Of a DNA stretch of 64,000 nt, positions 1 to 64,000 are shown in pieces. How positions within the stretch are numbered: the first letter of the stretch is position 1; the number at the start of each line of letters is the position of its first letter. Under the pieces are notes generated by a model that saw only the letters and a program-made list of their open reading frames with translations, did no database searches and was not told the origin of the DNA. Source of the stretch: Amphiscolops sp. MND2022 (taxonomy: Eukaryota); assembly GCA_964187785.1 (NCBI GenBank), contig OZ076412.1, positions 55,614,001 through 55,678,000 on the forward strand. The letters are read 5' to 3'. Both the position numbers and the translations under genes were made by a program.

Positions 1-9
1 TTCCCACTA
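1..9. repeat. Possible right TIR (TTCCCACTA) of another copy of the same hAT family, cut by the window edge
   Basis: Identical to the last 9 nt of the TIR at 26531-26539; only 9 bp are visible. Confidence 0.3.
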
Positions 10-595
10 AAAATGCTAGCAGGTTGCAGCGTATATGGCGTCATGCGTTCTTTTTTGACCTGTTTTTTTTCAACATTAACATCAATTTTCGAAGCTCTGG
101 CATAGTTTCATAGTTACACGGAACATATCTCCCCGGAAACGCCTGCTATTTCTTCTTGAAAAGGGCAATATAATGTAAAATCAAGAGTTTCAAAGTATAC
201 TTTGTTTCAGGAACAGTCAACGAAATTAAAATTCCTTTCAAGTTTTTTCGTCCGAGCTCCCAGGCTTGCAAACTGGCCTATGACAAACATTGTTATGAAT
301 TTCGACTAGACTCACCCTGTTTTTTCCAATACACAATATCATTTCGTTCAAAAAAACCTCTTTTTTTCATAAAGGTATTAGACATTTGTTCGTCGCACTT
401 TTTCAATTGCTTCTGTCCTATTTGTTGAAACGGAAAAAAACTGAAGCTCCAAGTCAAACACGGGAAATGCAAGTTTTTTTACCGATGTCGCCGAAACGCG
501 ACTATCAGCGACAATCAGCAAAATCCAAAAAAATGCTTAGGGATCAAATTACCGAGCAGAGACGAACTAGTTGTTCTCGGATCACCGCTAGGCGT

Positions 596-1133
596 AACAA
601 GCCGGGAACGGCCAAAGTCGGCGCCATATCTAAGGCTCAAAATTTAAAAGGGGGACCCTTCGGGCTTTGTGAAACTCCAGCTGGTTGCAAAAAATTCAAA
701 AAAAATTTGAAGGGGGGACCCTTTGGAGACATGAAAAAATTTCCGAAAAATTTTTTTAATGAGATTTTTGAACAGTGTCACAGTGCCAAAAAATGTAAAA
801 AGGGGGACACTTTGCGATTTTTTGACATCCATTGTGTTGCAAAACATCAAAAAAATTGAAGGGGGGACCCTTTGGGGAAAAAATTTCAATCCAAAAAGTT
901 TCAAAAAGTCGCATAGTTCCGAAAAAAAGTGGGGATCCTTAGTGTGATTTCGAGGTTGTGGACGTCTGTTTTGTTTTTTCTTTTCGTTTTGGACGCTTCT
1001 GAGGTTGGAGTTGTTGAGGTTTGAAGTTGTGGAGGTTGTTGAACAAATGAACAAAAAGTGGACATTTCGTGTCTAAAAAAAAACTACCCACTGTAATAGT
1101 CGGGCACATTTTCTACTAAAATGCGCCGACTAA
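596..1133 (+). mobile_element. Non-autonomous Helentron/HINE-like interspersed repeat, copy 1
   Basis: 5' end AACAAGCCGGGAACGGCCAAAGTCGGCGCC; internal GGGGGACCC(T) units; 3' imperfect hairpin TAGTCGGGCACATTTT-CTACT-AAAATGCGCCGACTA (1097-1132). AGTCGGCGC and GCGCCGACT form subterminal inverted repeats. The same ends recur at 15227, 22578, 29631 and 57804. Confidence 0.7.
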
Positions 1134-1446
1134 GAACCACAGGCAAACACATATGAATTAAATTGAAAAACTGAATACGTGGAAAATTTTCAGTTCACTA
1201 GAGCACTTGCACTTGCTAATTGGTTGGCTGATACGAACAAAACAGAGGTTCCTCTCGATGGGACCCAGAGTGTCGCCTGTTGTCGTGTATTTTTTAATAT
1301 CGAGTAAATTATTGCTCTGTTCATTTTATTTTGAACTTCAGTACCCTCACTGTTATCGATTACAATTAAATCTTCTAACCAATGATTTTATTTTGTCTAG
1401 TAATACGACAAACTGGTGTTCTGACCAAGCAGTGATGCACTTCCTG

Positions 1447-1500
1447 GGTTCAGATAATGACCCTTATCATTCAGATAATGACCCTTGTTCAGATAATGCG
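1447..1500. repeat. Short tandem repeat, about 3 x TTCAGATAATGACCCTT (19-21 bp unit)
   Basis: TTCAGATAATGAC(C) occurs three times in succession just upstream of the decayed Gypsy coding region. Confidence 0.7.
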
Positions 1501-1559
1501 ATAACGAACAAACGTAGTACTTACGACAGGTAATCAAAGAACAAGCAACCACAGTCAGA

Positions 1560-4500
1560 AGTTTGTCATTCAAATTGAGAACATCATCAATCACGGTGTG
1601 CTCAAGAACAAAAGGCTCCTCATTTGGCAGGACAGACTCAATAAATGTTTTTCAGGACACATATCGAACAGTTTGAAAAGATTTACCGCGAATCCATTAG
1701 CTAAAAGAATCGGAGCTTCAAAAACAAGAATTGCTGCGATTTTATACAGTCAACGAAAAGGCAGTGAAACTCTCTTTCCTCAACTGAAGTCTACACGAGT
1801 TACCATAATACACATGAACAAGCCATTATCACCATAATCAACGTTAAAAAAGGAAAAAACCCCTGATCAAAGTAAGACTGAAAAAATTACCTTGACAAAA
1901 CAAGTTGGAACATAATCTCTTCTCAAACAGTCAGCCAATGATCAAGAAAGGAAAATCTCAAGTGATGCACTAAAACTGAGTTAATTAAATGTTTTAACCC
2001 TCGTCAGTTTGGTGATGACCCTTACATTATTGCAAAAAGGCATATTCAATGCCAGTCGGAAAGCTAGGTTTTGCCGGAAGAACGATGTTCCTTTCCACTG
2101 CTCAAGGAAGTGATGCAACTGCAACTGCTAGACTCAGAGAAGCTGCTCGTTACTGCAAGTTTGAAATTCTCACAACGTCCAAAGAGAGTACTTGAATAAC
2201 AACTTTGACATAGCTGATGAACAAGTTTCTGAAACAAACGATTAAATAAAGGTCCTTTACGCAACCTGTTGCGGACGTAGAGTTTGTTTAATTTGCTTCT
2301 GAATGGGAAGAAAGAAGAAATTGAAATTTACGACGCTAAGCTCGAAATGCGTGAAAATTCAAGAACTTCAAGGACAATATTTTGACGGAAATGTGGGCAA
2401 AAATGGGTTCACCCAGCCTGATATCACATGTGAAATCGTTTAAGCTTTCGATCGCCACTTCACGAGACACGAACTGTCGTTGGACAGTGAAATAAGATGA
2501 AAAGGACGCACTTACACAATTCGACAAACTGTTATCGAATCTGAGAATCGTTGCGTTTTTATTGGACGAGACATTACACATGTCAAAAAGAATTAAAAAT
2601 CAGAATCTTTGAATTTTTTTGCAACTTTGCCAGTTTAGAGAAAAAACTGCAACAATGAAACAAACCAGATGCAATTCAAGAATAAATTGGCCAAATTGGA
2701 AGCTCAAGAAAACAGAGACACAGTGTAAACTGGTGGAGTGACAATTGCTTCACCTGTAGTTTGGCAAAGAACACTAAAAGTAGGACGCGTCTCTTTGTTT
2801 ATGAGCTGACTAAAAAGTCCATGTCGTTGATAAACTCAGGACAGAAGCTTACCCATCGCCAGATACGGAAACACTGTTTCACAAAATGAATGTGTCTGAA
2901 TTTCATTCGAAAGTCGACTTGCGGTCAGCATGCTATCAAATCCAACTAGATGATGAAGCACCGGAAGTCGCTCCTGTAAACACGACTCACGATTGTACGC
3001 ACGGAACATGCTCCGACAAAGTATGAAAGTTGTTTCAGCTATGTTCTGCGAAGGAAACGCGGCAGCCTTGAAATATTTGACAGGAGTTTTTATATTTCAA
3101 GGTGATTTCACAGCAAACAGAAAACACAAAATGTTCACGATCAATAAAACAAAGTTTGATACAATCACCAAAGAAATATTTTCCTGGGATACCCCTTTTC
3201 AGCAAAAAGAATACAGTCAGATGATTAAAACTTCATTCAATAAATTATTGAATGTTAGCACCGTAAAATGTCAGAGAAGCGGAACAATTCTTTGGGTTAG
3301 TTTTTTTCTACGGGAATTTGGACACAACTTGTAAACCAAAGTGAGCCCATTTTCTGATAAACCAAAGACTGATACAACCTCCAAGTGGACAACGAAATAT
3401 CAAATTGCTGCAGTTTACTGAAAAAAGAAGTAGCGTCAAAGACCTTAATCGAGACTTAGTGCTTAGAAAAAAGGTCACTGTGAAACACGATGCATCCAAA
3501 AGTGCCATCGATTGAACTTTGTTACAAGAAGGACATCCGGTGATTTACGTGTCAAATGTTCTCGACAGCAGAATTGGGTTATTCCAAGATTGAAGGAAAA
3601 GCATAGGCTATTGTATGTCATTGGTCGTCATCGTCAATTCTTGTTGGGTTTAAAGTTCGAACTGATCACCGACAATAAGCCGCTGAAGTTCATTTTCTGC
3701 CCAAGCAAAGAGATTCCTCAGACGAACAAGCGCGAGACTTTGCAGGTGGGTTACCTCTTTATGGCTTCTTTCAACTTTGATGTAGTTTATTGGGCAATCC
3801 GTAACGTTCTACAGGCAGTTTCCATGGGTTGTCCCCAATTTCAAATTATGGAAGCGGTACAAAGCCGTCAAAACATCCGAACATACTGTTAAACATTTCC
3901 GGATAAGCTTACGGAACTCATGCAGGTAAAGTTGAAACGAGAAATTTGATGAAACTCACATCTTGGTGACCGGGAATAAGCCGCGATATTGTGAGTTACG
4001 GGAAAAACTGCGCCAAATGCAACGAATTTATACTTTTTGGGGATAAATTTATCGGAACATAGCCCCAAGTTGCATCGTGGGAACAACTACTACACATAAA
4101 TTGGGCCCAGATACAGCAAACTGCAAGGTTCTCATATTAGTTGATGCGGGATCGGGATGGATCGAAGCCTTCATCTGCGTTGATCGCCCAACTGAAAAGT
4201 TATTTCGTTGTCCTTTGCTCAATTTAGTGTACCATTCTCATAGGTTTCTGACAACGCTAAAGAAGTAACTAATGGGAAAACCACAAGCTGGCTGGACGTT
4301 GACAAAATTTCAAAATTGTAAAAAGATGAAATCGCCTCATTACGTACCACGATCTGATGGTTTTGCAGAAAAAGCTGCACCAACAGAGTTGAATGTCATG
4401 AAGGCCTGAATATCTGACTTGAGAGTCAGTTTACACTCTTTTTAACAACTAATCTTTTCTCCCACTGAAACACGACCAACGCACATAGGGGTACCCTTGC

Positions 4501-4600
4501 CTGATCGACCTTTGAAAAATCCCGAAGGTTACTAGCAGTTATAGGCTTTGGAATTAGCCAGTCGATATTGTACGGAGCAACTGCTGACACGACTGTTATT
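1560..4600 (+). mobile_element. Decayed Ty3/Gypsy LTR retrotransposon (gag-pol remnant)
   Basis: Frameshifted RT motifs at about 2740-3000 (ASPVVWQR; DKLRTEAYPSPDTETLFHKMN..FHSKVDLRSACYQIQLD). RNase H motifs (VKHDASKSAI; LGLKFELITDNKPLKFIF) at 3480-3700. Integrase-like LILVDAGSGWIEAF and SPHYVPRSDGFAEKA at 4130-4380. LTRs not resolved. Confidence 0.8.
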
Positions 4601-5063
4601 CTTGCATGCCAAGTGTCCATCAGACATTTCTCTATATTCTTGCCAAGGACTTTCATGTTTTCGGAATCTTGTAAGACTATTGAATTCCATTCTGGGTATG
4701 TTCTGTCAGCTCCAATTTCAGTTCTTGATTTTGAAAGTTTCAATTTTTGTTTAGTTTCCTAAAATGTAACTCTGATGTAGTTTAAAAGACTTTAGTTTCT
4801 ATTTTACGTCACGGATTTATCTACAATCCTCAATTTTTGAAAAATTTCCATTGCTCAGTAAACATTTAATGTTTTCAGTTTCCGTTTTTTCGTGGCAGAC
4901 CTCACTGTATTTAAAGTAAGAAACTCTTCGTCCAAAGATGTGACAATGTGAGTGTGGTAAAATTTACGTGGACATCAAACAGCCCGCCACTTCTGCTGCT
5001 GATGCGCAGATTGCATCCGCAGATCCTTCTCAAATTCAACGTATGGACTTTGCAGAGATCCAG

Positions 5064-5695
5064 GAGGTCCAATGATAGGTTTCACAACTACTGAATCCAT
5101 GGAGAGTTTCAGCCCAATGTCTGCTGATGTCGAACGAATGTTTTTGCTGGGGAGAAGTAGTAGAAATGTTCTTTTAAAAGAATAGCAGTTTGTTTGTGGA
5201 AGTTACGTTTCGTTATTGCTCCAATATCTTGGGTTAAACTACGTCATTAAAGACTGGATTATTGAAATGTTCAAATTCATCAAACGGACTGTGGTCTGCA
5301 GGTTTTGTCCAGGAGGTTGAATAAGGTTTTTACAACTTCTGAACCCATGAAATTTTTGCGCCCAATGTCCGCTGATGTCGATAGAATGTTTTCGCTGGAG
5401 GAAGTGTCTGAACATAGAACTCCATTTTTATTGAAGGACTTCAATCCGGGCGACATATGTTCATGCTTTCTGAAAAAATTCGTTTGTGATGCTATCTTTT
5501 GAACCAACCAATCAGAATTCAACACATGAAAGTTCGTAAGAACAAGTTTGAACTGTTGATTTTCTGCCACGTTTTTTCACACTTTCCCACTTTATTTCAA
5601 GAGTCAAATTTGTTCTACTCTTCTCACTGAACAAAAACAGTTTTTTTCATTATCAAATTTAATTCAATACTTTTATAAAAACTCCTCAAACAACA
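5064..5695 (+). repeat. Putative BEL/Pao 5' LTR (3' portion), followed by a degenerate PBS-like TGGTTCTGCG at 5700
   Basis: 5401-5695 is about 80% similar by eye to 12591-12889. Both end in ACA and are followed by TTT(T/C)TGGT. An internal diverged duplication pairs 5064-5165 with 5306-5410. The 5' boundary is uncertain. Confidence 0.55.
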
Positions 5696-6233
5696 TTTTT
5701 GGTTCTGCGAATGCTCAGGAATTTCAAAATTTGGAAATTCAATCTATTGAACTATGAAATTTGAAATGGCTGAAGCTTTGAAAAGAACGAGCCATTACCG
5801 AGTCTCGGAACAATTACCAGGACAGAAAACTCAGTGAAAAAAATCCTTGAGAAGGAACCTAGCACACTAACGCTGCTGGAAATCTCAAAGATCAAGTGTT
5901 CTCTTGAAAGGTGCAGGGAACAATTGTCCAAGGTTGAAGAACAAAACGAACGCATCATCAACGAATTGACTGGAAGTGACACAATATCGGAAGAGTTTGA
6001 AGCTGAAAAGTCTAGAATTGATGATAATGATCTCAGGATCAGAGCAATGATCAAAGCGCTTCCAATGGACGAAGAACGGATCAAAGAGGCTGCTTAGGCC
6101 GCCCCGAGACAACCACAGACTGTGACTGAAGATAATCAACAATCATCCACTTCTGTATTAAAGCTCCTGAAACTCAGTCTTCCTTCATTCATTGGTAAAT
6201 ACTTCGAGTGGACACCATTTTCAGACACATTCA

Positions 6234-9200
6234 ACAACACTGTTGACAGCAATCGTACGCTTAGCAACATTCAGAAACTCCACTATCTCTAGTCTTCGCT
6301 GGAAGATGAGCCTGCTCGTCTTCTATCTCAATTACATACTTCCAGTGCGAATTACGAAGTTGCCAAAAAATTTCACTTCTCCAAGACAGGTATGCGAATA
6401 AGCGAATGATAATTCACACTCACCAAGAAGCCATTTTAGATTTTCGTCCGGTCAAAGAAGAATCACCTGATCAGCTCCGGAAATTGATTAGCAATTTCAT
6501 GGAAAACACGATGGCCCTACAAGGAATGGGATTGAATGTCGGACCATCAGACTTTATATGGTTTCACATCATAGCAAAAAAGTAGGACACCCAGTGCCGC
6601 AGACAATGGGACCATCACAGCAAGGGCGATGATGCTCAGAGCATGGACCGCCTAAAGCAGTTTCTTGAAGATAGAGCCCGAGCACTTGAAGCCTCAGCCT
6701 CATCAAGCAAGTTAGTCAAGAAAATTCAATAACCAAACGAAGTTCAAGGTTACCAAGGCTCTACTGCTAGCGTGTCCTGCGTCAACTGCTCCAAGTGACA
6801 CAAACTACACCAGTGTGATAAATTCAAGAGCATGAGTTATGAAGACAAACAGAAATTTATCAAGACGAAGAAGATGTGTTTCAATTGTTTACGACCAGGT
6901 CAGGAATCTAAAGCCTGCAAATCCAAAACAAGGTGTCAGACGTGTCAATGCTCCATCCCCCTGGTGAACAAACTGAACAGATCCCCTTGGCCAATTCGCG
7001 TTTGGGTCACGAGGGCATAATTTCTGCGAAACATACCCTACCTACAGTGGAAGTGTCAGTCATGTCGAAAACTGTCATCGCTCACAAGTGTCGAGCACAT
7101 CTGGATAGTCGATCGGAATTGACAAATATTAGCGAGGACTGTATACAACGTTTGCAGCTGAAACGATTCAAATCCGAGATACTCATCAATGGCATTGGAT
7201 GTTCATCAAAATCAACTACCAGTGGGAAGACTGATCTGACAATTGTTGATGAAAACTCCATCTCCTACGATGTTTCAGCATTTTCTTATAACGATTGACA
7301 GCTGCTATTCCTTCCAGTCCGCTGAATACCTGAGCTAACCAAATATCAAGTTTTCTGACCCAAATCTTGCAAAACCTGCCATTATTGATATCATCATTGA
7401 AATTGACCTTAATGAACAAGTCATGGAAACGAAAGAGTCCAAGTGTGTGATGGTATCTACGCACGCAAAAAAGTATTCGTGTGGACAATTTGGGATCGAA
7501 AACTGGCAAATCAGTGACAACCGTTAGTTCCTTCCAATCATCCGTCGACTTTGATTTAAAGCAATTATGGGAGTTGGGGGAAATTCCAAAAGGTCGTCAG
7601 TTCTCCAAGGAAGAAAAAGCCTGTGAGCAACATTTTGTTAACTCGACAAAACACCAAGACAACCGTTTCACTGTAAAATTACCCTTCAAGCAAGATTGTC
7701 AGTTGCGAGAAAGTTTAGATCAAGCAAACAGAAGGTTCAACTCACTTTATAATCGTCTAGATTCAAATTCAGAGCTTAAATCATGCTACAAGTCACTGAT
7801 GGTTGATCCAACAGTACAGGACGATCTTTACTCCATCATTATGCGCTTTCCACTGATGCCTGTTGCTTTGTCAGCTGATATAGAGGAATTGTACAGACAG
7901 GTGGCTTTAGACGTACCTGACAATGATTTTCATCGGAACATTTGGCGTTAAAGAAAGGACGTACATGTGCATCTTTTTCGCATGACAAGTGTGACATACG
8001 GCATTGCATCATCATCATTTCATTCCACAAGATGTCTGAAAGAAGTTGCCAAGCAAACTTGCAACTCAAAGGTCCGATATCCTTTGGTTAACTAGTTCTA
8101 TGTGGATGATTTTCTTGGCGGAGCCAATTCTGTTGAAGATGCACGGAAACTGATTGCAGATCTTCATTCCGAAATCCTCAAATACGAACTCCCACTGCGT
8201 AAATGGGTATCAAGTTGTTCTAGATTGATTAAGAAAGCTACCGCTAGCTGAATCCACCGTGGACGAAACCCCCAATGGTCTTTGAGGGAAGATAGGGACA
8301 GAATACTTTGGTTATTTTCGTTATATCTTGTTTTTTCAGTCAACCCACAGTCGCAAAAAGTATCCCCTCGAGACTTGTTTGGAATACTGCGGAAAATAGC
8401 TTATTCGTTTTCTATTAGTCTCTAGCGTATGGAAATATTCGATTCATCATCCTAGTTCAAGTCCTTGTTATCTTGTGATCGAAAATTCGTGCCTTTTACT
8501 GGACTACTGACAACTTCATATACCATTTCAACTTATCACAAGATGCATTTTACAGCTTATATTTCGGTCTTGTAGCTTATGAATCGTCACTGCTTAGCAA
8601 GCTATTCAAGAGAATTGAAGAAAACTGATATACACACCTTTATCAGGAACTGGAGCCAAAATCTTCCCCAGCGGCACCCGAGAGCCAAGTGGTGGTCCGC
8701 TCGCCTCACCTGCTCAATACGCCATCCTTCTTCGACAGTCCTCTCGCAGCTGTACATCGTGCACACTGACCCAGGCTGCACGTCCGTCCAAACAGAGTGC
8801 AAGAAGTGGCACGGGAAGTAGACGGTGCACCCAGGCTCCAGAAGAGTCCAAGACAATTGACGGGCCTGCATCCGAGAGAGACCTTGCAATAGATTGATAG
8901 TCTCAGAAAAAGACTTTCTACGATCTCTCGTGCAGCCGCTTCCAGCTTCTTGCCTGTTGGTGAAGGCAGACAGAGCATCCAATTCTTTATTCCAGTAACG
9001 AGAGTAGAAAAAAAAGTCCTTCCTCAGCAACGTCAACATGGAAGCCTCTGAAACTAGACTTCTCCACGAGAACCGTGTCACCAAGTCTCTCTGAAACCAT
9101 CTCCCTGTCGCTCAATTCCTCGGAAATTGTGGACTGCACTCGGTGGTTCCACTCCTGCACGGACTCTAGAAGGGGCCTCAACACTGTTTGACAACAGCAC

Positions 9201-12200
9201 ACCTTCCTTCCAAGTCTCTGGAAGATCATCCAACGAATGCAGCTTCCGTAGAGTCTCTTCGTCTTCTGAAAAAAGTGTTGCCACCCGCTCCTGAATGACC
9301 GCCAACTCTCGAGAATCTTCAAGCACAACACTGTTGACAGCAATCGTACGCTTAGCAACATTCAGAAACTCCACTATCTCTAGTCTTCGCTGGAAGATGA
9401 GCCTGCTCGTCTTCTATCTCAATTACATACTTCCAGTGCGAATTACGAAGTTGCCAAAAAATTTCACTTCTCCAAGACAGGTATGCGAATAAGCGAATGA
9501 TAATTCACACTCACCAAGAAGCCATTTTAGATTTTCGTCCGGTCAAAGAAGAATCACCTGATCAGCTCCGGAAATTGATTAGCAATTTCATGGAAAACAC
9601 GATGGCCCTACAAGGAATGGGATTGAATGTCGGACCATCAGACTTTATATGGTTTCACATCATAGCAAAAAAGTTGGACACCCAGTGCCGCAGACAATGG
9701 GACCATCACAGCAAGGGCGATGATGCTCAGAGCATGGAACGCCTAAAGCAGTTTCTTGAAGATAGAGCCCGAGCACTTGAAGCCTCAGCCTCATCAAGCA
9801 AGTTAGTCAAGAAAATTCAATAACCAAACGAAGTTCAAGGTTACCAAGGCTCTACTGCTAGCGTGTCCTGCGTCAACTGCTCCAAGTGACACAAACTACA
9901 CCAGTGTGATAAATTCAAGAGCATGAGTTATGAAGACAAACAGAAATTTATCAAGACGAAGAAGATGTGTTTCAATTGTTTACGACCAGGTCAGGAATCT
10001 AAAGCCTGCAAATCCAAAACAAGGTGTCAGACGTGTCAATGCTCCATCCCCCTGGTGAACAAACTGAACAGATCTCCTTGGCCAATTCGCGTTTGGGTCA
10101 CGAGGGCATAATTTCTGCGAAACATACCCTACCTACAGTGGAAGTGTCAGTCATGTCGAAAACTGTCATCGCTCACAAGTGTCGAGCACATCTGGATAGT
10201 CGATCGGAATTGACAATTATTAGCGAGGACTGTATACAACGTTTGCAGCTGAAACGATTCAAATCCGAGATACTCATCAATGGCATTGGATGTTCATCAA
10301 AATCAACTACCAGTGGGAAGACTGATCTGACAATTGTTGATGAAAACTCCATCTCCTACGATGTTTCAGCATTTTCTTATAACGATTGACAGCTGCTATT
10401 CCTTCCAGTCCGCTGAATACCTGAGCTAACCAAATATCAAGTTTTCTGACCCAAATCTTGCAAAACCTGCCATTATTGATATCATCATTGAAATTGACCT
10501 TAATGAACAAGTCATGGAAACGAAAGAGTCCAAGTCTGTGATGGTATCTACGCACGCAAAAAAGTATTCGTGTGGACAATTTGGGATCGAAAACTGGCAA
10601 ATCAGTGACAACCGTTAGTTCCTTCCAATCATCCGTCGACTTTGATTTAAAGCAATTATGGGAGTTGGGGGAAATTCCAAAAGGTCGTCAGTTCTCCAAG
10701 GAAGAAAAAGCCTGTGAGCAACATTTTGTTAACTCGACAAAATACCAAGACAACCGTTTCACTGTAAAATTACCCTTCAAGCAAGATTGTCAGTTGCGAG
10801 AAAGTTTAGATCAAGCAAACAGAAGGTTCAACTCACTTTATAAACGTCTAGATTCAAATTCAGAGCTTAAATCATGCTACAAGTCACTGATGGTTGATCC
10901 AACAGTACAGGACGATCTTTACTCCATCATTATGCGCTTTCCACTGATGCCTGTTGCTTTGTCAGCTGATATAGAGGAATTGTACAGACAGGTGGCTTCA
11001 GACGTACCTGACAATGATTTTCATCGGAACATTTGGCGTTAAAGAAAGGACGTACATGTGCATCTTTTTCGCATGTTAAGTGTGACATACGGCATTGCAT
11101 CATCATCATTTCATTCCACAAGATGTCTGAAAGAAGTTGCCAAGCAAACTTGCAACTCAAAGGTCCGATATCCTTTGGTTAACTAGTTCTATGTGGATGA
11201 TTTTCTTGGCGGAGCCAATTCTGTTGAAGATGCACGGAAACTGATTGCAGATCTTTATTCCGAACTCCTCAAATACGAACTCCCACTGCGTAAATGGGTA
11301 TCAAGTTGTTCTAGATTGATTAAGAAAGCTACCGCTAGCTGAATCCACCGTGGACGAAACCCCCAATGGTCTTTGAGGGAAGATAGGGACAGAATACTTT
11401 GGTTGATTTCGTTATATCTTGTTTTTTCAGTCAACCCACAGTCGCAAAAAGTATCCCCTCGAGACTTGTTTGGAATACTGCGGAAAATAGCTTATTCGTT
11501 TTCTATTAGTCTCTAGCGTGTGGAAATATTCGATTCATCATCCTAGTTCAAGTCCTTGTTATCTTGTGATCGAAAATTCGTGCCTTTTACTGGACTACTG
11601 ACAACTTCATATACCATTTCAACTTATCACAAGATGCATTTTACAGCTTATATTTCGGTCTTGTAGCTTATGAATCGTCACTGCTTAGCAAGCTATTCAA
11701 GAGAATTGAAGAAAACTGATATACACACCTTTATCAGGAACTGGAGCCAAAATCTTCCCCAGCGGCACCCGAGAGCCAAGTAGTGGTCCGCTCGCCTCAC
11801 CTGCTCAATACGCCATCCTTCTTCGACAGTCCTCTCGCAGCTGTACACCGTACGTCCGTCCAAACAGAGTGCAAGAAGTGGCACGGGAAGTAGACGGTGC
11901 ACCCAGGCTCCAGAAGAGTCCAAGACAATTGACGGGCCTGCATCCGAGAGAGACCTTGCAATAGTTTGATAGTCTCAGAAAAAGACTTTCTACGATCTCT
12001 CGTGCAGCCGCTTCCAGCTTCTTGCCTGTTGGTGAAGGCAGACAGAGCATCCAATTCTTTATTCCAGTAACGAGAGGAGAAAAAAATGTCCTTCCTCAGC
12101 AACGTCAACATGGAAGGCTCTGAAACTAGACTTCTCCACGAGAACCGTGTCACCAAGTCTCTCTGAAACCATCTCCTTGTCGCTCAATTCCTCGGAAATT

Positions 12201-12398
12201 GTGGACTGCACCCGGTGGTTCCACTCCTGCACGGACTCTAGAAGGGGCCTCAACACTGTTTGACAACAGCACACCTTCCTTCCAAGTCTCTGGAAGATCA
12301 TCCAACGAATGCAGCTTCCGTAGAGTCTCTTCGTCTTCTGGAAAAAGTGTTGCCACCCGCTCCTGAATGACCGCCAACTCTCGAGAATCTTCAAGCAC
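6234..12398. repeat. Near-identical direct tandem duplication, unit about 3.09 kb (6234-9324 and 9325-12398)
   Basis: ORF pairs are offset by exactly 3091 bp (6832/9923, 6933/10024, 7481/10572). The copies differ by scattered SNPs and a roughly 19-bp indel near 8757/11848. Confidence 0.95.
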
Positions 12399-12893
12399 CT
12401 GCTGGAGTATCTTTTTACACGCACTGGAGTCAAGCATGACGACTTAATCCACTTGAGGAAGATCTCGAATTCCGCAACTTCGCAGAATCACTGGCTTGCA
12501 GACCATATCCGTGGCTCTCTTTGAAGGGATCTACGCGCCGCTTCCTCCCACTTCTCTCCCTCTCGCTGTCATTATCAATGAATTGCGCCATGAAGTATCT
12601 GAAAATAGAACTCCATTTTTATTGAAGAACTTCATCCCGGGAGACTTTTGTTGATGCTTTCTGAAAGTATTCGTTTTGGATGCTAACTTTTGAATCAACC
12701 AATCAGAATTCAACACACAAAATTTTCTATGAGCAAGTTTGAACTGCTAATTTTCTGCCACGTTTATTCACATTTTCCCACTTTATTTCAAGAGTCAAGT
12801 TTGTTCTACTCTTCTCATTGAAAAACAACTGACTTTGTCATTATCAAATTTAATTCAATCATTTCTTAAAAGCAACTCTTGAAACGACATTTC

Positions 12894-12912
12894 TGGTGCC
12901 TTGACCCGGAAT
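12894..12912 (+). other. tRNA-His-type primer binding site (TGGTGCCTTGACCCGGAAT) directly after an LTR-like segment ending in ACA
   Basis: Near match to the complement of the tRNA-His 3' end, TGGTGCCGTGACTCGGAT; lies 4 nt after the LTR-like 12591-12889. Confidence 0.6.
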
Positions 12913-15226
12913 CAGTGGAACTACCCCATGAGCTGCGGGAAACAGCTAACGAATGTGAAATCTTGTCAGACGACTACAAAATAACTCTCCAAGAATGATT
13001 TGGAAACCAAACCTGGACATCATATCTTTCAAAACGGACCTACCTGCTGTGACAGTACTCACCAAACGCAGTCTATTGTCAACTACAGCCAAATTGTACG
13101 ACGCAATGGGTTGGCTGCCTCCCATCATCATCGTGTTCAAAATTCTACTTTAGCAATTTCGGTTGACAGGAGTCAAGTTGGGACGAGCTCGTTCTCGAAC
13201 CGATCAAGCATAAGTTTTTACAGTACTTTTCTGAGCTGATAAAGGTGGCTCAAATCACAATGCTGCGTGCAATTGTAAAAAATGCAATTCAAGACTTTCA
13301 ACACCATGTTTTCTGCGATGCTTCAGAGAAAGCATATGCTGCCGTCATCTTTGCTCGTACCACTGATGTCTTTGGAAGTATGAGTTCACATTTGATCACT
13401 TCAAAAACGAAGGTTGCCCCAGTGAAGGTTAACTCAATGCCTCGTCTTGAGCTTTGTGGTGCACACTTAGCTGCAAAATTGCTTGAAGCTACCAAGTCAA
13501 CTCTTCAGATAACTGGTCTAGAACAATCTTTCCACGCATGGACATACTCCACCATCATTCTCCAGTGGTTATCGCAACTCCCTCGAACTTGGACCCCAAT
13601 TGTAGCTAACAGAGTTTCCTACATATAGGAAATTATCAAAAGAGATAGCTGGAATCGTGTTCCAACAAATGACAACCCAGCAGATCTGTCCTCAAGGGGA
13701 CTCTCAGTTGAAGATACCGTTAACTCTCGCCTTTGGTGGTCTGGCCCTGAATGGCTACCACACCAAAAGTGTTATTGGCCTCAACTAGATGTACACTTTT
13801 CATCTCTGTTACCAGAGAAAAATGATCTGCAAGAAACTTCCAAGGCCAAAAACAGAACATCTACTCCTGTAGAAGTTACGACACTCACAAGCAGTCAAAG
13901 ACTCAATTCAAGTTTTCACGTTCTGCCGACTGAAAAATTCAGCAGCTTCAATAAGCTCATCAACGTCGTCAGCAACGTCATACGGTTCATCAATGCGTTG
14001 AGAACAAGAATCGACGGTCATACTCCACAACTAGCAGAAACTGAAATTCGTAGAATTGCAATTGCAAAGATCATTAGACAAGATCAGATACAAACGTTCC
14101 CAGATGAGTACGCAACATTGCAAAGGCATGCTGAATTGACACGATAATCCCCTCTCCTCAACCTGTCACCCTCTCATGACGAAGAACTTGATGTCATTCG
14201 TGTTGGAGGTCGTCTCGCACAATCAAGTTTGCATGAAGACAAAAAGTTTCCCTATCTGATTGCCAAGGATTCACCGCTAAACGAGCTTCTAATTCGTCCT
14301 TATCATGAAAGTTCACTTCATGGGGGAGGCCTATTAACTCTCAATACAATGAGAGAACAATTCTGGCTGGTTAACGGAAGAAAAACGGTAAATAATTTCA
14401 TCAAGAATTGTGTCAAATATTTCCGTTTCAAATCGAAGTTTACTCCTCAACTAATAGCTGACCCACCTAGCGAACGCGTGACCCCAGCTAGGGCGTTTTC
14501 TACCTGCGGAATAGCTTTCGCTGGACCTTTCAATGACAAGGACAAGAAACATCCCAAGATCTATATCGCTGTTTTTATTTGCCTAGTCACAAAAGCCATT
14601 CAATTGGAATTAGTTTCAAGACTATGGAAGCAACTTCATTGGCTAGAAAAGATTTCCTACGAGTTCAAGCACTTCTTAATGAAGAAACCGCTGATGGTAA
14701 ACAACTTCTTACGAGACACTTGACAGGTCAAAGCACTGGATGGGTTACGATACCCCATCGAGCACCACACTTCGGTGGTATATGTGAGGCCGCTGTAAAG
14801 AGCATGAAGGGACATTTGAGACGCATACTCAGACTTCAAACTTTGGAATATGAAGAACTCCTGACAATTCTCCAGCAAATTGAAGCAATCTTAAACTCAA
14901 GGTAACTCTTTCCCATGTCCGATGACCCCAATGACTGCCGAGCTATAACTCCCGCACACTTCATCATTGGAGACTCGCTACTTTCAATATCCAGAGAAGA
15001 CATAGATAAATCTGCTGGACAGAGAATAAAACTCCTTCAACGAATTCAACAAGATTTCTGGAAGTCTTGGCGCAGGGACTACCTTGTGGAATTTCAAATA
15101 CGAAAGAAATGGTTTCGCACTGGACCTTGTATAAACGTGGGCGACCTTCTTCTGGTTGCTGAAGATAACGAAGCCCCACAGGTGTGGAAACTTGCCAGAA
15201 TCTCGGGACTATTTGGAGGAAATGAT

Positions 15227-15705
15227 AACAAGACGGAAACGTCTCAAGTCGGCGCTATATCTATGGCTCAAAAAGCGCAAAACATTTTTTTGGAAAAAAA
15301 ATGAAATTTTCGAAAAAAAAAATTCTTTCGGAAAACGACGCACAGTGCCGAAAAATGTAAAAAAGGGACCCTTTTGATTTATAAACACGCATTCTCTAGA
15401 AAAAGAACAAAAAAACTCAAGGGGTTGACCCTTCGGGGACATTAAAAAAATTTCAAAAAAAATCACACAGTGCCAAAAAAAATTGAAAGGGGGACCCTTT
15501 AGTCCGGGCTTGTTGGTAACGTTTAAAAAGTAAAACACCAAAGGGGGGATCCTTTGGAATAATTTACATGCGTTTCTCTGGTATTCAGTTTCCTTTAGTT
15601 GAACGTTAACGTTCGTCGCTTCGAGTCTGTCTTAAATTAAAAAAAGACAAAAAAAAACAAGTGACTGTTAGTCGGGCTCTTTTATTCATAAAAGCACTGA
15701 CTAAA
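15227..15705 (+). mobile_element. HINE-like repeat copy interrupting the BEL integrase end
   Basis: AACAAGACGGAAACGTCTCAAGTCGGCGC at the 5' end; GGGGGACCC units; 3' TAGTCGGGCTC...GCACTGACTA. Confidence 0.7.
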
Positions 15706-15869
15706 AAGGGTAGCAGAGATCAAAACGTCAAGGAAAACTATCAACCGACCTATAATTAAACTCAGAAAGCATCAACAATTTTGATTTCTAATTCCCTTGC
15801 GTGGTTTATATCTTATTACCAATTATTGATATTTTGTTAGTTTTACTTTATTTTTCAGTGCTTTTAATG

Positions 15870-17480
15870 TTATCGAGTGAAATCAAACCTTCGAAGCATT
15901 GATTATCATCTGTCTCGTGATAACATAGAGAAACTGGACGCAACCGTGTTCTTGCGTACTGCTCAGAAAAACCATCGAAAATTTTCAGCGCTTAACAAAG
16001 TAAAGAAGTAAAGAAGTACATTTGACCCATTACATTTTGTCACTTGGCCTAATTTTTTTCAGTCAAATGTCAAGGGTAACGGTCATTTGGCTTGAAGCCT
16101 TTTGGTGTAAAGTCATTAATGAGAAAACGCGTGACAGACTTTGTCGAAACCTATCCTATAACGTAGTTAGGTATGTTCACATACTCCTAGTTGTTAATGG
16201 CAGGATGAAGCGGAGCGACGTGTCATATCGCCATGCCTCAATGTTGCTACTTGGCGAAATTAGGGAAGCAACTAAGCAATACAACAAAGATGCTGACCTC
16301 TTCAATTAAATTCTAAACTTCTTTTTTGGACCTTCTAATTATTCCGTTAAAACTTCAAGTCCGTTTTTGTCTTCAATGACTTGTTCTCAGCAATTGCTTC
16401 AGTAGGAAAAGACTTGGCTGAGTTTTGTGGTCATTTGGCTTGAACTTCTATGCCAAACGACTCGAGGAAAAAATTGAGTCCTATGACATTGTACCGATTG
16501 ACTTGTAACCTAAAAAAACTAGTGATTTCTGGTGTCACGCTAAATAAAACTGACTCAAGAAGCAGAAGTTGGGATCTCTCGACTTGCTGATCTCTCGTAT
16601 CATTATACAGAGAAACTGGGCGCAATCACGTTCCATCATACTGCTCAGAACAAAAATTGAAAAATTTCAAATCCCGACAAAGTAATGTCGAGTTTCAGTG
16701 GTTGGATGTCGCTCCCTGTAAAACCCTGGGCCTGACATTTGATGATCAGCAGATGAGGCATTTCATTCCTCAAGGCCTCGGAGCCAAAATCTGTGTAGCG
16801 AACATATGTCTTTGTGGTGGAACTGTCGAAAAGATTGTTTAGACACTCTTCCTTAAAGTCATTTGGTCTAAAGTCACTTCGTTTATTACACTTGGTCACT
16901 TGGCCTAAATTTTTAACCAAACGTCTTGGGTACGTGATTACTTAGCAATAGCATTTGTCTGAAAATCACTAAGTTGGAAACTTGAAGAAACTTTTGTCGA
17001 AATGAATACTTAAACATAGTCAGCTATGTTCATAGAACGAATGTACCCTAAATGCAGGAGCAAAGAGAAACAGAGCGACGTTCCAAGTGGTCACGCATCA
17101 ATGTTGCTTTTTGACAAGGGAGCGAAGCAACAGATCCATACAACAAACATGCTAACCATTTCGTAACATTTTTCATTTCTTGAACATTTCGTTAAACAAT
17201 CAAATTAGCTTCATTCTTCCATAGGTTGTTTTTAGCCTTTGCTTGAGTTAGAATGTATTAATCATAAGTTTGTGCTCCTTTGGCCTAAAAATTTATGTGG
17301 ATTGACTCCACGAAAAACTTAAAAACAAATGACATTGAATCAAATGACATCTAATTTGAAAAATTGAGTCTTTTCTCGTGTCACGCCAATTGAAACACTT
17401 ATGAAGCAGACAATGGGATATCTCGATTTGCCTTCAATTCTAGAATGTCGTCAAATGTAACAAACCGACGGCAAGCACCC
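15870..17480. repeat. Old diverged tandem/segmental repeat with a period of about 0.7-0.9 kb
   Basis: Shared blocks: AGAGAAACTGG(A/G)CGCAA..TACTGCTCAGAA at 15928 and 16610; CTTGGCCTAA at 16042 and 16900; GAGCGACGT..TCAATGTTGCT at 16212 and 17074; AAAAATTGAGTC at 16469 and 17359. Confidence 0.6.
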
Positions 17481-18225
17481 AGACGGTCTTTCCAAGATTC
17501 CTTCTCTTTGAGACTACATGGACCGTTCAACCCAGCACGTTAGAGTTGGGAACACTAAATCTCACCAGTTAGAAATCACAAGTGCTCCAAGTATCTCTCG
17601 TGGGTATCTTGTTATTCTGTATTTCAAAAAATGACCTCCCAGAGTCACTGAAATTTGGTGATCCTTACATGTTTGCCGATGATCTAAAAACATTAGCTGA
17701 TGCGATGACACGAGAGCAAATACAATCCGACTTGGGAGCTATCTTGAACTGGGTTAGCACCAATGGAATGAGCTTGGGTCCGGACATTTGCTACAAAACT
17801 GAGTTCAGAGGTACAAAATATCAAAAAAGCGTCAGTACTATCAGTTTTGAGGAGACAGAAGAAGTCAAAGACCTAAGTATCTTCGTGAAAAGAAATCTCA
17901 ACTGGTCCGCTCATGCTAGCAGAAGGTTGAAAAAGACTACAATGTTTTACTCTCCCTCAGGTGGAACATCGCCTACATTGGTAAATCCAACTTTAAGCTG
18001 ATCCTGTACAAATCGCTTGTACTTCCTTTTGTCTCCTAAGGACTTTTTTGTGCAAAACAATTGAAAGCCGCCATGAACGCTCTAGAGAATTTTCAGAAGA
18101 AAGCTTTGAAATGGATGACGGGCAACAAACAGACTTGTTATGCCAACTGTTTGAGGTTACTGAACATTTTGCTGGCACCAATGATTTTGCAGGTGACTGA
18201 TTTCCCACTTTTTTCGTCGTTTGCT
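17480..18225 (+). mobile_element. 5'-truncated, decayed non-LTR retrotransposon RT fragment (CR1/L2/Jockey-like)
   Basis: NDLPESLKFGDPYMFADDLK, QSDLGAILNW and VKDLSIFVKRNLNWSAH motifs with frameshifts. Confidence 0.8.
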
Positions 18226-18226
18226 A

Positions 18227-21132
18227 TTATTATTATTATTATTAAAAGACTCAATTCACAATTAAGGAATTACAATAGTAATGATTATGAATGATTATGA
18301 ACGGCAAGTCTTACAAAAACATTTTATATAGAACGAGCAAGAGTTATTCAAGCTAAAAGACTGCAATTTATTTTCAAAGTAGGCATCGAGACGCTTAACA
18401 AAAAGGCAATAAGGCATTTCAAAGTTGATAACACCTAATCTAATAAGTTCATTAGAAGCGCGTTTTGAACGGGGGAAGAAGCCATCGTTCGTTTTGAATT
18501 TATGGTTATGTTTGAGTTCAAATAGTTTTAGAGTGCCAGATCGTGTACAGCTGGATTTGTAGGTGAAATCATGCGGAATAATCACTCTCTTGTTGATGAT
18601 TTTCCATAGTAGTAAAATGTCGATTCTTTGTACCTGGAAACAAATTGGCAACAGCTTTAGTGATACAAGAGAGGATACATAATCATTTGAACGAAACACC
18701 CATTTCACAGCTCTACTGTTAAATTTTTCCAATTTTCTAAGGCCTTCAATAGAAGCACACCAACATGGTGAGGCATATAGTAGAATAGAAATTATGCAGG
18801 ACTGATATAATTGCTTTTTGCGTTGAATTGATATCCCAAAAGGTAAGTTTCGTCTAAGAAAGTTGAGAACACGAGTGCATTTTGCAATTTGGCAATCAAT
18901 ATGAAGACCCCAGTTTAAATTTTTATCTATGGTAAGGCCGAGATCAACCACATTTTGAGCTTCTTTAAGGGGAGTTCCTTGCAATACGAGATTGTATTTT
19001 CCCGAGTTAAATGGTAAATAGAGACATTTCGTTGGATGGAAATGCTGACCATTAACTTCGGACCATGATGATAGGCTGTTAATATCGCATTGAATGAATT
19101 CGGAGATGGATAATGAATACAATTTGAAATCATCGCAAAACATAAAGTAATGACTATAATTTACTTCATCGGGAAGGTCATTAACAAAAATAACGAAAAA
19201 CAGAGGGCCCAGTACGCTACCTTGAGGAACCCCAGAAGTCACATCAATTACATCAGAGAGCATACCATTGACCTTTACACATTGCTTCCGATTTGTGAGA
19301 TAGGATGTGATAAGTTCAATAAATGCGTTATCAAAGCCAAATAATTGCAGTTTATAAATAAGAACATGGTGAGGAACAGTATCAAAGGCCTTTTTAACGT
19401 CAAAATAGACGCTAACAGATGGGGTATTGTTATCAATTGATTTGTAGACATGGTCTAAATAAGAAACAAGTTGGCTAACAGTATTTCTATGCTTCATGAA
19501 GCCATATTGCTGAGCTTTGATGAAATGACACACCCGAGGATAAATAAAATCAAATAGAAGTCTTTCACAAACTAAGGACAGTTTTGGCAAATTGCTAATA
19601 GGACGATAATTCGTGACATCATTAGTGGAACCACTCTTGTGGAGAGGGGTAACAAAAGCAATTTTCCAGCAGTCAGGCCATTTTCTACTTGAAAAAAGAT
19701 AATGAAATAATTCTATAACAGCTGGTGCAAGTAAATTGAAGCAATTGTTTAGGACGAAGGATGGTAATTCGTCGCAACCTATTGAGCTACTGTCCGGACA
19801 TTTGCGAAGCAGGGCTTCTACATTAGCTAAAGAAAAATTTACGTCATTAAGGCAGAGTGATTGGGTGCCTAATTGGTTTTGAGCATACAGTGATTTAGGG
19901 CTAAATGTAGACCCGAAAAATTTGTTGAATAAGTTGGCTTTTTCGTAGTCTGTAGAGGCTGAAACATCTTTGAATTTCATAATTGATGGTATATGACTAC
20001 CATTTTTAAGAGAACGAATAAGTTTAAAGCAGCTATTCGGCGAGTCCAGATTTAGTTTGTCAGCAAAACAAAGCTTATCAAGTTCAATTGAATCATTTAT
20101 CTCCTGGGACAAAAACTTTTGCTTGTTTGCAAGGGCAGAGTTGAAGGGATGACGTGACATTTTTCTGTTGTTTGTCCGGCTTTGATTAAGGAGATGCATT
20201 GTATGAGATGAAAAGTAGAAGGGAGCATTGATTCGACGTGACCGTTTTGTAGCAATTGATAGAGATACTGCATTTTTAACAAGCCCATACCAAGAAGAAA
20301 TGAAATCAGGGTTCTGAGTAGAGTAACTGGTGAACAGATTGTACAGAGGGTCGAGATGCTGCGAAAATATGTCAGGTCTAAAAGTGTTTTTAGAGATAGA
20401 ACAGGTAGAGGGCTCCCAAATATTAGATTGTTCAACTTGAAAAAGAACAGGGTAATGATCAGAAAATCGAGTATTGTAAACTGAATAGCAGAGTTCGTCA
20501 CATGTGGAAAAAAGGAGGTCAAGAGTGTTTCCCTTAATATGAGTAGGTACAGTTATAAATTGATTCAGTCCAAGATCGGCAACCAGATCCAAAAATTCCA
20601 TGTCAGTAGACTGACTAGAAGATAGGTTAACCCAATTAATCTTTGGAAGGTTAAAGTCACCAACAACGTAAATTACATATGGGATATTAGTACCACGTTT
20701 TTCACGAAAGGATGTGAAAATTTTATAGTATTCATGCAAGCAATTAGACAGAGTAGGCAAAGCAACTTGAAATTTTGGCGTTTGCGGATTGTAAATAACA
20801 ATAAAATAATTCAGACAATGATCGTCAATAATAACGCAGCCGCCTGAAAAGTGATAGCGTTAAATAGATAAATTCACAATTTTGTGAAACAATGATAAAG
20901 AGGATGCAGTCAAGAGTCCACCATGTTCACCTGATTCCCTTTCATTTCTGTTGACAACTTTGAAATTATTACCGAGGAAGATTTCTGTTTCGGGTATATC
21001 GGATGTAAGCCAGGTTTCAGTAAGGAACATTAGGGAAATATTTTCAGTAAACACCAGTGAAAGTAACGCTTGTCGTTTTTCAAGAGAACAAATTGATTGG
21101 CAGTTCAGTATAAGACAATTTACCTTATCCAG
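18227..21132 (-). mobile_element. Nearly intact LINE ORF2 (APE endonuclease + RT; CR1/L2 superclade) with (AAT)n 3' tail
   Basis: One reading frame 21132 to 18295 with a single in-frame TAA at 20860-20862. EN motifs ILNCQSI, FLTETWL, VGDFNLP, LDLLF, SDHYPV. RT motifs YRPISNLP, YFDVKKAFDTVPH, GVPQGSVLGPLFF, FCDD. (AAT)6 tail at 18227-18244. Confidence 0.93.
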
Positions 21133-21289
21133 TCATGCACTTTCAACTTCAACCTTTTCACCTTGGTAGAAGAGTTGTAGTTTCTTGATTTTAAATTGGG
21201 ATTTAGGAAGCCTAAATTGGGCTAGAGGAAACCTGGCCGACAATCTGAACTCACATACCAAAATGACTTGCAGCGCACGCAGACCCATG

Positions 21290-21720
21290 AACTAGAGTGT
21301 ACGCCTTTGATCTAATTGCTTGGGTCTAATGGAATGGGTGGCTGTAAATAGGTCGAATTTTTCTGGTCGAAAGGACAGAGGTCGAACTTTTTGATCGAAT
21401 TGCAGGGATCGAATGGAATGCTGTCGAATTTTATCGTATTTGTTGTATGGCTCGGTCGCTTCGCTCCCTTCGCCAAGTAGCAACATTGAGGCATAGCCAT
21501 ATGGCACGTCGCTTCGCTCCTGCATTCAGGGCACTAGGGGTATGTGAACATATCTGACTACGTTAGAAAGTTTCGATCCGAGTTGTTTCGATCCCATTCA
21601 AAATTTTGGTATGTCGACCTGAGGGTTAACTATGATTTTCGATCGCGTTCCTTCGACCTACTTCCGCCCACCTTAATGGAATTAGATCTAACTGTTAGGT
21701 CTAACTTTCAGATCTCATTT
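21290..21720 (-). repeat. Interspersed repeat related to the 16150-16300 and 17010-17150 blocks, with internal GTCGAA/TTCGA repeats
   Basis: The reverse complement of 21470-21560 (GTTCACATAC..GAGCGAAGCGACGTGCCATATGGCTATGCCTCAATGTTGCTACTTGGCGAA) matches 16175-16260. Confidence 0.6.
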
Positions 21721-22577
21721 TATCTAAAATACATAGGTCTAACCCTTTTATGATCTAAGATGTGTTCTGAAAGCGAAAATATAATGTGAGGCATATGCGA
21801 TGTATGCACGCTCGCCCTCACCGTCGCAAAGACCAGCTCCCACTGCGATCGCTTCGCGATCTCCGTTCCCGCTAGGTCTTTGCTCCTGTTCGACCTCGCT
21901 TAGCAAGGTGGGAATATAAGCGGCCCCAAGGGGCCGCGGGGCACTAGAGAAAAGGGGACAAATCCGAGGCACGTTTTATATTTCATATCACTTTTTAGTT
22001 TTACATCCTTATTTGACTTATTTTTTTCTCAAATTAGATCAAATTAGAAGAGATTTTTAGACCTGATTATTTAGATCAATTTATTTAGATCTCAGTTTTG
22101 CCCCCTCTCTTAGATCTATTTCATTAGACCTGATTCCACGTAGCCGTAGAAACATGGGACGAAGATGTTAGAAAAAAATTGGGAGACATTCCATCAGCGA
22201 AAGCTGAAATTCCGCATCAATAACAAGACGATCAATGAGCTGGCAGTTTTTTGAAGCATTGGATCTCAATGGCTCTTCAGATGGGCATTGCGGCCTGTGT
22301 TCTAGGAACTGTGAGCGACAGAGATGCCTCTGAAGAAATTTATCACTTGTAGTCAATTTTTTACCTTTATATCATTGCAGCTTTTTTGAAGCTTCTTTCT
22401 ACAAGTCGACTGGGATAGTGGCCGGTATGAGTAGTTTGTTGGTTTTTCGGTGTTTCTGGTCTACTGGGATAGTGGCTGGTATGGGGTTTCCCCCTTTCGT
22501 AAATTCATGATATCTGATAGTTGAAAGAAAAAATATTTATATTTTAACTTTGATGGAAACTCCCCCCCAAAAGTCTT

Positions 22578-23026
22578 TAGTCGGCGCCTTTTCCCTTAAG
22601 GAAAAAAGCCCGACTGATACAGTGGGTAGTTTTTTTTCAGCCTACAATCTCACTCTGAATGGTCCACTTTTCTTACAATTCTTACAATCTTATAAGTTTT
22701 ACAATTCTTACTTAGCTTACGAATTAGTATTTTTATATCTAAGAATTTCAACGGGGCCAAAGGGTACTCCCTTAGAGTATTTTCGGCTTTGTGAGACTTT
22801 TTTTCGAAAAAAAATCTCACCAAAGGGTCCCCGTTAATTTTTTGATATTTTCCGACAGAATGGATGCTGAAAAATCCCAAAGGGCCCCCCTTTGTTTTTT
22901 ATCGGCATTGTGAGACTTTTTCAATTTTTTTTCATAAAAGGGTCCCCAATTCTTCGACATTTTGAAGTCCTTTTGCTAGTTTTGAGCCTTAGGTACGGCG
23001 CCGACTTGGGTCGTTCCCGGCTTGTT
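22578..23026 (-). mobile_element. HINE-like repeat copy (minus strand) immediately upstream of the PARG-like gene
   Basis: TAGTCGGCGCCTTTT..AAAAAGCCCGACT hairpin at 22578; GGCGCCGACTTGGGTCGTTCCCGGCTTGTT at 22997-23026 is the reverse complement of the family 5' end. Confidence 0.72.
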
Positions 23027-23092
23027 ACTACTACTAGATGCAAATTTTCGAGCGTTTCGTTCTGAATGAACCCGTGCAATTTTAGAATTTTA

Positions 23093-26000
23093 ATGTCGCA
23101 GGATGCTCAGCTTTTCAGCTTACCATTTTTGAAACCGTGGTGGAGAAAAGCGAAGCAGGTTCTACTACGGTTGTTTGAAGCTAATACAGTTGATAGATTA
23201 CGTCGTCGACTGCATATACTAAGTCAATGCGGAATTCCTCATCTCAACAGAGACCCATTTGGCAATCTATGTACGTATTTGGAAGATTCGATCCCTCTTG
23301 CTGATCAAATTCACTTCCTTGAAAAAGTTTTCCCGACTATTCTATACTTGGTCCTCAATTTAGAAGAGCATCCTGAAGAATGGAGCGCCCTTACATGCCT
23401 GATGAGGAATCGAGGTAGCGAAGTGATTGTACGCAGACTTACCATTGCTTCGCTGTTGTCGACATCTTTTCTTTGTCTATTGCCTCAACAGTCACTCTGG
23501 CATCAAGAAATTCCGTACAATTTTGAACCTTTGTATCTAAATCTTCACACTGAGACTGCGCGAGAGAAATTAAAGTGCTTCATCAATTACTTCGATGTTC
23601 TTAGTCAGCAAATCCCCAATAATTCATATCTCGGTGCTGTCAAAATCACCCGACGTGTCCTGCCAGGTTGGTGTGCGTTACGCACAGACTTGCTTGAGGA
23701 CTCCAACAGAAATTTGTCGTAAGTGTACTTTCTCTGATTAAAGACAAAATATATATCTTTATTGTGAAAGAGAAAAAGCAATGTGTTGCAAAGAAGCTTT
23801 TCGATCATTTATGAGATCATCTTCAGTTTATCTAAAAAACAACAAGAGTATACAACATAAAATAAAGATATCTATCGTTAGCCATCCAAAGATTTCTTTT
23901 CAGGTCTTTCAAAGTGTGCAGAAATTCGAAATTGGAAGAATTCCCTAACGATGTTCTAAAGATAGGACAAATTTCCCGGGTCTTGGGACATCATGTATGG
24001 GAGCCTAACTGTACACCGGAGGACGTTTTGGTCTGTAGATCACCAGAAATACTTGGATGTTCATTCCTCTGTGAAGCGTTAGCGGATTCCGAAGCCCTTG
24101 AATTTAGTGGATGTAGTGCATTCTCCCAGACAAAAGGGGTGTCTTCATCTTTCGAGTTTGTTGCCCCAGTGACGCGCCAAACAAACATGAACTACTCACA
24201 TTTATGCGCAATCGATGCAATCAATTTCCAGGTAACTTGATGATCTTTTGTTGTCTCTTTGAAAACCTTACATGCCTATAAACAGTTTTCTTTGGTATAT
24301 AATACTTTATATAACTACAGCAATGTGCAGTTGTATTCATTTTGTTAACGGAAGCTTTTGAACTTTTAGTTTTTTTTCACACATGCTGATCACGACGTCT
24401 TAGAAGTTTGAAATGTTCACCAACAGTTGGCTTCGATCTCTCGTTTGTTGGTGGTGCTCTCAATTTCGTCGGGTTCTATTTTTAGGCAAGTGCTCCTAAT
24501 TTTGTCGGGTTCTATTTTATGAGGCTGTTTTAAGCGATGCAATCCACTGTATCCGTTTGTGTTGAGTTGGTTACACCTTTTGAAGTCTCATGTTGATCAA
24601 TAATCACCGTTTATTGTCAGCGATACATGGATAAGGCTCCATTTGGTTCGTATTTTTGTTGGTTTTACTGTCTTAGTCGAAAAACAGTTTTACGAACTTC
24701 GGCAAGATGCAAGCTTTTGTTTCAGGATCTCTGAAAGAGTAGAGCTTTCAGGAATGTTTGAATTTTTATTTCATGAAACAATGACTCCGCTTCCCCCTTT
24801 GAGCAACAACGAAGACTGACATCTAATATTGCGGGCGAAAACTTTGAAAGGGTACTATGTATTTTATCATGAAAGATATGCACACAGTGGATCCCGGATA
24901 TAAGAAACCCACTATAAAAATTACTCGCTTATAGTTAATTAGTATTCTGGCCACGCCTGCGAATTTAATTCCTTTTTAAACCCGTATATAAGAAACTTCG
25001 TTTTTGCGAACTTGAGGGTGCCCCCTTTTCGGTTTTCGGCACAGAAGTAAAAAATGACATTTTTGAACATGGGTTTCTTGATGCTTCGAAATATTGGACG
25101 TGGTTTTTGAGTTTGATGGGTCTCCCTTCAGGAGCTTCATTTGTGTACCCCTTTGTGTGTTCTCTTTTTCCGCGCTGTAAGTTTGTCTCAAAAATTTCAC
25201 AATAGTATCCCTTCGCATAATCAAAAGCTTTGCATTGTCCCCCGAACGGGTTGTTTACCTTTAATACGATCAGGATTTTTTTCATCCGAAGACAATTATG
25301 CTTAGAATTATTCAAGTGGAGTCGATTCTTCTGTTTTGCTGTAGTCGAGAAATGATTCAAAAGTGGCAATGAATGCATGAAAGTAGAATTACGACATTTT
25401 CTTATTATACTTTCTCTCAACTGAGTAGTAGTTGCAATCGACGTTTCGAGTCCACGCATTTGACCATGCATTTTTTAATGCTTGTTGTTTCGCCTTTTTG
25501 AGACTTTTTCGAAAATTTCATGGACAACTGTCATCCGGCACGGCGTCTTCTTCCATTGACACCAATATCTCCACTGCTTTGCGCCTCACCTTCGGTTGAA
25601 GCGTGATTCTGAAACCAAAAAGGACATGACTAATAATCTTAAGCTGTCAGTGTTATAAGTAGTGGGAACCAAAAATTGCGTTTATTCTTCTGTTTATTGC
25701 GCAATAAAATTGCTCTCAAAAAATTTTAATTGTCATCAAACTTTAATTTTCAAAAGAAAATTGCACTCATTAAAATCACTCATATGCAGCATTAACGTAA
25801 GCAATTACATTTTTCACGTTTTCACCAGCAAAATTTCGGCCATTTGCCAATATATATTTTTTTAATTTTGAGAATGAGCGTTCTATAATCGCATGGGATG
25901 AAGGACAATTCTGAAGAAACACATTGTTTCTGGGTCGCAGTCTTCTGTGGGTTCCACGACCTTCTTCAAATTGGGCATTTTATTCAAACGAGATTTGAGA

Positions 26001-29000
26001 TAAGAAACGATTTCAAATGCTGTGGGTTCGCGTTACCAGTAGACAATCGCCTTCAAACCCCAAAACAATGCGCCTTATCTTCAACCCCATGGTCCCTTTT
26101 GAATTTATGGAAGGCGGTATTTCGATGGTTTTCTAAAAGGAATTTCTGTAGCATGCAAATGTTTTCTAGCATAATTTGCAAGTTCCACAAGGAAGCACTC
26201 GGAACTCGTTTGGATAATTATTGGCAGCTAGTTGTGCTTTTGTTCGCATAGTAGCTACTTTTGGCATTTTTTTCTTAAAAAATAGTGTTAAAATTGATAA
26301 GTTGTACGTAATAATATAAAGAAAATAATACGTGCTCCTGGAATGTTTAATTTGGTCAAATAAGTAGTATAATGGCGTGATAGAAACTGGTTTGCCTTCT
26401 AAAACCACGTGTTGTACGTAACAATTATCTAAAAATTATATCCAAAAGGATTTGAGAATGAAATTGCAGCTAAGTTTTCAATGCATGTAAAATTACCGGT
26501 ATTGCACTTATTGCTTTTATTGCGTTTTCGTTCCCACTAGTTATAAGTCTGCGCTTCTTTTTTTTTCAATTCACACGAATTGACCAAAATAGTTATACAA
26601 AATTTTAAGGTGTCAAATTGGACCATTTGGCCCTGGGAACTGAACGATGAAAGTTGTTCCGTTGTTACGTTTTTTCAGCGTAACATATTACCGGGCGAGA
26701 CTAAAGGGTCCCCTTTCACTTTTTCTGCATTGACTTTTTGCAAAAAATTTTCAATGTCTCCAAAGGGTATCGCTTCAATTTTTTGATATTTTGCGAAATA
26801 TAATGGATTTTAAAAAATCCGAAAGGGTTCCCCTTTTAGCCCGCCGGTTCGGTCAAACTTCTGGGTTTTCCGGGTACTGTAGAAGAAAATAGTTACTTTT
26901 AGAGTTCAGTGCTCAAAAGAACTGTTGATGCAACAAAACTGGAAGTTTCTGTTTGAGTCAAACGTTGATTTGATTGATATTTATAGATGTTTAGATTATT
27001 GATTAGTTTGGTTTACCCTTGAATCTTTCACTTAGCTCTAGAACACCTCAAAACAACAGGTATCTTCCAAAAAATATATTCTTGACTTATCTTCGTTTTA
27101 TACCATTAAAACTAAGTGACCAAAATATCAGAAGACTAACCACCCATACTGATATTTTCAAGAATACAATTTGAAGTCCTTGTGCTATTTATGAGCCTTA
27201 AGTGGGGCGCCGACTTGATCCCGTCTTGTTTCATTCAATTTGAACTTTGTTTCCAGGGTATTCCCATTGAGAGCCAGTTCACAGAAGAATGTGTTTTGCG
27301 TGAGATTAATAAATGCTACATCGGTTTACTTCCTCAATCAAAGCTGCCACAGAGGAAAGTGAAACTGAATGCGCTGGCTAGATACGCTTCTAAACTGTCT
27401 TCCAGCATTTTCAAAGAAGCCAAATTTCAAGCTCAAACTTTACAATTCAGACAGAAAAGTTTGAATCGTCGCAAGGTTGCCGAGGATTTCGCAGATACCA
27501 TTATGGACACATTGGTGAAAGATTTACCAGTTGTTTTGAAACAAAGGGTGCCCATTGGATCAGGGTCGAGTCATAATACTTCTCCGAAAGATGGTGGATC
27601 TTATCTCAATTATTTGGAGGGTGTTACATTAACTCTAACTCCGCCAGATGACGAAAAAAGTAAAAGTTTGACGGTCGATGCGGAAAATTCAAACGAGCGA
27701 GACGTCAGTTTAAAGGCGCTCGAAGAGTTTTCTGATCTTTTCGTGTCGAATTTATTGCGTCTAGTCACCGATCAATTGTTTCCCCGAGCTACGAGTAGAA
27801 AGTCTATTTCGAAGCATCGAAGACGCGGGTCAAGTCGCAGTAACTCTTTGACACAAAGTTTCAGTCTATACGATATTGTGTACAGTGAAGGTGATGCTAC
27901 TGGTATACTAAAGCCAACCGCTGTGGGATTCCGTGACGAACAGAATTCCAACTTTTTCCTGGGCGACATAGAGGAAACTTCAGCTGACTTCGTGACTGAC
28001 ACGTCGGATTGGTCAAGTAGAGGAAGTGGCAAGTACAAAAGTAAACTGCCCTTGTCTAGTACATTGGCCGCTGAGACGTTTTTCAGGGGTAGGAAGTTCG
28101 CTTCTATACGAGAACAATTCTCAAATGTTCTCGCAACCCAGATTTTAGCCGAAGCTATTGCGTCATACATCAACACCCTTGCCAAGAAAAACAGCTCAAC
28201 TGAATCATCCTCTAGTCCTCGGCTGGAGTCCAGTCTGTCTGACGAAACACGGCGAGGCTCCAATATAAGTTCAGTTGAAGAATACGCTTATTTCTTGTCA
28301 GATAAAATTGTTTTTGATGCATATCAAACAATTTGTGGAAGACTGGCTCCGAAGGGGTCTGTGGATACGAGATACTCTGCCATGGAAGACGATCTGTACT
28401 CTTTACATTCCCAACAAACTAACTACTCTCGAAGCAGGAGAGGCAGTGGCACTCGAAGATCTGTCTCTAGAAGGAGGTCTTCTAATGTCAGTGTAGTATC
28501 GTCTCACACGATCAACGAAAGGCTCTACAGTTTCTTCGTCATTACTTTGTTCTTCAAGGTTTGGTCTCTGTTCATATTAATGGTCACCCAGTCGTTCAGC
28601 AGTCATTATAAAAGAAGCCATCGAGAGGACTCGGCCGCCACGACCAGTGCAATACCAATAGATGCTTCTGGTGACAAAAACAACTCCAAACGCAATTCTA
28701 TCGATTCGTGCCATGGTCTCTTGGAACACGACTTTGATGGCAGGTTGCGTAGTGTTACTTTGGAACAATCTGGTGCTGGATCCAATGAAGACAATGCCAA
28801 ACACCTACAGAAGTGTCAAAACCCACTCATAATTGACACCAAGTCCTTTAATTCCACTTTTTCTAGCACTGCTGGCAGTGTCGCCAACGAACTTTTGGAG
28901 GACGGCAGACGAGATCTAACTACTGTTTCCACTCAGACATTCGGTTGCACGTCGTTCGGGGGAGACTCACAGTTCAAGCTCTTTATTCTGTGGATCGCGG

Positions 29001-29224
29001 CTTCAATGGCCGGTGTTGACAGTGTTCTGTTTCACCCATACGGAGACAGTAAATTGTTGGAAGTTGAGAAAATGATCCACTTGGTTGTATCCAATGGACT
29101 CACGGTCGCTGATCTTTTTAGTTTACTGCTCAAGTATTGCAATTATATTGATCTATTCAAGTCCTATGATAGTAACACGGAACCCAAGCCCTTTTTTACA
29201 TTTGTAGAAAATCTTTATAACTAA
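23093..29224 (+). CDS. PARG-like (poly(ADP-ribose) glycohydrolase fold) protein with degenerate catalytic loop and about 550-aa internal insertion; exons ~23093-23718, 23904-24231, 27257-29224
   Basis: Phase-compatible GT-AG junctions (TC|gtaagt..cag|G; CAG|gtaact..ccag|GGT). PARG-like motifs: IASLLSTSFLCLLP..NFEPLY..EKLKCFINYF..KITRRVL; SPEILG..EALEFSGCSAFS..G; LCAIDAINFQ|GIPIESQFTEECVLREINKCYIGL; C-terminal TQTFGCTSFGGDSQFKLFILWIAAS..LTVADLFSLLLKY. The start codon or a further upstream exon is uncertain. Confidence 0.85.
25660..26539 (-). mobile_element. Internally deleted hAT DNA transposon (880 bp) with CGGBP1-like N-terminal remnant
   Basis: TIRs TAGTGGGAAC / GTTCCCACTA flanked by a perfect 8-bp TSD GTTATAAG (25652-25659 and 26540-26547). 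Minus-strand remnant MPKVATMRTKAQLAANNYPNEFRVLPCGT-CKLC..HRNTAFH resembles the CGGBP1/BED-type Zn finger. Confidence 0.8.
26690..27233 (-). mobile_element. HINE-like repeat copy in PARG-like intron 2, ending 24 bp before the splice acceptor
   Basis: GGGTCCC/GGGTTCCC units; TGAGCCTTAAGTGGGGCGCCGACTTGATCCCGTCTTGTT at 27195-27232 is the reverse complement of the family 5' end. Confidence 0.6.
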
Positions 29225-29630
29225 ATTATCTAAGTTTCAATATTCACAGGTGCTTTTGTACTTTCCCCATAACTTAATATAACGTATAGCAATTAAATAA
29301 TACATTCCATTTTAATTAAACCTCTTTTCTCAGTCGTTTTCCCCCATCATTTAGTTGATTAGCTCTTTCGTGGGAACTATTTTATTCGAAGTGTTTGTTC
29401 AAAAGTTGGACACTCATGTTGACGCAAAAAAAAACTTTCTTCAAGCTTGACTAGTATATATAATTTGCGAAAGGTAGTTGTTCATCCAATGCAACTGGCA
29501 TACCATTCAAAAAAAGCTGACAAAAGTTAGAACGTTGGTATATCTAGTACCAAGACCAAGACGTCTCAAGTCGGCGTAGTCTCAAGATTTCATGTTTCAA
29601 AGTGCAAAAAAGGCGCTCTCTGGACTAAAA

Positions 29631-30217
29631 AACAAGACGGGAACGTCTAAAGTCGGCGCTATATCTAAGGCTCAAAAAAGCGCTAAGTTTTTAAACTTGT
29701 AAAAGGGGGGACCCTTTCAGCTTTTTGAAAATCCAGTCTGTTGCAAAATATCAAAAAAATTGGACAATAAAAAATCCGGAATTTTTTTTGAAAAAACTTT
29801 CGAAAAAACGAAAAATGAGAATTTCGAAACAGTCTCACAGTGCCGAAAACTAGAGAGGGGGGACCCTTTGGGCTTTTTGAAACTTCGGTTTGCTGCAAAA
29901 TATCAAAAAAACTTGAAGGGGGGACCGTTTGGCGACAAAAGAAAATTCGAAAAAAAAGTCGCACAGTGCCGAAAAAAATTCAAAAGGGGGACCCTGTAGT
30001 TCCGTCCGGTTTTGTATCTTACGTTAAAAATTGAGTACACGAAAAGGGGGACCCTTTGCAGTAACTCAGATATGATTCCGCTTGCCGGTGCAGTACTTTT
30101 AGTAGTTCTGTAAAAAGTGTCCACTACGCATACATTCTGTGGTCTGACGAAAAAAAAAGAAAACAAAACTTGCCACTGTAATAGTCGGGCTCATTTTCTT
30201 CTAAAATGCGCCGACTA
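29631..30217 (+). mobile_element. HINE-like repeat copy, apparently full-length
   Basis: AACAAGACGGGAACGTCTAAAGTCGGCGC through TAGTCGGGCTCATTTT-CTTCT-AAAATGCGCCGACTA. Confidence 0.75.
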
Positions 30218-31245
30218 AAAACACTTCAACTGGAAACATCAGAAGACGCAAAATTATGGGAAAAATCATTTTTCAAGAAAAAAATCCCTCGAAAAAATTG
30301 TACCACCCGAAGGGGAATTCTTTAGGATTGAAGAACGTGTTTTTCCTATGCGAAAAAATTGAAGGGGATCTTTTTAATGATTTTAAAAAAAATCGCACTG
30401 TGCCGAAAAAACCTTAGGGAACTTTAGTAGAACTATAAAACACTAAGGTAACCCTAGTAAAAGTATGAAATATTGAAAGAGTAACCTTTGGCCTCATTGG
30501 GTGCACTTTAGAACCTAGGCGTAAAATGTCTGTAAAAAGCACCATTTGTGTGAGGTCTGTGAAAAAAGTTGCCATTGTAAAAGTCTGGCACTTTTTGTTA
30601 CAAGAAGCCTCCACTAAAAGAGTGACAGCCATCGTGAATCTGGGTACTTGCATGATAGCGCTTCCACCAATTTATCTAGTTCTGACTTGAAAAGTTTCTC
30701 CATCGAAAGAGAAAGGTATTCAATTAACCAAAAAAACTTGGACAATTTTTAGTAGAATTCAAGTTTTTTCGCTGTCCCTAGGTTGCTGCCCATGAAGAAA
30801 TGCTATCTGTAGTTCTTGTGAGAAGCGATTGGTGCACACCTCGAGGGCTCAGATTTTTTAAGGATGGTTTGTTCTTCACACAGCAAATGCTTTCTCACTT
30901 GAATTGTTCTTTGTTTGTCATTATTGTTGGCGATCAACTATACTTATGTGGCTCATGGAAAATGGTGTTTTTTGGATGACATAACAAAAGAAAGGTATGC
31001 TGATTGGATATGTAACGCAAATTGTCAACAAACTACTGTGATTTTAAGTGATATTGTTGAGCGTCACGAATTGTCAAGACTTCAATTTCAGAGACCCTCA
31101 AAGAATGCTGCTATAAAAAGTACCAAAAGCCAGCTGAAAACGTTTTTCAGTGAGTCAGCTCTGACAAAAACATGGATGTGCTGCATTGGTTTTAGATATT
31201 ATGATCACTTGGCTCTGAGTGAAATTTGCGGGAGCTGTGACCAAA

Positions 31246-34200
31246 ATGCTGCTGCAACTTATGAAAGGTTCCATGGCTTACATATTAGCTGTTACCCTCA
31301 TCGTGTGCAGTCTCCTGCTCAATGGACTGTTTGGGTTCCTTACCCAGTTCAGGGAGCCAAACACAGCCGAGAGTCTAGTTTCTCAGCTGCAGCAAAACCA
31401 ACCTCCGTATCCTGGTGACTCTTTCGACAACATCTGGTGGTTTGTGCAGGTAAAACTTTCCCATACGTTGCATACGTGACATTTATATTGAATAATAAAA
31501 AGCAGTCAACTTAAGCAAGTGGTTGATGTGTGGTTCTACTGCATTAGATTCACCAATTGCCAATTAACGTCACTTCGGAAAAAACGCGCTTTTCATTCAC
31601 CAACTTATCAAACTAGAAATTTTCCATTCTAGAGTGCTTTCGCTCACTTTCAGTCGGTGATTTTGTAATTTTTAATTGCCGGTTTTTCGGAATGAATTTT
31701 TTGAAGGCCGTTTTCCGAATTATTTTGAGTCGGAGATTAGAAATATTCAGAGTTAAATGAACCTTAGCGTGCATGGACACATCTGTTAGCTACATTCAAC
31801 TTTTGGCTCTCTCATTATGATAATCCTTCTGTCTTTCTGAATGAAGTGCTTTTAACGGTGTTGGGTTCGCGTGTTTCAGGTGACTGATTTACACATTAGT
31901 GATCACGTTCGGCCCCAAATTGTGCCTGATCTAATAGCGTGGTGTGAACAAATGCATGAAATAATCAAGCCGGAGTTTATCCTTGTCACTGGTTTGTTAC
32001 TGGTACCATCCTTGATTCTGAATCTCGCTACCCAATTACATGCCGATGTTCGGTGGATTGTGATGTCATGATTTAGGTGATTTGACCGACGCCAAAGCCA
32101 GAGACCAGATCAGATCACACCAAATAGAGTCAGAATGGAAGAGGTACAAACACGTGAGAGATGCTTGCCATGAGAAGATAGCTCTCAAAGATAAAGCCGC
32201 TCAACCAGAGCCTTGGATTGATATCAGAGGAAACCATGGTGAGTCAGATTTCACTATCGCACTCTTCTGATATACCATTGTTTCTGTTTTTGTTATGTTT
32301 TTGAAAGCACAATTCAACAGCGTCGGGGTCCAAATAACTCAGGCATTTGATAAAGCATAAACAACATGCAATTTAACATAAACGATACAAGATATCCACC
32401 TCTTGTCCAAAATGAGCAAAACCCCCAATTTCCAAGACTTCATTTTTTGGCAACACTGTTGTTTTCTATTTTTTTTCTTTTTTCGTAATCTGGATAAACT
32501 TTTAATGCGGCGTTTCTGGCAAGCCCCTTTGTACAAAGTTCGTTTTTGTTTTAGTTTCAAAATAGAACCAAGCTGGCATATAAGCAAAGGATTCCCCTGC
32601 ATGCAATATTCGTTAATGCCAAGTAGTTCATGAAAAAATGGTTTAATTTGAGTTTTGATGCGATATGTCTGGCTTATGAAAGATTTCCCGCAACTGGTAT
32701 TCTGGAATGATACGTCTGAAAATTTTGCCAAGTCTTTCTCCACACCACGGAGACACCTATGCCTGTAAATGCATTGAATAGTGTTTTTAGTCAGCACTTT
32801 ATGAAATGGAATGCGACTTCTATAATGGCTTTTCGTCGGTTTTTTTTTCAATCTACTGTTCATAAGTTCATAAAAATAGCTTTTAAGCATATTCGAAATT
32901 AGAAAAAAGCTGTTTTAGGCTCAGAGAAACTCCTAGTTTTTTGGTACTGAGATTTTTTCAATAATAATCACAACGCTTTTGCGTACTTTCTGCTTTTCGA
33001 ATCTCAAGCGGGCGCTGTCTTACACCGTTCCTGACTTGTTTCAGATTCGTTCGACGTAGACTTAAAGAAAGAAGAGCCATTTAAAGTTGATAAATTCCTG
33101 GCAACCAAATACAATTCAGTCACTCATTTCAGTATAGTGAAACCGTTTGGCCAATATTTATTCATCGGAATTGACTTCTCCCCACAACCAGGGCCCGCTC
33201 GACCCCTTAACTTTTTCGGCTTCTACAACGCCACCAGAGGTTTGTATTAATTTCCATTCAGATCAATAATTATTTTTATTCGGAAAAGATACCCTCAATC
33301 CCCCGAACCTCTGGCAGTCTTGGAAGCGCAAGTAAAATATTTTATCGGGACAGACATCTATTCATCAAGAGCGACCCAGTACGCGTTTTGCCTGGAAAAT
33401 GTATATAAAATGAATCGGTTTTTGTGTTCGACCAGAAATTTTTGGTGGAAAATTGATTACCTATCGCCTGTTTAATTCGACACCAGAGTGCTGAGAATTA
33501 ATGATGAAAAACGCCCTCGATTAAAAGCCGCACGACATTAGAAACTTACGAAAAGACCCAGGGTTCTTATCGAAAGCTTGCGATGCTTCATTTAATTACA
33601 GGGTTTAATAAAAGTATGTTTTCAGATGATCCGAAATTGACGGCGCTTATAAATTCTGGTCAAAATTCGAATATGACCTTCCTATATGGTCATCATACCT
33701 TGAATGTGGTGACGTCCGCAGAGAACTTCTTTGCACGTATGAGGTAAGATTATGCTTGTATGTCTTTGCAATCTATTTGAAAATTTTATCGAATTATAAT
33801 TCTTGAGAGTTTGAAGAAAATTTTGAAGTAGTATAGCCTTTTTTCAAGTTTTTTCTCTGCTAACACTCGAGTGCTCTAAAAGTTAACTTGGCTGGTCTCA
33901 ACTTGTTTCAAATAGATGCAGCGTCGATATTTTTAAAGGCTATGATTGTCAAGGGCCCTTTGGCTCCATTTTGGGATGAAGGTTTACGGAAAAGTAATGA
34001 TAATGGGGAAGTTCTGAATCGTTTCTAGATATGGATCGGTTTATTTATGTGGCCACTTGCACGCTCTGCTCGAGTGGAAGTCCACCCAACATCTCTATGG
34101 CTATCACCATGACGCGTCTCTTCTAGAACTCGAGTTGGCAGACTTCCAGAACAACAGGCGTTTCCGAGTTGTTGCTCTTGACCATGACTTGATGTCCTTC

Positions 34201-37200
34201 GCTGATGTCTCTGTCGGTCAGTGGCCAGTTATCGTCATCACATGTCCCAAACATGCCCAATATACTGTTCCTGGAAAAGAACCTATCGGCAAAATGAAAT
34301 TTTCCTCTCATATCAGGTATGTAACTCAGTTTTCGTATGTTTTTGATGTCCAACACAACATGGATCTTAGCCTGCGATGTGATCATAATCGGAGGACCCC
34401 GATTGAAAACTCATTTTTTGGCTCACGACGCTTATACATACCATTATCATGCTGCGTTAAGGTAACGAAATAAAACGGGAGTTTGAATAGTCAATAATGA
34501 AATCTTGAAAAAATTAACAATTGAAAGTTTTACCAACAGTTTCCTCATTTTAGGGTTCTTCGTCCACTTTTAACTTCGTGTTTCAAAGAGCCAATTTTAA
34601 CCTATCTACGTGCTGGTATTTTTCAGACTTCTGGTATTCTCAATCACAGTCATCAATAGAGTACACGTGGAAATAGCACGAGAGACCAATCCCCATAACC
34701 CCTTCTGGAGAGGAGAAGCAGTCAACACTTACGGACCTCTTTATACTCTCGACTGGAAACCCAAGTCTTTCTCTGAAGGACTCTTCATCATTCGAGTCAT
34801 TGCTACTGTAAGTGTGAATGATGAGATTTTCATCATGGCTTTTCGATAGCATCTTCGAGCAGTCCTTTGATTAAAGGAACCAACCATCCTTCATTTGATC
34901 AATTTTTTTCTTGAAACATTTCATATATGCGACAGTTTACTCTAACTCAAACATGGCAAAATCATTTGAATATGATCAAAAACAATTATTAAGAACACTC
35001 CTATCGATCTCACACTACGGAAAAATAATTGCAGAATTGATCGATTTTTAAAATAATTTTCTCTCCAAAAATTTAAAAGGGCCCTCTGAGCTCGCAAAAC
35101 GCTTTGTCCTTGCCAGAGTCAACAAGCCGGGGGTGGCCCAAGTCGTCACCCCGCTCCAGGTTTAATAATGTAAAGTATTTTAAATATGCAAAAGGACATT
35201 TCATAAACTTTACAGTGCCAAAAAATACCCCAAGGGATACGCATAAGACTCGAAGACCACTTTTTCTTCAACTGGAGACTTTCAAAAAACCAAAAATTGA
35301 GGAAATTTTTCAAAAAATTTTCGAAGAAATTTTTTGATGAAGATTTCCGGTAAGTCGCATAGGTTTTTCAAAAAGCCCGAAGCGTCCCTCCTTTTACAAT
35401 TTTCGGCATTGTGAGATTCTTCAAAATGATTATTTTTCGTCTTAAAATTAGGTTTTCTCAGCACGCTATATATTTTTTTAAGACCGGCGTCCATGTGACT
35501 TTTTTCTTCCTTTCATCAAAGCCCCCTCAATTTTTACTAGAAACGAAACGTTTTGCGAGCATAAAGGACTCCTCGGGGCTTTCGACACTATGCGACTTAC
35601 CGGAGACCTTCATTACACTTGCAATAAGCAAGTGTTATGTGAAAGTGCGGGCGCTTTTTTCCGAGCGACAACTCGTTTCACGCGTCAAGTCGCACAGTTC
35701 ACGCGTTCGTGGTCTAGTGGTAAGATGTTGGCTTTTCAACCTAGAGGTTTCGTGTTCGAGTATTCGAACCCAGAGTATTCCTTAGCAAAAGGTTCTCACT
35801 TTTTTTCGGCACTATGAGACTCCCCCCCTTTCAGCTTTGAGATTTTTTTCGAAAATTTTTAAATGTCGCCGAAGTGTTCTCCCTTTCATTTGTTTGATGT
35901 TTTGCAACAGAACGAATGTTAGAAAATCCCAAAGGGTCCGTCATGTACCGTACGGTCATGAACTTTGATTCATAGCCTCAGAAGAACAAATGATGAATCA
36001 TGCGCTAAACAGGGGGGACGAGAACAAAAGATTCTACAAACTAAATATCATTGACCACTTAATCACATAATTACATTTAAATGATGCTAATTGTAAACTA
36101 AATAGAAACCACGGACACAACCACACCGGGGGTACTACAAGCAAGTCGGTTCTAACCAATTCAATTGAGTTACCATCAAATTGGTTTTCAATGAAATTTC
36201 TAAGTCAGGAACCCAGATTCGCAACAGATTTTTCATCTCGTACAAAAGCCCGAACAACAATTGAAATGGATTCAAAACCCAGGTCTTGGACGTACTGATT
36301 GTACACTCTTTCGGGCTGGTTTGAAGACCAATCTAACAACTATATGACATGGTGACAAGGGTACTCTGACTTTTCAACGACTTGCATCTCAAACCGTTAT
36401 CTAAGAACTTTCAACATGGCTCAATAAGCCCGAGCCCAACAACCTGCAGCTCCTCTCGCAGCTCAGCTGCAACCTTTCATCAATCTACAGAGCTTTTGTG
36501 GCAAAGACACTGAAAACTTCAAACAATTCGAAAGACAACTTCGCAGTTCACTGGGTATAGCAGCAGTCGACGCAGCCCACCACCACCTCTATCTCCAATT
36601 GCATATGAATGGTAATGCGCTTGCATTCTTTGATCAGCTCACGGAAGCAACACGCAATAATTTCGAGAACGCACTGACAGCGCTCAGGAATCGCCACCTT
36701 AACCCCGACAGGGTCGAATCGTATAGATTGCAATTCAATACTCCAAAGAAACAATACACGATTCTCTAACGGAATTACAACGAATTGCTGGCCTTGCATT
36801 CCCAGACATTGATGCACAACCAGCCGCGAATGGCAATCCTGAGGTAGCAGCCGAAGACAGAGCCAACGAAAGAAACCGACGAGTGAGAGAACCATTCAAT
36901 AATGGGCTACCCAACAAATTGAAAAAAGTATCTTTTGACCCTACCAGACTCAACAACTGTTGATGATCTCTGTGAGCGTGCAGCAAGACGTGCAATGATC
37001 GATCAACACTATCCAGAAGATGACGTCGGTAGTGCCTTCAATGAAGTTTCACCCACCCAACTGGAAAGCCTTCTGAATACAATCTCAGATATGCAGAAAA
37101 CACAATCTTCCATGCAAAGAAAACACGAAGAAGAAATCGCTGCTCTGAAGGAGTCAGTCCAGACTCAACAACCACCACATCATCTTTCCAATAACATCAA

Positions 37201-40200
37201 AACTGGGGACGAGGCCACTACCAACCCAGTTTCCAGAATACATACGGACGATCGAACTACCAGATGGGACGCGGCGTCCAATATTCAGGACACAGAGGCA
37301 AACAACCTCGAGGAGGCTTCAATGGTAACAATCAACGCTTCTGGTGTCGCATCTGCGGCAAAGGGGGACATACAGCCTAGTTCTGCTACTATCGAGAACA
37401 ACCACAGAGGGATCAGTAACTCCCATTTGACCGCCAACCAATAAACTGAATGCGCCACCTTAACAATGTAAGTCAAATTCACTACCCAGCTCCAACAGTG
37501 AAAAACTATTCTACGTACCCCTAACTCTTGGAAAATCATCTCAACGCTTTTTGGTAGACACAGGTGCCTTCTCATCTGCTAATACTTCTAAGGTTCTTGA
37601 TACCATCAAAAAAGCTTCACCAAATTCAGTACGAAACGAAGAACTTCCTAGCACCCCTGTTGTAAAAGTGGCTAATGGACATTCAGTAAAAACGCTAGGT
37701 GCAATTGAAATTGATTTTTTACTTGGCAACCAGAATTTTAAAGAAAACTTCCTGCTTTTGCCCTATGTGAATACGCCAATAACGCTTACCTTTTTTCACA
37801 CAAAATAATATCACCATAAATCCCAAGGTATGTGAACTCTCGGTGAAAGATTTTACTTTCCAGTTGAACGAAATAACAGGCAATAATGGTCGAATACGCA
37901 GGATTTTTCGGAAAATTAAATTTGCCCTGCGAACAACTCACAAAATTAACATTAAACCCAGTTCAGAAGAAGTACACAAAGGTGCACTCAACAAATCCTT
38001 AGAATCTGAAAGCGTCGGGATTGTTGAACCCAATACTGGATTTGAAAAACGAACAGGGTTGTGCATTACGAGTTCACTTTCTAGACTACATAGTTCAACC
38101 ACAAGTCTAGATATTTTGAACTGTACACCGAATCATATAACTATACCCAAAAACACAATTGTAGCCCGCTTCAAAATATTGACACCCAAACAAGCCAAAT
38201 ATCTTTACCAAATCGCCCCTGCCCTTATTGCCTCTGACCCTTCTAAATCTATAAATGAGCTTGTAACCACTGAACCTACAACCGACCACATTCGTTGTGA
38301 CGATTTTTGGTTTCCCACCCCGGAAAATTGTCATGACCCGTCCAAGCTCACCCCCAGGCACGTAAAATCTATGACCGCTTATGTTCACTCAAGGAGGCGG
38401 AAAAAATGAATCCCCTGAAGGATGATACCAGCCGCAACAACTTTTTATCCAATTTTAAATGGTCAAAGTCAGTTCTGTCTAACGAATACCGCCAAACAAT
38501 CGAAGAAGTTTTATTAGAATACAATGACATTTTTGCTAGACACGAATTTGATATAGGAGGAAACGATACTTTCACAGTAAAATTGACTCCTGAACACCAT
38601 AATCCGATATATACACAGTCATCCTACGCCAAATCACCTACGAGAAGAAATTTTATCCAATCTTGCAGTAATGCACTATTATGGGTTGATCACTACTTTG
38701 CTTTATTCGAAGTATTCTAGTCCTCTTCGCGCATCGAAAACCTTCAGGTAAACTACGTTTACTTGTCGACTTACGGAAAATCAATCACCTAATCAGACAT
38801 GATTATGATAGGCACATTTTCCCAATAAGTACTCTTGCTGACGCAGGATCTCATCTGGCTGGAAAAAAATTGTTTGCAAAGCTAGATTGCAGCCATGTGT
38901 ATCAAGCACTCAAAATGTCTGACCCTCTGTCTGTACAACAATTGTCTTTCAACTTTGCGTCCCGCACCTTCACGTACCTGCGTATGGCTCAAGGTTTAGG
39001 TAGGTCAATGAGCGCCTTTAGCTCTTTAATGTGAAAGTATTTTGTTTCGTGTATTGCAAACGACCAATGCTTTCAGTATGTCGACGATCTAGGTACCGGT
39101 GCCAAAACTTGACGAACTTAACACTAATTTGCGCAGCATCTTTGATTGCTTTCGAGCATCAGCGTTGAAGCTCACGATGCATAAATGCGAATTCGGACTC
39201 TCAAATTTCGTTTCTAGGGAGCACAATTACTTCGAATGGAACTTCACCGAGCAAAGAAAAAGACAATTTTTTAGCACATCTAAAGCCACCAAAAACTACG
39301 AAATAAATCAAAAGATTGATCTGATTTTTTTCAATTTTTTCGCGCTTACCTTCCAAACCTCAGTGACAACCTTATACTGTTTTACAATCTCGTGCGATCC
39401 AACTCGCCAATAGTTCTCACCGCCGAACATCAAGAATCTTTCAAAAAGCTCTGCAAAAGCTTGACCAATGCTTGTGCGATGTCTTTACGATTACCTAAAC
39501 CGGATTTGTAATACGTTGTTCTCACAGATGCAAGCTATCACTCGGCAGGTTACGTATTGATGGTAGAAGACTATGTCTCAAATTCGGACAACTCACAAAC
39601 TAAATGATATGCTCCAGTCTCATTCGGCTCCAAAATTTTTAATCCAACACAACTGAAACTCTCAATCTATGCAAAGGAATTCCTCGCAGTTCATTTTGCT
39701 TTCGATGCTTTCGCCCACATTCTCTGGGAAGCAACTAAGCCTATTTCAGTACTCACTGACAACAGAAGTCTAACAAGATTCTTCCAAGCTATAACAATAC
39801 CTACACCATTATGGAAAGCTGTTGATCATGTTTTAAATTTCCGGTTTCTCCTTGGCCATGTACCTGGGAAAGCAAATATAGCCGCGGACTACCTTTCCAG
39901 AGTGAATATTGATCCTGAACAGAAACTAGTTTCAAAAATCTCGACATCCATGCCTTGCCGACAAGTAGAATATGGCTCCCACAATGCCCGACAATAGTCT
40001 AACTGCCTTGCAAAACTACGATGACGAGGACGACTATGACGAACAAGAAGTGGTCTTGGAATACTTCAAGGATTGTACACCGACAATCTCAGCGCTTCAG
40101 AAAGCCAATCCACTAGACACTTATGACCTACTCGGCAAGTGACCTTCAGAAAGCCAATCCACTAGACACTCATGACCTACAATCAGCACTTTTGAATATG

Positions 40201-43200
40201 CGCACAGAACAAAAACGAGAACCTGATTTGAGCGAGGTCCTTCGATGGTTTGAAACACAGCAACTACCAGACCTGAAATATTCCAGCACAGAACTACAGA
40301 AATACGCGAAACAATTTCCAAGATTGGTGCTACGCGATGGTATTTTTTTATGCACATTTTATGGACTCTACTGCAAATTTTATGGTCATACATGTAACGT
40401 TCTACATCACCAATTGGTAGTACCAAAACAACTACGTACAAAACTACTGTATAGAATCCACAACAGCAAATTCGGTGGCCATTTGGGAAAACAAGCAACC
40501 ATTTCTGAATTCAGAAAACTTTTATTTTCCTTACTTTTCCAAAATTTTACTTGAGTATATTCGGAATTGTTCTTCATGCTTGCAACTCAAACCAGCCAAG
40601 AAAAACTCAATCACTCCTCCAGTGCAGCCCCTAGCCTCCGAACATTGCTTTCCCGGAGAACTGCTACAAATAGACATAGTTGGGGAAATGCATCCTCCAG
40701 GAGGATATACTCACATTCTTACAGCTATTGATGTTTTTAGCCGATACTTATTTGCAATGCGCAAGCAGAACAAGTTGCGCAAGCTCTTTTCAAGCTTTTC
40801 ATGCATCATAGCTACCTTCCATCGAAAATACTGTGCGATCTTGGAACGGTCTTCACATCAGCTATGATGCGACAACTGTGCTTTGATAGAAATACAACTT
40901 CAGTATGCCACAGTGAAACATCCACAAACTATTAGAGTTCTAGAACGAAGTCACTGATCTCTCAAAAGAATTTTGAGCCTTAACGAAGATTCAGAATTCA
41001 AAGATTGGTATAATAATGTGGACATTGCAACTTTTGTCCACAATACGAGTAATCACACTTTCATCGGTTGTTCTCCAACCCTTCTTTTCCACGGGCGACA
41101 ACCCCTGAACCCCATTGACCTTCGATTCAATAATACCCACGTGGAAAAACCAACTCCAACCTTGGACTTCATCATTTATACACACTATAAAATGGAGACA
41201 ATATTCGTAAATGCTCACGAGAAAAACTTGCAAGCTTACCACAAGTATCGAGAAGTCTTCGACCGAAAAGCCAGAGCTCTCCCTCTAAAGCTGCACAGCT
41301 ATTGTCTACTGTTGAATCCAAAATTAATCTCACAAAATGATTCACTAACGAAATCAAATACTAAATGGCTTCCATTATACCGAGTCGAAAGTGATCACAC
41401 ATGGAAACTATATTATTCGCAAAGTAAATACCAATAACACACAATGTGTTCATAGGGTCAGCATCATTGGCTGAACCTGCTCTCTTTGACAAAGCTCTAA
41501 CCGACTTGGTAGATGATTCACCCCCGATCATAGGTGTTCCAAGCACCAATGATGCTATAATATCATTCGGATTACGAACGGCTAGAACAACAACTGCACA
41601 TCCAGTGGCTCCCCAGGCCATCCCTCTGCCTCAACCTCCAGGAAAAACGCCAACACTAGAAACACAAAATACCGAAACACAATTTCCACCGAATGATAAA
41701 CAACGAACTGGTGCTCACTTGGATTCAAGAGGTTTCCCCATATCACAAGATGAAACTTTCTACGTAGAAAGGACTTTACCTCAATCTGGAACGCAACCAA
41801 CTCAGTCTTCACAAACAATTGACACCAGAGATTACCTCACGGAAGAACGACAAGCATCATCGCAAAACAATTTCTTCAGTCAATGCCGCAGCGTATCACA
41901 ATCACACTCTCCCAGCACAACTGATGCGAGAAAAAAGAAAGCTCTTTTACAGCCCACACAAGACGCCCGTCTAGGGACCAATAGGGCCTATGAATTACGC
42001 AGGCAAATAAACCTCACACGATTCTACCAATCTCAACCCCAATCCCAACGCCAGCGCGATAATAATTCACGTTAACTTTCTAACATTTACTTTCATACGT
42101 ATACAATTTCATAGCTCTTTCAAATGAAAATATTTAGTTTCCAAAATTTCATGCTCAGATCATACTCTTTTCGGTCAATGCTTTCGACAGGTCACATCCT
42201 GTACCTCCCAACCAATATCCGCTCTAAAACTCTTCATCAACAAACTGACTATTGTCAAATATTGACTGAACTCACCATATCCTGTTCACCTTTCGGAACA
42301 ACCCTTGCCTCTTGAACAATCCATTCTTGACTCTTAAATTCAACGTCAATCATTATTCGAGCACATCACATCCTGTTCACCTTTGAATATATTGATTTGA
42401 CCGCTAAAGACAATCACACCACTCATCAGCGCCTCGAAAACCAAATTCGACATCCACTCCGAACATTCACTTTGCCTAATTGAGCTGGTCTCTTTCTCTC
42501 TCATTGAACACATAAACAAGCCCGTCGACAGCCCAATTGTTTCAACTTGTTTTACCAGGTTTGCAACTTTTAATTGCTCTTTTTCATTCCAGCAATTGCG
42601 AGTCTACCAATACTTCCACACATAATGAGATTATTTTCAACTACCATAGTAAAATCCTTCTTGCTAAATCGTTCGAATCAGTTCAACTTGTCTTACCCTA
42701 TCCTCAATTTGATGCAACTTTTGAGGAATATATTCAAAGCATCGCTAACAAAATAGATCAACTATGGAATCACCCGAACTATGGATGTGAACTCAACTAC
42801 AACAATATAACATCACTCAATTTCACAGCTAATTGGATACATCACGAAGTGGTGGCTGAACCTAGCCGTGTCTTATCTGACCTACACCGCTTCAAGTCAG
42901 AAGTTACACATCTCTTTCCGGATACGCTACCGCCAGTACATCGGAATAAAAGAGCAATCCCTCTCGTACTGGCTGCAGGAGCTGCCACTGGCATCTTTGG
43001 TTTAGGTTTTGGACTCAAGGATAAAATCTCCTGCACACTAGGGCGCATCTTTGACGGATGCAACAAAATTGCACAAGAAAACAGACACGCGATAGTGGAA
43101 ACGATCAATCATGTGAACTTTGTAAAATCAGCTTGGGTGGAAGTCCAGAACGCAACGAACGAGAAGCTTTTCATCGGAACTGAACTACGTGACCTCCGAG

Positions 43201-46200
43201 AAACCCAAATAAAATCATAAAAATACAACGCACCAACGCTGCCACTCTTCAATCACAGTTTTCCCTCCTCGAAGAAAGTATCAATTATATGCGAAACTGA
43301 CCAATTTCTATACATAAGAGAAGAAGCTAATCGCCATTTGAATTTTTTGAATTCGGTGCTTTCAGTAATATATAACTTGCGAAGCTATCGCACTAATCTC
43401 TACTCTTTTCGGATGGCAATCTTAGGATCCTCGGCAGCAATTAAAGAAGGCTTTCTACCTTTGTCATTGGTCCCGCGCGACGTGTTAAGTGATATTTTGC
43501 TGCAAGTTCTGCTGCAAACACATTCGAAAATCGGACGAAACCTTTTATCTATTCCGATTGAAAACGTGATGTCATATTATGAAACAGAACTAGTATCTAA
43601 AGTCATTTCAACAGATTTCGGACTACTTTTCACCTTATGTATTCCTTTTTCATCAGAATCAACCGCACAGACGTATGCCACGCTATTCCATTACCCATGC
43701 CACCAGACGAATCATTGACAGCTACAGTATGGGACCTAGGAACGGAATACCTTGCTGTCACCCAAACCGGTCATGAGGCTGCCCTCTTGACACTGTTCGA
43801 CTTGGGACAATGCATAGGCGCCCTGAGCTACTCAATTTGTTTTTCATCTTTCCCCATGGAACGTTCCATGGATTCTTGTTTAGCTACTCTCTTTTATAAG
43901 GATACTCTTGCAGCGCTAGAAGTATGTCAAATCCAAACAATCACTTTACCTGTGAAAGAAAAGGCACAATACCTTGTCGTTGGAAGATGGCTCATCTTGA
44001 GCCCCACCTCTGATTTCATCTTTACAGAATCTTATTCTTACCTCCAACACGCCGCCCTTTCTGTCAAATACCGCCCCGGATGCAAAGTCTATATCATCAT
44101 AATGAAGTGTGGTTTCGAGTTGCAAGGTCCCAACGTCCACCTACGATCAGATTGGTCATCATGTGCAGGCATGGAACCGGTCCAGTTGGATATACGCTTG
44201 CCTGACCCCGTTGCCTTTCTCTTTAACAAACTGCCACCTCTGGATGACCTCACACAGATACAGGACATCGACACGGCACGAGTCAAACTGATCACTGACG
44301 TACAAACAAAACTGATACAGGTACCAGAACTTAAACGGCGACATCTCGATACTTTGGCTCAGATTGCCGAACCCATTATTTCTAAAATGCCGACCTTACC
44401 GCCAACTTTGGAAGCAAAATTCAGTTACACTGTTAGTTGGACACCATATCTATGCTTCGGAACAGCCATTTTCGTTTTGTCAACAACAATACATTGTCTG
44501 ATGTCATATTCACTACACCGAATACTAAAATTCCATCGAAGATTTCCATTTCGGATGACTCTAAACAAGCGTTCTATCAAAGCTATACCAGTAACTCTGG
44601 TCGAAGATGAAGACTCTGAATACTTGAGAACACACCCCGACCACCTCATTTTCAAAAAAAGTTTCCTTCTGACTCGAGAGTTCATCACGGCCAAAATAGA
44701 TACTTTACCCCCTACTTTTTCTCTCAATACACACAACTCTTCATTGTACCCCCGCTTAAACAAGGAGTCGCCTATTTAACTGCTACCAAAATACAAAAAA
44801 AACGAACAAACTAGAAACTAAACTCTTTCTTTCTGACACCAATATAACAAAGGGTGTACTATTCGAATATAACTAACCAAACAAATAATACCTCTACATA
44901 ATCATAACACTGGTAAATATACTCAACTGAAACAGCTGTATAATCCAAAAGAAAAAAAACAGTAAGTTCAGCTCACATGCTCCACTCATTCTAAACTTGC
45001 CACGAGTGGGAATCGAGAATAACTTGGGCCTCTTATAGCCCAACCACAAATAGGCGACGACGAGAAGCACAAGCCAAGCATACAAACGGGGTGCTGATGA
45101 CACATTACCCTCACACTTGAAGGAGCCAACAGCTACTTTCACATCATCCTCCATCAGAACCGGCTTGCCGCCACAACACGCCCACGATAGGATGATACCA
45201 CCAAATGACTCCTCCCTCTGGACGACACATGGACCTGCGATGACACAAACACAAATCATCAGCATCACAACAGGTTTCAATACACAATTTCTCATCATGC
45301 TCATTTCAAGACAACTGAAAATGTTCAAAATGTTTACTCGATTCCTAAATATTTCCTAACTTGGCCAGTTAGAGAAATCTTTACTTCACCATCTTCGAGT
45401 CACGGAGCTCAGCAACATCCCAAAAAAATGTATCATCAAATACTTTATTGACTCATAAATCAAAAACAAAATATGAAAACATTAATTGCATCAAAATAGC
45501 TCATCATATCAATTCAATGTCCAAAACTAATTTCAAATTGATATTGTTCTTCATCGAATATGCCTGCCTCCACCTTAACTGATATCATCCATCATCCTAG
45601 TGGAAAACAAACAATCGCCCTCTAAAAAAAAAACAAAAAAACAACTATGTCGAGAAAAGATACTACTTGACGGGGGCTAACTCCAATCAATGTTCTTTCA
45701 GGCTCTCCAAAAAAATAAAAACCTCATCGAAAGAGAAATGTCTTATTGTCTCTTCACAAAAAAAAATATTTTTTCACTCCATTGGACCGTCTTATAATCT
45801 AATATTTGCGTACAATGCCTTGAATTTCTAACCACTTAATGGGGCTCTTACATAGCTCAGTAACAATTCCACAGCTTTTGCAGTGTTTTAACACCCTCTT
45901 CCCGACTGTGCAGTCATTAAATTCAGTTTTGGAACCTATTTTCTAACCTTGTGCCTGTCAGTTTTGGGGCATTGTTCAATCTACTGTACAAAAGCCCGCA
46001 ACAACAATCAACTGTATTACGATCATTCATACCCCTCCAACTTCGCACATTGTCATTAATTGCTTTAACACTACCTTCAGACACAAGGTGAACATAGAAA
46101 TCATTATACGCGCTACGACACCACCACCACAATTCGCTCCTAAGATGCAGTTTAAATTTTGTGTACAAAAGCCCTGATGAAATACATTCTTTATGACCCC

Positions 46201-49200
46201 ACCTTCCTTGAACCCCGACCAAAATGCTTAATGCATTGTGCTACTATCCACTTCTGAGAACCCTAAACTTCCATCGCTTTTTATATTTAACTACCTTCCA
46301 ATTCATTTCAGAGCTATAAGTAACATATTTTATTCAAGTTGTCATCTGTTCTATTATGATATTTCGGAACATTTATATTACAAAATAATGATGGTACTCA
46401 CTCAATTGGTTTTATTGCGACGCTGCAGCCTCCCAAACGACTTCTTCCTCTTCTTCCTGCCTACTCGTCCATCACTCCCTTCTCTCCTCCCAGATGGCAC
46501 CATCCACTCCGTTGTTCGGCATAGGTTGGCAGGCTGAGACGGCGGTATCAATCTTCGAAGTCAATAACGCTGCCCCTTTAGTTGGCTCATTCATCTCCTT
46601 ATCCACTTCAGGTATTCCTGACACTGTCAACACCAGATGTCCCACGTTCTTTTGAAACACTACAGTATCCCCTGGCCTTTGCACCACAAGACGAAATCCA
46701 GTCACGTCATTACGCTAAAAAGGACACATCTACATAAAAAGAAGACCCACACCATAATCAATACCCAAATCTTTCACTCACCTCAAATTAATCACTGAGC
46801 TCCTTCATCGTCCATCTTCTTCTGATGAAGAAACGGGTCGCTGTTGCACTACCAGTTAAGAAGGCCCAGAGTTTTACTCCACGTATCAAAGTTGCCATGA
46901 CTGGCTTCTCCGGATACCCGTCCTCATGGGGACCTCGGAAGCTGGGCCCCTCGGCTAACAAAATGAGCAGATCATCTAGTTGCCCTGTGGTGAACCCCCG
47001 TGTCCAAAAATGCTTTTGAGAGTTTGAGAGCCTGCCATGCTCCCTGACATAAACCCCCTCCCAGATTCGTCCACCAAACTCAGACCAGACTTTGTGATTC
47101 TCCGGTTCACATCCAAAGCGATCGCCCATCTCATCGAGCCTCCTGGCAGCCTATCTCAGCCTCTAAAACATGCCACGCACACTATTTGTTTTATATTACA
47201 CAAGTCAAAATATTACCACCAAATATAAATGACTACATGGAGTTCTTCCTCTTTGTAGCCGGCAAGCGGTTCTCACCTCACATGCCATCTCAACAGCCTC
47301 CTCGGGAATCCTCTCTGCAACCACGTCAATCCGAGACACCATCACCTCCCACAACTTCTTGGCATCATCATTAGCAGAACTCATTATATCTGAAAAGGTT
47401 ACACGATGACAACATGCACATGCAACAACGACCAACATCATACAGCTACAATCGACAATTTTTTCCCATAATAGCGGGTAGTTTCATGTACCGTACGGTC
47501 ATGAACTTCGATTCATAGCCTCAGAAGAACAAATGATGAATCATGCGCTAAGCAGGAGGGACGAGAACAAAAGATTCTACAAACTAAATATCATTTCATT
47601 GACCTTTTAATCACATAATTACATTTAAATGATGCTAATTGTAAACTAAATAGAAACTACGGACACAACCACACCGGGGCTACTACAAGCAAGTCGGTTC
47701 TAACCTATTCAATTGAGTTACCATCAAATTGGTTTTCGATGAAATTTCTAAGTCAGGAACCCAGATTCGCAACACACATTTTTCATCTCGTACAAAAGCC
47801 TGAACAATTGAAATGGATTCAAAACCCAGGACTTGGACGTACTGCTTGTACACTCTTTCGGGCTGGTTTTAAGACCAATCTAACAACTATATGACAGTCC
47901 CTTTTTCCAGATTTTTCGGTACAATGAGACTGTAAAATTTTCTCATTTTGTTTTTTCTCGAAAATTTTTCGAAATTCTCCAAACGGTCCCCCTTCAATTT
48001 TTTGAAATTTTGCAACAGAATGGATGTTTAAAAATCTCTAAGAGCCTCCTTTTACAGTTTTCGGCATTGTGAGATTTTTCAAAAGGAAATATTTTTGTCT
48101 TAAAATTAGGTTTCTCAGGGCCCAGCACTCTATATCCGATTTTCGTTTTTTAAAGACCGGTGTTTTTTCTATGCGACTGTTTTAAATTTGTTTTCATTGA
48201 AGCCCCCCTCAATTTTAGAAGAAACGAAACGTTTTGCGAGCGTAAAGGACTCCTCAAGGTTTTCGGCACTACGCGACTTACCTGAGACCATCGAAAAATA
48301 TTTCGAAATTTTTTTCTTCTCAAATTTCTGTTTTTTTTAAACGTTTTCCGTTGAGAAAGATGGATTTTTTGCTGTTTCCAGTTGGGGAAGAATGTTTTTT
48401 GAGACTTGTGTGTATCCCTTCAGGTATTTTTTGGCGTTGTAAAATTGATCAATTGTTAACATTATTGTCCTTTTACCCTTGGTTGTCCGTATGATGCTGC
48501 TTATTTAGTTTTCTTTTGAAAAGTTCGCAACTTTCTCTGCAACTGTTTGCGAAGCACGGCTCGATTCATCCAAAAGCACGGTGTTTAAAGGTTCGATTCA
48601 TGAATCACATGACTACATACTTTTCTCTTCTCAACAGGATGATTTTGGAAATCAGCGTACTGTAGTACAACCCTTCTCCATGGACGGAAGTGCTCCGTCT
48701 TTGCCACCGGTGGCGTCTTTCATCATTGCCTCAAATCTCACAAAAGGCGCCAAGGTTCTCTTCTGGACAGCCCATGCTTGTTTCATCACTTGTCTGCTGC
48801 TCCTCAGGTTCCGATTGGCCCTTATGAGAAGTAAGTTATTTAGCATAGTAAAATTGTGAGTGGGTGATTACAAAACATTCTCACTTTCTCTTTTAAGGAA
48901 TGAACGTCTTTCGGGTGCCTTTTCTGGGGTATCTTCTGGAGAATTTGACGCTTTACACAAGCTTTGACCAGTTGTTCAAACCTCTTGTTTTCTGGCAACT
49001 CTGGGCTGCTTATGGTAATTATTATTTTTAATGGAATCAATTTTTGTTGAATTAAATAGACTATTGAAGTTTCTATTTAACCCTGAATAGCATGTTCGAT
49101 TTTGCGAATTTTCCAAAATTTTGGAATTTTTTTCAACCGTTAATATCCCCCATATCTCCCAACTACTCATACGGAGAAATGAATTATAGCGCGTTTGAAA

Positions 49201-50401
49201 TGTCTGACACTGGGATTTCATTTTGGTTTAGTGAGCCCCCGTCACCGCACGAACCATTCATCCGGATTTTTTCCTTCTGACAACAGTATTATTCGGTTTT
49301 GTTGCACAAGGGCTTGTTTTGCAATGATATTGTGTTGCTCTTCTGTATGGGCCAAGGACTTTTGATAAAATTGGATTTCGCCAAAAATGGAGTTTTGGAA
49401 AAGTTCAATCTTCGTTTCTGAAGACAAACCCCTTTTTCGCAGCGTTGGAGAAAACTTCTATTACACTAAAGCTTGAGCCGTACGGACCAAGCACGGTACC
49501 TATAAATTGTTAGAAAAACTGCTAAAGAAGATGAGCTTCTGGCAAAACGAACTAAAAGTTGAAAAATGTATGCTCTTTTTAAGAACCGCTATGCTATTTA
49601 GGGTTGATTGGTTTCTCAATTTTGTCTACTTTGCGCATTGTAAATTGTCAAAAACATGTTCGTGGGCCATTTCGGGCAGAAAATATCACTTGATTTACGG
49701 GTGCCTTGTTTATATGAGAACTTAGGGCCACTCTTGTTCAACCGACTCAATTGCTGATGTTTTTGGTCTTGATCAATTAACCGACTCATTCACAGCATTT
49801 TATTATAATTTTTGTAATCTATTCATTGTATATTCCAAAAGAAAATTTAGATTAGTCGTATTGCGTTTATATTTTCGAGTGATTGCGGAGAATTGAGATT
49901 TCCCGTGTATCTTTCTTTAATTAAAGTTAATATTTATTGAGTTCATTTTGCGTTTTGTTGAAATTTCACTGCTTTCCAGGTCCCTGGTTCTTTGGACGTC
50001 TCTTGAGTGATAAATGGGCGTTTGTTTTTGTGAATGGAGTCTTCTTTCTAGATGGAACTTTCCTTCCCTCGGGATTGAATTACATATTCGGGTTGTTTCA
50101 TCTCGTCATGTTTGACCTTCCGATGGTGTTCATTGTTTCCTCTATTCTCCGTACCTCCACCAAAAATGGTGACTCGGCTGCATTCTCCAAGCTCAGTAGA
50201 AGAAAACCTTCTATCGCTGACGTCATGAAACGTCGAATGTTGCTTTTTATTGCTCTAATTCTACTGATTTGGCAGAGCCACAAATGCTTCGAAGTTTATT
50301 TAAATTATGGATTAATTGCAATGATGTCTAACATCATTGAATTTTATTGCATATTTTTGTATATTTATCAGCTACAATTTGCAATGCGATATAGAATTTG
50401 A
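31246..50401 (+). CDS. TMEM62: Transmembrane protein 62 (metallophosphoesterase domain + multi-TM); exons 31246-31449, 31880-31991, 32077-32238, 33045-33239, 33626-33743, 34029-34316, 34627-34807, 48638-~48855, 48898-49014, 49980-50401
   Basis: Motifs WFVQ|VTDLHIS, LVTG|DLTDAK, WIDIRGNH|D, LFIGID..PGPARPLNFFG, YGHH, YLCGHLH, LELELADFQNNRRFRVVALDHDLMSFAD..WPVIVITCPK, G|PWFFG. Splice phases are consistent except for one ambiguous donor (exon 8). The start ATG is uncertain (31246, 31261 or 31273). Confidence 0.92.
35121..35939. repeat. Composite HINE-like repeat cluster, left flank of the Gypsy insertion (continues at 47897-48440)
   Basis: AACAAGCCGGGGGTGGCCCAAGTCG start; AAAATCCCAAAGGGTCC is interrupted by the LTR and resumes as GTCCCTTTTTCC after the 3' LTR. 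Confidence 0.65.
35704..35765 (+). pseudogene. tRNA-like (Glu-like) degenerate sequence or SINE head
   Basis: A-box TGGTCTAGTGG and B-box-like GTTCGAG with tRNA-like spacing; no clean cloverleaf. A similar A/B-box pair lies on the minus strand at about 55655-55712. Confidence 0.4.
35940..36349 (+). repeat. 5' LTR
   Basis: (T)GTCATGTACCGTACGG...CAACTATATGACA; terminal TGTCAT/ATGACA inverted repeat with the first base lost or mutated; aligns to 47482-47896. Confidence 0.93.
36400..37444 (+). pseudogene. Gypsy gag (frameshifted)
   Basis: FCGKDTENFKQFERQLRSSLGIA..LYLQLHMNGNALAFFDQL..FENALTALRNRH, a capsid-like helical pattern typical of Gypsy gag. Confidence 0.75.
37500..41450 (+). pseudogene. 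Gypsy pol: protease, RT, RNase H, integrase (multiple frameshifts and stops)
   Basis: LVDTGA (37551); RLLVDLRKIN..FAKLDC; FQYVDDLG (about 39075); VLTDASYHSAGYVL; LTDNRSL; HNSKFGGHLG..C..C; LLQIDIVG..LTAIDVFSRYLFA; HPQTIRVLERSH. Confidence 0.93.
42537..44779 (+). pseudogene. env-like class I (F-type) fusion glycoprotein, frameshifted
   Basis: Hydrophobic signal-like N-terminus; furin site RNKR (42942-42953) followed by fusion-peptide-like AIPLVLAAGAATGIFGLGFG; heptad region; Cys-rich YLAV..QCIG..ICF..SCLATLF..C; C-terminal TM YLCFGTAIFVLSTTIHCLMSY. Breaks at about 43220-43338 and 43680. Confidence 0.85.
46472..47384 (-). pseudogene. Antisense spliced JmjC/cupin-like 2OG-Fe(II) oxygenase gene inside the LTR element; exons 47384-47277, 47162-46782, 46714-46472
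   Basis: LILLAEGPSFRGPHEDG (HxD), LIRGVKLWAFL (GxKxW) and FRLVVQRPGDTVVFQKNVGHLVLT (distal His). Phase-0 GT-AG introns of 114 and 67 nt (GAG|gtgaga..ttttag; GAG|gtgagt..tttttag). In-frame stops at 47151-47153 and 46788-46790. Confidence 0.72.
47482..47896 (+). repeat. 3' LTR
   Basis: Aligns to the 5' LTR with roughly a dozen substitutions and a few small indels by eye; followed by GTCC. Confidence 0.93.
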
Positions 50402-50921
50402 CATTGAGTGGTGCTTTTTGATTTGTATTTACTGCAAGATTCTTTCTGATATGATTTGATACCAAGTTCATTCTATGGATATTCTCCTCAATAGTAAAAA
50501 ATAGTCATCTAAAATTTACAACTTCCAGAAAATTTTTTCTCAATAATTTTAAGCTGAAGTGTTATAGAAGCTGTAATGTTTTTTTAGACTTCTATTGACC
50601 CGCTTTCGTCTCCAGGTCTTCAGCTAGTTTATTTAATTCCCGTATTTAGTTTATTTAATTCTTTTAGGGAGTGATCCCTTCAGGTCAACTGATCTTGAAT
50701 CATGATGATGAGTTATGTGCGATTTTGTCTTCTCACTTTTGGTTTGCATATTTTTGTTACATCATCAGTTGCCTGTAAATCCATAAAAATAATAATAGTA
50801 CCAGAGCTTTATTGAGATGAGCGAAAGATTCTTGATCATTCATACGCCTAGAGCGTTGCCTGTATTTAAATACGAATGCAAAACGTCGAAGTCGAAACAC
50901 TTTCCACTAGGCAATTTACTT

Positions 50922-51201
50922 GGACATTTGCTGCTAAAGGCAAAATGCAACTAAGCTAATTGCTACTAATTGGGTGCTACTACGAAGTGTGTAATTAGGT
51001 TTATTTAATTATGAAAACAATCAACTTTGCTAGATTGTGGCGAAAATTTGTCAAAATTGGTGGTTAATTAAGTGCTACATAAGGGTCTAAAGGTGTACTT
51101 GGTTCTTATGGGACTTCTTTATTAGTCCCATAGTCAACAGCTAGTTAGAATTAGTGGCAAACTGCCTAGTAGCGAATAGACCCATTTAGTAGCAAACGTC
51201 C
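50922..51201. mobile_element. Candidate MITE (about 280 bp)
   Basis: Imperfect terminal inverted repeats GGACATTTGCTGCTAAA and TTTAGTAGCAAACGTCC (15/17 match); TSD unclear. Confidence 0.45.
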
Positions 51202-52601
51202 TGTAACCCAAAATGTCATGTACGCTCAGTAGTTGTATTTCCATCTTACAGTCCGAGAAGAATCAAAGACGGTGTAATTTGGTACAGTGATTTTTTGCGC
51301 TACATCATAAAGAGTCCTCATTAGTTTCACCATCGAAATAGCTTATCAGATTTGTTAAGTCAATGCTACGCTGATGGCTTTGATCTTTCAGTTGACGATT
51401 GATTATTCGGGTTTTTCTTGCTTTGGTATCCCCCGCCTCCCTCAAACCCCCGCTGTTGACACTGATGCGATCATTGCTTGTCTTCGTAGAATTTACCAGG
51501 TGAAACAACGGTTGTACAACTTTGGCAGTCTGTTGACAAGCAAATAGCCAATCTTGGGCTCTTTATGCGTTTTTTTAGTCGAAAAAAGTTTTTCTTGAAA
51601 CTCTTGGCAAGATCTTGCAAGATTGCACATATTGTTGACGCTCTTTGTTAAGAATCTTGCCAAGATTCTTACCAAGGGTTTCAGGAATATACAAGAGTTG
51701 CAAAATATTTTACTCTGGGTTGCTAAAAAAGCTTTTGTCAATCGGCCCAGTACTTCAAATCTACTCAGTGGAAACGAAAGATTTAGTCACTTCTGCAACA
51801 ACGACACAAGTATCCATTGACCAACCCTCATTAGCCATTGGGGACAAGTTTTTTCAGTAACCTTGGGGGGATATAACAGTAAACAACAGACAAAGTTTAG
51901 AACTTTTCATAGAATGTTCTTATCAAATGCGGCTTACAATGAGATCAATGAGTCATGTGTCATGCAGTCCTGTGATAAAAGAATGGAATCTCTAGTTGGT
52001 ATTATGCTGTTTGAAGCACTCCATTTTTTGCCAAGATATCGAATTATCGATGAAGGAAGTGCCTTTAAAGAAATTCCTAGACAGTTTATCCAGCTAACAT
52101 TCGTGTTTCTTCGAAATTTCTCTGAAAATTGTTGCAGAAGTTTGCAAATAACACTAATCTTCAGATTGAGATATCCTTACCGTTGCAAATTCATGATTCT
52201 TTCAAAAACCATGCTATGTGGGTTTCTATTAATACTTCAATTCATCAATGTTCTTCACTGATTGCAGTATCAAACATAGAGCCCTTAGTGTTAGCACGTC
52301 CTAAAAAAATCGAATTCTCCACTAAAATAAATTAGGAACATCTATCAAGATTGGGTATAAAACTGAGTCTTGAGTATCAATAATTTTCTATTTACATCAG
52401 GGAGCTCAAAGTTTCCAATGCATTTTTTTCATAATGGTTCTCTTGACTTCTGCTTCTTTCAAATGGACTTCTGCTTTTTAAGGCTCTGAAACCGAATTCA
52501 CGATATATTACATCTGAAACTTGTATTTGCAAACAATACTGGTAGCAATCTATTAAACGACGTTTGGAGGAAATAACTTCCAAAGCAATTTGGAGATAAC
52601 T

Positions 52602-52678
52602 TTCAAGACAATTTATTGTTAAAGTTCGAAAAAGGTCATCAAGACAATTGATTGTTAAAGTTTGAAAAAGGTCATCTA
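52602..52678. repeat. 36-bp tandem repeat (2+ copies)
   Basis: CAAGACAATT(T/G)ATTGTTAAAGTT(C/T)GAAAAAGGTCAT occurs twice. Confidence 0.8.
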
Positions 52679-53489
52679 AAGTATTAATTTGAGTAGAAAT
52701 CGATTGAAAAATTTGTCCCATGACTCGGCCTTCCTCCTTCAAAGGCGCTTCGAGCCCTCCAGGTCGGCCTTCGTCGAAACCAGCCGTTAGCCCGGTAACA
52801 AAACTTGCACGTTATTTACAATCCCCTTCAAAACTTGAGAAATGGAAACGGGGCGAAAATCCGAGAAACTTGCAATTTTTCGAAATCAACATTTGTTTAT
52901 CCTGTAGAAAAAAATTTGCAGAGGATACCGTTAATCGTATTTTAAAAGCTCATGTTTTTAATATTTCTGCTTTAGCAGGAATATTATTGAAATCCGAAAA
53001 TGTCTACTTATTTTTTTTTCAGTACAATGTTCGTAATTGTGCTTTCGTTGCCCCGAGTTAGAGATGAAGCGAATGAGTGTTAATTATTCGTTCGTTGAGA
53101 GCTTCGCCTGCATTCAAATGCGAATGCGAAACTTCGTCTACGCTTAGTAGTTATAGTTTCTTTAGTCCGGGAAGAATTAAAGGCGGTGTAAACTTGTACA
53201 GTGATTACATGTAATTGTGCGCTAAATAATGATTAAACAAGAGTGTATTGGTATTCCAGATATGATTCTTTTATTAATGAATTTTTTGTTTCAAAAAAAT
53301 AAAGATTAAAGCAGAAATAGTACTGAGCCCCGGAGGGGCCTATTTTGAAACGAAGTTAGTTCATTCTGAAGAAGCGAATCATTTTCATTGAAGTGACCAG
53401 ATTTTGTTATAAGCTCGGTTTTCTCTCGCCAAAGTGCTTGAATTTTCAATTTTTGTCAAAAGTTTTTTTTGTATTTGATAATGAAAGTT

Positions 53490-54360
53490 ACCGAAAAACT
53501 TTATATCAATGACCTGCCTGCTGTTTTTTCAACGAAAAGTAAAATCGCAATATTTGCAGACGATACATCTGTTCCAATCCGGGAAACAAAATTTGTTAAC
53601 AATTCAAAATGATATAAATGAAATGACAAATTGGTTTGCTTGCAACAAACTGTCCATCAATTCTTCAAAATGTGAAACTATTTCGTTTGGTATCGGCAAA
53701 CCTCCAGGTTGAAAGTTGATAACAACATTCCTGATAAACCTCACTGCATATACTTAGGGGTTCATTTGAACCCTCAGCTCCATTTCCGCGAACATATCAG
53801 CTACGTAGCAAAAAAATTGAACAAATTCTGCGGACTGATGTACAGAGTCAGGTATATGTACCTTAAGAAATGTCTTTCAGAATTTTATAACTCTTATGCT
53901 AAAACTCATCAGTTATGGTTTATTCATCTATGGGAGTGCCCACAAAAGCGATTTGGAATGTTTGACTAAGCTCAGTGTCGTATTCTTAGAGCAGTTTTTT
54001 CAAAAAAAGTGTTTGACAGCCTGAGGGATGTTTACAAACAAACGAAACTTCTGACAATTTACGAAATGTTCATTAATGAAATTTTCCGCGAAATTATTAA
54101 TCAATTGCGATCAAAATTCCCGCTAGATATTCGAGATGAAATGAACTTTCGAAATCTGTATGAAACTCGACGTTCTGTGAAAGGATTACTACCCATAACT
54201 TACAGTCGAACGGTCACGAAAGGTAAATCATTGAAAAACACTCTACGCAAAGGCTGCAATTGGTTGACTAGCATGGATCTGCTTCCCTCTGACTTCACCA
54301 CTTTAGCTGATTATCAAACAAAAGGCCATCTCAAAACTATATGTAACTTGTACATCAAAG
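53490..54360 (+). mobile_element. 5'-truncated decayed LINE RT/C-terminal fragment (L2/Crack-like)
   Basis: INDLP..FADDT, QNDINEMTNWFACNKLSINSSKC and YLGVHLNPQLHFREHISYVAKKLNKFCGLMYRVR, with frameshifts. Confidence 0.85.
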
Positions 54361-54501
54361 ACAGTCAGGTTGCTTCCTCATCTCGCTACCCAAACTTACT
54401 TTTTTCATTACCTATTTTACCGAGGTAAAAACATAATAAACGTGATGTCCAATTTTGAAAATAGTATATTAGGTTGCTGCATAATTGATTCTCCGGGCAG
54501 A

Positions 54502-54861
54502 GACTCGACGAGCTGTATAAGCTTTCTCTGTCCTTTTAGATGCTATCAATGTATTTATATATGTATATATAAACTTTTGATGTTTGCATCTAAATAATTA
54601 AACTTTCTTCCTTCGATAACCAGAAAACGCTGACACGCGTCGTCAGTTGTCAGAAAAGATCAACCGTGAACTCAAATTTTCAAATGTATTTTCCCGCCTA
54701 ATGTCACAATTTTCAGAGCATTTGCAATGGTCAAGAAAGTTTTCGTCACTGTCGGAACGACTCTGTTCGAGAAACTGATCAGCGTGCTAGAAGATGAGCA
54801 ACTTATCAAGGTTTTATCCAGTAGGGGTTACTCTTGTATAGTTGTACAACATGGAAAAGGT
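54502..54861 (+). pseudogene. Tandem duplicate of the ALG13 promoter region and partial exon 1 (382-bp period)
   Basis: 54502-54861 matches 54884-55243. The upstream copy encodes MVKKVFVTVGTT..QHGKG and then breaks into a 22-bp filler. Confidence 0.9.
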
Positions 54862-55108
54862 CCAATCCAGGTTGTACAACATGGACTCGACGAGCTGTAT
54901 AAGCTTTCTCTGTCCTTTTAGATGCTATCAATGTATTTATATATGTATATATAAACTTTTGATGTTTGCATCTAAATAATTAAACTTTCTTCCTTCGATA
55001 ACCAGAAAACGCTGACACGCGTCGTCAGTTGTCAGAAAAGATCAACCGTGAACTCAAATTTTCAAATGTATTTTCCCGCCTAATGTCACAATTTTCAGAG
55101 CATTTGCA

Positions 55109-57347
55109 ATGGTCAAGAAAGTTTTCGTCACTGTCGGAACGACTCTGTTCGAGAAACTGATCAGCGTGCTAGAAGATGAGCAACTTATCAAGGTTTTATC
55201 CAGTAGGGGTTACTCTTGTATAGTTGTACAACATGGAAAAGGTCGCGCTCCTGAGATATCCCCTCAAGTCCTCCATAAATACAATAGTGAGTCAATTCAA
55301 GTTGAAGCTAACATCATCAGGAATCCCCAAATGTTTTGAATTGGTAGCAATTTGTCATTTTTTCTGTAATCTGTAAAAGTCAGAACAAAACGAGAACGTC
55401 TCAAGTCGGCACCCCGCTTAAGGCTCATATGGCAAAAAGCAGTCTATTCATGCTCAGGGAATTTTTGAAAATTTCTCATATATACTCAGAATGGTTTCTA
55501 GGAAGTTCTCCGCCATACCAATTCGAAGGGGGCCGTGTTGCCTCGGAAAACGCTTTTCTTTGACTAAAAAGATTGAAAAACAAAATTGTGGGAAAAATTC
55601 GAAAATTTATCAGAAAACAGTGGCAAAAGCGTCTTTTCCGAAGTTGCAAAAATTAGACCTCGTAGTGGGCTCAAACCCACCATCTCCTGCTTGGGAATCA
55701 CTAGACCAGGTGACTGTCAAGCGGCGTGAGCAAACTGCTAAAAGGTAGACCATTTAGTGTGAAGTCTCGTCTGACAAAATCGTTAGTTTGAAAATTGAAC
55801 TTTGAATTCAATTACACTTGATTAGAGCTTTACCTAAAACTTAAACCACGTAAATCGTACAACTGAAATACCAAATATGTACAAAACATTGATTTCTTCG
55901 AAATGTGGTCCAATCCGAAGTTGGTTTAAAATCTCTAAAATTGTTCCATTGAAGCAGTTTTTCCAGATTCTGTCATTTCCAATATAATCTTTTGTCCCAG
56001 CTTCGTTTTTCCGTACGATTATTATTTGATATTTCTGCGTTTAAATTTTAAACTTTGAAATTTTCGGGTCTTTAGTACGGCCACATGCAAAAGCGGCCAT
56101 TATCAATCTACCTTGACACGCATACGCTCCCGTTTTTTTTGAAATTTTATCTGCATGAGCTGGAGTATTTCTTGACAAAATGTTGTTACGTTTGTTTTCT
56201 AAAAGCATCTAGTCTGACTCTCCGCACCGAGAGGGACACTTTAAATGATATGAAGCGAACGAAGATTTGCGTATCGTTCTTTGAGAGCCTCGCCTGCATT
56301 CAAACATTATTCAAGAAGTCGTTACCGCTTACTATTCAAGGAATAAATTTTATGATCCGAGATTTGAATGCTTTCAGTTAAAATTACTACGCCGAAATTC
56401 AAAAATTCGAATGTGTTTTTGGGTAACATGTGGGGATTTACTTCCGGAAGTTTTAATGATTTTGTTCCGAAAACCTATGTGAAAATCATAGATGATTTCC
56501 TTTCTGAAATTTCTTTGCAAATTTTTGCATTGCAGAAAAGCCACTGAGCCCCGAAAAGGCTGATTTTTTGAAGTTAGCAAAAAACATGTATAGCAGTGGA
56601 ATTTTTAAATTTACACCTTTTTTTTAATTTCGCAGCAGCTTGTCTAGCTCTCTTGACAGCTACAGGAGCTACTTCTCTCATGACAAAGCTCTCTATATCA
56701 TGACGTTGACAAAGTTATATATAGTTGATAACAAAGATCTATTCAATTTTTTTTAAATGAAGTTAAGTAAGGCACATGTTTGGTTCTCAAGGGCGCAAAC
56801 TAAGAAGAGTAGAAATACTCATTTTGCGTCCTATATCTATTTGATGAATTTTTTCTTTGATTCTTCGTGTACTTTTAAATATTCAATTGAATAAAATGTT
56901 CCAAAGCGAACAGCGAACGGGTATAGCCTAAGTAATCGTTCGCTGAGAGCTTCGTCTGTCTCTAGTCCAAGATTTGTATGCTTCCGATCAAAATTACTAA
57001 GTTTGCATTTTTTCGCAGTGATGTTGTATTCATACGATTACAAGTTGTCAATTTCGGAAGACATCGAATCAGCTGACCTTGTGATCTCCCACGCTGGAGC
57101 TGGCACTTGCATAGAAGTACTCAATGCTCACAAACCCCTGATCGTGGTTGTCAATGAAAGTCTCATGCATAATCACCAAACTGAATTAGCCAATCAGCTG
57201 ACAGATGACAGCCATTGTCTGAACTGTATCCCTGAAACGTTGCTGGAAACCTTTTTGTCTTTGGACCAATCTAAATTGAAAGCTTTACCACCTGCGAAAC
57301 CAGAGTTGTTCGTCCAATGTCTAGATCGTTTTTTCGGGTTCGCTTGA
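55109..57347 (+). CDS. ALG13: UDP-N-acetylglucosamine transferase catalytic subunit ALG13 (short form, 168 aa); exons 55109-55286 and 57019-57347
   Basis: VFVTVGTTLF, ADLVISHAGAGTCIEVL..KPLIVVVNESLMHNHQTELA; phase-1 junction A|gtgagt..cgcag|TG. Confidence 0.93.
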
Positions 57348-57803
57348 ACCATACCATGAATTGCTAAAAATTTTCTCTGGAAACAAGCTGTATCTTTATT
57401 TCTCTGGAAATTTTTTTTACATCATGCTCATGTTTGTGAAGTAATTTCAAATTTTGGATAACTTATGCTCTAGCTAATTTAAAATATTATCTTTCATTGT
57501 GAACCCAAGACACCACTGAAAGAGTTCAGAAAACATTGAAACTTTTGCTTCATTAGGCTTTCAAAACTTTTTCATTTCCCCACACTTTTCATACTCTAAC
57601 GAAATATTAAGAAACCTTGCTGAATAACAATTCGTTGGATTTTTTTTAAAACTGTGGAAAAGGTTAAAGAGCCAAACATTGTAAAGATTGAAGCTCAAGA
57701 ACAGTTATCCATTCTTTTCAATAATCATTATGCTGCTTGAACTGTTGAGTTTTTCACTCAATCAACCCGCCACTGTTCGATGAGTTAGTTTCTGGTAGTT
57801 TTA

Positions 57804-59911
57804 AACAAGACTGGAACGTCTAAAGTGGGCGCTATATCTAAGGCTCAAAAAGCGCCTATATCTAACATTTTAGGATATGCTCAGGAGGTTTTTAATGAAA
57901 GTTTCAGTTTCGAAACATCTAAGGGTGCCTTTCGTGCACGGAAAACGGTTCAGAAGTTCGGATAGCGTGCTGTAACAAACGCAAGCGCTTTTTTCGATCC
58001 TACGTCTTTTCCCCAGAAAAACGCAAATTACTTCGCATAAAACGTGAAAAGGTCGGATATAGCGCTTTACTCCGTGTATTACGTCAAAATTTCAGCTAGT
58101 ATTGAAAAAAATTATTTGTGGGTATATATCAAGAAAACCTCATTTCAGACTAGAGAATTTAATTTCTCTCATAGTGCCACAAAAATTAAAAGTCGAGACT
58201 CTTTGGGCTTTTTGAAACTCCAGTTTGTTGCAAAATGTCAAAAAATTTGAAGGGGACCCTTTGGAGATTAAAAAAATCGAAAAAGTTGCGTTGTACGGAA
58301 AAACTCAAAAGGGGGCTATAGTCTCGCCGGTTTTGTATCTTACGTTAAAAATGGAATAAATGAAAGGGGGACGCTTTACACTAACTTGAAAAGTTTGAAA
58401 GTTTTATTTTCTTGAACGTATGCATAATACAATATATTGCAGTTATCAAAATATTGAAGTAACAAAACGTCCAAGCAGGACAGAAAAGGAGCATAATCAG
58501 CTCTTCGAGTTTCTGCCCTGGACATTAGAGAACCAAATTCAGACCAACTCAAACTGATTCATTTATTATTCACAGTCACTAATTTTTCCACGAAAAAAGT
58601 CATCAATTATTCTTTAGTTAGTGTTATAGATCCAGCAGTTTCTCACGAACAGCGACCAACTTTTTTATTGGAAGAATAATGCGAAAAGGTCACTACTATC
58701 TGTTATATAAAGCCTTTTTAGGTTTTTCAGGTATGTTTTGATTTGCCGCTGTGACATGGTTAACGGTAGTCACATGGTAAACTTTCGGCACCCGTTTTGA
58801 ATAAAGGTAACACCTTTGCAATTTTCAGACATTCAGGAAAGAACTGTTTTTCAATGCAGTTATTAAAACTTCCCACCAAATGTTTTGCAATTATTGGTGA
58901 ACAACTTTCTAAAATTTCGTTACTGATGCCATCGTGACTACTGCTTTTCGCTTTTGTTTTTTAAACTCGTAACTATTTTAGAAACTTCCAATTCACTCGT
59001 GTAGTTCAAGACCATTGACTTCTCAAATTTGTCACTTCATATTTGTGTTGAGCAGGAGGAATAGACGAGGCCAATTGGTCCAATGGCTGTGAAAAATTGG
59101 TTGATCTCCAGGTCAGGAAGGTTCACAGCAGGTTGATCATTCCTTCTGTAACTTTTCAAGTTTCGATAAATCATTTTTGCGCTTGGATGCGTTTCCGCTA
59201 GCGGGTCCAGTACTTTAGTAGTTCTGTTAAAAGTGTCCACTACGCATACATTTTGTTATCTGACGAAAAAAACGCTGGGATAAAGAGATTGTTTATGTTG
59301 AAAAACTTGACCATTCGCTTGTACAGAAGTTTCTCGAAAATTTTACTAAGGGAACGGTAGTTACATGGTTAACTTTCGGCACCCGTTTTGAATAAAGGTA
59401 ACACCTTTGCAAGTTTCAGACATTCAGGAAAGAACTGTTTTTCAATGCAGTTATTAAAACTTCCCACCAAATGTTTTTCAATTATTGGTGAACAACTTTC
59501 TAAAATTTCGTTACTGATTCCATCGTGACCACTGCTTTTCTTGTTTTTTAAACTCGTAACTATTTTAGAAACTTCCAATTCATTCGTGTAGTTCAAGACC
59601 ATTGACTTCTCCAATTTGTCACTTCATATTTGTGTTGAGCAGGAGGAATAGACGAGGCCAATTGGTCCAATGGTTGTGAAAAATTGGTTGATCTCCAGGT
59701 CAGGAAGGTTCACAGCAGGTTGATCATTCCTTCTGTAACTTTTCAAGTTTCGATAAATCATTTTTGCGCTTGGATGCGTTTCCGCTAGCGGGTCCAGTAC
59801 TTTAGTAGTTCTGTTAAAAGTGTCCACTACGCATACATTTTGTTATCTGACGAAAAAAACTAGTCACTATAATATTCGTGCTTTTTTCCTTAAGGGAAAA
59901 TGCGCCGTCTA
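57804..59911 (+). mobile_element. Expanded HINE-like element containing duplicated LINE fragments
   Basis: Family 5' end at 57804 and 3' hairpin-like end AAAATGCGCCGTCTA at 59897-59911; the internal AAAGTGTCCACTACGCATACATT block is shared with the 30113 copy. Confidence 0.55.
58763..59858 (-). mobile_element. Two tandem copies (587-bp period) of a LINE EN-RT linker fragment
   Basis: ORFs at 59037 and 59624 are offset by 587 bp; EVSKIVTSLKNKKSSGHDGISNEIL..FPECLKLAKVLPLFKTG. Confidence 0.85.
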
Positions 59912-60021
59912 AAAATACTGAAGTAGTCATCTTCTCAATACTCACGTTCCCTTTCAGATTGTACATGTTTTGTTGTTGAGCTGTTGCTGTTTTGGAAGTA
60001 GAAAGAGTAGAACAGACCAAA

Positions 60022-62883
60022 ATGGTTCGCGTAGCTGACACTGATGCTGCTTTCGACGCAATTCTGAAAGAGGCAGCTGACAGGCTGGTAGTTGCCGACT
60101 TCTTCGCAGTTTGGTGTGAGCCCTGTCGAAGAATAGCCCCTGCTTTCAATGCCTTTGCCACCAAGTACACAAATGCTGTTTTTGCCAAAGTGGACGTCGA
60201 TAAATGTCAAGTGAGTTGAAAAATCTACACCATTCATTCACATCGTTGCATTTTTCTTTTTCGCCTCATTTATTGAAAAGATAAACCTTCGACGACCATA
60301 TTGGAAATAATTCACAGGTCATACAGTTTTGACTCCAATTCGTGCGGTTTTCAGCCAATAGGTAAGTAATGGTTTCGAGACCCACTTAGGCCTTTTTTCT
60401 ATAGGAAAAATCCTATTTTCAAAAAAATCTAACAAGTGAATCCCAAATATTAGTCAATTTTGGGAACCAACTTTTGAACTTTTTTATAAGCGAACTTTCT
60501 AATAAGCGCGTTTAATAAGAAACATTATCATTGAATCTCTTGAATCCATAAATCAACCTACTTTTTACATATTTACAAAATTAGTTAAGCTGAGTTTGGT
60601 TTAGCGATTTGTATACATTTGACGGCGGACTGTCACCGAAACCGTGTTCTGCCCGTGAATATCCGGTGCCATAAAATGACTCGCTTTTGCAAAACAGTTT
60701 CTTGGTTTTCAGTCAGAATGTCCCAGTTTGGTTTTCACAGTCTTGTTTTTGAATCACTTGTTAAATAGTGTATGGTAGATCGAATGAAAATGTTTTTCTT
60801 CATGTAGGCCATTGCCGGGCGCTATGGAGTGACATCTATGCCTACATTTCTTTTCTTCAAAAACGGGCAGCAGACTGACAAAGTTAGCGGAGCGGACCCC
60901 AACGCTCTAGAGGCAACTATCAAGAAGCACTACACGGAAACATCAGACCCTCTTCTGAGGGACGCGCCCCCTGGCATGCAATGTATCAACAGTTTAATCA
61001 ACAAATCCGAGTGTGAGTGTTTGAACGAGGACTCTGCTCACCCGGGTATCAACTGTCTGTCTACCGACTCAGCGGCTGCTACTAGAAGCGACTGCGACGA
61101 ACAGGTTTGTTGCGAGTTATATTGTCTGCTAAATTGAATTTCGGTGTATTGATTCGTATCTCAGTCTGTTCCTCGTTCTAGCTCCTGTTCAGAATTGGGT
61201 TCCAGCAGCCAATCAAGTTGCACTCTATCCGCATTGATGTCTCTCAGTCTGGAGGTCAGTTCCCACACTTTGAACAGAGTCCTTCAAATTTTTAAGGATC
61301 AACTTTTATTATTCATGAAAACTATTTCAAGTACAGGAAATTCCTAAAATCATAACTGTTAATAATATTAATAATACTTGATATATTTGTTTACTCTGAT
61401 TGACATGAGCATTTTTGCAGATCTTAGTGAAATTCGAGCGGCTCGCAGCACTGGGCTTGTATTTACAACAGCAGATCGTGGTTTTGTTGCATAAGGTCTT
61501 GTTGTGAATGGGCATAGATAGGGTTGCCGGATCTCGGTTTTCTGGGTCAAAGTCTTTCGAGAAAATTGAATTTTGCTAAAAATGCTAAAAAGCTAAATTT
61601 AGAAAAATTTAACCAGTTGTTCGCTAGAAAAACCCATTTCTCTCAACGTTAGGAGGTCAATTTGCTAATGCGTTTGCCCTGCAAACCAAACACGGTACCA
61701 ACAAATTGTAAAATGAAGACTGTGCTAAAGAATATGGGCTACTGGCAAAACAAATCATAAGTTGAAAAAAGGTAGGCTGCTTTGAAGTATCATTTGGTTA
61801 TTTGGGGTTAATGTTGGGCAAATAAATTTGTTTTGTTTTTCAATTGATACTGAGTTGATTATATCGAATCTTTTGTGTTGAATATATCGAATTCAAAACT
61901 TTTGTGTTGAAGGAATTGATGAAGCGCCTCGGAATTTGGTTCTGTATGTAAACATTGGAGGCTCGCAGGACTTCGACAGCATAGAATCGTGCACGATGGC
62001 CCAAGAACTGACGTTGACCAAGGAAGACATCTTGGCTGAAAAACCAATTGAGTTGAAATTTGTCAAATTTCAGAACGTCAATTCATTGACTGTAAGTTCA
62101 TGTCATTCACTTTGTAATCACAATTGTAGTTCATTTTAAGCTACATTAAGCTGTAATGTTTTGTCTCATTTATTGAGTGAACCACCTATATGAAGGGCTG
62201 TTCCAATTTTTTTAAACAAGACTAACTGATGCCAATACCATGCAGCAATTTCCATTTCACTCCCTCTAAGAGCCATGTTTGCCCTGGTGGTCACTTGAGA
62301 GGAGGATTTTGATATCGCTTATTTTTCGCTTATCGCTAAACCGCTAATTTTAATGTCGCTATTCCGCTATTAAATGTTTGACTTCAAGTATGTTTTTAAA
62401 TTAGGTGTTATCTCAGATTTTTTTGGAAAGAACAAAATGCTGGAATTTTTTTATACTGTGCGGGTGTTATAGGAGTGAAAGTTGAAATTTTTCAAAATTT
62501 ATTTTGTAACTGTATACTCGGAGGAAATTTTGATATAACTTTTTATTTTATGTTAATTTAGGTTTTGTGTAATATCCCTGAACTTCTAATATCACAATTT
62601 CAAATGCATGGAACTTTTCTGCCAAGTTGTATGTATGGTTGCTTCAGATTTTTGTGAAAAGCAATTTCGGTGGTGGAGACGTGACTTCCCTGAAAAACCT
62701 CGCGCTATACGGTGTACCTGTGAACCAAACAAATATGGGCGAATTCAAGCGGGTTAGTTGAAATTCGATAGTTTTGGATTCCAATCTTGCGATGCTCTTT
62801 TGCAGTTGATAAATACAGGGAAGCCCATCATACGCGGTATGTTTTCTCTGAATATGGGCAGAGAGCTCAGTGATTTGAATTAA
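60022..62883 (+). CDS. TXNL1: Thioredoxin-like protein 1 (Trx + PITH domain); exons 60022-60210, 60808-61104, 61182-61254, 61913-62091, 62648-62752, probable last exon from 62806
   Basis: LVVADFFAVWCEPCRRIAPAF, MPTFLFFKNG, CECLNE..SDCDEQ|LLFRIGFQQPIKLHSI, ELKFVKFQNVNSLT|IFVKSNFGG..TNMGEFKR. Splice phases are consistent; the last exon and stop are uncertain. Confidence 0.92.
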
Positions 62884-63700
62884 CGATTACAAAACAGTTA
62901 TAACCGCTCGAGCATACATTCTGACAGGTATACGTTGAATTGGCCTCAAAAACAAACTCAAATCTCTCATTTAGTCCAAAATTTGCGACAAATACAGTCG
63001 CTTTGGAATAATATTGTTTGAAATCATTTTTTGGCGATAGCTGAGACATTAAAAAAACACCCGCAACGCATTTTTCTCCTAATCATTTTTTCAATAGCAA
63101 AGTTTGTTCCTTCTGTCTGCAATTACAAAAAGGACCATTGGAATCTCCCCATCTCCCTTTAGCTTCCGCCCCTGATGTAAAAAATCCCGCGTTAATGTTC
63201 CATTGAGCTCTTATCTATGGTCCCCGTGATCATCGTGGGCTCTTGGGGCAGTTAAGTCGGGCATCAGATGTGCGGAAGCTGTTTTTATAATAGTGGTAAT
63301 CAGTGCTCACGAGTTCCGATTTTTTTTCACCTTTTTCGTGCTAGTTTCAGTCATTTATTCGTCTCCCCTGCCAATAGCGACTCCTCCCACATGAAAGTAT
63401 TCCACGGGATAAAAACGTTCCATCAAGATATTTCAACTAGACTAGGATACTACTTTTTTCATTGATAATAATTGCGGATATATTGAATTTTCGTTATCCA
63501 CAAGAATGTTATATCCATGCGTCATTTTTCTCACTTCGTTTGATTGACTATTCACTAGTCCTTAACAATGTCGTCAGTACACTAGGGGTGTCTCTCAGGA
63601 ACAGTAACTGTCGCTTCTAGATTCGTTCCCTAAGCTTTTTAATTTTGTTAGAACTCGGCTTTCTTTTTCTCTCGCTAGTCTGCAATGCAAGAAACAAGTC

Positions 63701-63900
63701 NNNNNNNNNNNNNNNNNNNNNNNNNNNNNNNNNNNNNNNNNNNNNNNNNNNNNNNNNNNNNNNNNNNNNNNNNNNNNNNNNNNNNNNNNNNNNNNNNNNN
63801 NNNNNNNNNNNNNNNNNNNNNNNNNNNNNNNNNNNNNNNNNNNNNNNNNNNNNNNNNNNNNNNNNNNNNNNNNNNNNNNNNNNNNNNNNNNNNNNNNNNN
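63701..63900. other. Assembly gap (200 N)
   Basis: Run of N. Confidence 1.
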
Positions 63901-64000
63901 ACACAACTCATTTCGTCTGCGTGGATTAAGGCTTCCGCAAGCGGGCGTTTGCCTTTGGAAGTCTTTTCTGTTGACTTTGTCATGTATTTTTAGTCGGCGC

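Follow-up and report, generated by a model that had tools for sequence, protein, structure and literature searches.

A decayed Ty3/gypsy element with a broken, predicted F-type envelope gene and a conserved JmjC gene on the opposite strand, likely from an acoel

An envelope-like gene placed behind an integrase raises the question of whether the element carrying it obtained its env outside the errantiviruses, and of what else such an element might encode. We analyzed this locus within a stretch of 64,000 nucleotides (the window), in which a sequence-only reading had singled out an env gene at 42537..44779 of the forward strand. The motifs it described are all in place, namely a hydrophobic signal-like start at 42537, a furin-type site with a fusion peptide at 42942..43010 (RNKR at 42942-42953, directly followed by AIPLVLAAGAATGIFGLGF at 42954-43010), a Cys-rich region and a transmembrane (TM) segment at about 44444..44515, the last read from the sequence and a sister's hydropathy peak. 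The gene ends with a stop at 44777-44779 and lies downstream of integrase remnants (Pfam rve and Integrase_H2C2), and its lack of an in-frame ATG was likewise borne out. When translated in three frames and compared with a natural sister by tblastn, the gene proved to be interrupted and not a single ORF: the frame changes near 43195, 43298 and 43665-43685, and the heptad region falls partly into a different frame.

The env gene belongs to a decayed Ty3/gypsy element spanning 35940-47896 on the forward strand. It is bounded by a 5' LTR (35940..36349, about 410 bp, terminus TGACA) and a 3' LTR (47483..47896), which differ by 15 substitutions in 407 aligned columns, a divergence of 3.7%. The 5' LTR is followed by a primer binding site (PBS; 36350..36361), the first 8 nucleotides of which pair with the 3' end of a tRNA to which CCA has been added; in sister elements this complementarity is 9-10 nucleotides. 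The matching tRNA, Leu(CAA), is present in the same genome, its isotype being read from the anticodon arm; it was detected by Rfam, and ARAGORN gave none at the same locus. A short purine-rich tract precedes the 3' LTR, and the GTCC behind it repeats the 5' flank as an imperfect target duplication, the target-site duplication being 5 bp in three sisters. The interior holds a broken gag remnant (36416..37446; 48-56% identity to sister gag by tblastn) and a pol remnant (37329..42075) in many frame pieces, recovered by Pfam and tblastn in the order PR-RT-RH-IN. This order, a Ty3-related RT with PDB matches to foamy virus and Ty3 RT (e-values 1e-19 to 1e-21), the two LTRs, the PBS, the polypurine tract and the target-site duplication identify a member of the Ty3/gypsy (Metaviridae) elements, the window copy of which is dead. 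In a host-gene tree, ALG13 groups with Convolutriloba with a support of 99/98, and from this one gene the host is likely an acoel, as had been surmised; the same grouping places the element outside the errantiviruses in the narrow sense, which have insect hosts.

Between env and the 3' LTR we observed an antisense cassette, absent from the sequence-only reading, which comprises a JmjC gene and a gene for a small four-cysteine membrane protein, both on the reverse strand. The JmjC gene probably consists of three exons. Against a profile built from mobile JmjC proteins encoded in a single ORF, the middle exon (46782..47150), bearing H-x-D and the 2OG-binding lysine, obtained 35.6 bits (at most 2.4 in 20 shuffles) and the last exon (46402..46714), bearing QxPG...H, 17.9 bits (at most 3.5 in 20 shuffles). 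The predicted GT-AG intron of 67 nucleotides between them (46715..46781) sits at a codon position shared by sister subfamilies, across which its sequence diverges. A frame adjoining the 3' LTR (47208..47483) contains a weak candidate for the first exon, with no profile score in the window copy and 2.2-2.7 bits in two sisters. In the window copy the middle exon has a premature stop and the basic tail of the last exon lies in a shifted frame. Across the genome, a JmjC exon is found 1.2-5.0 kb downstream of env, on the opposite strand, at 25 of 27 env loci of at least 42% identity, and related JmjC genes flank BEL/Pao elements. Given that in 3 of 10 elements sampled another antisense gene takes its place, JmjC is dispensable for the wider family. 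This alternative gene, seen in other subfamilies, bears the motif GG-x-C-[FW] and, further on, H-C-E-P, which we take to be reminiscent of OTU proteases; Pfam and PDB profile searches returned nothing for it. The small-protein ORF (44894..45295) was delineated through an alignment of 10 frames from nine elements and the window, and displays a signal-like start, a C..CC..C motif, a TM segment and basic residues. Its ESM leads were all sub-threshold (coronavirus ORF7a at 0.81), and the protein might conceivably be a second accessory factor that works beside Env, most likely in the ER or on the cell surface.

A structural model of an intronless JmjC relative from another subfamily, used in place of the window's own gene, predicts a JmjC fold, KDM2/7-like in this relative, in which the H-x-D/E...H metal triad is intact, and the predicted double-stranded beta-helix, triad and 2OG lysine are those of an Fe(II)/2OG oxygenase. 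The best PDB matches of the JmjC profile were KDM7A and PHF8 (e-values 8e-12 to 1e-11), a ranking that may be biased toward KDM7 by two non-LTR JmjC rows taken into the profile, one of them already KDM7-like; a single relative on its own matched only PHF2, with an e-value of 8e-4. In VIA comparisons the model was closest to PHF2 (Z 14.2, rmsd 4.0, 218 aligned) and KDM2A (Z 14.0). There is a real chance, if well short of even, that env is an ordinary F-type gene and the JmjC protein a hydroxylase or non-catalytic binder of the JMJD5, FIH or TYW5 kind, directed at a host protein, tRNA or RNA and not at histone marks. FIH (Z 13.3), JMJD5 (Z 13.1) and TYW5 (Z 12.4) score only about 1-2 units below KDM2/7, TYW5 is the first Foldseek match of the model, and the protein is small and devoid of a reader domain, Pfam detecting no PHD or CXXC domain in the single-ORF relatives or the exons. 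Against this, the sequence profile places KDM7 and PHF8 above JMJD6 (e-value 3e-7) and has none of JMJD5, FIH and TYW5 among its PDB matches at an e-value of 0.01, and most mobile JmjC members possess a basic NLS-like tail. We regard a repressive histone methyl-lysine as the most likely substrate, at a little under even chances.

Transcription from a putative antisense promoter located at the 3' LTR would give a spliced mRNA for this presumably nuclear Fe(II)/2OG oxygenase, and the antisense orientation would let the JmjC introns survive retrotransposition. The enzyme, we infer, likely counters chromatin silencing of the element. KDM7 kinship alone does not imply such a role, because loss of PHF8 is reported to activate retrotransposons in mammalian cells (PMC10349869).

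Env follows pol and combines a signal peptide with a furin site, a fusion peptide and a TM segment, the layout of the F-type errantiviruses in the wide sense of Chary and Hayashi, and its predicted identity is that of an F-type class I fusion protein. That identity, already proposed in the sequence-only reading, is supported by Foldseek, BFVD, VIA, ESM features and a distant relative with Baculo_F. The fold was modeled on a natural sister as a monomer (pLDDT 70, pTM 0.55), the ectodomain of which exhibits, at modest scores, the head and stalk of paramyxovirus F. Its top PDB matches in Foldseek were all paramyxovirus or pneumovirus F proteins (best e-value 7e-7; TM-scores of matches 0.2-0.4), and VIA aligned it with post-fusion Nipah F at Z 8.8 (rmsd 5.1, 285 aligned), a Z near 8 being the tool's stated background level. 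The BFVD matches include baculovirus F and chu-like glycoproteins (e-values 1e-17 to 1e-20), and ESM features placed Env at 0.96 to clusters in which 12-23% carry Baculo_F. The profile check that had been suggested gave a divided answer: direct Pfam matches to Baculo_F, Gypsy or Fusion_gly were found in none of 24 Env family members, but one relative reached by the family profile (e-value 1e-87) passes the Baculo_F cut-off, the count among distant relatives being one of 18. Pfam detected no fusion-protein family in the window's env pieces, phmmer with one sister Env had 0 matches in PDB, and the family profile drew only a weak PDB match, the 'fusion protein' 9w4d (e-value 0.002).

As for its origin, Chary and Hayashi (eLife 2026, PMC13524379) described about 1,500 env-carrying Ty3/gypsy elements (1,513 rows in the supplement sheet), among them F-type env elements of annelids, tunicates, cnidarians and others, termed 'ancient errantiviruses'. 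Because F-type env in non-insect Ty3/gypsy elements was already published there, the earlier suggestion of an 'env acquisition outside errantiviruses' is unsupported. We consider it unlikely that the lineage took its F gene from a marine-invertebrate virus independently of the errantiviruses. The want of a direct Baculo_F match, the abalone herpesvirus protein that is the best BFVD match of the Env model (e-value 2.8e-20) and the several origins given to env-carrying elements in PMC13524379 would be in keeping with such a capture. However, the same survey places non-insect F-type elements in the 'ancient errantiviruses' with deep env-pol co-divergence, and the env family is wide, given 2,949 relatives at an e-value of 0.001 in a 50%-identity library.

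The missing ATG of the window's env may reflect decay or a spliced start in a subfamily that lacks a close env sister; for the 5' end of the gene the DNA search yielded no close sister, the best being 69-76% identical. Among 25 uninterrupted env frames, 20, including the closest subfamily, have a methionine just ahead of the signal peptide, and the remaining five all show, at the same position, a pyrimidine-AG site resembling a splice acceptor. The CAG noted upstream of the window's env in the sequence-only reading (42529-42531) is without a pyrimidine tract, and a better acceptor-like site (pyrimidine tract plus CAG, phase 1) lies at 42556..42558 inside the signal-like stretch, chance sites being common in the same scan. 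A spliced start is plausible on this pattern, and the env mRNA would be subgenomic, via a splice or an internal promoter, likely varying by subfamily. By analogy with known F proteins, Env would enter the ER and then be cut by furin, exposing the fusion peptide, and its heptad helices would refold and fuse the particle with a new cell; intact elements would thus pass between cells.

We obtained pN/pS ratios, rough ones given synonymous saturation in most pairs, of 0.28 for env against the sister with a 749-aa ORF, 0.42-0.46 for the JmjC middle exon against its nearest sisters and 0.57-0.64 for the small-protein ORF against sisters. Codon comparisons indicate that env and both antisense genes are under purifying selection. 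The anticipated conservation of env in sister elements is evident from open frames of at least 745 aa at 73 of 144 scored matches in the genome, and it exceeds chance because, in addition to its pN/pS, its pieces are 60-61% identical to the 749-aa sister ORF and all 24 aligned relatives keep RxxR ahead of the fusion peptide. In JmjC, the two histidines and the lysine are the same in all 19 proteins aligned, third codon positions vary most, and the gene is retained across subfamilies with RT-RH identities of 54-71% in a tree of the same genome's elements. These features and the conserved intron position argue against the antisense frames being by-products of a regulatory antisense RNA or passive passengers, a very improbable explanation in whose favor stand the weakly supported first exon and the roughness of pN/pS under synonymous saturation. 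Slimmer still is the chance that the ORF is a non-fusing membrane glycoprotein or a host-domesticated env, to which the modest fold scores lend something, since three independent methods indicate F proteins, a hydrophobic peptide accompanies RxxR in all 24 relatives, and the window env, broken and flanked by LTRs, is not domesticated.

Taken together, we are reasonably confident that the window holds the broken env of a Ty3/gypsy element that has decayed and belongs to a large family, likely of an acoel, with a predicted class I F-type Env and, on the opposite strand, a conserved JmjC gene likely undoing silencing. More tentatively, and with doubt outweighing belief, acoels may host a complex-retrovirus lineage: Ty3/gypsy elements with an F envelope and an exchangeable antisense cassette, transcribed and spliced from the 3' LTR side as in HTLV, that would supply a small surface protein and a histone demethylase of their own to remove host silencing marks, the demethylase module being traded with BEL/Pao in a mobilome-wide arms race of counter-silencing. 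Invertebrate elements with an env are commonly regarded as 'simple', with three genes, and the cassette, conserved accessory genes including one chromatin-type enzyme on such an element, matters more than env. If the enzyme does demethylate histones, it would be an animal case of a retroelement encoding its own eraser of silencing marks, and acoels are a group used in stem cell and regeneration studies.

A search of openly accessible papers found no report of a retrotransposon-borne JmjC or of acoel env elements. An orchid Ty3/gypsy study (PMC9289625), by its title, reportedly describes a captured AlkB-type m6A RNA demethylase domain, also a 2OG oxygenase but of a different family from JmjC. 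The mobile JmjC proteins resemble KDM2/KDM7 (PHF8, KDM7A, PHF2 and KDM2A) in predicted fold, metal triad and 2OG lysine; they differ in being about 290 aa long, without a reader domain, 12-15% identical in structural alignment, mobile and multi-copy. With the elements of PMC13524379 the present one shares the Ty3/gypsy gag-pol-env layout, F-type ectodomain, furin site, fusion peptide, Leu-type PBS, non-insect host and multi-copy state. Xenacoelomorpha lie outside the groups surveyed there, no acoel terms occurring in the text or seven supplements, and for env this host phylum is the only novelty, a modest addition; 'antisense' and 'JmjC' are absent from the main text. Other env-bearing non-insect LTR elements are Oikopleura Tor, whose env mRNA arises by splicing from the 5' LTR or through an internal promoter (PMC4402516), and rotifer TelKA, with a paramyxovirus-F-like env (PMC5408684). 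Extra ORFs common to several rotifer retroelement classes encode a DEDDy exonuclease, GDSL esterase or dUTPase, and jumonji, demethylase and intron are absent from that report (PMC5408684). The arrangement itself has its closest counterparts in the plant Ty3/gypsy elements Grande (gene23), RIRE2 and Retand, which carry an antisense gene, in some cases with a nuclear product, in the interval separating the coding region from the 3' LTR (PMC7264820), and in HTLV, whose antisense genes are served by an antisense promoter in the 3' LTR. The plant antisense ORFs are without clear similarity to known proteins (PMC7264820), whereas here the antisense gene specifies a recognizable enzyme, on an element with an F-type env.

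The decayed Ty3/gypsy element is enclosed by a 5' LTR (35940-36349) and a 3' LTR (47483-47896) that differ at 15 of 407 columns, and 8 nt of its primer binding site (PBS) are complementary to a tRNA of the genome, which we read as Leu(CAA). Genes for intron-containing tRNAs, likewise read as Leu(CAA) and with a 3' end matching the family's PBS, stand in tandem at G000:C8:35659080-35661461 (L128), at least six of them in the cluster. A dispersed host repeat surrounds the insertion; an exon downstream of it resembles TMEM62 (Pfam E 0.001, below the cut-off), and the exon upstream is presumably also TMEM62-like. The envelope gene (env, 42537-44779, + strand) lies 3' of the PR-RT-RH-IN remnants, and the features assigned to it by the sequence-only reading were recovered in place: a signal-like start at 42537, RNKR at 42942-42953, a fusion peptide extending to 43010, a Cys-rich region, a TM near 44444-44515 and the stop at 44779. 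As that reading also held, this copy lacks an ATG, and it is further broken by frame changes near 43195, 43298 and 43665-43685.

Pfam detected no fusion-protein family in any of 24 env family members; one of 18 distant relatives from a profile search passed the Baculo_F cut-off. All 24 carry RxxR before a hydrophobic peptide, and ESM features gave 0.94-0.96 to the Baculo_F and Fusion_gly clusters. For the AlphaFold2 model of a natural sister env (pLDDT 70, pTM 0.55), the PDB matches were F proteins of paramyxo- and pneumoviruses (best E 7e-7, with TM-scores of 0.2-0.4), and those in BFVD included baculovirus F, chu-like glycoproteins and a protein of an abalone herpesvirus (E 1e-17 to 3e-20); by VIA the model aligned with post-fusion Nipah F at Z 8.8, near the tool's background level, with rmsd 5.1 over 285 residues. 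Taken together, the predicted fold matches, ESM features, Baculo_F-passing relative and shared RxxR identify env as a class I F-type protein, which would mediate membrane fusion. The best viral fold match of this model (L002), the uncharacterised 801-aa A0A145VUZ2 (BFVD E 2.8e-20), hints at a possible F-like protein in a mollusc herpesvirus.

A genome search with a piece of env gave 744 candidates, 144 of which were scored; the ORF is conserved in sister elements, with stop-free frames of at least 745 aa in 73 of the 144, and a separate DNA search found no close env sister in the window's own subfamily. Both LTRs were seen in four of ten sampled elements (with a partial pair in a fifth), and since these pairs are 96.6-100% identical the family is in part young. 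Judged from sequence comparison, env is under purifying selection, with pN/pS 0.28 between the window and a sister and dN/dS 0.08 between two near copies. The pol and env trees (11 and 12 rows) concur save for two elements lying on the window's side in pol and on the other side in env, a conflict that may point to a single exchange of the 3' part.

Of 25 uninterrupted env frames, 20 carry a Met immediately ahead of the signal peptide. In the remaining five a pyrimidine-AG site precedes the common anchor by 35-36 nt, and in three of these it coincides with an abrupt change from divergent DNA upstream to conserved coding DNA. A comparable phase-1 site lies in the window at 42556-42558, a better candidate acceptor than the CAG to which the sequence-only reading pointed. 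Because an automatic acceptor scan also marked many other-phase sites and missed four found by eye, a spliced start is a lead only. For Tor elements both routes to an env mRNA are described, splicing from the 5' LTR and an internal promoter (PMC4402516). Where a subfamily has its cassette ahead of env (L053 near 122-665; L059 near 8654-8802), the small membrane-protein gene and env lie head to head with starts ~150-550 bp apart, suggesting that they may have a bidirectional internal promoter in common.

Two genes lie antisense in the 2.7 kb that separate env from the 3' LTR. One, a JmjC gene (within 46402-47483, - strand), probably has three exons. On a mobile-JmjC profile built from 17 single-ORF mobile relatives the window's middle exon reaches 35.6 bits and its last exon 17.9 (20 shuffles of each, at most 3.5), and the first exon of this copy gives no score; the copy is also disrupted, by a premature stop and a frameshift. 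Intron 2, of the GT-AG type, keeps its codon position across three subfamilies even as its sequence diverges. At 25 of 27 env loci of at least 42% identity a JmjC exon lies 1.2-5.0 kb downstream on the opposite strand, and in other subfamilies an intronless version lies antisense between pol and env. For the JmjC gene, with synonymous sites mostly saturated, comparisons inside the nearest group give pN/pS 0.28-0.48 and those with a farther group 0.61-0.81, one interval of the latter reaching 1.1.

Two histidines and a lysine are invariant in 19 aligned JmjC proteins, and a profile search of PDB, with two non-LTR JmjC rows in the alignment, placed KDM7A and PHF8 on top (E 8e-12). Modelled for an intronless relative (pLDDT 75), the structure gave closely spaced Z-scores for PHF2 (14.2), KDM2A (14.0), FIH (13.3) and JMJD5 (13.1), and Foldseek ranked TYW5 first, so that the prediction is firm for the JmjC fold but not for the subfamily. 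Furin-activated fusion would let intact elements spread from one cell to another. An antisense promoter close to the 3' LTR would yield a spliced mRNA, whose introns would persist in the element since its genomic RNA is made from the opposite strand. Carrying a basic tail, the JmjC protein would enter the nucleus; that it removes repressive methyl marks there we hold to be close to an even proposition, and that it acts as a hydroxylase or a binder we consider possible and somewhat on the unlikely side. PHF8 is an eraser of repressive marks, yet in mammalian cells retrotransposons are reported to become active when it is lost (PMC10349869), so that kinship with KDM7 could go with either direction of effect.

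The second cassette gene (44894-45295, - strand), seen in the window and nine sister elements, codes for a small protein that combines a C..CC..C motif with a TM segment, and for which domain and ESM-feature searches returned no family match. A different, multi-exon antisense gene replaces JmjC in three of ten sampled elements; it retains GG-x-C-[FW] and H-C-E-P motifs and gave 150 scored matches of 291 candidates genome-wide. It may be protease-like, a likeness for which no database support was found. In other env subfamilies it lies between pol and env, at L053:1516-2838, L057:1122-2378, L051:5926-7129 and L148-L155.

BEL/Pao elements, too, carry related JmjC genes, one at each end some 7 kb from the other, in antisense orientation to pol (L083:1280-2158 and 8415-9221; L084:1083-1961 and 8160-9047; many further such pairs), and these terminal ORFs are probably within the LTRs. 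Another multi-copy JmjC family over the Pfam cut-off (L109-L127) has a KDM7-like exon with frames of 207-213 aa in dozens of near-identical copies, and no pol or env was found within the 3.3 kb examined beside it. At L100 (3-2843 and 4634-5083) a JmjC exon adjoins frames that we take to be tyrosine-recombinase-like, suggesting one more carrier element. Within the window, a decayed BEL/Pao-like region (5401-14950) includes a 3.09-kb segment duplicated in tandem (6234-9326 and 9325-12398, the copies 98.6% identical) as well as a frame at 8602-9111 (-) ending 'EPGCTVYFP..FLHSV', like the JmjC motif of L088; an 854-aa open frame at 18295-20859 (-) has LINE-type endonuclease and RT features.

Host exons at 23066-23722, 56895-57347 and 60808-61137 correspond to PARG (Pfam E 4e-18), ALG13 and a presumably thioredoxin-like protein. 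Among named proteins the ALG13 exon comes nearest to one from Convolutriloba macropyga (63%, E 4e-42, against E 2e-29 for the next named one); a 19-row tree that took in 18 of the 120 listed matches joins the two with support of 99/98. The suspected acoel host is therefore likely, from this one gene.

The idea of an env acquisition outside errantiviruses finds no support, as Chary & Hayashi describe F-type env Ty3/gypsy elements across animals (PMC13524379). Acoels are outside that survey, so far as term searches of its text and all 7 supplements extend, and the words 'antisense' and 'JmjC' are absent from its main text; env thus belongs to a kind already described, in a phylum new to that survey. 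Our literature search found no report of a retrotransposon-borne JmjC. Rotifer TelKA is described with an F-like env, as here, and extra ORFs as common to several rotifer element classes (PMC5408684); antisense ORFs of unknown function are reported in plant gypsy elements (PMC7264820). Set beside these systems, what appears to make the present element new is the combination of an F-type env with a swappable antisense cassette of JmjC and a small membrane protein.

Follow-up and report, generated by a model that had tools for sequence, protein, structure and literature searches.

In the 64,000-nucleotide stretch of contig OZ076412.1 of Amphiscolops sp. MND2022 that we analyzed as a whole (hereafter the window), positions 35941-47896 are occupied by a decayed 11.96-kb LTR retroelement of the Ty3/Gypsy type, which carries an env-like gene and, on its opposite strand, a small intron-containing gene with features of the JmjC/cupin family. 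The element is bounded on the plus strand by a 5' LTR of 409 nt (35941-36349) and a 3' LTR of 413 nt (47484-47896) that are 94% identical, and the pentamers abutting it (35936-35940 and 47897-47901) agree at 4 of 5 positions and may represent a target-site duplication. No Rfam family or tRNA was found in the window.

Organization of the retroelement

The region directly following the 5' LTR (36350-37444, plus strand) starts with TGG, as part of the primer-binding-site region, and contains gag-like ORF pieces that are assigned by position only; no significant Pfam family was detected, although pieces of this region are conserved in one sister element (locus L005). The pol gene (37464-41437, plus strand) displays the order protease, RT, RNase H, and integrase of the Ty3/Gypsy type, with Pfam matches to RT_RNaseH (1.5e-10), Integrase_H2C2 (8e-6), and rve (4e-5), while RVT_1 (0.0016) and Asp_protease_2 (0.0077) remain below cut-off because the gene is fragmented. 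Indeed, pol is split over at least nine ORF pieces in all three frames, with roughly seven frame changes and at least one in-frame stop. It is followed by a 209-codon ORF of unknown function (41446-42075, plus strand), which has no Pfam hit but is conserved in sister elements, with 35% identity by tblastn to L006 and a 54% identical stretch in L009.

The env-like gene (42537-44779, plus strand) exhibits an R-x-K-R site followed at once by a hydrophobic stretch as well as a C-terminal membrane-anchor-like stretch, and is broken at least twice, by one in-frame stop and one frame change relative to the open 631-codon homolog in L006. Neither Pfam nor PDB sequences returned a match for this gene, and the same holds for the L006 homolog. 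A spacer devoid of convincing ORF and about 68-70% identical to L004, the closest sister element, extends from 44780 to 46401 and separates the env-like gene from the end of the antisense gene (46402-47384, minus strand). Finally, about 100 nt (47385-47483) lie between the start codon of the antisense gene and the 3' LTR, and hold both the polypurine-tract region of the element and the candidate 5' UTR or promoter-proximal region of the antisense gene. This is the best-conserved stretch between the window and L004 in this region (85%, against 58-68% for the exons), while the 3' LTR is about 78% identical to the LTR of L004.

The antisense gene and its conservation in sister elements

The initial annotation had proposed that three minus-strand segments (47384-47277, 47162-46782, and 46714-46412) join through two phase-0 introns into a JmjC-like frame carried by the element, and our analysis confirms this observation. 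Both intron 1 (47276-47163, 114 nt) and intron 2 (46781-46715, 67 nt) start with GT, end with AG, and are phase 0, and the three peptide stretches on which the JmjC-like assignment had been based are all present. The gene comprises three exons and about 255 codons, but the copy in the window is a pseudogene with two premature stops and one frameshift as compared with relatives. The possible third stop of the initial annotation lies after this frameshift, and its C-terminal reading is out of frame: the conserved basic tail of the relatives continues in another frame and the gene ends at 46402 and not at 46412. AATAAA hexamers are located at 46416-46411 and 46334-46329 on the minus strand.

Homologs of the gene lie antisense at the same place in five further loci (L004, L005, L006, L007, and L009) from three public assemblies with different flanking genes (a LINE-like RT gene, Aldedh, and Copine). 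In L004, L006, L007, and L009, env and integrase homologs are found downstream on the other strand, whereas L005 is an internally deleted copy that still keeps the gene. Furthermore, the divergence of the antisense gene (36-70% amino acid identity to the window) tracks that of env (38-76%). Among 1.84 billion representative proteins, only 11 true relatives were found, all unnamed fragments because prokaryote-style gene callers split the gene at its introns, and none was a longer cellular JmjC protein, while a word-based search with the exon-3 piece returned only the ORF of the window itself. The location of the gene inside the LTR pair, its recurrence at the same place in other loci, its co-divergence with env, and the absence of a longer cellular JmjC protein among these relatives make very unlikely the possibility that the segment is a host gene, or a one-off transduced host fragment, merely lying next to or inside this copy. 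Nevertheless, not every homolog is shown to be element-borne, as the homologous locus L008 has no env or integrase within 6 kb, and another, L001, has a long same-strand ORF upstream that does not look like an LTR.

Comparison of the window with L004 over 254 codons gives pN of 0.24 against pS of 0.70, that is, a dN/dS of about 0.14 with synonymous sites saturated, and a dN/dS of 0.44 was obtained with L005, indicating purifying selection. Among the six frames of exon 2, the proposed frame has the lowest pN/pS (0.24, against 1.3-1.75 for four others and 0.33 for the codon-complementary frame) and the fewest stops, which led us to reject coding on the plus strand. Exon 2 aligns without gaps at 67.5% identity while the introns are 45-54% identical. 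Regarding intron 1, exon 1 is conserved in L004, L005, and L006, and a GT donor and an AG acceptor sit at the matching places in L004. Intron 2 is confirmed by the relatives P0006 and P0009, which lack it: across the junction, P0006 has exactly the length of the spliced window model and P0009 differs by a few residues. Exon-2 ORFs of the other relatives end just past this point, and intron 2 is bounded by GT..AG in L005 and by GC..AG in L004. Although the frame of this copy is interrupted and its pieces have no Pfam hit, a chance pattern in decayed noncoding DNA is refuted by these data, together with the existence of homologous ORFs in many contigs. The shared introns also fit the established logic, put forward in the initial annotation, that introns in antisense orientation survive reverse transcription, even though splicing is here inferred without RNA data.

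Predicted fold and putative function of the antisense gene product

The residues proposed to bind the metal and 2-oxoglutarate are kept among the sequences covering the respective columns. The first His of the His-x-Asp motif is found in 24/25 sequences, the Asp in 22/25, and the distal His in 6/7, all three being present in the window copy, while a Lys located 19 residues after the first His, within a G-x-K-x-W motif, is kept in 21/24 sequences, the Trp in 23/24, and a Tyr in 22/22. A MAFFT alignment that misplaced the exon-3 fragments was discarded in favor of another one.

Membership in the JmjC family (PF02373, Cupin clan, with Cupin_8 PF13621), on the other hand, is only partly shown. The three stop-free exon pieces of the window do not hit any Pfam family, and of 25 family members only P0006 hits JmjC, at an E value of 0.017 and 16 bits against a cut-off of 24, while P0009 hits Cupin_2 at an E value of 0.014. 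There was no JmjC or Cupin_8 match above threshold, and neither phmmer nor HMM profiles of the family found anything relevant among PDB sequences. A first AlphaFold model was too poor (pLDDT of 54) and gave no Foldseek match below an E value of 0.1, although most of its listed matches were already JmjC proteins. A second model, of P0006, has a pLDDT of 60.9 overall and 77-86 in the core, and its best Foldseek match in the PDB is PHF8 (E value of 9.3e-4 and probability of 1.00), followed by KDM2A, KDM7A, PHF2, and JMJD6 (E values of 2e-3 to 1.5e-2 and probabilities of 0.96-1.00). The match to the fold is however weak, with TM-scores of only about 0.3 and 13-20% identity in the structural alignments, and it does not show whether the triad residues superpose. 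As in the matched enzymes, the model appears to contain a double-stranded beta-helix core with a helical insert between the fourth and fifth core strands, but the protein, with about 255 residues, is smaller than known JmjC catalytic cores and is devoid of PHD, F-box, CxxC, or other reader domains. "JmjC-like" is thus a statement about fold and motifs and not about proven membership.

An alternative that we consider possible but less likely is that the gene is a genuine element-borne antisense accessory gene whose product is not a JmjC-type oxygenase but a generic or novel small beta-rich protein, or a noncatalytic cupin, acting for example as a regulator of element transcription or RNA handling, like the antisense proteins of plant Gypsy elements or deltaretroviruses. 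The absence of any profile match above threshold, the marginal Foldseek E values, the close ranking of non-JmjC cupins such as HppE, and the short length of the protein are in line with this view. Conversely, conservation is near-invariant at exactly the His-x-Asp, Lys, and distal His positions that a metal/2-oxoglutarate site needs, JmjC proteins fill the top of the Foldseek list from the second model, and the two subthreshold Pfam hits are both cupin-clan families.

Altogether, the interpretation that we favor, with moderate confidence, is that the lineage of this element has long carried, just inside the 3' LTR, an antisense accessory gene encoding a protein built around a minimal double-stranded beta-helix of the JmjC/cupin kind, with a conserved His-x-Asp...His metal triad, a conserved Lys where JmjC enzymes bind 2-oxoglutarate, and a basic tail, seen in relatives, that looks like a nuclear localization signal. 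We infer that it is an Fe(II)/2-oxoglutarate-dependent oxygenase made from its own antisense transcript, which would start in or next to the 3' LTR, and that it would act in the nucleus to the benefit of the element. Since the best structural matches are the PHF8/KDM7/KDM2 demethylases, the most likely action would be the removal of repressive methyl marks from histones on element chromatin, and less likely the modification of RNA-processing proteins in the manner of JMJD6, but this role, as well as that of anti-silencing demethylase or hydroxylase suggested in the initial annotation, remains pure inference. More tentatively still, a whole clade of env-bearing Gypsy-type retroelements may encode its own JmjC-type demethylase, expressed from a separate spliced antisense transcript, as a chromatin eraser used as an anti-silencing device.

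Relationship to other accessory genes of retroelements

Antisense additional ORFs are known between pol and the 3' LTR of plant Ty3/Gypsy elements (Retand, Grande, and RIRE2; PMC11963269), where they are likewise located just inside the 3' LTR and present in most copies and across diverged lineages, the Grande protein being reported as nuclear. These ORFs mostly encode a TRP28 domain, whereas the gene described here belongs to a different protein family, has introns, and resides in an element with an env-like gene. No Pfam hit to TRP28 (Transposase_28, PF04195) or bZIP was found in any member. Antisense genes at the 3' end of an env-bearing retroelement are also known in deltaretroviruses (HBZ of HTLV-1 and APH-2 of HTLV-2; PMC11963269); they are presumably expressed from the 3' LTR and spliced, and encode nuclear bZIP-type regulators. 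Notably, Ty3/Gypsy elements of Phalaenopsis have fixed an Fe(II)/2-oxoglutarate oxygenase gene as an extra ORF, proposed to counter host control of the element (PMC9289625), but this is an AlkB m6A RNA demethylase and not a JmjC-like cupin, and no antisense placement or introns are given for it. The functional idea of an anti-silencing role stems from host JmjC proteins such as Epe1 of fission yeast, which opposes H3K9-methyl heterochromatin (PMC6576747, PMC7192584), and from transposon-encoded anti-silencing factors, of which VANC of the Arabidopsis VANDAL elements, a DNA transposon protein that is not an oxygenase, is presumably an example.

Extra genes fixed in LTR retroelements are rare and point to the host controls that an element must overcome. 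In the literature that we could find, a conserved, intron-bearing, JmjC-like oxygenase gene in an env-bearing element has not been described. If its product is an active demethylase or hydroxylase, it would be a direct example of a retroelement carrying a chromatin or protein modifier to counter silencing, and would also add a very divergent, minimal branch to the JmjC superfamily.

An interrupted antisense gene inside an LTR retroelement

On the minus strand, the segments 47384-47277, 47162-46782 and 46714-46412 translate as proposed in the initial annotation, and the two gaps that separate them (47276-47163 and 46781-46715) begin with GT, end with AG, and both lie between codons. The frame is broken in this copy, and comparison with relatives allowed us to count two premature stops and one frameshift. 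The third, doubtful stop put forward in the initial annotation lies after this frameshift. The conserved Lys/Arg-rich tail of the relatives continues in another frame of the window, so that the gene ends at 46402. AATAAA hexamers lie at the end of the ORF and about 70 nt beyond it.

The gene is located between two direct repeats, 35941-36349 and 47484-47896, that are 94% identical. TGG directly follows the first repeat, and the flanking 5-mers agree at 4 of 5 positions. Between the repeats, on the plus strand, Pfam profiles find a weak aspartyl protease, a weak RVT_1, RT_RNaseH (1.5e-10), and the integrase zinc-binding and core domains, in that order, which is the Ty3/Gypsy order, although pol is split into at least nine ORF pieces in all three frames. 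Downstream lies an env-like gene (42537-44779, plus strand) with an R-x-K-R site followed at once by a hydrophobic stretch and with a C-terminal anchor-like stretch. This gene is broken at least twice relative to an open 631-codon homologue in L006, one of the loci carrying a relative of the antisense gene. As it has no Pfam or PDB sequence match, its designation as env rests on position and features. Between integrase and env, a 209-codon ORF (41446-42075, plus strand) is conserved in L006 and in a further locus, L009 (35-54% identity), with no known domain. The start codon of the antisense gene, hereafter the cargo, is about 100 nt from the 3' LTR. A strongly negative GC skew (-0.17 to -0.29) extends over the whole element on its sense strand (36000-48000), cargo region included, and ends sharply at the 3' LTR.

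The rest of the window holds an open 821-codon ORF (18295-20760, minus strand) with reverse transcriptase (RVT_1, 8e-27) and endonuclease domains, a LINE-type retrotransposon ORF2 that looks uninterrupted, as well as large exons of a poly(ADP-ribose) glycohydrolase (PARG) gene with helical and macro-fold domains (23066-23722 and 27182-29224, plus strand), which constitute the host gene context and whose homologues in the database are unnamed. A dispersed, SINE-like short repeat of about 150-350 nt occurs at about 596-939, 15217-15555, 22631-23034, 26690-26838, 29626-30194, 35829-35949, 47952-48074 and 57791-58339. Copies sit on both flanks of the element, and 35511-35611 resembles 48192-48292 at 84%. 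The same repeat also occurs at positions 1334-2071 of L004, a sister locus, which shows that assembly ERZ25074608 is from the same or a near species. A run of 200 N is found at 63701-63900.

Conservation of the gene and of its introns

A search of 1.84 billion representative proteins with the longest stop-free piece of exon 2 yielded only 12 hits, one of them spurious, and a profile search added a few more. All are unnamed fragments of 74-270 residues from ENA metagenome-style assemblies and Logan contigs. Most of these fragments end a few residues past the exon 2/intron 2 boundary, as expected if a prokaryote-style gene caller ran into a shared intron. Two Logan proteins, P0006 and P0009, run uninterrupted through the exon 2-exon 3 junction, and P0006 has exactly the length of the spliced window model across it, which confirms intron 2. 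Exon 1 is conserved in L004, L006 and another sister locus, L005, and L004 has a GT donor and an AG acceptor at the matching places for intron 1, and GC..AG for intron 2.

Comparison of the window with L004 gives a pS of 0.70 (saturated; 0.80 in exon 2), a pN of 0.24 and a dN/dS of about 0.14 over 254 codons, while the ratio is 0.44 with L005. As a control, the frames of exon 2 were compared: the proposed frame has a pN/pS of 0.24 and the fewest stops, while four other frames give 1.3-1.75 and the codon-complementary frame gives 0.33. Furthermore, exon 2 aligns to L004 without gaps at 67.5% identity, while the introns are 45-54% identical with gaps.

The cargo as a component of the element clade

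The contigs of relatives were examined with flanks of 1.5-6 kb only, which was enough to see the neighbours of the cargo. In L004, the order is LTR, cargo (antisense), spacer and env, with a cargo identity to the window of about 53-70% (aa) and an env identity of about 74-76% (aa), or 89% at the DNA level over the last 1 kb. The similarity to L004 is mosaic, since the 3' part of env is 89% identical while the spacer, cargo and LTR are only about 70-78% identical (window 43529-44542 versus 45199-47897), which suggests either recombination between element sublineages or very different rates of change. In L005 (2294-6376), one large internal deletion has removed most of pol and env, of which only a remnant of the env end is left, but the LTR, the cargo (about 56-77% aa identity) and the protease/RT-proximal part are kept, so that this copy looks like a non-autonomous derivative that retains the cargo. 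In L006, L007 and L009, env and integrase homologues lie on the opposite strand downstream of the cargo, with cargo identities to the window of 38-49%, 36% and 39-54% (aa) and env identities of 60-66%, 38-40% and 46-65% (aa), respectively. In L009 (1-6738), a unit of about 2.64 kb holding exon 2 of the cargo is moreover repeated three times in tandem, at 95-98% identity, upstream of the complete cargo-env-integrase arrangement.

Two homologues are not shown to be element-borne. L008 has no env or integrase within 6 kb, and in the Logan contig L001 a long, low-complexity ORF without Pfam hit (positions 1-780; 286 residues called, running over the locus end) lies about 600 nt upstream of the cargo homologue on the same strand, reflecting either a different gene structure or a host-gene relative. 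The flanking genes of the five sister loci differ (a LINE-like RT gene, Aldedh, Copine), and these loci come from three assemblies. The cargo is therefore an old, co-diverging component of this element clade.

Predicted fold and possible role of the product

Across the family, the first His is kept in 24/25 sequences, the Asp two residues later in 22/25, the Lys and Trp of a Gly-x-Lys-x-Trp strand 19 residues on in 21/24 and 23/24, an upstream Tyr in 22/22 and the distal His in 6/7. The window copy has all of these residues. The relatives end in a basic tail that looks like a nuclear localisation signal. Sequence profiles, however, do not prove JmjC membership: the window pieces, searched exon by exon and not as a joined spliced protein, hit no Pfam family; of 25 members, only P0006 hits JmjC (E 0.017, 16 bits for a cut-off of 24) and only P0009 hits Cupin_2 (E 0.014); and family HMMs find nothing among PDB sequences.

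Structure prediction was carried out on P0006, a natural uninterrupted relative, and gives a weak match. A first AlphaFold model was poor (pLDDT 54), and Foldseek gave no match below E 0.1, although most of the listed matches were JmjC proteins. With a better-aligned input, the model reached a pLDDT of 60.9, and 77-86 over residues 50-125. With this model, Foldseek on PDB places PHF8 first (E 9.3e-4, probability 1.00), followed by KDM2A, KDM7A, PHF2 and JMJD6 (E 2e-3 to 1.5e-2), and then by other cupins such as HppE, but TM-scores are only about 0.3. The viral structure library gave only weak cupin, JmjC and AlkB-type matches. We interpret the product as a predicted minimal double-stranded beta-helix of the JmjC/cupin kind, probably a 2OG oxygenase, while membership of the curated JmjC family is not demonstrated.

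Antisense extra ORFs between pol and the 3' LTR are known in plant Gypsy elements (Retand, Grande and RIRE2, mostly with a TRP28 domain) and in deltaretroviruses (PMC11963269), and an AlkB 2OG oxygenase ORF is known in orchid Gypsy elements (PMC9289625). In contrast, no report of JmjC-like cargo in an LTR element was found in the literature examined, which was not exhaustive.

The antisense orientation lets the gene keep its introns through reverse transcription of the sense RNA and may also let it be expressed as its own unit. The 100 nt between the start codon and the 3' LTR is the best-conserved stretch between the window and L004 (85%); it overlaps the polypurine-tract region and may hold the 5' UTR or promoter-proximal signals of the gene. 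By inference only, we propose that the product may be a nuclear Fe(II)/2OG oxygenase that favours the expression of the element, the most likely mode being demethylation of repressive histone marks and the alternative a JMJD6-like hydroxylation of RNA-processing proteins.
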